From Macrostomum lignano (lineage: Eukaryota), in assembly GCA_002269645.1 (NCBI GenBank), contig NIVC01003833.1, positions 1 through 25,566 on the forward strand: a DNA stretch of 25,566 bases, written 5' to 3'. This document shows positions 1 through 25,566 of this stretch, piece by piece (positions within the stretch are counted from its first letter, which is position 1; every line of letters begins with the position of its first letter). The position numbers and the translations under genes were made by a program. Under the pieces are notes generated by a model. The model was given only the letters and a program-made list of their open reading frames with translations, was not told where the DNA came from and did no database searches.

Positions 1-3000
1 GCGACATCAGGGCTCGCATGAGACTGACGGGGATCGGGGATGGGGCGGGAGCTTTGATCCTTGAGCACCGACTCTGATTCAGGAGGTTTGAAGCAGTAAA
101 GTGACGATTTGACTGTGGGTTTGAAGGCAGTGAAGTGACGATTGACTCTGGGGGTTTGAAGCAGTGAAAATGAAATTGACTCTGGAGGTTTTGAAGCAGT
201 GAAGTGACGTTTTGACTCTGGGGGTTTGAAGCAGTGAAGTGACGATTTGACTCTGGAGGGTTTGAAGCAGTGAAGTGACGATTTGACTCTGGGGGTTTGA
301 AGCAGTGAAGTGACGATTTGACTCTGGGGGTTTGAAGCAGTGAAGTGACGATTTGACTCTGGGGTTTGAAGCAGTGAAGTGACGATTTGACTCTGGGGGT
401 TTGAAGCAGTGAAGTGACGATTTGACTCTGGAGGTTTGAAGCAGTGAAGTGACGTTTGACTCTGGAGGTTTGAAGCAGTGAAATGAAGATTTGACTCTGG
501 AAGTTTGAAGCAGTGAAGTGACGCTTTGACACTGACTTGAAGAACTTAAGTGACGCTTTAGCTCCAATTTGGGCATGAAGCGTGAGGCTCTGACTCTCGC
601 GTGAAGTTACTCGTACAAGCTTCAATAGACGGCAGTGCATTAGTCACAATTCATCAATTCATCAATGAACAATAGATGTAACAATAGATTCCATTTCCAA
701 AGCCGATTTATTAGTTTCTATTTTTAGAGACACCGAAACTTGCAATCCACTGCAAAGTGCAACGAGTAACCGTTTAGGCCAGTCTCACCTCGTCTTCCCG
801 GCGCCGCCCAGGCCGACAAACATGAGCTTGGTGCGGTAGCAGGCCACGCTGCCGCTGGCCAGTCGGCGAAGGTAGGCGATGGTGGCCATCATGCCCTGCG
901 CCAGGATCTCCTGGGGCGGCGTCTTCAGGTTCTCGCAACCCTGCATCGACAGCACTGAGGGTCGGGTACGTAGCGGGGAGTGCAGGTTTGCGATGTGGCT
1001 TGCCGCTTGTGTCTGCCTGACATCTATATCGTATCTATCTTATTCTATCTCATCTTGTCTACGTCTGTCCGGGGTCCAGGATGAATGCATTTATATCCTG
1101 TTTATTTGGCTTCAATTATACTTTATCTGCATCGCATTTATCTGCCATGCACAGCACGCTTGTAAGTCCAGCCTTGAAAAGACTGGAAAAAACAATCAAA
1201 CATGGCTTTTGAAATTGCAACTAGCTTGGCGCTCCTGCAGAAGCCAGATGCTCTGTGAAATCCTCATCTGTACTGTTTGCATTTATACGCTTCCCCCAGC
1301 ACGCGATGTTATTTTATTGTTGCCGAGACGGCCCCGCCTCACTGCGCATCTCCCCGTCCATCTCTACTGTCGAAAGAGTGCATGACAACGCAGGCTCCTC
1401 AGCCACCATACCTTTTAGTTCCGGCAGGTTGCCCTGGACGCTCTCCAGGTAGAGATTGTTGTCCAGCACAAGGGTCCGGAGCTGCTTGAGGGCCGAGATC
1501 TCCTGCGGCACCCGCCGGATGCCCTGGTTGCTGAGCACCAGCGACTCCAAGCTGCGGCAGCCCAGCAGTTCCATCGGGAACTCGGCCTCACTCGGCCCGC
1601 CGCCGTCCTCAACGCACAGACGAGGCACCACGGCGAACAGCTCGGCTAGGAAGTTCTGCAGCTCCTGCGCCTGCAGGATTTTATCATTGTTAACGTCGTG
1701 TCGAGCGAACAGCTCCTCGCCGATGCCTTTCAGCGCCTTCTGCACCGCGAAGCCGTGGTTGCGGTACTCGGACCAGGCCTTGTAGGACATGATCAGCCCG
1801 GCGCCCAGGCCGCCGCCCCCGCCGCCCGGCTGCGCTGTGCCTGGCTGATCCGCCGGGCCCGCGGAGCCTCTCCGGAGCTGCCCTCGCCGCCGCCCTCGCC
1901 GCCACCATCGCCGCCGCCGCCGCCGCCACCGCCGCGACCGCCGCGACTTTTAGACATCTTGGGCAGCGGGACGCCGGACAAGTTGAGCTGCTTGAGCTTC
2001 TTTAGCCGGCCGAATCCGGCTGGCAGGCGCCGGATCAGCGTCTCCTTTAGCAGGAGGTTCGTGAGCGCCGACATGCGGCCAATCTCCTCCGGCAAGCGGT
2101 TCAGCTGCGTCCCGCTGGCGTCCAGCAGCGAAAGCGAAGGCAGGTCGCAGACGAAGGTGGGCAGGTAGCTAATGGGATTGTAGCTCAAGTTGAGAAACTT
2201 TAAACGCTTCAGCCTGCTCAGGCTGGGGTCCAGCTTAGTGATGAAGTTTTCGTGCAACTGCAGATTGATGAGGCCCTCGGACATCTGGCTGAGCCAGCCG
2301 GTGTCGCGCATCTTGCACCGCGACAGCTCCAAGTTGGTGAGGTTGGCCGCCGAGAGCAAAGCGGCGTTGGGGAACGGCTGCGGCAGCACCTGGTTCTTGG
2401 CGCGAATATTGCGAAGGCAGTCCACGTGGCGGCCAAGATCATCTTGCGTCAGGACGGTCTTGGCCGCCGTGTGCGAGTCGCAGAGGTCGCGGCTGTGCGA
2501 ATGTAGCATCTGGGCGATGCGCAGCCCGTTGCCGCTGGCGGATTCCGGACGAGCATCCTAGAGGGGTTTTCCACGGGCTTGCCACGGTTAATCCATAAGC
2601 TTTGATGGGATTTTATCGTTAGAAACGTAGGTATGGTTGGTTAAATTTTGGTTAAATATGCAGCAACTCTGCTTACATATCCATAATTTTTGTTCCTAAA
2701 GTATTGCAGTGTCATAGTCTCGCTTCATATTATCGCTTATAGTGTAATGATGTGTCAGTCATAGCGTCTTCGTTCCTGTCATCTCTGTCTGCTGCAGTGC
2801 ATTTCTTCGTGTCTTAACTCAAGGAATTACGATTTTTTGTATTTCCTTCAGCGATAAAACAATGTATAGCACAACATTACTTTTAGACGTCATTTTGTCC
2901 TCTGAGGAAGGAACGCGCTGCATAATATGCAACTTTCGACTGCTGGCAAGCAGTGCGTCTGACATTGGAGACCGCCACCAACGGGATTAGTCATAACCCT

Positions 3001-3624
3001 TCATACCCTTCATACTCTTCTTAATGCATTGCTACACTCGTATCTGCCCACAATAGCATCTCAGCCCCGGCGAATCACTTCCCCTATACAGGCCCACCTG
3101 CCACTTACCGCCCTGCCAGATCTGACCCTAGCAACCGGTCCAGTTTTGGCGCATAGGCTGCTCTCCTTGTAGCCGTCCTGTTCCAGCATCCGCTTCAGCA
3201 GCAGCTGATCTCTGTAGCTGCGCAGCACCGGCCAGATTCCCTGTGTGATCTGCGGGCAGGGGCATCAGTCTAGCTAAGTCTTGGTAATTAAGAGAGGCCG
3301 GTGCCAGCACTGCTTACCTGATTGACGCCCAGTTCGCTGTCGATTCCGGGCAGGTAAGCCAAGTCTGCCTTGGACAGAAAGGACTGCAAATTGGGCGCAT
3401 TAACAGGTGTGTAAATAAACAAATACACACATTTATGCCAGTCGCTAGACACAGCAGAGAAAGCAAATTAAGAGTCTCACGGTGAATCGAAGCAGCATTC
3501 CAATCAGATAGATGAGGTTGGTATCGTAGTGCTTCACTACATATCGGTACTCGTCCTCGGACAGCTCCACTCCCTGCTTGTCCAGCAGGTGCATGTCGCT
3601 CGTGTTGGCGCCTGTTGCGTTCAT
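1..3624 (-). CDS. ROCO-family protein 1 (death-fold-like, LRR, EF-hand, LRR, Roc GTPase); 3' part outside the window; 1-nt frameshift in exon 4
   Basis: Phase-compatible GT-AG exons: 3624-3481, 3383-3318, 3249-3109, 2557-1412, 954-789, 23-<1. The spliced product reads ...LPELK|VLSMQGCENLKTPPQEILAQGMMATIAYLRRLASGSVACYRTKLMFVGLGGAGKTS|LMRALMS. This is the typical last-LRR/PP linker followed by the Roc beta1 strand and P-loop (GxxxxGKT/S). Exon 4 is 1146 nt but its splice phases require 3n+1, so one base is missing. Confidence 0.88.
84..565. repeat. Minisatellite, ~35-bp unit (AGCAGTGAAGTGACGATTTGACTCTGGGGGTTTGA), about 13 copies, inside the ROCO1 intron 788-24
   Basis: Head-to-tail copies with small indels are directly visible. 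Confidence 0.95.
789..954 (-). CDS. ROCO1 exon 5 encoding the Roc P-loop (KLMFVGLGGAGKTS)
   Basis: Acceptor ccctcag at 955 and donor AG|gtgaga at 788. Joins in frame with the exons on both sides. Confidence 0.9.
1412..2557 (-). CDS. ROCO1 exon 4: LRR block, poly-Gly linker, EF-hand, LRR block
   Basis: LxxLxLxxN repeats (LTNLELSRC, LINLQLHENFI, LKFLNLSYNPI, LSLLDASGTQL, LKQLNLSGVPL, LESLVLSNQGI, LRTLVLDNN) are split over ORFs 1793..2509 and 1314..1790. Acceptor ctctag at 2558; donor AAAG|gtatgg at 1411. Confidence 0.9.
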
Positions 3625-4434
3625 TGAGAGCGAATTCGGCGATAGAAAATGGGAACTAAGAAGCAATTTGGGAGCAAAAAGAAACAAAAAAGCAAGCCGC
3701 GCATTCAATCGATTATCGAAGAGCCAAAATTCCGGAGCAACTGGCCAGGCAAATATTGAATAATCAGGCAATCAGGCAGTCGTGCCGGAAAGCCTGGCCT
3801 AGGCACAAGTGCGTTTCGCAGACCGGGGACAGACACTCCCGCCTCCCTGCTGCAGTTCGCAAAGAGAGAGCGACATAAACACTGGGAAAAACAGGCAGCG
3901 GAAAAGTTTACCCGAAAGTCAATCAGACAACGGATTAGCGGCAGGCCTCGCTTTTAGCCAAGCGGACTCCGGCTCGGGCAACCGGCCGCCTAGGGCATCA
4001 ATGCAATCCAGGCTATTAGCCTCAGCTTGTCATGCGAATCAAAACAAGAAGCGATGGGATTATAGAAATTCCCCAAGCGAGCCGGAGCCACATGAGGCGG
4101 GAGAAGCATCTGCCGTTAAGCTTGATATTGACGTCACAGCGCGAGACATCAGCGGGAGCTCAAGCTCTCCAATCCCCAAATGGAGAACTGTTGAGCACTG
4201 TAGCACAAATTTAAACCGACAACTATGAGGCATCTTACGTCTCAAATAGCAGTCAGCATGCTTTGAGGACCTGAAGTCAACCATCATATCTCTCGTATTT
4301 ACCATATGAGCCGTTTAAGTCTATGGCCCACCCGCCTTTAATCTGCACGAACTCGCGCCCGAATATGAATTATGGCCACATTCATTAATCTACCACTCGC
4401 CTAGCCGGAAATCAAAGGGCAAAGGAGGTTTATT
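3625..4434. promoter_or_regulatory. Putative bidirectional promoter / 5' UTR region between ROCO1 and the TTLL10-like gene
   Basis: The two predicted start codons diverge and lie 810 bp apart. No specific promoter motif was identified. Confidence 0.35.
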
Positions 4435-5730
4435 ATGGGCAGACTTCTCGAGCAGCCGCAGCCGCAGCCGCAGCCGCAGCCGCAGCCGCAGCCGCAGCCG
4501 CAGCCGCAGCAACCGCAGAAGCGCCAGTCGACCAGCAGTCGCCAGCCCGTTCCAGCGGCAAAGCAGTCGAACAATGTGGGCTCAGAAGCGAACTGGCTAG
4601 ACTCAGTCAGCACTTTCTCGGTGCCCGAGAAGTTGCTCCGCTTCGCGGCGACCATCCCTCAGGCGCCACCGTCCCGGCTGGCTTCTGCGCCGCCGCCACC
4701 GCTGCAGCTGCTTCCAGCCGGCGGTTTCATGTGCGAGTACCGCAACGGCGCCGCCGATGTGCGCGAGTTCTTCGCCCACCTCGGCTGGCCGCAGCTGCTG
4801 CCGAGGCCCAGCGAGAAAATGTGCGGCGGCGGCAGCGGCAGCAGCGTAGCCAAAAGCGTCGGTACCTGTGGCCCAGCCAACCGGCAGTGGAGCTGCGTCT
4901 GCGTGCAGTCCGCCCTCGCGGCCATGCCCGACTTCGCTTTCTTCTGGGGCAACCTGTCGTCCAGCACATATGCCCTGTGCATGGCGGCCAGCCAGCAGCG
5001 CCACAGGCCGATGGTGATGAACCGCATTCCCTGGGTGACGTTGATCAGCAACAAAAGCCAGCTGGCCGTCACCTGCATGGCGCACAAGCACTCCAGCACC
5101 AGCCTCTGCCTGCAGAGCCACATACCGGCTACATTCATCGTTGATCGAGACACAGACCGGAGCTCTCTGCCGGCGCTGGCCCGGCGCCTTCTGGCCATGC
5201 ACCCGGTGTGGATAGTGAAGCCGCACAACTACGCAAAGGGCGAAGGAATTCAGTTGGCATTTCGCGAGGACGGCGAGGCAGCGATGCTGCGCAGCCTGTC
5301 CAGCGACCGCTGGGGCATCGGCAAGGTGGTGCAGTGCTACATGACCGACCCCATGCTGCTCAGCGGCAAGAAGTTCGACTTGCGCGTCTTCCTACTCCTA
5401 GTAACCACCGGCTCAGGGCTGCTGGCGTTCTACCACACCGGCTACGTGCGGCTGGCGCTGAATGACTTTCTGGTCTGCGACAAGCAGCGCCTGGACACGC
5501 ACCTCACCAACCAGGCAGTGCAGGCCAAACAGTCTGGCTACGAGGCTAACAAGGAGGACACCATCTGGACGGTGCAGCAGATGAACAGCTACCTCAACCA
5601 GCTGCCGAGCAGCGAATTCGGCAACGACTGGACGATCAGGGAGCTGCATCCGAAGGTCAAGTTGCTCGTGGCCGCCCTGGTTGAGGCGCTGGCGCAGCGG
5701 GTGCAGAAGGACCGGCGCAACAGCAGCGGC

Positions 5731-5773
<43 letters not shown>

Positions 5774-6066
5774 GGGAGCGGCACCCGTGCCGGAACACGT
5801 TCAGCCTGCTGGGCCTGGACGTGCTGGTGGACTCGGCCGGCAAGCCCTGGCTGATCGAGGCCAACGCGGATCCCGCGCTCAGCCGGCAAACCCGGACATT
5901 GGAGCGGCTGCTGCCGACCATCACGGCGGAAGCATTCGGTCTGGCCATGGAGATCATCTACAAGTGCCACGGTGCCGACCCGCAGGCACCGGCACCGGCA
6001 GCCGAAGATTTGGCCTTCCTGCAGAACTTCCAGCACATTGGTTTCTACCCAGTGACAGAGAAATGA
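4435..6066 (+). CDS. TTLL10: Tubulin-tyrosine ligase-like protein, TTLL10-like (polyglycylase clade), intronless, 543 aa
   Basis: TTL motifs: WIVKP..AKGEGI, VVQCYMTDPMLLSGKKFDLRVFLL, GYVRLA, HLTN, FSLLGLDVLVD..KPWLIEANADPAL. HLTNQ and KEDTIWTV resemble vertebrate TTLL10 as recalled (HLTNQFMQ, KEHTVWSM). The subfamily call needs a phylogeny. Confidence 0.85.
4453..4509 (+). repeat. (CAGCCG)n coding microsatellite encoding a (QP)n tract
   Basis: Visible hexamer repeat near the TTLL N-terminus. Confidence 0.95.
5734..5772 (+). repeat. (CAG)13 encoding polyQ inside the TTL domain
   Basis: Pure CAG run just before the FSLLGLD motif. Confidence 0.95.
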
Positions 6067-6494
6067 GGGCCGGTCTCGCAGTGCTGCTGCTCAGCTCTGC
6101 TCGCTTTCAGTTTATAAAAGACGCGCGTCGCCAGTCCCTCCCTGGCCGGTGCCTCCTCATTTTAAGCGCCTCAACCTCGCGATGAGGCGTTTGGTTTTTT
6201 GTTGCAGATTTACAAGATAAGGAAGGCGTGAAAGTAAAAAAGTGAAGCAGTTCTTGTCCCGGAAATCTTCAGCATCTTTAATGCGTTTTAAATTTTGCTT
6301 AGCGCTGTTCGTGTGTGCTTTTGAAAATTGAAAAAAATCTCCAAATAGAGACACAGCTGCGCCCGATATTGGGAGACCTGCACCTGCTGCCTTCAACGAG
6401 AATAATTACACAGTAGATTGGCCGTTTGGTAAATTACTTCTAGCTGGCAAAATAAGTACAATAAAAGTAAAAGCATTTTTTGGAGTAGGTTTTT

Positions 6495-6690
6495 GGCATC
6501 ATGGCGCAACGCTTCTTTCGACACCATCCCACAAGCAGTGCTGGGCGACTCTTGACTCCTGCATACAACATACAAGCACGTAGGTGTACAGCGTGTACGC
6601 TATCTGTGCCTTGGAGGTTTGACTCTCATGGGTGTGATCGCACGACAGCCCCAATTGAATGTGACGCGGTTACCACTGAGCTGCTCTGCC
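6495..6690 (-). mobile_element. Degenerate tRNA-derived SINE, family B, copy 1
   Basis: The minus strand begins GGCAGAGCAGCTCAGTGG (A-box-like), matching the head at 12245. It shares CCAAGGCACAG, TGTACAC and TGCGCCA.G.TGCC with the 11684-12245 element. Confidence 0.55.
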
Positions 6691-6741
6691 CTTTTAATTA
6701 TCTAGCAAGGAAGGTGGCAACGCAATTAGATAACAACTTAC

Positions 6742-9700
6742 TCCACTGCAGACCGCGACACAAAAAGTGCAACCGCTGATCTTTCGGCGACTGCATCTTT
6801 ATCCTGGGCGCGATGAAGATGTCCTCGGACTTGAGCGTACCCGGCAGCAGGACAAAGTAGCCGGCATTCCTGGCCGGGTTCCACTTGACGGTCAGGCCGG
6901 CGGTCAGGGAGTATGGCGAGTTCACGCTGGAGGTGCAGCGTCTCGACTGCTTGTGCCGGATGGGCAGCGGAGTGTACTGGCTCTGAAGCGGTGGGAGAGA
7001 GAGTTGCGCCAGGCCAGGTCAGCGCTGAGTTCAGGCAGATGTCAGCAGTCTCTCTTCACCAACCAGAGCTGAATTAGCATTCAAGTCAGGCGTCGGGACT
7101 GCGGCTTAAGCCTCGTCAAAGTCCGTCCGACAGTTTAATTTATTTTTCGCTATCAAACCTGCATGCAATACTTGCCTACGCGGCATTCTACATTGAATTC
7201 TAATACTTCGCTACAGAAGTCCTGCGATAATATTGACTGAGAGCTCCTTGGCATACCCACCTGCTGATTAGGAGCATAGGGGAACACCGACGAAGCTAAT
7301 TTAAAAAATATCATTTCAGATTTCAAACTACAGAAACTTCGCCAATGTCTTGCCAGGTGCAAAAAGCGTGAAAATTAATCAAGCAAGACTCACGTCCAGG
7401 TATTGAAAGTTTCCAAACGGCACGGGCAGATATGTGGGGTAAGCCGACAGATAGTCGTACCACTGATCGAAGCCCTTCAGTTGTTCTGCGGAATTTTGGC
7501 ATTGACCTTTAGACTTAAAGTACATCCAAGACTTAAGCAATGCTCTCAGCTGAACGAGAAGTGTTTTATCTGCTCACTCTTGTCAACTACGGCGTTGATC
7601 TCCTCCGGGTAAAAGCCCAACGGCCGGATGTCGTCAGAGTCGACAGCGAACAGCCTGCCGTGCTGCAGATCCTCCGGCGGCGCCACCTCCAGAAGGCCGT
7701 CGCGGATGCTGGTGACGACGCCCGGCAACCAGGTCTGACCGACTCCGGTGCGGAACAGCAGCAGCATGCCGGGATGGAAGTGCAAGGTGGAAACGTGCTG
7801 CGGACAGTGTAGAAACAATCACGAATTTAGAGTGCCCAATTCGTTATGCGTACTTTTATTTTACTGGGCCAAGCTCGAGGGCATCATAAAGGTTACTTCA
7901 CTAAATTTCTCTGCGCAATAGGTGACACATTTTATCCAGTGCAATATGCCCAAACATAAAAAGTTGACGCCACTACAAACAAGATATGATAATGCGAACG
8001 ACGTGAATCAACTAATACCCGTATGGTACAAAGATGCATTCTGTAATTTTTTGAATTCGTCCTAGAGGCTCGAAAAATGAAATAAAATTACCGCAAACTG
8101 CGGACAGCCCAGAATGGCCAGGTTCCGACTTTCGGATGAGGGCTCTTGCTCCTCGAGTGGGTAGCGAGCTCGCACAAAAGCGTACAGCTGATCCGTTATG
8201 GGAGCTCGCAGCAAAACTTCGCTGTTGATTGAAACTTCCAGTTGGTTGAAGTAGCACTGAAATGAGTTTTTTTATAGTTAATTGCGTCTGCAGTGTCAAA
8301 CACTCGAACAGAATAACACAAATGGTCGGGGATTGCACAAGCATCGCCCAAATGGTCTGGGACTGCACTAGCATCCGCCAAAATGGTCTGGGACTGCACT
8401 AGCATCGCCAAAATGGTCTGGGACTGCACTAGCATCCGCCAAAATGGTCTGGGACTGCACTAGCATCGCCAAAATGGTCTGGGACTGCACTAGCATCCGC
8501 CAAAATGGTCTGGGACTGCACTAGCATCCGCCAAAATGGTCTGGGACTGCACTAGCATCGCTCAGATGGTCTGGGACTGCACTAGCATCCGCCAAAATGG
8601 TCTGGGACTGCACTAGCATCCGCCAAAATGGTCTGGGACTGCACTAGCATCCGCTAAAATGGTCTGGGACTGCACTAGCATCCGCCAAAATGGTCTGGGA
8701 CTGCACTAGCATCGCTCAGCTGGTCTGGGACTGCACTAGCATCGCCAAAATGGTCTGGGACTGCACTAGCATCCGCTAAAATGGTCTGGGACTGCACTAG
8801 CATCCGCCAAAATGGTCTGGGACTGCACTAGCATCGCTCAGATGGTCTGGGACTGCACTAGCATCCGCCAAAATGGTCTGGGACTGCACTAGCATCGCTC
8901 AGCTGGTCTGGGACTGCACTAGCATCGCCAAAATGGTCTGGGACTGCACTAGCATCCGCTAAAATGGTCTGGGACTGCACTAGCATCCGCCAAAATGGTC
9001 TGGGACTGCACTAGCATCGCTCAGATGGTCTGGGACTGCACTAGCATCCGCCAAAATGGTCTGGGACTGCACTAGCATCGCTCAGCTGGTCTGGGACTGC
9101 ACTAGCATCGCCAAAATGGTCTGGGACTGCACTAGCATCCGCCAAAATGGTCTGGGACTGCACTAGCATCCGCCAAAATGGTCTGGGACTGCACTAGCAT
9201 CCGCCAAAATGGTCTGGGACTGCACTAGCATCCGCCAAAATGGTCTGGGACTGCACTAGCATCCGCCAAAATGGTCTGGGACTGCACTAGCATCCGCCAA
9301 AATGGTCTGGGACTGCACTAGCATCCGCCAAAATGGTCTGGGACTGCACTAGCATCCGCCAAAATGGTCTGGGACTGCACTAGCATCCGCCAAAATGGTC
9401 TGGGACCGTACTAGCATCGCCAAAATGGTCTGGGACTGCACTAGCATCCGCCAAAATGGTCTGGGACTGCACTAGCATCCGCCAAAATGGTCTGGGACCG
9501 TACTAGCATCGCCAAAATGGTCTGGGACTGCACTACTCTGGGAGTATATCGCCACTCAAATAAACTACAAAGACGATTGCCCCCCGACACGCCTGAACAA
9601 AATTCAGGAATACAGTCACTTCTATCAGAGAATACAAAATATTTTCGATTCCGTAAGGCTTAAAAGTATCGATTTGAGTGTCTCTATCCAGGTTTTTGTA

Positions 9701-12700
9701 AGTTACATCTTTACAACTATTAGAAGCAGTTGATCAGAGAATAAGATGAAATGACGACTAACATCGTAGTGGTCGTTGTAGCAGCAGCCGGTGATTCTGA
9801 GCACCACATCCGTGATCGGCTCGTCAGCGGGCAGACTGTCGTCCTTAAGTTGCCTGACAAACTCCCAGTCGTGAAGAGCGCTTTTCTTCAAGCTAAACTT
9901 CAGCTGACGATCGCGAAGCGTCAGGCCAATGATGGCGTCCTCACTGGCGTCGTCATGCAGGGCCAACCAGACGGCCTGCTCGCAGCCGGGACGGTGCAGG
10001 AAGCTGACCTCCAGGTGGTCGAAGCTGGCGTGCCGCATCGGCAGGCGAGACCGGAGCAGCGTCTCCAGCGTCACCGGCTGATCCGAAGACTTTTCTTCGT
10101 CGAATCTGGGCCGGCTGGCCGCGACCAGCAGGTTGCCCTGCAAAGAGGCTGGCAGGCCAGACACCACGTCGAATGCCTTGGATGCGAAGGTCGGGTAGAC
10201 GCGACAGAAGTGGCGCCACATCTTCGCCACGGTTTTCTTCCACAAGAAGCAGTGCTCGCAGGAGAAGGAGTTCTGGTATCGGTCTATCCAGTCGTGCTGC
10301 GGAAACGGCGCCAGACGGTACCACATGAAGCGCCACTCGGCGTCGGTCATCTGCTTGGCGCGGCACTTGCTGCAGCTCTTGTGGTTGGCGAGTGTCCGGC
10401 CGACCTCCGGTACCGAAAAGGTGTTCTTTAGGCCCGAGTGAAAGCATTCACCGCGGCAGTAGACTCGCAGCTGCGGAGTTGATCCGGTTGGGTCGTGGTC
10501 AATTGGGTTGCGGCCAGTGAGGTTGTGGTCAATTGGGTTGCGGCCAGTGAGGTTGTGGTCAGTTAGGTTGCGGCCATTGAGGTTGTGGTCAATTGGGTTG
10601 CGGCCAGTGAGGTTGTGGTCAGTTGGGTTGTTGTTAGGTATTTGGTTATGATCGGATGGGTTGTGTTCGGTTGGATTGTAGACATTTGGGTTGCGGTAAG
10701 TTGCTGGGTTGCCGTCAGTTGCTGGGTTGGTGCCAGTTAAGTTGTGGTTAGTACTGAGACCACTAATCTACACAACAAACGGCAAACCATTTCTCCTACC
10801 GTCAATTACCTTCGATGGCCCCTCACTCAGATCACCCTTCACCAAACCTTGCCTCACATCTAAATACGCGTTGCACGTCATTACACCATTCATTGCAAAA
10901 TTCTAAGCACCTTAAAGCCTGTATGCACGCATAATTATGATGAAGCAATAATTAATGCTCTATAAAAACGCACCTTGTGATGCAGGTAGGGATACTCGGC
11001 AGCCACGGACTCCAAGGTGGTCAGCAGGTCGCTGAAGCAGGACCAGATGTACTCTTTGAGCGAGTCGCTGTTGGCCCCTGGCACAGTTTCATTCATGCGG
11101 CACTCGAAGTCAATGGAAGACGAAGCCAGGGCTGCGGTGCGGTGCGGATTTTAGGAGTCGTTTTGCAAAGGGAAACACTACTCAGAAGCAGAAAACTACA
11201 AAGCTTATCCCTCCCGTTTAGTGTAGCTGTAGCTGGGTCACGGAATAACAGTGAAGGAAAAAGAAAGATTGAGGCGGCTCATTTATGCATTCCCAATTTA
11301 CGCTCTTGTGGAATAGCTCCATCAATGGACGAACTCTTGGCTTTAACTAATGTTAAATTTACATTAAATACTGAATGCATCTGGACTGCCTAGGAACGAA
11401 ATTATCTCATTCATTTTGGATATCAATTGTCGAAGCAAATGAGATTTCAAACGTGACTTAATAATCATTATTTTAATTATGCCCAGGAAGGAGATGAAAG
11501 CGCGAATTATGGCTGCGGTAACTTGCGATAAGAAGAGATAGGCATGCATTCAGCTTCCCGCAGAATTTTACATCTTTAAAGAGAGAATCGGGACTTTTTG
11601 CTATTCAGCACTGTGGTGGAGTCGCTTTGGGCGCTGCCGTGGATCAAGCGGAGGACCCTTCAGACCCTTCAGCGCAGGCATACTATTTTTTATTAAAGGC
11701 AGGGGCTGTGGGCACCCTGGCGCACTTTAAGCGACATTGTCACACAACCGGCGAGAGGCATTGCTGCCCATTCCGCCGACTCCCCTGAGCAGGCACACAA
11801 GCGCGCGGATGCGTACGCAGTGATACGCACAGGCACACAATCACACAGGAGTGTACAGCGGCCCTAACTTTATTTATCGTTAGGCATGTACACTTCACTG
11901 TGCCTTGGGGGTTGTCCATCAAGGACGTTATTTACACGAGCAGAGCCAAGCCGAGATTCCAATTTAGCCCCAAATTAATGCGACTGCACTTGGAATCGAG
12001 CCTGGCACATCAGAGCGCTTCGCTGGACCACCGGGCTACGGCCCCTGCGCTCGCAGGCACACACTCGGCCCTAACCTTTTCGTTGTCAAACATGTACACT
12101 CTCTGTGCCCTTGGGGTCGGGGACGGATGGCCATGGGGCGAGCTTCGCAGCACGAATCAGATTTTTGCGCACGAGTCCCAAATTAATGTGGCCGCGCACA
12201 GAATCGACTTTGAGTTGAACGCATTTGCCGCTGAGCTGCTCTGCCTGCTACACCCAGGGCTCACTCGAATGCAGGCCGTAGGTGCAGAGGATGTCGCAGA
12301 CTCCGCGCTGCACGTGCATCCCGGTGCGCCACACCTGCACCACGCCGGTGGCCACGGGACTCTGCATGCAGGCGGTGGCGAACCTCGCCAGCAGGTTGGC
12401 GGGAAAGCCGACGCGGAACTTCACGGAGAACAGCAGGCAAATATCGCCGGGTGGGAAGTCCTCGGACTGCAGGTCCGGCATGTACATGCTCTTGTGGTGC
12501 CGCATGGAAAGCTTCTCTTCCGTGGCGCTGAATCGGATGGACACGCGGGGCTCCAGGCGCGACCAGAGGAAGTAGCGCCGGCTCGAGGCCTCCGCTGCGT
12601 GCTGAAGGCGGGCGACCCGGCCGGCCTGGGTGGACTCGCGAACCGTGTCCGTGTGGCCGAGCAGGCCGAAGCGAAGGAGGATGCGGCGCAAGGTCTCAGC

Positions 12701-15700
12701 CTGTGGAAGTTTGGTTTTTGCATCGCTAAGCATTAAGTTATTACTAATATGATGGACCCTCGATACCTTAGAAACGTTATGGTCAACGATTTAGTTCATC
12801 AGATTGCTATTTGAAGCCATCTGTGCGCACGTCGCAAACATTAACCAGATGGCTTGTCCGACATCACCAGACACATGAAAACAACTTCATAAACAATAGA
12901 AAAACACGTGCTAAGTCGTTCTAAAGCAAATAAACAGAAAAGCATTTCCAGAGACATACTTCATTTCCGTGGTGGCAGCTTTGAGGAATCACTAGTCAAT
13001 AGTCATACTGTCGCCTTTTGAGCTCTTCAGGAATTAGTATTCATAGCTCACAAAATGCATGACTCACCTCATCCTCGGTGGCTCCGGCAGCCAGCAGTTC
13101 AGCGCGCAGCTCCGCCTCGCTGAGGGCCGGCACATTGCGGCCGAGCGTCCAGCAGCTGTCGCCGTTGCGGTAGTCGGCGATGGCATCGAGATGGGCTAGA
13201 CAGGACATGAACCAGGCCAGGTCCAGCACCACTGGCTGGTTCGTCCCTTCCGGGAAGAAAAGCAGCTTGCCCTGCGATTAAATTTTTAAGAACTGTGATT
13301 TTCTTATCGAGTTTTACTACTCGTAGTAACAAGTACATAGCAGCAAATGAACCCTTTGGAAAGAATTTAAAATTATATACAGATTGCTACTGAATCTATC
13401 AAAATATATGTTATTTTTCTATCCTTCTATTCTTTGGGCAGACCAAGGCGCCGCAGTCCAGCAATCCCGCACCATTTGATGCAGCTTCTTCAGCAGCGCC
13501 ACAGTCCGCCGGCTCTCTCGCTGCGGCAGGCCAAGCTCAGACATCAGCACATTCAGTGGGAAGATTCGCCGCCACGACTGCTGCTGCTGCTGTTGCGACT
13601 GCTGAGCAGCCAGAAAGTCGCTCAGCCGATCAGCCAGTTGCCAGTTGGACTCGGTGAGGCGACGCGTCTCCCACAGCTGCAGCGACTCGGCGGCTGTTCT
13701 GGCCAGTTGGGTCACGTGACGCGCCAGACGATTACTCTGAGGTAGACAGGTGAGGAGGCAAGTGGAAATCGCAAATTGCACATCAAGGCTACAGTTCACC
13801 CGCAGCAGTAAGGAGGGGCAAGCAGTGACGCTCATTCTGACACCTAAGCCTCTAAATTCTACATGCAAGTGAAATAAGGAACGAACTTTGTTATGTTCGA
13901 CTGCTGAAACGAATTACTGTCTGTGATTCGTTTCTCATTTTAGTTTCGTACTGCTCGTTAGTAATAAATCCCTAGAATAGATTTCTCATTCGCTATGGAG
14001 TAATTCTCAATAGTTCCCGCCAGTCTAAACGTCACACAATGTACTCTTACCTCCTTTTCGATTCCCGCTGACTCAGCCACGGCTGCTCCAGCCGGATTCA
14101 GCTCCCGCTCGTGCTCCTTCACCAACAGCAGGTACTTGATCACCGCGTACACGTAGAGCCACATGCAGTTGATAATGTTAAACCACCGTTTCACCTGCGA
14201 GATGAGCGCTGTTTGTAGGAATTATAAATTAAATACGCAGAAGAAAGAATCAACTCTTACAGTTTCTCCAAAGGTCTCCCACTCTGGAACAAGGGCGGTC
14301 AGGTCCGCCAGCAGCTTGGCGTGTCTGCCCGAGAGAGACTCCGTCTGAAAGCGGATTTTTTGGGTTTGACTTAAGACGAATCAGGAAATTTTGGATTAGT
14401 TTACAAAGTGTCTCACAATGTAATTCGTGTCCTTGAAGCGCAACAGAAAGCGCGTCTCCGACACAAGGTTCTTTGCCGTTGGCCAGGCGTCGTCTTCCGT
14501 GAATGGAATGTCGAATATGAGCATAACGCACTTCATTGTGGTCACTACGACGGGTGGAGGAGCCGAAAGGGAGCGCAACTGAAAGAACAGAATGAGCATT
14601 TACAACTGTTGATAATCTGTGCATTCAGATTCAGATTGCATGTCAGATTCAGCTAACACTGACCTCCATGAAGTCCGCCTTGGTGCACCGGTCCAACGCG
14701 TCAATGGCAAACATCTACAAACAAGTAAGCAGTTGTTCTTTGTTTTACAGTACTTGTACCCGTACTGTACTTGAAGTAGTCTATTCCTAAAGCAAATGGC
14801 GAACAAGCAACTTACGTAATCGTGCTCCGCCCAATACTGCACTTGAGCTTGTACGTTGGAGTCCACCTTTACTTCCCGGAGTGTAGTCTCGAATACCTGA
14901 GAATGTTTGAATTCAAATTCCGGTTTAAAAAATCTGGCTCTTTCTGAGCCTAGGTGTCTTTTTGAATACAAGTAGTTTTCATTTGAAGCTCACCCAGTCT
15001 TCATTGAAGCCTTCGACTGGAACGGCAACCAAAGTGATGGGAAAGTGGGTTACATCCGCGCACTGAATCGACTGAACGTAACGCCACTGGTGCGGAAAGT
15101 CCTTGTCGTAGCAACTGAAGTTATGATTGAAGCAGCGTATTTCGTGTCTGAGAGATTATCTGATAGGCTGCTCAGAGCACAAAACGAAACTATTATTCTT
15201 ACCTATTTAAGTGCTCCTTCTCCAAGTGCTCCTTCATGTTGTCTACCTGATCCCTGAGCATGTTTTCCAGGTCGGATTTCAGCGAGGCAACATTCTCAAC
15301 CCCTTTCTGGCTGCTCACCGTCGCGACTAGAAGCAGCGGCGCTTCGAACACCTGCGACGGCGAGGCGCGTGACGATTAATGAAGGCGAAATACCTACGAG
15401 CGCACATTAAATGGACAGATCTGTCAGACTCACCGCTCCACGAACTGCGTCAATCATTCGCATAATTTCTAGCTGGGGATTCTCTGTGCGCTCCGCATCC
15501 ACTACCAGCACGAAACCGGCTGTGTTGGACATGAACAGCGAGCTGTACACCTGAGCAAGGGGTTTGGCGAAAAGTAATTGGGGACTAAGTACGATTCTAA
15601 ACATTTGAAAATCGTCCTCATCTGCGATGCCTATGGTCAAGCACAGGCTAAACTATTTAAACAAATTCATAGATTTGACAAGGTTTTGAATTAGGCAAGA

Positions 15701-18226
15701 CCTAATGATCTCTTTAAGGCACTGTGCCCTGCGTGCTATACGCTTTAATATTTTATTGCAAATATATATTAATAACTTTCGATCATTGCACTTATTTAGA
15801 GAGGCTTGAAGCCTACGTAGTAAGAGCGTCGGACTCAAGACTGAAAGGTCGGGGGTTGGATTCTCGACCCACTCGGAACAATTTGTGTCCTTGAGCAGGA
15901 CACTTAACTCTGCATTGCTTCAGTTCACCCAGCTGTAAAATGGGTGCCAGCATTAGCTGGGGTAACTGAGGGGGTGTGTATGGCGACCCCCCCCCCAGTC
16001 CGTGCTTGCTCGTGGGATCGACACACGCAAGGCTATCAAAACACGCTTGAATTCACTTCACCCAGTTTAACACTCCTTTCACTTGACCAGTGCACTTACT
16101 AGGTCTGCGCGCATCTCGAACACAGTCAGGTCCAGGTCGCCAACAGTGGCTGAGAGCGCTCGAAAAGTCGGTGGGGGCTGCACAGACGACGTTACCGCCG
16201 ATTTTGACGACGACGGCCTCGACTTGGAGCTGGAAGATGGCTGAGCTCCGCCCACCGCGCCTGGTAGAGCTAGGGCGCCAATGCTGACGGTTACGGCCGG
16301 GTCGCAGATGATGGCCAGCTTCACTGGTAGGCGAGCGATGGTGGACACCGGTCCTGGCGTGTGGGGGGACAGCAAGTGGGTTCTTGGCAAAAAAGTAGTC
16401 AAATTTCGCCTTGATTTTCGGCAGTTCCCAAAGCCCGCACTGCGAACTAACAAAGTAAACTGACATCATCATGTTCGTTTACAAACAACATAACATTTTC
16501 CTGTCTGATCAATGCTCTCCATAGATAGTCCCAACTCTATAAGTAATCTGATATGATGCACGTTACCAAGGGCAGCTATATTTGATCCGATGCCCAGTTA
16601 CAACAGGCACAGCAGCAAAAATTCTAAGAGAAGTTTTCCCTATGCATATATTCTAGTTATAGTCGATTTTTTCCATGCAGAGCCCGTTATAAAAGCTACC
16701 TGTCAGTCCATAGCCCAAACGTTTAACACAACAGCTGGGAAACAATCATTCGGGACTGGAGTCCTGCTTGAGCCCACCCTAAATGACCTGTTGTCCTCGG
16801 GCACAAATTTGATTTCTCCTCACTTTGTCTAGCTATTACAGTGTAAGTCTACCGAAACCGACCTCCCAATTGGAACTTATAGCTCGACTTGCGAGTGTAG
16901 CAGCGTCCTACATGCACTTTTGCTGCTCATGTTAAGTAGCTCTTAAGCAATGGCACTCACCGTCGATAAACTGACACGCCGGATCGCTCAGAACTTGAAA
17001 ACCGAGCTGCCTGGAGCCGCAGTGTGTCAGTCCGGTGCCCAGCATGCTGACAGACTTCAGGTCTCGACAGTGCTTTCCCAGGTAATGCAGACTTCTTTCA
17101 GTGAGCAGCCGGCAGCCGTCAAGGTTAAGCTGCTGAAGGCGGGGGAACGCGCGGGCCAGGTGAGCCATGCCGTCATCCCGAAGGTGCCGGCAACCAGCGC
17201 AGGAGACTCGAGCAACTCGGACTCTGGCCTCGTCTGGCACGGATGTTTCCAGCAGGTGAAACACCTCATCAGTTAGCTGTTCTATGCCGTCAAAATCAAG
17301 GTGAAACTCTACGCCTTTCTCGCCGAACCAAGTTGGTAGTTTTGCCTGCGTAAGGCGGTTTTATGGATCGTTAATGTAGCATGTCCACGGCACATTTATT
17401 ATACCCGTTAGACTTTTTATGACGTCATTATTGTAACAGTTGGACTGTCTATGACCTCGATATATTGTACCAGTTGGACTGTCTATGGCATCGATATTGT
17501 TACCAGTTGGACTGTCCATGAAATTGATATTGTACCAGTTGGACTGTCAACGACATTGATATTGTACAAGTTAGAATGCCTATGACATTGATATTGTACT
17601 AGTTTGACTATCTGTGACATTGATATTGTAAGTTGGACGGTCTGTGGCATCGATATTGTACCAGGTAGACTGTCTATGGCTGGTTTGATGTACCATGCAG
17701 GTTTATGGTACCAATCCTGTTTATTGCCAGCAAACTTTTAAGAATCCACGCCAAGGATCTTTGCTATTGTGAAAACTGTATCGTTAATTTTACCATCTGA
17801 TCTTATATTCAATATATCTTTATTTAACCTTCATATCGTTTGTAATGCTACAGTGATAAGTGCAATACTACTTCTAGTAGTACAATTTGATTCATAGAAG
17901 CAAATTCTGCAATCAAGCCAGTCAGGCGAGTCTACCGTAATCACATCTGCGGATTGACTGCGTGCGCATGCTTTTATAAATCACGCGTGAAGGTATAATG
18001 CCAAAATATTATTAGAGGAAGCCTTGTCAATATGCAATACATGTGTAAATAAGTATTCTAAATATAGTACTCGCTGCGCTAAAACAAGGCTTTGACCGCA
18101 TCCATTCAAACATAAAGAGCCAATCAAATCGTACAAACTCACCAACAGCTTTCTAAGCGGGATCTGCTCCTGCACCTCCAGCTCATTGTAGAAATGTTCA
18201 AAGTTTATTAGCTTCACTGCAGACAT
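6742..18226 (-). CDS. ROCO-like protein 2 (~1450 aa): Cys-containing LRR, degenerate Roc with dynein MTBD-like insertion, COR, uncharacterised C-terminal domains
   Basis: Phase-consistent GT-AG exons with no internal stops: 18226-18143, 17345-16961, 16639-16567, 16439-16100, 15550-15434, 15351-15203, 15147-14994, 14896-14816, 14714-14664, 14578-14417, 14344-14261, 14194-14051, 13736-13473, 13271-13068, 12700-12265, 11131-10974, 10470-9763, 8256-8092, 7797-7578, 7485-7394, (7221-7180), 6982-6742. These sum to 4354 nt. The terminal exon is uncertain, possibly 6701-6694 (AT AAT TAA). Exons 3 and 21 are the least certain. Confidence 0.8.
8325..9535. repeat. Minisatellite, 30/31-bp unit (CAAAATGGTCTGGGACTGCACTAGCATCCGC), about 39 copies, in a ROCO2 intron
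   Basis: Near-identical head-to-tail units with no spacers. Confidence 0.97.
9763..10470 (-). CDS. ROCO2 exon 17: Cys-rich end of COR plus a beta-rich, weakly SPRY-like region
   Basis: 708-nt open phase 0-0 exon (ccgcag acceptor, GAT|gttagt donor) extending ORF 9703..10350 upstream. It contains CRGEC, CSKC and CEHC motifs. Confidence 0.75.
10495..10630. repeat. Minisatellite, 30-bp unit (AATTGGGTTGCGGCCAGTGAGGTTGTGGTC), about 4.5 copies, decaying to ~10730
   Basis: Visible tandem copies in the ROCO2 intron between exons 16 and 17. Confidence 0.9.
10974..13736 (-). CDS. ROCO2 exons 13-16: COR domain (COR-A and COR-B)
   Basis: COR-A-like: LLKKLHQM|GKLLFF..VVLDLAWFMSCL and ETLRRILLRFGLL. COR-B-like: KFRVGFPANLLARF..VWRTGMHV and LTTLESVAAEYPYL..VYC. 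Confidence 0.8.
11684..12245 (-). mobile_element. Tandem dimer of tRNA-derived SINE family B units
   Basis: Two units with ~207-bp periodicity (CGGCCCTAAC at 11859 and 12066; CCAAATTAATG at ~11971 and 12178). The unit starting at 12045 has A-box TAGCCCGGTGG, B-box GGCTCGATTCC and an A-rich end near 11690. Confidence 0.6.
14051..14714 (-). CDS. ROCO2 exons 9-12: dynein heavy chain stalk / microtubule-binding-domain-like module
   Basis: The spliced sequence AIDALDRCTKADFMELRSLSAPPPVVVTTMKCVMLIF..DAWPTAKNLVSETRFLLRF..ESLSGRHAKLL..VPEWETFGETVKRWFNIINCMWLYVYAVIKY matches the dynein stalk-head consensus (A..AL..I.K.D..E.RS...PP..V......V..LL....W..AK......F...L ... P.F..E.V.R.S.....M..WV.A...Y). 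Confidence 0.82.
15203..16439 (-). CDS. ROCO2 exons 4-6: Roc-like G-domain with degenerate nucleotide-binding motifs
   Basis: PVKLAIICDPAVTVSIGALAL (beta1/G1 position), DLDLTVFEMRADL|VYSSLFMSNTAGFVLVVD (G3 to beta4) and APLLLVATVSS (beta5/G4) follow the order of elements in Roc. Confidence 0.7.
15801..16001 (+). mobile_element. CORE-type tRNA-derived SINE, family A, copy 1 (intronic, antisense to ROCO2)
   Basis: tRNA-like head followed by TGTGTCCTTGAGCAGGACACTTAACTCTGCATTGCTTCAGTTCACCCAGCTGTAAAATGGG, which resembles the CORE/MIR core. Nearly identical to 25037-25232. Confidence 0.85.
16961..17345 (-). CDS. ROCO2 exon 2: Cys-containing (FBXL/AMN1-type) leucine-rich repeats
   Basis: LDFDGIEQLTDEVF, VSCAGCRHLRDDGMAHL, LQQLNLDGCRLLTERSLHYL and LKSVSMLGT fit the LxxLxLxxCxxLTDxxL pattern. 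Confidence 0.85.
17430..17680. repeat. Degenerate minisatellite, ~32-bp unit (TTGTACCAGTTGGACTGTCTATGACATTGATA), about 8 copies, in ROCO2 intron 1
   Basis: Visible tandem copies with several substitutions. Confidence 0.9.
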
Positions 18227-19856
18227 TACAATTGCATTGTTGCAACTTTTTTTCAAATAAAATTTGCTTGATCAGAAATTTAACCACACAAGTGAGTGAG
18301 AATATTTGGCTTTAAACCTCATAATTTTTTTCACTCGTTTAGAAGGACAAAAAACGGTTCAAGATGAACTATTTCGGCTGAGTTCTCACAAAAAGACTAT
18401 TTTTAGCTTAGCTTGTAATTTGGTATAATAAAAAAAATATATATACGAGCGTATTTACCTACTTTAAGCTAGTAGCATATTATTATTGCTACACATTTTA
18501 CTCATTTTGTACATGAGTATTGAAATTTGTTTTATAAAGTTATACCAAATTACAAAATTTTGAATAATTTGGTTAAATTTTTAGACAATAAAAATAGAAA
18601 TTAGTGTGCATTAGTAGTATTTATTCATGCAGTGCTTTATTTGACAATCTTATAAAGCATCGGCTTATCTGTTTTTATTGAATACATTGCAGTTAAATTT
18701 TAATCCAATTCGTACCTACAACCAAAAGCTACAAGCAATTTTTAGTTAAAATGATTCAATAGTAAGTTGCAAAAATTCGTTTTTTGTCGCTGTCACTAAC
18801 CAGTCAAAACTGTTTGATATAAAAAAACAATAAGAAATATTAAAATTTAAAACTTGCTTATACTATAGCATCTAATTTAATTACTCTCGTAGTCTCGTTG
18901 TATGCATTCTGTTCTTTGAAATGTTAATAAGTATATACTATATAAGCTGCAGCTAAATAGCTAATGAGCACAGAAACCATAGGAAAAGATACAAGTTTTG
19001 AAGCGCAATAAATTATGAGCCACAACCTTCAGTGTTAAAAAACCGAGGGGATAGTTTCAATATCCAAGTAAAAGTTCGACAGCCAGATAATCCACTTATT
19101 TGTCTGATAATATCGAATACAAATGCGGAGTATCTCTAAAAAACAGTAACATGAAAAAGCAAACGAAATTTAATATAGATTTTTCTTGAAGCTGAAATGG
19201 TGGGAGGACGCCGTGAGAAAAACTGCCATGCAATTGATAAAGATTAAAAACCATTGTGGATTTTAGGAAATAAGGGTGCATTTTTTTATTTTAAATTTTT
19301 TCTTGTAAATAGAAATTTCTTTGCTTCACTTGAATGGAGCTAGTAAAAATTGTTTTAATATACTACAGTCCATCCAATCCGTCTAATTGCATATTAATGA
19401 AACGAAAGAAATGTGGAAATTTTCAATACGTATTTTATCATGTTAGTTAAGTTATTTCGAAAATTTAAAGTTCTAAAAATTAAAATTTATAGTTTTTCAA
19501 CAATTACTTCGAGCTACATTGCGTCTTCTTCTCAATTCAGAATAACGTTAAGTTGAATACATGCATTTTACATGACGTAAAATAGAATATACTTTCTTTG
19601 ACTCGGGGTCCTGTAACAAACTCATCTAAACTGATATACTGTCAAAAGTTCAAACCTAGAACATACATGTATATGCTGCATTTTGCATGATATACTGCAG
19701 TGCATCTATACTTTTAGCCACGTACGTATGTGATGCATACTATCAGAACTCTCCGATTCTATTTTGATCGGTATCAACTTTCAGTTTATAGCTTATTACT
19801 ACATGTACATGAAATTGCTTGCGAACCAAAAAATGGCGGATTTTTATTGTGCAATA

Positions 19857-20022
19857 CCAGGGGCCGTCGCCATGGATTTTATGGTGGGGGGACAAAGCCA
19901 AGAGTTCAACATGTACATGGTGGGGTCACAAGGTGGGGGTGGGGGGCAAAGCATTGGCATGCCCCCAGAGGTTTTACTGGGAGGGGGACATGCCCCCCCT
20001 GTCCCCCCTGGTGTAATACTGG
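19857..20022. mobile_element. Possible decayed non-autonomous DNA transposon (MITE-like) in AT-rich DNA
   Basis: A GC-rich island starting CCAGGGGCCGTCGCCATGGATTTT and ending GGGGACATGCCCCCCCTGTCCCCCCTGG..CTGG. This layout is common to small metazoan non-autonomous elements, but the termini match poorly. Confidence 0.35.
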
Positions 20023-20747
20023 AGTAGAATGTATAATAGATGTGTACAGATATCTTGAAACTTTGATTGTATCCCAAAAAAGGAATTAAGACTTCCTGTG
20101 AAGCGCATATGGGTTTGAAAAAATCTGTGGGCATATTTTTATACATGTAACCTATGAAAATCGAAAAATGAACATGTAGCATTTAACAAAGCATCTGATT
20201 AGTATACTTTTATTTGGCCTCATTAGACCTTACATGCATTACGATATCGAAAAAATTGTATATTGAATACATGTAAAATCAAGAGTTTATATGTACCCCC
20301 CAGCTTACACGTACTTTATCGATTCGGTGTTGCTTTCGCTTTTTTAATCATTTTTTGTTGCAGTGAGCAGTGAGTATGTACGTGCATATAGAGATCATGG
20401 TACATTGTATGAAAAACAAAGAAGAGTCATATTATTAATCAATGATCGAGTTTACCTTAAAATTGAAATATTTTTAAGTTGAATTCATGCAAATATACAA
20501 AATATGAGCCAAGCGATTCAAAGCAAAACTGGTCAGATACTGTACAATAATGCACGTCACAAGGTTTTCATTTGCATGCGTACAAGCTAGGCGCTTTTCT
20601 CTACCAACATGCTTCTGCAGCTTACATATCATTTCAGTTGGCACAGATAAAAGGGCTGCCTGGGTTAGAAAAGTAAGTCTCGATCGCGTGGCCTGAACAA
20701 GAGCAGCAGTCGCACAGTAACCAGCCTGTTTTCTAAAAAAGCTAGCC

Positions 20748-21236
20748 ATGGCCCTGCCGCTGTGGCTTCACGCCTGCACTCTGTGGTACCTAGTCAGCAA
20801 TGCCATCATCGCCTACAAGAGCTGGCCTGCTCTGCCTGGTTTCTTCGCTGCCTGCTACATTGCCGGTCTGTTTGGCGGTCTCGGCGATCACGTGGAGCCC
20901 TACGTGCCCGCTGAGTACCACGCCTACACCACGCAGATCATGGAGAACTACATCGGCAGATTCCCGCTGGCTTTGTCAGCTGTGGCCATTCTGCTGCGAT
21001 TCTGCACTCTAGACAGCGTGTCCTTGGGTAGCAAGCTGCGCTCCCTGGCGATGCTGGTTGCGCCCCTCGTCGTGCTGATTTCGCACAAGCCGACCGACTA
21101 CAACACCGACTGGATGTGGCACCTTGTGCACTCGACTGTAGTTCACGGCCTCTTGCTGGCTGCAAATCTGCGCATTCTCGGCGCCATGGCTCGGCACAGT
21201 TCGAAAAGGGTTGATGCTGCAGCTAAGGAGGAGTGA
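20748..21236 (+). CDS. Uncharacterised intronless multi-pass membrane protein, 162 aa
   Basis: Strong start context (gccATGG), GC3-rich codons like the neighbouring genes, 4-5 hydrophobic segments and a basic/acidic C-terminal tail. Confidence 0.75.
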   Translation: MALPLWLHACTLWYLVSNAIIAYKSWPALPGFFAACYIAGLFGGLGDHVEPYVPAEYHAYTTQIMENYIGRFPLALSAVAILLRFCTLDSVSLGSKLRSLAMLVAPLVVLISHKPTDYNTDWMWHLVHSTVVHGLLLAANLRILGAMARHSSKRVDAAAKEE

Positions 21237-21803
21237 AATAATTGGGCTTTGTGAACACGCGACTCTCGTATGCTTGAACGAAAAGTGGGCAAGATTCTGC
21301 GAGAAGCAAATTTATGTAACTGCTACTGAATCGTCGCATGCATACTGAAAGTGTACTAATGGTTTTGCAGATTGCTTGATGATCGAAAATAATATTTTGT
21401 AGTTTTAAAATATACAGGGTATTCTAGCATTTGTTAAATAATTTTTGACCGTAGAAGTTCAACAACTGACAGTGAATTGGCGCCGTTTAGCCTCTAATTG
21501 TTAATTATATAGTACTCGTATAAAGTTTCGTGCCGTGTAGTTTACAAAATTCTTCGATCTGTTTCACTTAGCAACAGCCTATTTAATGATAACATGAGAG
21601 AGGGCTTTAAATCAATAACGAAATAGGTCACGTGATGACAATTACTACGTACATAAAGCTAAGGGAACTGCCAGACAGGGCAAAGAGAACGGTAGAGAAT
21701 AGTGTGCATGTTGCCGGTGCACGTATCGGTTAGTTAGTCACTGGCAGTGCCATGAGCTCAGCACCGGCACCACACAAAGACTGTCTAATTTTGGCGACAG
21801 GTG

Positions 21804-24338
21804 TCACCCATCACCAAGGTGGTCTTCCAGCACGGAAGCGATCCTATCGTAGAAGACCACTCGGCCCGGAAAGGCTTCGCTGAGGTTGAAGCGGCGCATT
21901 CGTTCAGAAGCCGCGAACTCGTAGCCCAAGTGTAGAAATCTGTGCACTCCCAGACTGGCTTCACGGCCGGCCTCCGGGCTGATGTTAACTTCGTCCAGTT
22001 GCTTCGCAGCCAACTGTCGGCAGCCCAGTCGCCAGTGGTCAATCTCGACCTCCTCCGGCGTGCCGGTCACTGTTTCTTCTGCTCACTGTCCTTAGCGATG
22101 ATGGTCACTGCATTTGAAACTAAAATGACCTTAAATATTACATGCACAGCGGGCCGCACAGAAAGCTTCAAAACTAGTCTGATCTTAGACCTGCTTACAC
22201 TCGTGGTTGCAGAGCCCCTTCCAATTTCGATTCGGATTCATCCAGGCCGAGAACAGGACGTATGCAGCAGCACAGGGTGGCTTTCTACCAGCCAGGGAGT
22301 ACTCGGTGTACTTCCTGAGAGCTGCGGCCCGGTGCTGTGCACTATGGAGGCTTCGCCGCTCCGCTCGGGAAGCGCGCGGACCATCAGCCGGAAAAACGGG
22401 TGTCGCGGCGGAGCTGCCATGACGGAGTTCATGCCAGGAAGGCGCGGCCCCACACAATCCGAGTCTGCTCCGGCCGCTCCTGGTCGAGAAGGGCCGCCAT
22501 CTGCCAGGCCTTGTCTAGGAGAGGTGTCAGCGGTTGCAGGCACTGAACATCCATGTCCAGGTAGACACCTGTGCAGTATAGGGTTGACTACTTTCTTCAT
22601 TGAATCCGATATGGTCTTCTAAAGTCTTCTAATCATGTCTAGCTAATATAAAGAGGATTAAATAAGGAGCCGTAGGAGCGTTCAGATTTACAATAAAATC
22701 CCCGAGGTCCACTGATTTGAGCGTAGCCAATTTCACACCCTTTCTGCACTGCACTTAATGGTGTACTTAATAGCATACCCCCGAAGAGATACAGCGCTGC
22801 ATATCGGACCGCATCGGAGCGCTGCAGGTCGCTGCCGTAGCCCCTGTACACTGGCAGCAAGTTCGGGAAATTGTCTGCCAGCAGGCGCTCTGCGTCCGAG
22901 TTGCGCCAGAGCACGTAGGTGAAGTCCGGGTTAGCCGACAGACAGCTGTTGATGAAGGGCCGATAGTTCTCATAGACCAGCTCGCTGGTGAACACCTGGT
23001 GCAATAGGCGACGGAACGGAGCTGCACCGCCCGGTTGAGACTGGCGTTGCTGAAGCTGCCAGTGAAGAAGGCTGACAATCAGCGGGCAGGCGATCTGAAA
23101 GCTCAGGTTCAGCAATCGGCTAAGATGGTCAATAATGAGAGTGTTTTTAAGAGTGCGCTGTGCTCAGGAATTAGCTTGTGACATCTCTGTAACTGTTACA
23201 GCATTTATTATTTTTTTTAAAGGCTGGGGAGTTGATGTCCCGCGATTTGCTGGAGTAAAAGTTCTGTCCTCAACTATATGAAACTGTAAGGCTCTACAGA
23301 GGGTCATCGGCAACTTTTTTCCTTTTTATGGTTCAGACGTCTGCTTTAACTGTCCTGAAGTTGTTCTGAACTAATGTTGCCAAACTAAGATCTATGGCAT
23401 TCTGGTGGATCGGGAAAGCGATATAATCCACTAAGCGTCTCTCGACTAGGGGGGGGGGTGGCGTGTGACTGTTGTTGAATGCTTGCTGTTCGATTCACTT
23501 CTATTCCCTCACGGCACAGAATGTATACATTCTTGAAGATGACAAAGTCAGGGCAGCTGAACAGCCTGTGTTCAAACTGCATTCAATTTCGGCAAACTGG
23601 CTTTCATTTTCGGCATCAGCTATGGCCGCACATCCAAACTGCATTTGAATTCGACAAACCGAAAACCAATTTCGGTAAACTGCATTCAATTTCGGCAACT
23701 TGAGTTTCTATTTAGACAAATTGATATTCAAATTCGGCAAACTGCATTCAATTTCGGCATCGTATTTTCAATTTCGGCAGCCAGCGCCTCGTGCCACAGA
23801 CTGTCTATGGAAATAGACGCATCTAAACCCAAAACTGATATTCAATTTCTATATTCAATATTCAATAGACAGTCTGTGGCACGAGGCGCTGCTGCCGAAA
23901 TTGAATGTAGAGATGACGCACTCCGCGCACGAGTGTCTATGGTCGTTGCTGCACGCTTCTATGGTAAAAACAAAAGCGCAATTGTTTGACAATGCAGTTT
24001 GCCGAAATTGGTTCTCGGTTTGTCGAATTCGAATGCAGTTTGGATGTGCGGCCATAGTTGATGCCGAAAATGAAAGCCAGTTTGCTGAAATTGAACGCAG
24101 TTTTATCGAAATAGAACGCAAAAAGGTGTAAATGCACTGCCGATACAAAAAAACGAAAGTCCTTCCAGTGAATTTCTAAGAAAACCATGACTACACGGGT
24201 CAACTGTCACCTGCGTTGAGTTGTGCCAGTGCCCGAAGCCCTTCTGTCAACTATTTAACAATAAACACTCACCAGAATCGTTGCAAGAGTTAAACGTTTA
24301 GATGGATACTGCAGGGCTCTGTAGAAGCCTGCAGCCAT
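21804..24338 (-). pseudogene. Glycosyltransferase family 32 (DXD; OCH1/SUR1-like) type II membrane protein with three 1-nt frameshifts (assembly errors or pseudogene)
   Basis: Exons 24338-24273 (MAAGFYRALQYPSKRLTLATIL), 23094-22779, 22568-22199, 22107-21804. Motifs: LHQVF, NPDFTYVLW, LQRSDAVRYAALYLFGG|VYLDMD, MNSVMAAPPRHPFF, HSTGPQL and GVHRFLHLGY. Frame switches occur near 22435, 22318 and 22075. Confidence 0.85.
23574..24103. repeat. Nested inverted repeat (foldback/MITE-like) in GT32 intron 1
   Basis: Outer arms 23574-23686 and 23991-24103 (113 bp each, few mismatches). Inner arms 23767-23808 and 23865-23905. The internal motif AAACTGCATTCAATTTCGGC is repeated. Confidence 0.88.
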
Positions 24339-24679
24339 TGTTGGAATGTATGTTGCAAATGAGCAGACGGTTGTGAGTTTAGATTTGATGTATTTATGAC
24401 TTTCCAGATTGCTCCTCGGTTGTTAAAATTGATTAGACTCCGCAAAAAACTAGTCCGACTAGAAGTAAAATCAATTTTAATCAAATTAAACAAAGCATTT
24501 AAAAAAATCGATCAGTTAATTTCTTAATTATTGTAAGCTCTCAGGCCGAAATTGACAAAAAGGTTTTACACGGTAAAAATTTACAAAAATCTTTTTAACA
24601 AACGTATATAGTGATTTTGTGTAGGATTGAGTTCTATTTTTGTATTAATTGCATGAAACGCTAAGCAAAATACACTCGA

Positions 24680-24790
24680 GTCATGCTCTGTAGTCAGGGC
24701 GCGAGGCACCCAGCTTGCAGTGACCTTGCGAAGGCAAAGATGCTGTGACAGAGTGACAGAGCTGTGATGAACACGAGAAATCGCCCTGAT
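24680..24790 (-). mobile_element. Mariner/Tc1 transposase remnant
   Basis: The minus-strand frame reads SSVTLSQHLCLRKVTASWVPRALTTEH, matching the mariner L..L.LRK...RWVP..LT (WVPHEL) motif. No DDD domain follows. Confidence 0.65.
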
Positions 24791-25036
24791 TAGCTGAGTT
24801 TTTTGCCGTTTTAATTTGAAATGGTCGAGTGAATGACTATTGATTCTTCATTGCAATGCGCTAAAAAGTCACGGATAAACCTATAGAATACTCGTATGAT
24901 AAAAAGTCATTTGACAGAAATTTTCTTGTATTTTATTGTTGAAAAAAAACGAATTAACTTGCCGAAAACTTAGCGCGCCTCTTGTGAAAATGAAATAGTT
25001 GCTAGCGCTATTCAACGTTGCAGGCTTTGTGTAAAA

Positions 25037-25347
25037 GGGGTTGTAGCCTACTGGTTAAAGCGTCGAACTCACGACTAAAGGTCAGAGGTTCGATTCTCGA
25101 CCCACTCGGAACAATTTGTGTCCTTGAGCAAGACACTTAACTCTGCATTGCTTCAGTTCACTCAGCTGTAAAATGGGTCAGCAAATGCATTAGCTGGGGT
25201 TATTGAGGCTGTCTGTGGCGTCACCCCCACAGTCCTTGGACTGAACAGCCGTACGCAGCCTTCAGATGCGCTGCGCAATAGCTGCGGCTGAGCTGTCGGT
25301 TGCACATCACCGCATTAGGGCAGGTGTAATCAATTATTATTATTACT
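25037..25347 (+). mobile_element. Full-length CORE-type tRNA-derived SINE, family A, copy 2, with a probable target-site duplication
   Basis: A-box TAGCCTACTGG, B-box GGTTCGATTC, CORE-like block and (ATT)n tail at 25333-25346. Flanked by AGGCTTTGTGTA (25022-25033) and AGGTTTTGTGTA (25348-25359). Confidence 0.88.
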
Positions 25348-25566
25348 AGGTTTTGTGTATAGGAGCGATAATGCAGCGCACCAGTAGACTGAAAAGTCCT
25401 GCCCCGACCCTCTCTGGGGCCTCATTATTTAATAGTGTAAAACTAGACTAGACTACAGACGTTCCCTATGCCTACAGAACAATGGAAATCAGAGTGACCA
25501 AAATTATGTATAGACGCAGGCAGAAAGGCGATTAAAGGTTCCTCTCTAGCCAGTGGCATGGATAAT

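What the first reader, a model, noticed from the sequence alone, without database searches (positions are those of the whole stretch)
14051..14896. Dynein-type microtubule-binding stalk head grafted into a ROCO G-domain
Seen: four small exons splice in frame to ~130 aa that follow the dynein heavy-chain stalk head almost motif for motif (A.DAL, K.D..ELRS..PP..V, W..AK..V....F, PEW...E.VKR, M...V.AV..Y). The module sits after the Roc G4 strand and a coiled-coil-like helix, and before the Roc terminal helix and COR. Known: this fold is the helical hairpin tip by which dynein binds tubulin, and LRRK2 binds microtubules through its Roc domain. I know of no ROCO protein carrying a dynein MTBD. Inference: a motor-less microtubule or axoneme anchor on a ROCO scaffold, possibly with affinity set by registry shifts in the short flanking coiled coil.
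Basis: partly seen in the sequence, partly recalled or inferred. Interest (0 to 1): 0.92.

Follow-up and report, generated by a model that had tools for sequence, protein, structure and literature searches.

The report
Dynein microtubule-binding module in flatworm ROCO protein
A flatworm (Macrostomum lignano) gene of the LRRK2-related ROCO family carries a true copy of the small domain dynein motors use to grip microtubules, with no motor attached; the domain is real and undescribed in this setting, but it does not sit inside the protein's GTPase domain as first proposed.

Summary
On the minus strand, five exons in 14896-14051 splice in frame with canonical AG/GT borders. They encode a peptide homologous to the dynein stalk tip and microtubule-binding domain (MTBD):
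- DNAH6 matches at E=3.3e-9.
- An MTBD profile built without this sequence scores it at 67 bits.
- An AlphaFold model (pLDDT 90) has dynein stalk/MTBD structures as its top 47 Foldseek hits.

The gene is a real ROCO gene. Its true LRR-Roc-COR unit lies about 1,000 residues downstream: the Roc P-loop is at window 829-791, and the rest of Roc and the COR lie beyond the window's low end.

The segments flanking the module are not demonstrably Roc or COR. The upstream part matches no GTPase family and lacks the G1, G3 and G4 motifs in two flatworm species. The downstream part shows only weak, collinear COR similarity (hhalign E=6e-4, Pfam below threshold).

So "MTBD in a ROCO protein" is supported, and "grafted into a Roc G-domain" is not.

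The most likely function is a motor-less microtubule or axoneme anchor; this is inferred, not shown. I found no literature on such an architecture. Motor-less proteins with 3-4 tandem MTBDs do exist in marine protist transcriptomes. I rate it a new variant of a known kind, interest about 0.6.

The parts
14816..14896 (-). Exon Ec (81 nt, phase 0-0): VFETTLREVKVDSNVQAQVQYWAEHDY. This is the helix that forms the outgoing stalk strand (CC1-like).
   Evidence: AG/GT borders and frame. First exon of NCBI model P0002. Helix 2-35 in the AF2 model.
14664..14714 (-). Exon Ed (51 nt): MFAIDALDRCTKADFME. End of CC1, with the conserved A..AL..L.K.D..E motif.
   Evidence: Aligned to DNAH6 2780-2797. Conserved columns in A1 and A3.
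14417..14578 (-). Exon Ee (162 nt): LRSLSAPPPVVV...WPTAKNLVSETRFLLRFKDTNYI. MTBD helices H1-H4, including the PP motif and the invariant W..AK of H3.
14261..14344 (-). Exon Ef (84 nt): TESLSGRHAKLLADLTALVPEWETFGET. MTBD helices H4/H5.
14051..14194 (-). Exon Eg (144 nt): VKRWFNIINCMWLYVYAVIKYLLLVKEHERELNPAGAAVAESAGIEKE. MTBD helix H6 running into the return stalk strand (CC2). The dynein CC2 proline (VEPKR) is replaced here by KEHEREL.
13473..13736 (-). Exon H (264 nt): continuation of the CC2-like long helix (SNRLARHVTQLARTAAESLQLWE...), a poly-Q stretch, then the start of the COR-A-like motif (...LLKKLHQM).
   Evidence: DNAH6 alignment extends to ...RLARHVTQ. AF2 helix 160-218. Pfam COR-A sub-threshold hit starts here.
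13068..13271 (-). Exon I: GKLLFFPEGTNQPVVLDLAWFMSCLAHL... COR-A-like segment (sub-threshold).
   Evidence: Pfam COR-A E=0.0026, 18 bits against a cut-off of 35.3. hhalign against the gene's own COR. The intron position before the G is shared with L003.
9763..12700 (-). Exons J (12700-12265), K (11131-10974) and Lx (10470-9763): the rest of the COR-like region (FSVKFRVGFPANLL, VWRTGMHV, EYPYLHHKLRVYCRGEC), then a Cys-rich conserved region of unknown fold.
   Evidence: Conserved in Cichlidogyrus P0003 (35% identity, E=2e-38) and in L003. COR-B E=0.16-0.18 in the L003 species. hhalign E=6.4e-4.
14994..16446 (-). Exons X2 (16446-16100), X3 (15550-15434), Ea (15351-15203) and Eb (15147-14994): a conserved alpha/beta region upstream of the module with no GTPase motifs (KLAIICDPAVTVS, TVFEMRADL, LLLVATVSSQ), followed by a long helix.
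   Evidence: Splice sites and frame. tblastn to the monogenean contig, E=8e-27, collinear. No Pfam GTPase hit and no PDB hit. hhalign against the gene's own Roc E=0.067.
16961..17345 (-). Exon X1: FBXL/RNI-type leucine-rich repeats at the N-terminal side. The true start codon was not found.
   Evidence: Pfam LRR_At5g56370 E=2e-5, below cut-off. Collinear with X2-Ea in the monogenean ORF.
3109..8256 (-). Seven middle exons of the same gene (8256-8092, 7797-7579, 7483-7394, 6982-6740, 3609-3481, 3383-3318, 3249-3109). No recognised domains.
   Evidence: Exact mapping of P0002. Partly conserved in P0003. No Pfam hit.
1410..2557 (-). Canonical LRR block of the downstream ROCO unit (LRR_14, LRR_8, LRR_4).
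   Evidence: P0002 Pfam annotation. ORFs. Coordinates.
2..952 (-). Start of the true Roc G-domain: an exon ending with the P-loop KLMFVGLGGAGKT (829-791), an intron holding a 35-nt tandem repeat (85-534), then the next Roc exon starting at 25 (SLMRALMS). The rest of Roc and the COR lie beyond the window.
   Evidence: Continuation in L001. Pfam Roc 2.6e-23, COR-A 5.3e-26, COR-B 1.6e-20. LRRK2 E=6e-28.

Best explanation
The interval encodes a true dynein-derived stalk-tip cassette. It has a short outgoing helix (CC1-like), the six-helix MTBD, and a long return helix (CC2-like). The cassette is carried on consecutive symmetric phase-0 exons. It lies in the N-terminal half of a very large, flatworm-restricted ROCO protein of Macrostomum lignano.

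Reading from the N-terminus, the order of parts is:
1. FBXL-type LRR.
2. A conserved alpha/beta region with no nucleotide-binding motifs.
3. The MTBD hairpin.
4. A highly diverged, probably COR-like region.
5. A Cys-rich region and a linker.
6. A canonical LRR-Roc-COR unit.

The module is closest to single-headed inner-arm dynein DNAH6. It was most likely acquired by exon shuffling from an axonemal dynein gene (inferred).

There is no AAA+ ring to shift the coiled-coil registry. The module therefore most likely acts as a passive, nucleotide-independent anchor that places the ROCO scaffold, with its active Roc-COR switch, on microtubules or ciliary doublets (inferred).

Shown: exon structure, homology, fold, host-gene identity. 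Inferred: microtubule binding, the origin by exon shuffling, the cellular role.
For: - Exons and frame. Independent NCBI model identical across 18 exons.
- Homology: DNAH6 E=3.3e-9, with the top 14 PDB sequence hits all dynein at the stalk tip. Pfam MT is the best Pfam family. An MTBD HMM built without this sequence gives 67 bits, E=7e-23. The exhaustive search returns dynein and MTBD proteins for query residues 28-220.
- Fold: AF2 pLDDT 90.4 and pTM 0.71. The Foldseek top 47 are all dynein stalk/MTBD; 6kjn TM 0.75 and rmsd 2.6 A, 6l4p_B 0.71, 6rzb_C 0.67.
- Core retention: 22 of 32 well-conserved MTBD positions are kept, including K-D-E, PP and the invariant W..AK of H3. Core net charge is within the range of real MTBDs. 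H1, H3 and H6 are the tubulin-contact helices (PMC6629372).
- Host gene is ROCO: the monogenean orthologue P0003 joins the COR-like part to LRR-Roc. The downstream unit scores Roc 2.6e-23, COR-A 5e-26, COR-B 2e-20 and LRRK2 6e-28.
- Upstream exons belong to the same gene: tblastn E=8e-27, collinear in the monogenean.
- Seven consecutive phase 0-0 exons fit a shuffled cassette.
Against: - Microtubule binding is untested.
- The start of H6 is altered (consensus S.AA becomes F.II, and the WVR of DNAH6 becomes YVY). The CC2 proline kink is lost and core net charge is slightly negative (-1 against a mean of +2.4). Affinity could therefore be low, or the surface could serve another partner.
- The positionally equivalent segment of the monogenean orthologue is not recognisably an MTBD. 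The module is therefore not demonstrably conserved across the family.
- The Pfam MT score is below the curated cut-off.
- The AF2 model used an MSA made of MTBD homologues, which favours that fold.
- I did not inspect transcript evidence directly. Exon Eb has only ORF and splice support, plus partial support from the garbled model P0001.
Confidence: 0.62

Rival explanations
1. Fossil-ROCO reading, close to the first reader's. The N-terminal half is a degenerate internal copy of an LRR-Roc-COR unit. The alpha/beta region would be a pseudo-Roc that has lost nucleotide binding, and the MTBD hairpin would be inserted at or near the Roc-COR junction. The protein would then be a tandem ROCO whose dead first unit became a microtubule anchor.
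For: - The order LRR, alpha/beta region, [module], COR-like mirrors LRR-Roc-COR.
- The three-species COR-like profile aligns collinearly over 150 columns with the gene's own COR, hhalign E=6.4e-4.
- Pfam COR-A scores E=0.0026-0.0085 in M. lignano and COR-B E=0.16-0.18 in the L003 species, in the right order and at the right profile positions.
- hhalign places the alpha/beta profile on the true Roc in the expected beta3-beta4-alpha3-beta5 register.
- The low-confidence AF2 run gave an alternating strand/helix pattern there.
Against: - The upstream region matches no GTPase family at E<=10 and no PDB chain, alone or as a profile. The same tools detect the true Roc-COR with 332 hits.
- Alignment with the gene's own Roc gives z=0 to 0.7 and hhalign E=0.067, probability 0.8%.
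- G1, G3 and G4 motifs are absent in both species.
- The COR signals are all below curated thresholds. hhalign probability is only 28%, pairwise z=0.7-1.4, and there is no PDB hit.
- The structure model of the flanks was unusable (pLDDT 35.5).
Confidence: 0.35
2. The fold survives but tubulin binding does not. The module would be an exapted helical hairpin used as a spacer, a dimerisation element or a binding site for another partner, with no role on microtubules.
For: - Substitutions cluster at the start of H6, the CC2 proline is lost, and net charge is -1.
- The monogenean counterpart has diverged beyond recognition while its flanks are conserved. This suggests weak constraint on MTBD-specific features across the family.
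Against: - About 30% identity to dyneins across the whole domain, with the H1 PP motif and the invariant H3 W..AK retained. All five exons are open despite long divergence. This argues for constraint on the native fold and at least part of the interface.
- Net charge is within the range of bona fide MTBDs.
Confidence: 0.3
3. Annotation artefact. The MTBD exons would be a dynein gene fragment or pseudo-exons lying in an intron, wrongly joined to the ROCO exons by prediction.
For: I did not examine RNA-seq junctions directly. The UniProt model P0001 is garbled and skips exon Ed.
Against: - Five consecutive open, phase-compatible exons with canonical splice sites lie within a 15-exon open frame of 1167 aa.
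- Two independent gene models on two assemblies join them to both flanks.
- There are no AAA or other dynein exons nearby.
- The monogenean orthologue has a helical segment of similar length between the same conserved flanks.
Confidence: 0.04

Closest known systems
Dynein heavy-chain stalk tip / MTBD (Pfam MT PF12777), closest to single-headed inner-arm dynein DNAH6
   Same: Homologous sequence over the end of CC1, H1-H6 and the start of CC2 (E=3.3e-9). Same predicted fold. Conserved K-D-E, PP, W..AK and (W/Y)V.A...Y positions. No large H2-H3 flap.
   Different: - Not embedded between AAA4 and AAA5, and no motor anywhere in the gene.
- CC1 is only about 35 residues.
- The CC2 proline is lost and the start of H6 is substituted.
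- There are inserts of 4 and 5 residues (H2-H3, H4-H5).
- The Pfam score is below the gathering cut-off.
ROCO proteins (LRRK2, LRRK1, MFHAS1-type, bacterial Roco)
   Same: The gene contains a canonical LRR-Roc-COR unit, scoring LRRK2 E=6e-28, LRRK1 6e-20 and C. tepidum Roco 1e-19. Pfam Roc, COR-A and COR-B are all well above cut-off.
   Different: - A long N-terminal extension of more than 1,300 residues carries an MTBD and a possible degenerate second unit.
- No kinase was seen within the sequence available (window plus L001).
- LRRK2 binds microtubules through its Roc-COR surface when oligomerised (established knowledge). This protein instead carries a dedicated tubulin-binding domain from a motor.
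Engineered fixed-registry MTBD fusions (seryl-tRNA synthetase-MTBD, e.g. PDB 3ERR, 6RZB)
   Same: An MTBD on a short antiparallel coiled coil without an AAA+ ring. Affinity is set by a static registry, not by ATP. 3err_A and 6rzb_C are structural matches.
   Different: Those are laboratory constructs. This would be a natural counterpart, and its registry and affinity are unknown.
Uncharacterised marine-protist proteins with 3-4 tandem MTBDs and no AAA modules (P0005-P0010, P0016)
   Same: Motor-less use of the dynein MTBD. They are among the best database matches to the module.
   Different: They are tandem arrays in otherwise unrelated proteins, with no LRR, Roc or COR, and they come from protist transcriptomes. 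Their Pfam MT scores are well above cut-off, unlike the flatworm module.

Membership tests
Dynein stalk/MTBD domain (Pfam MT, PF12777) | Significant sequence similarity to dynein heavy-chain stalk-tip sequences | tested here: met
   phmmer against PDB gives DNAH6 at E=3.3e-9, and the top 14 hits are all dynein. An independent 28-sequence MTBD HMM gives 67 bits, E=7e-23.
Dynein stalk/MTBD domain (Pfam MT, PF12777) | Score above Pfam's curated gathering cut-off (24 bits) | tested here: not met
   13.8-15.2 bits on the module and 12.5 bits on the whole model. MT is nevertheless the top-ranked family, matched at profile positions 87-151.
Dynein stalk/MTBD domain (Pfam MT, PF12777) | Six-helix bundle between two long antiparallel helices (CC1, CC2) | tested here: met
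   AF2 pLDDT 90.4. Helices 2-35, then short helices spanning 39-127, then 132-218. The Foldseek top 47 are all dynein stalk/MTBD, with TM up to 0.75. Caveat: the MSA was made of MTBD homologues.
Dynein stalk/MTBD domain (Pfam MT, PF12777) | Microtubule binding through H1, H3 and H6 | not testable with these tools
   The H1 PP motif and the invariant H3 W..AK are kept. The start of H6 is substituted. Interface definition is from PMC6629372.
Dynein heavy chain (the motor protein) | MTBD embedded between AAA4 and AAA5 of a six-AAA+ ring, with linker and tail | tested here: not met
   No AAA or dynein family hit in the 1167-aa model or in P0002. The flanks are LRR, alpha/beta and COR-like.
ROCO family (host gene) | A Roc G-domain with intact G1-G4 motifs | tested here: met
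   The motifs KLMFVGLGGAGKT (window 829-791), WDFAGQ and VVGTHCDK are present. Pfam Roc scores E=2.6e-23 and LRRK2 scores E=6e-28. This domain lies about 1,000 residues downstream of the module.
ROCO family (host gene) | A COR domain immediately after Roc | tested here: met
   In L001, beyond the low end of the window: COR-A E=5.3e-26 and COR-B E=1.6e-20.
Roc G-domain (segment immediately upstream of the module, model residues about 166-411) | Profile or sequence similarity to Roc/Ras GTPases | tested here: not met
   No GTPase family at E<=10. No PDB hit alone or as a two-species profile. Against the gene's own Roc: z=0.0 and 0.66, hhalign E=0.067, probability 0.8%.
Roc G-domain (segment immediately upstream of the module, model residues about 166-411) | G1 P-loop GxxxxGK[ST], G3 DxxG, G4 [NT]KxD/THxD | tested here: not met
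   M. lignano has ICDPAVTVS, FEMRAD and ATVSSQ. The monogenean has VSNPGINLN, VEMHTQ and NLYKSS.
Roc G-domain (segment immediately upstream of the module, model residues about 166-411) | Ras-like alpha/beta fold | tested here: inconclusive
   The single-sequence AF2 model was unusable (pLDDT 35.5). No further structure jobs were available.
COR domain (segment immediately downstream of the module, model residues about 612-923) | Profile similarity to COR-A and COR-B | tested here: inconclusive
   - COR-A scores E=0.0026-0.0085, 16-18 bits against a cut-off of 35.3.
- COR-B scores E=0.16-0.18 in the L003 species.
- The three-species profile against the gene's own COR gives hhalign E=6.4e-4, probability 28%, 150 collinear columns.
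- No PDB hit, and pairwise z=0.7-1.4.

The most novel reading that the evidence does not exclude
The protein is a tandem ROCO. An ancient internal copy of LRR-Roc-COR lost nucleotide binding. At its Roc-COR junction it captured the stalk tip of an inner-arm dynein by exon shuffling, which turned the dead unit into a fixed-registry microtubule or doublet anchor. That anchor positions a second, active Roc-COR switch on the lattice. This would be a natural, hard-wired version of the microtubule association that LRRK2 achieves only by oligomerisation. Together with the protist multi-MTBD proteins, it would show that the dynein MTBD is a mobile, reusable tubulin-binding module and not a part exclusive to motors.
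Probability: 0.3. Interest if true: 0.8.

Novelty: new variant of a known kind. Interest (0 to 1): 0.6.

Why it matters
The dynein MTBD is treated as a part unique to dynein heavy chains, with affinity controlled from the AAA+ ring through coiled-coil registry. A natural motor-less copy inside a signalling scaffold of the LRRK2 family shows that the stalk tip can work as a portable domain. The motor-less tandem copies in protists point the same way.

This gives a natural fixed-registry MTBD to compare with the engineered SRS fusions.

It also links ROCO proteins to microtubules by a route different from LRRK2's Roc-COR-mediated filament binding. M. lignano is a tractable model with RNAi and transgenesis, so localisation and loss-of-function tests are feasible.

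There are limits. The family is narrow: only flatworm sequences were identified, plus two fragments of unknown source. The function is unknown, and the module is not recognisably conserved in the one other full orthologue.

Tried and rejected
1. I first read the window as two ROCO-like genes, at about 17.3-9.7 kb and about 2.6-0 kb. P0002 splices across both, and the monogenean P0003 is collinear across both, so they are one gene.
2. Single-sequence AlphaFold of model residues 160-733 (alpha/beta region through the start of the COR-like region) gave pLDDT 35.5. I did not use it for any structural claim or fold search.
3. Pairwise local and global alignments of the flanks against the gene's own Roc and COR, with shuffle controls, were not significant.
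4. Family profiles A2, A4 and A5 against PDB found no LRRK or Roco hit. A designed TIM barrel and a triosephosphate isomerase came up as chance hits.
5. The monogenean N-terminus was tested as an MTBD. It gave no PDB hit. The pairwise score was reached by 86 of 500 shuffles. The MTBD HMM gave only marginal matches, one of them out of order.
6. A possible F-box upstream (LLSVPTEMICKLQKHV, 20767-20477) has no Pfam support and I dropped it.
7. The word-indexed protein searches returned only gene models of the query's own gene: P0001 and P0002 for the M. lignano queries, P0003 for its own query.
8. The UniProt name 'FSA_C domain-containing protein' for P0001 is not borne out by anything found here.
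9. The TTL gene nested in an intron is not mirrored in the monogenean locus, so I treat the nesting as probably coincidental.
Full report
**What is in the interval.** The window is eukaryotic and the relevant gene is on the minus strand. Between 14896 and 14051 there are five short exons: 14896-14816, 14714-14664, 14578-14417, 14344-14261 and 14194-14051. Each has an AG acceptor and a GT donor, and each is a multiple of three bases long. Together they read in one frame for 174 aa.

I extended the model by hand to 15 exons from 17345 to 9703, giving one open frame of 1167 aa with canonical splice sites throughout. The NCBI model BOX15_Mlig030103g1 of Macrostomum lignano (P0002, partial) starts exactly at exon 14896. 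It reproduces every junction from there on at 100% identity and maps onto the window in 18 exons. The window therefore comes from M. lignano. A second, garbled UniProt model (P0001) from another assembly also joins the upstream exons to these ones.

**Is it a dynein MTBD? Yes.** A plain phmmer search of the spliced 219-aa module against all PDB chains gives DNAH6 from three entries at E=3.3e-9, 4e-8 and 8e-7. The match runs from query 31-184 to residues about 2780-2927, the stalk tip. The top 14 hits are all axonemal dynein heavy chains or isolated MTBD constructs matched at the same place. One of them carries a depositor label of 'radial spoke head protein 9' but is 4583 aa long and matches like DNAH10.

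Pfam MT is the best Pfam family but lies below its cut-off, at 15.2 bits against 24. This is why no annotation mentions it.

The exhaustive HMMER search of 1.84 billion representatives with P0002 residues 1-765 gave only 18 hits. Twelve of them (P0005-P0011 and P0014-P0018) matched query residues about 27-221, and the ten scanned all carry Pfam MT. An HMM built from 28 of those MTBDs, without the flatworm sequence, scores the flatworm module at 67 bits, E=7e-23.

With that alignment AlphaFold gives pLDDT 90.4 and pTM 0.71. The model has a long helix, a bundle of short helices, and a long return helix. In Foldseek against the PDB the first 47 matches are all dynein stalk or MTBD structures at probability 1.00. 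Examples are 6kjn (TM 0.75, rmsd 2.6 A), 6l4p_B (0.71) and the microtubule-bound 6rzb_C (0.67). The MSA was made of MTBD homologues, so the model is not independent of the sequence result, but the two agree.

The module keeps 22 of 32 well-conserved MTBD positions. These include the K-D-E motif at the end of CC1, the PP at the start of H1, and the invariant W..AK of H3. Its core net charge of -1 lies inside the range of the other MTBDs, -2 to +8. The differences are these:
- The start of H6 is substituted.
- The CC2 proline (VEPKR) is replaced.
- There are two small inserts.
- The outgoing helix is only about 35 residues long.

**What is the host gene?** It is a ROCO gene, but not in the way proposed. 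The only substantial relative outside the locus is P0003 from the monogenean flatworm Cichlidogyrus casuarinus. It is collinear with the M. lignano protein through the COR-like part, the Cys-rich part and the middle exons. It then continues into LRRs and a Pfam-significant Roc domain.

In the window the matching Roc P-loop, KLMFVGLGGAGKT, is at 829-791, and the next Roc exon begins at position 25. The NCBI contig (L001) continues beyond the window's low end and shows the rest of Roc (WDFAGQ, VVGTHCDK) and a canonical COR. This unit scores Pfam Roc 2.6e-23, COR-A 5.3e-26 and COR-B 1.6e-20. It hits LRRK2 at 6e-28, LRRK1 at 6e-20 and bacterial Roco at 1e-19. So what first looked like two genes is one, and the true Roc-COR lies about 1,000 residues downstream of the MTBD module.

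**The immediate flanks: upstream.** The upstream region (exons 16446-14994) is real and conserved. M. lignano residues 15-333 match the monogenean contig collinearly at E=8e-27. This also shows that the LRR exon at 17345-16961 belongs to the gene. The monogenean gene is split into two calls by an assembly gap.

This region matches no GTPase family even at E<=10, and no PDB chain alone or as a two-species profile. Both species lack the P-loop, DxxG and NKxD/THxD motifs. hhalign does place it on the gene's own Roc in the expected strand-helix register, but only at E=0.067 and probability 0.8%. Shuffle tests give z of 0 to 0.7.

**The immediate flanks: downstream.** The downstream region gives Pfam COR-A at E=0.0026-0.0085, about half the required score. 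A third orthologue fragment (L003, from sequencing run ERR14224705, organism unknown) gives COR-B at E=0.18, at the expected place. A three-species profile aligns collinearly over 150 columns with the gene's own COR at hhalign E=6.4e-4, probability 28%. No PDB hit appears.

I conclude that a diverged COR downstream is more likely than not. A dead Roc upstream is possible but unproven. The specific claim of an insertion inside a Roc G-domain is not supported. The one structure job spent on the flanks failed (pLDDT 35.5).

**How it probably works.** Shown: a dynein-type stalk tip, on seven consecutive phase 0-0 exons, sits in the N-terminal half of a ROCO protein that has no AAA+ modules.

Inferred:
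- The cassette came from an inner-arm (DNAH6-type) dynein gene by exon shuffling.
- With no ring to slide the coiled coil, it acts as a static anchor to microtubules or ciliary doublets. That would place the LRR and Roc-COR parts on the lattice.

H1, H3 and H6 form the tubulin interface in dyneins (PMC6629372). H1 and H3 features are kept here and H6 is partly changed, so binding is plausible but not assured.

The monogenean segment in the same position is of similar length and helical. It is not recognisably an MTBD. Either the module is ancestral and decayed in the parasite, or it replaced an older helical segment in the Macrostomum lineage.

**Novelty.** Full-text searches found nothing on the following:
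- a dynein MTBD in a ROCO protein;
- MTBD-like domains outside dynein;
- this gene.

The searched library is incomplete, so this is absence of evidence only. The motor-less MTBD is not unique in sequence space. Seven protist proteins from MMETSP, Tara and JGI data carry two to four tandem MTBDs with strong Pfam MT scores and no AAA domains. I rate the finding a new variant of a known kind.

The most striking part of the claim, insertion into the G-domain, does not hold, the family is narrow, and the function is untested. Still, a natural motor-less MTBD in an LRRK2-family scaffold in a tractable animal is worth following up.

Noticed in passing
window 4435-6066 (+): An intronless 543-aa ORF encodes a tubulin-tyrosine-ligase-family (TTL/TTLL) protein (Pfam TTL E=2.5e-35). 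It is nested antisense inside the 6740-to-3609 intron of the MTBD/ROCO gene. So a tubulin-modifying enzyme sits inside a gene that carries a tubulin-binding module. The nesting is not seen at the monogenean locus, so it may be coincidence.
   Followed up: partly
proteins P0005-P0010 and P0016 (MMETSP, Tara/MERC and JGI metatranscriptomes): Marine-protist proteins of 386-1207 aa carry two to four tandem dynein-type MTBDs (Pfam MT E=1e-31 to 1e-61; 23 copies delimited) and no AAA modules. Some have a Trp-rich repeated N-terminal region. I found no literature on them.
   Followed up: partly
window 14896-13068 (-): Seven consecutive exons are symmetric phase 0-0 (81, 51, 162, 84, 144, 264 and 204 nt). 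Any of them could be skipped or shuffled without breaking the frame. The UniProt model P0001 in fact lacks the 51-nt exon.
   Followed up: no
L002 (Cichlidogyrus casuarinus JBJKFK010001275.1) 3595-4939 and 5502-12830: The monogenean orthologue is annotated as two genes, separated by a run of N at about 5380-5470. The upstream 306-aa call is the LRR plus alpha/beta region of the same protein (tblastn E=8e-27).
   Followed up: yes
window 23163-22432 (-): A separate upstream gene encodes a DXD-motif glycosyltransferase (Pfam Gly_transf_sug E=3.7e-7).
   Followed up: partly
window 85-534, 8320-9535, 10487-10703, 17396-17695: Four tandem-repeat arrays. Three lie in introns of the gene: a 35-nt unit x13 in the Roc intron, a 31-nt unit x40, and a 15/30-nt unit that reads as a spurious NPxDHNLTGRN peptide repeat. 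The fourth, a 32-nt unit, lies just upstream of the LRR exon.
   Followed up: no
window 10470-9763 (-) and P0003 575-690, P0004, L003: A conserved Cys-rich region follows the COR-like part (HHKLRxYCRGxC ... CxKCxxxQM ... CxxC). It is shared by all family members found and matches no Pfam family, and it may bind zinc.
   Followed up: no
protein P0001 (UniProt A0A1I8FPG5): This M. lignano model of the same gene is named 'FSA_C domain-containing protein'. It is frame-shifted and mis-spliced relative to the window, and nothing found here supports the name.
   Followed up: partly

Follow-up and report, generated by a model that had tools for sequence, protein, structure and literature searches.

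A probable degenerate, nucleotide-free Roc-like domain in a large protein of the flatworm Macrostomum lignano

Results

The minus-strand candidate gene 'ROCO2' of Macrostomum lignano probably encodes a degenerate, nucleotide-free Roc-like domain within a flatworm microtubule-associated scaffold. It was studied in a window of 25,566 nucleotides, the whole stretch of DNA that was analysed. The more specific assignment of the region as a strongly degenerate remnant of a Roc-type (Ras-superfamily) G domain, which would have no nucleotide pocket and would be a class-I-style pseudoGTPase in a large flatworm protein, is given an even chance. The initial annotation had proposed a nucleotide-independent scaffold or regulator kept under selection. 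This proposal is in agreement with the absent motifs, the intact gene, the conservation of the domain and a profile link to Roc and Arf, but the G fold that it presupposes is putative.

The gene consists of a run of 18 exons, each bounded by canonical GT-AG sites and all in agreement in phase, which together give a stop-free product of 1,355 aa. This length is a lower bound (at least 1,350 aa); a 5' exon that carries the ATG was not located. From the N-terminus, the predicted protein contains FBXL-type leucine-rich repeats (LRRs), the Roc-like domain, a stalk with a microtubule-binding domain (MTBD), a COR-like region, a Cys-rich region and a conserved C-terminus. The long open reading frame that had been described is preserved as stop-free coding sequence, but it is assembled from 18 in-phase exons and is not a single ORF.

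Motif positions of the Roc-like domain

Exon B (16100-16446, minus strand) encodes the first half of the domain. It contains the β1-like KLAIICD, where the P-loop position is degenerate (16321-16265), then a low-complexity, Ser/Pro-rich stretch (~16264-16178) and finally the β2/β3-like TFRALSATVGDLDLTVFEMRADL, whose G3 position is 16126-16103. Exon C' (15434-15550, minus strand) follows with VYSSLFMSNTAGFVLVVDAERTENPQLEIMRMIDAVRGA as the equivalent of switch II, β4 and α3. Exon D (15203-15351, minus strand) encodes the β5-like APLLLVATVSS with the G4 position at 15330-15310 and then a long helix (VENVASLKSDLENMLRDQVDNMKEHLEKEHLN). Its final base, 15203, is the end coordinate of the domain as initially annotated. 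Exon E (14994-15114, minus strand; CYDKDFPHQWRYVQSIQCAD(VTHFPITLVAVPVEGFNEDW)) is flanked by in-phase GT-AG sites and may contain a β6/G5-equivalent.

The pseudoGTPase claim was built on three strings, and all of them are exact minus-strand translations, namely KLAIICDPAVTVSIGALAL (16321-16265), TVFEMRAD (16126-16103) and LVATVSS (15330-15310). None of the canonical motifs GxxxxGK[ST], DxxG and [NT]KxD/THxD is present in 'ROCO2', as had been stated. The P-loop of the neighbouring ROCO1, KLMFVGLGGAGKTSLMRAL, which had served for comparison, is real as a spliced product but is not contiguous in the genome. Its first part, KLMFVGLGGAGKT, lies at 829-791 and is followed by the donor AG/GTGAGA; after the acceptor ..CCCGTCAG/C, the frame continues with LMRAL down to position 8.

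Conservation in flatworms

An exhaustive phmmer search with the domain over 1.84 billion representatives found only two relatives, one from M. lignano itself (P0001, E=1.3e-45) and one from the monogenean Cichlidogyrus (P0002, E=3.8e-5). The latter is the orthologue and is ~28-33% identical in the domain, a level close to that seen in the LRRs and in the COR-like part. M. lignano is a member of the Macrostomorpha and Cichlidogyrus of the Neodermata/Monogenea. Because the Cichlidogyrus orthologue is also without G1, G3 and G4, the motif-less state is old and maintained, and the similarity kept at this divergence argues for purifying selection. At the ~30% protein identity of this sole orthologue, synonymous sites are saturated. 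A domain that was already motif-less has therefore been conserved between the two lineages in an intact gene, in agreement with the initial view of a gene under selection and not in decay.

Exon A and the N-terminus of the orthologue share ~30% identity, and the KEHL.KE helix of exon D is conserved in the orthologue as well. Compared with the Cichlidogyrus locus L001, exons K-N were 27-38% identical. The best-conserved part of the protein crosses the junction of exons N and O and extends into the first half of the latter (37% identity, E=1.4e-31 in tblastn). Exon O (9763-10470, minus strand) encodes the Cys-rich conserved region (LRVYCRGECF..CSKCRAKQM..). The conserved C-terminal region is encoded by exons P-R (7797-7578, 7485-7394 and 6982-6742, minus strand); it had no Pfam match and was 34-41% identical to the same locus (E=2.4e-20).

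Relationship to Roc-type G domains

A two-sequence profile of the domain was aligned to a Roc profile with hhalign and gave a probability of 53% and E=1.3e-4 over 65 columns in the G3-to-G4 register; these statistics are soft because the Neff of the profiles is just 1.3-1.6. The real score was 29.3, compared to a maximum of 20.3 in 300 column shuffles and 12.5 for reversed profiles. Arf1 (31.0) and Rac1 (16.9) were aligned in register, with NTPIILVGT of Rac1 placed like PLLLVATV. Non-GTPase controls, among them CheY, adenylate kinase, thioredoxin, MCM AAA+ and TTL, scored 18.8 or less and were out of register. The alignment set VFEMRAD on VWDFAGQ and PLLLVATV on PVILVGTH of LRRK2, which places the proposed G3 and G4 positions beyond chance. 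At the G1 position, VKLAIICD on TKLMIVGL outscored every other local match in the N-terminal half; the placement is nevertheless marginal, as 1/100 shuffles was as good. The N-terminal half in general matched marginally and is largely low-complexity and Ser/Pro-rich in the window.

Direct tests of family and fold did not confirm a G domain. An alignment to Roc HMMs had been suggested as a check, and Pfam Roc (PF08477), Ras and Arf gave no match at E<=1 for the single exons, the spliced protein or the Cichlidogyrus orthologue. No GTPase in the PDB was found with the domain by phmmer or profile search. AlphaFold2 was run twice on the domain of the orthologue with the window exons as alignment rows, and the pLDDT was between 20 and 60, mostly <50. 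The strand and helix pattern that had been described was not confirmed by the model, in which the C-terminal half is strand-strand-helix-strand-helix at pLDDT <60, and Foldseek on this low-confidence model returned nothing significant (best E=0.26).

Given these results, the most serious alternative is that the domain is not a G domain but a flatworm-specific small α/β or partly disordered linker, whose likeness to Roc and Arf would come from a short convergent motif of a β-strand plus acidic residues. This explanation is considered rather unlikely, although it would account for the outcome in Pfam, the PDB, AlphaFold and Foldseek. It also fits the modest hhalign probability and the fact that ~24 of the 29 score units came from one block of ~15-20 columns at switch II/β4 in block shuffles, a block that is exon C' for Roc and Arf1 alike. 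The low-complexity insert in the N-terminal half, where helix α1 is not evident, points in the same direction. However, the match is collinear across β3, switch II, β4, α3 and β5, and its register was repeated with Arf1, Rac1 and each of three Roc sequences and with either orthologue by itself. Neither shuffles nor unrelated real proteins ever attained the hhalign score, the best N-terminal match is the expected β1, and the adjacent gene encodes a true ROCO.

The position of the domain after the LRRs and before the COR-like region resembles that of Roc in LRRK2, LRRK1, Methanosarcina barkeri Roco2 (4WNR) and Chlorobium tepidum Roco (3DPU). The switch II/β4 segment LFMSNTAGFVLVVD corresponds in register to FFLTNRAVYLLV.D of Roc, as do β3 and the β5 strand PLLLVAT to PVILVGT. 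Another shared feature is the true ROCO member as genomic neighbour. Unlike Roc, the domain is without G1, G3 and G4 and goes undetected by Pfam Roc.

Nucleotide-binding positions

Nucleotide binding is retained by some pseudoGTPases. Following this precedent, the domain could be a G domain that still binds nucleotide via a non-canonical pocket, as a nucleotide-binding pseudoGTPase or an atypical GTPase. The acidic residues E.M and D.E, which are kept in both orthologues, would be compatible with such a pocket. Still, this is improbable in view of the G1, G3 and G4 positions, which read KLAIICDPAVTVS, FEMRAD and LVATVSS in the window and LVILVSNPGINLN, VEMHTQ and LLNLYKSS in the Cichlidogyrus orthologue. 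The Gly, Lys and Ser/Thr of the P-loop, the glycine of DxxG and NKxD/THxD are all missing in both species.

A degenerate Roc-like domain of this kind would be similar to the nucleotide-free pseudoGTPases, in which a G-domain-like module within a larger protein has lost its motifs, is yet conserved and presumably serves as an interaction scaffold. CENP-M is a pseudoGTPase that binds no nucleotide. The domains pG1 and pG2 of p190RhoGAP and the N-terminal domain of AAGAB are likewise described as pseudoGTPases that bind no nucleotide in individual reports (PMC5593906 and PMC12490416, respectively). These three examples were established by crystal structures and nucleotide-binding assays, whereas the fold of the flatworm domain and its lack of binding are predicted. 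No Roc-derived pseudoGTPase was found in the literature searched.

LRRs and dynein-type stalk module

Exon A (16961-17345, minus strand), which begins at an acceptor, encodes LRRs of the F-box/FBXL type. In phmmer against the PDB, it matched FBXL2 (E=1.9e-13) and FBXL17 (E=7.6e-9), and the Pfam family LRR_At5g56370 was found with E=2e-5. The N-terminal Cys-containing LRRs are shared with both FBXL proteins. In contrast to these, an F-box was not found in the 'ROCO2' model, the 5' end of which is incomplete, and the other architecture is unrelated.

A dynein-type stalk tip and MTBD, which had been overlooked in the initial annotation, is encoded by exons F-J (14896-14816, 14714-14664, 14578-14417, 14344-14261 and 14194-14051, minus strand) between the Roc-like domain and the COR-like region. 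In phmmer against the PDB, DNAH6 was matched with E=1.9e-8, and twelve of the 13 matches were dynein heavy chains, all at their stalk/MTBD. Pfam MT (PF12777) was matched with E=0.0039, below its cut-off. About 150 aa align with DNAH6, DNAH10 and Chlamydomonas outer-arm chains, in a region that covers the helices of the MTBD and the first part of the return coil. The module shares ALD..KAD..E.R...PP and (D)WPTAK with the dynein MTBD, the latter within DAWPTAKNL at 14491-14465 (minus strand). The flanks of the stalk were classed as coiled coil by visual inspection.

Searches of the whole model against the PDB and Pfam showed no similarity to dynein beyond the stalk/MTBD. 'ROCO2' is without the AAA+ ring, linker and tail of dynein heavy chains, its flanking coils are shorter and its multidomain host is of a non-dynein type. 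As judged from the predicted sequence, the protein is not a dynein. In the Cichlidogyrus locus, the MTBD module was undetectable; a stretch that had been picked out by eye as its equivalent was unsupported by BLASTP and PDB phmmer and was discarded.

As the domain lies directly N-terminal to the stalk, it could also derive from a P-loop AAA+ module that was acquired together with the dynein stalk/MTBD (AAA4-stalk) and not from Roc. In that case, FVLVVDAE would represent what is left of Walker B, in line with the hhhhD.E pattern kept in both orthologues. This origin is hardly probable, however, since the dynein alignments end at the stalk/MTBD and do not enter the domain. In addition, phmmer with the domain against the PDB gave no dynein or AAA+ protein, and the MCM AAA+ control scored 13 in hhalign, whereas GTPases reached about 20-31 in register.

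The presence of the module makes the likely function of the protein different from the one first proposed. We infer that the Roc-like domain would have a G fold that binds no nucleotide, that the protein may bind microtubules, and that it most likely originated by duplication of a ROCO-type ancestor with subsequent loss of the GTPase chemistry. The dead G domain would then serve not as a switch but as a fixed structural hub between LRR and stalk, anchoring the base of the stalk, which would dock the protein on microtubules. That a ROCO-derived protein kept its dead Roc as a base and captured a dynein stalk/MTBD between Roc and COR is put forward only tentatively. Under this reading, the domain would be the first Roc-type pseudoGTPase, and flatworms would have a static ROCO-like microtubule-docking scaffold that is encoded beside its active ROCO paralogue. 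Such a capture of a dynein-type MTBD module by a non-motor protein would, if confirmed, be unusual and, to the extent of the literature searched, would give the first non-dynein protein with this module. It would, moreover, offer a natural test of whether such a stalk can bind microtubules with no AAA+ ring to set its registry.

COR-like region and ROCO status

Exons K-N (13736-13473, 13271-13068, 12700-12265 and 11131-10974, minus strand) encode the return coiled coil and then the COR-like region, which includes ..LLKKLHQMGKLLFFPEGTNQPVVLDLAWF.. and ..YPYLHHK. Pfam COR-A was matched by the protein of the window only, with E=0.0057 and a score of 17 bits, where the cut-off is 35.3. Support for COR was absent in the orthologue at the Cichlidogyrus locus (Pfam), in a PDB profile search and in hhalign against an LRRK2 COR sequence. 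The COR-like region lies ~200-250 aa away from the Roc-like domain, with the stalk/MTBD exons in between.

The Parkinson's disease protein LRRK2 belongs to the ROCO proteins, whose action is attributed to a GTP-controlled Roc-COR switch. Retention of the module in a natural relative that binds no nucleotide would reveal which functions of Roc-COR are purely structural. The family is described as defined by the Roc-COR tandem (PMC6337361). 'ROCO2' differs from its members in the FBXL type of its LRRs and in a COR that is unconfirmed, not adjacent and separated by the dynein-type stalk/MTBD. With no Roc match and a sole COR-A match below threshold, its naming as a ROCO protein is not established.

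Gene model and splicing

Two frames of exon B are open, of which just one, the frame used in the initial annotation, is splice-consistent with the donor of exon A and matches the Cichlidogyrus orthologue; the frame-1 reading is neither splice-consistent nor conserved and was rejected. Alternative in-phase splice sites are present for exons C, D and E. For exon C, an in-phase acceptor at 15652 would give 34 aa more. It was rejected because the alignment with the orthologue (IYFTPFLAERSVFIIVTDTEQ...) has no room for them, and the exon after TVFEMRADL most likely begins at 15550 (VYSSLFMSN...). Exon E has an in-phase alternative donor after 15054, which gives a shorter form used by the older M. 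lignano model P0001; homology evidence for exon E was not found. The older model also partly uses the second frame of exon B and hops between the frames. Since its out-of-frame pieces are 100% identical to other frames of the window, the hopping fits indel errors of an older assembly. An exact-product lookup matched no record for this model or for the TTL ORF.

The least probable of the graded alternatives is that the exons are decaying or mis-modelled by pseudogenisation, skipping or a wrong frame of exon B, and that no such domain is made. It could draw on the splice-site and frame alternatives described above for the predicted gene, including the hopping in the UniProt model, and on a GC3 that is lower in exons A-F (0.55-0.73) than in exons K-R (0.65-0.90). 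It is countered by 18/18 exons that are in phase, stop-free and bounded by canonical sites, by a frame that is conserved in Cichlidogyrus at the E-value of the exhaustive search, and by the indel explanation for the older model.

Neighbouring ROCO1 gene

ROCO1 (1-2557, minus strand) contains LRRs (Pfam LRR_14/LRR_8) and the beginning of a genuine Roc domain (KLMFVGLGGAGKT/S/LMRAL) and extends beyond the window. Its orthologue at the Cichlidogyrus locus was recognised by Pfam Roc with E=1.2e-15 and matched MbRoco2, LRRK2 and LRRK1 in the PDB; near the P-loop, the identity between the two is 70%. The true ROCO gene adjoins 'ROCO2' in both genomes. M. lignano is a laboratory model for which RNAi and transgenesis are available, which makes the gene experimentally tractable.

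It was also considered that 'ROCO2' and ROCO1 are a single gene with a TTL gene nested in an intron, as the annotation of the Cichlidogyrus locus joins the two orthologues into one. Against this, the reading frame of the last 'ROCO2' exon may continue up to a stop at 6700-6698, and the gene would then be convergent with TTL; given this read-through, the TAA at 6700-6698 is the probable stop of 'ROCO2'. The window as a whole is eukaryotic sequence that is rich in introns.

Gene structure and GTP-binding motifs

The window is eukaryotic and rich in introns, with a GC3 of ~0.8–0.9 in confident exons. The minus-strand gene ROCO2 was modelled by hand from its splice sites and comprises 18 consecutive exons (A–R, 17345 to 6742) with 1,355 codons without a stop, which bears out the long open reading frame of the initial annotation. 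GT-AG borders and compatible phases were found for 18 of 18 exons. The Roc-like domain (exons B–D) had been described as lacking the canonical motifs G1, G3 and G4. Inspection of the sequence agrees, and the three cited strings are exact minus-strand translations of 16321–16265, 16126–16103 and 15330–15310. The comparator from the neighbouring LRR-Roc gene ROCO1 is likewise the correct spliced product, namely KLMFVGLGGAGKT (829–791), an intron-split Ser and LMRAL down to position 8.

The previously assigned end of the domain, 15203, is an exact exon end. Exon C most likely starts at 15550 according to the alignment to the Cichlidogyrus casuarinus protein; thus, spliced ROCO2 reads ..TVFEMRADL/VYSSLFMSNTAGFVLVVDAERTENPQ.. 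and pairs with ..NIVEMHTQS/IYFTPFLAERSVFIIVTDTEQ.. of Cichlidogyrus. Exon B (16056–16478, minus) has two overlapping frames open for >125 codons. GC3 rises from 0.55–0.73 in the 5' exons A–F, the Roc-like domain included, to 0.65–0.90 in the 3' exons K–R; it is 0.80–0.85 in the exons of ROCO1 and of the tubulin-tyrosine-ligase (TTL) family gene. The gradient could be positional or could reflect weaker codon selection or younger sequence.

Fold of the motif-less domain

Pfam gave no Roc, Ras or Arf match for the domain, and neither phmmer nor a two-sequence profile matched it to the PDB. AlphaFold2 was run twice on the Cichlidogyrus orthologue with the window exons as extra alignment rows. The LRR reached a pLDDT of ~80 and the domain 20–60. 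Due to this low pLDDT, the Foldseek search with the domain model (best E = 0.26) was uninformative.

The domain was also aligned with hhalign to a Roc profile made of the Roc sequence next to the Cichlidogyrus orthologue, MbRoco2 and LRRK2 (first 100–125 residues of each from database output, with the LRRK2 tail added). It matched with a probability of 53% and E = 1.3e-4 over 65 columns, in the register proposed initially, pairing VFEMRAD with VWDFAGQ, FMSNTAGFVLVVD with FLTNRAVYLLV.D and PLLLVATV with PVILVGTH. The score was 29.3, compared to a maximum of 20.3 among 300 column shuffles and 12.5 for reversed profiles. Either orthologue singly gave the identical register, and single Roc sequences scored 20.5–24.9, also in register. 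Arf1 matched in register with 31.0 (FQNTQGLIFVVD) and Rac1 at β5; H-Ras was the exception among the GTPases with 12.1, out of register. The controls CheY, adenylate kinase, thioredoxin, an MCM AAA+ domain, the TTL domain and other window proteins stayed at ≤18.8, out of register.

The best explanation of these alignments is a degenerate Roc-type G domain, to which we give roughly an even chance, since a single block of ~15–20 columns supplies ~24 of the 29 score units in block shuffling, the Roc match of the N-terminal half is marginal and the expected α1/switch I segment is mostly Ser/Pro-rich low complexity in the window. The best local match of that half is the predicted β1 (VKLAIICD/TKLMIVGL), equalled by one of 100 shuffles. 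The pseudo-GTPase reading of the initial annotation is partly supported: it stands as to missing motifs and register, but its Roc fold found no match in Pfam or the PDB and no confident model. A convergent motif in an unrelated α/β or linker domain is the less probable but serious alternative. From its motifs, the domain would not be expected to bind nucleotide; that it is a G domain still doing so non-canonically seems improbable. The domain fold and the expression of the gene are unproven.

A dynein-type stalk and microtubule-binding module

The gene also holds a stalk tip and microtubule-binding domain (MTBD) of the dynein-heavy-chain type, overlooked previously, in five small exons (F–J, 14896–14051, minus) after the Roc-like domain and before the COR-like region. 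The module matched DNAH6 with E = 1.9e-8; 12 of the 13 listed matches were dynein heavy chains of several classes, each aligned at the stalk/MTBD. Pfam MT gave E = 0.0039, and the motifs ALD..KAD..E.R...PP and DAWPTAK are kept. LRR, domain and MTBD exons are also united in an older M. lignano model. The module was undetected in the Cichlidogyrus locus, where an assembly gap lies at that spot. The rest of the ROCO2 protein has no dynein resemblance. That the domain is an AAA+ remnant acquired along with the stalk is improbable too, as the dynein similarity stops short of it.

The ROCO2 protein may act as a scaffold without switching. The dead Roc-like domain would link the LRR to the coiled-coil stalk, whose tip would bind microtubules, while the COR-like and Cys-rich parts might supply dimerisation or partner binding. 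Of this mechanism, the anatomy alone is observed; microtubule binding is predicted from sequence similarity. It is an appealing idea, and one that a laboratory flatworm allows to be tested. Neither a ROCO-MTBD combination nor a Roc-type pseudoGTPase was found in the literature searched. The protein would be a variant of two known types, the pseudoGTPases and the multidomain ROCO-like proteins, to which the dynein-type module is an unexpected addition.

ROCO membership

The name ROCO2 implies a ROCO gene, which is not established. Its LRR is of the FBXL2/FBXL17 type. Downstream, the sequence looks COR-like by eye, with a winged-helix-like LLKKLHQMGKLLFFPEG..PVVLDLAWF and then ..EYPYLHHK. Pfam COR-A appeared on the window protein only (E = 0.0057, 17 bits, below the 35.3 cut-off), and neither a PDB profile search nor hhalign against LRRK2 COR matched this region. 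A true ROCO gene has remained next to it in both the window and Cichlidogyrus, which lends circumstantial support to a common origin.

Relatives and conservation

Exhaustive phmmer against 1.84 billion representatives recovered the M. lignano UniProt entry A0A1I8FPG5 with the ROCO2-region protein. Those of its pieces that are in frame match the window at 96–100% identity, and the remainder translate the window's other frames exactly; the entry is thus a frame-hopping model of an indel-ridden older assembly. The window belongs to M. lignano, a free-living flatworm, or to a very near relative. In exon B the entry switches between the two frames; this and its name, 'FSA_C domain-containing protein', seem to be artefacts of that assembly.

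This entry aside, the only true relative of the domain among these representatives was KAL3313544.1 of the monogenean C. casuarinus (E = 3.8e-5). Its locus (JBJKFK010001275.1) carries an orthologue of nearly the whole gene, with identities of 30% in the LRR, ~28–33% in the domain, 27–28% in the COR-like part, 37% in the Cys-rich part (E = 1e-31) and 34% in the C-terminal part. A genuine LRR-Roc gene, 70% identical to ROCO1 near the P-loop, follows ~350 nt downstream. The deposited annotation (3595–12830) cuts the orthologue at the assembly gap (N run ~5374–5470) and gives its C-terminal two thirds and the LRR-Roc gene a single, fused product of 1,563 aa.

P-loop, DxxG and NKxD/THxD are all absent from the monogenean orthologue. 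Macrostomorpha and Neodermata are widely separated flatworm lineages; since both share the domain without its motifs, it is old and has been kept, which argues against decay and favours the retention proposed initially. Mis-modelled or decaying exons are an improbable explanation, as all exons are in phase and the proposed frame is conserved across species.

Other features of the window

The TTL gene (4405–6066, plus; Pfam TTL E = 2.7e-35) is one large exon that separates ROCO2 from ROCO1; it runs on the other strand and converges with ROCO2. Its N-terminal region translates as a (QP)n repeat, or in another frame as a long poly-Ala run, and an internal poly-Gln run also occurs; the gene's exact 543-aa product had no database record. 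An AT-rich stretch (18000–20000, GC 0.30–0.36) separates ROCO2 from an apparently hydrophobic, membrane-protein-like ORF (20721–21233, plus; no Pfam match) and a glycosyltransferase exon with the DXD sugar-binding region (22642–23163, minus; Pfam Gly_transf_sug E = 3.7e-7). A stretch at 15830–15990 (minus), in the intron between exons B and C, resembles by eye the T-arm of a tRNA-derived SINE (..GGGTCGAGAATCCAACCCCCGACC..); ARAGORN called no tRNA anywhere in the window. Four minisatellite arrays lie in a ROCO2 intron (8320–9535, 31-nt unit x40), in the ROCO1 intron splitting the P-loop codons (85–534, 35-nt unit x13), just upstream of exon A (17396–17695, 32-nt unit x9) and just upstream of exon O (10487–10703, 15/30-nt unit); read in the frame of exon O, this last array is open and gives NPxDHNLTGR repeats.
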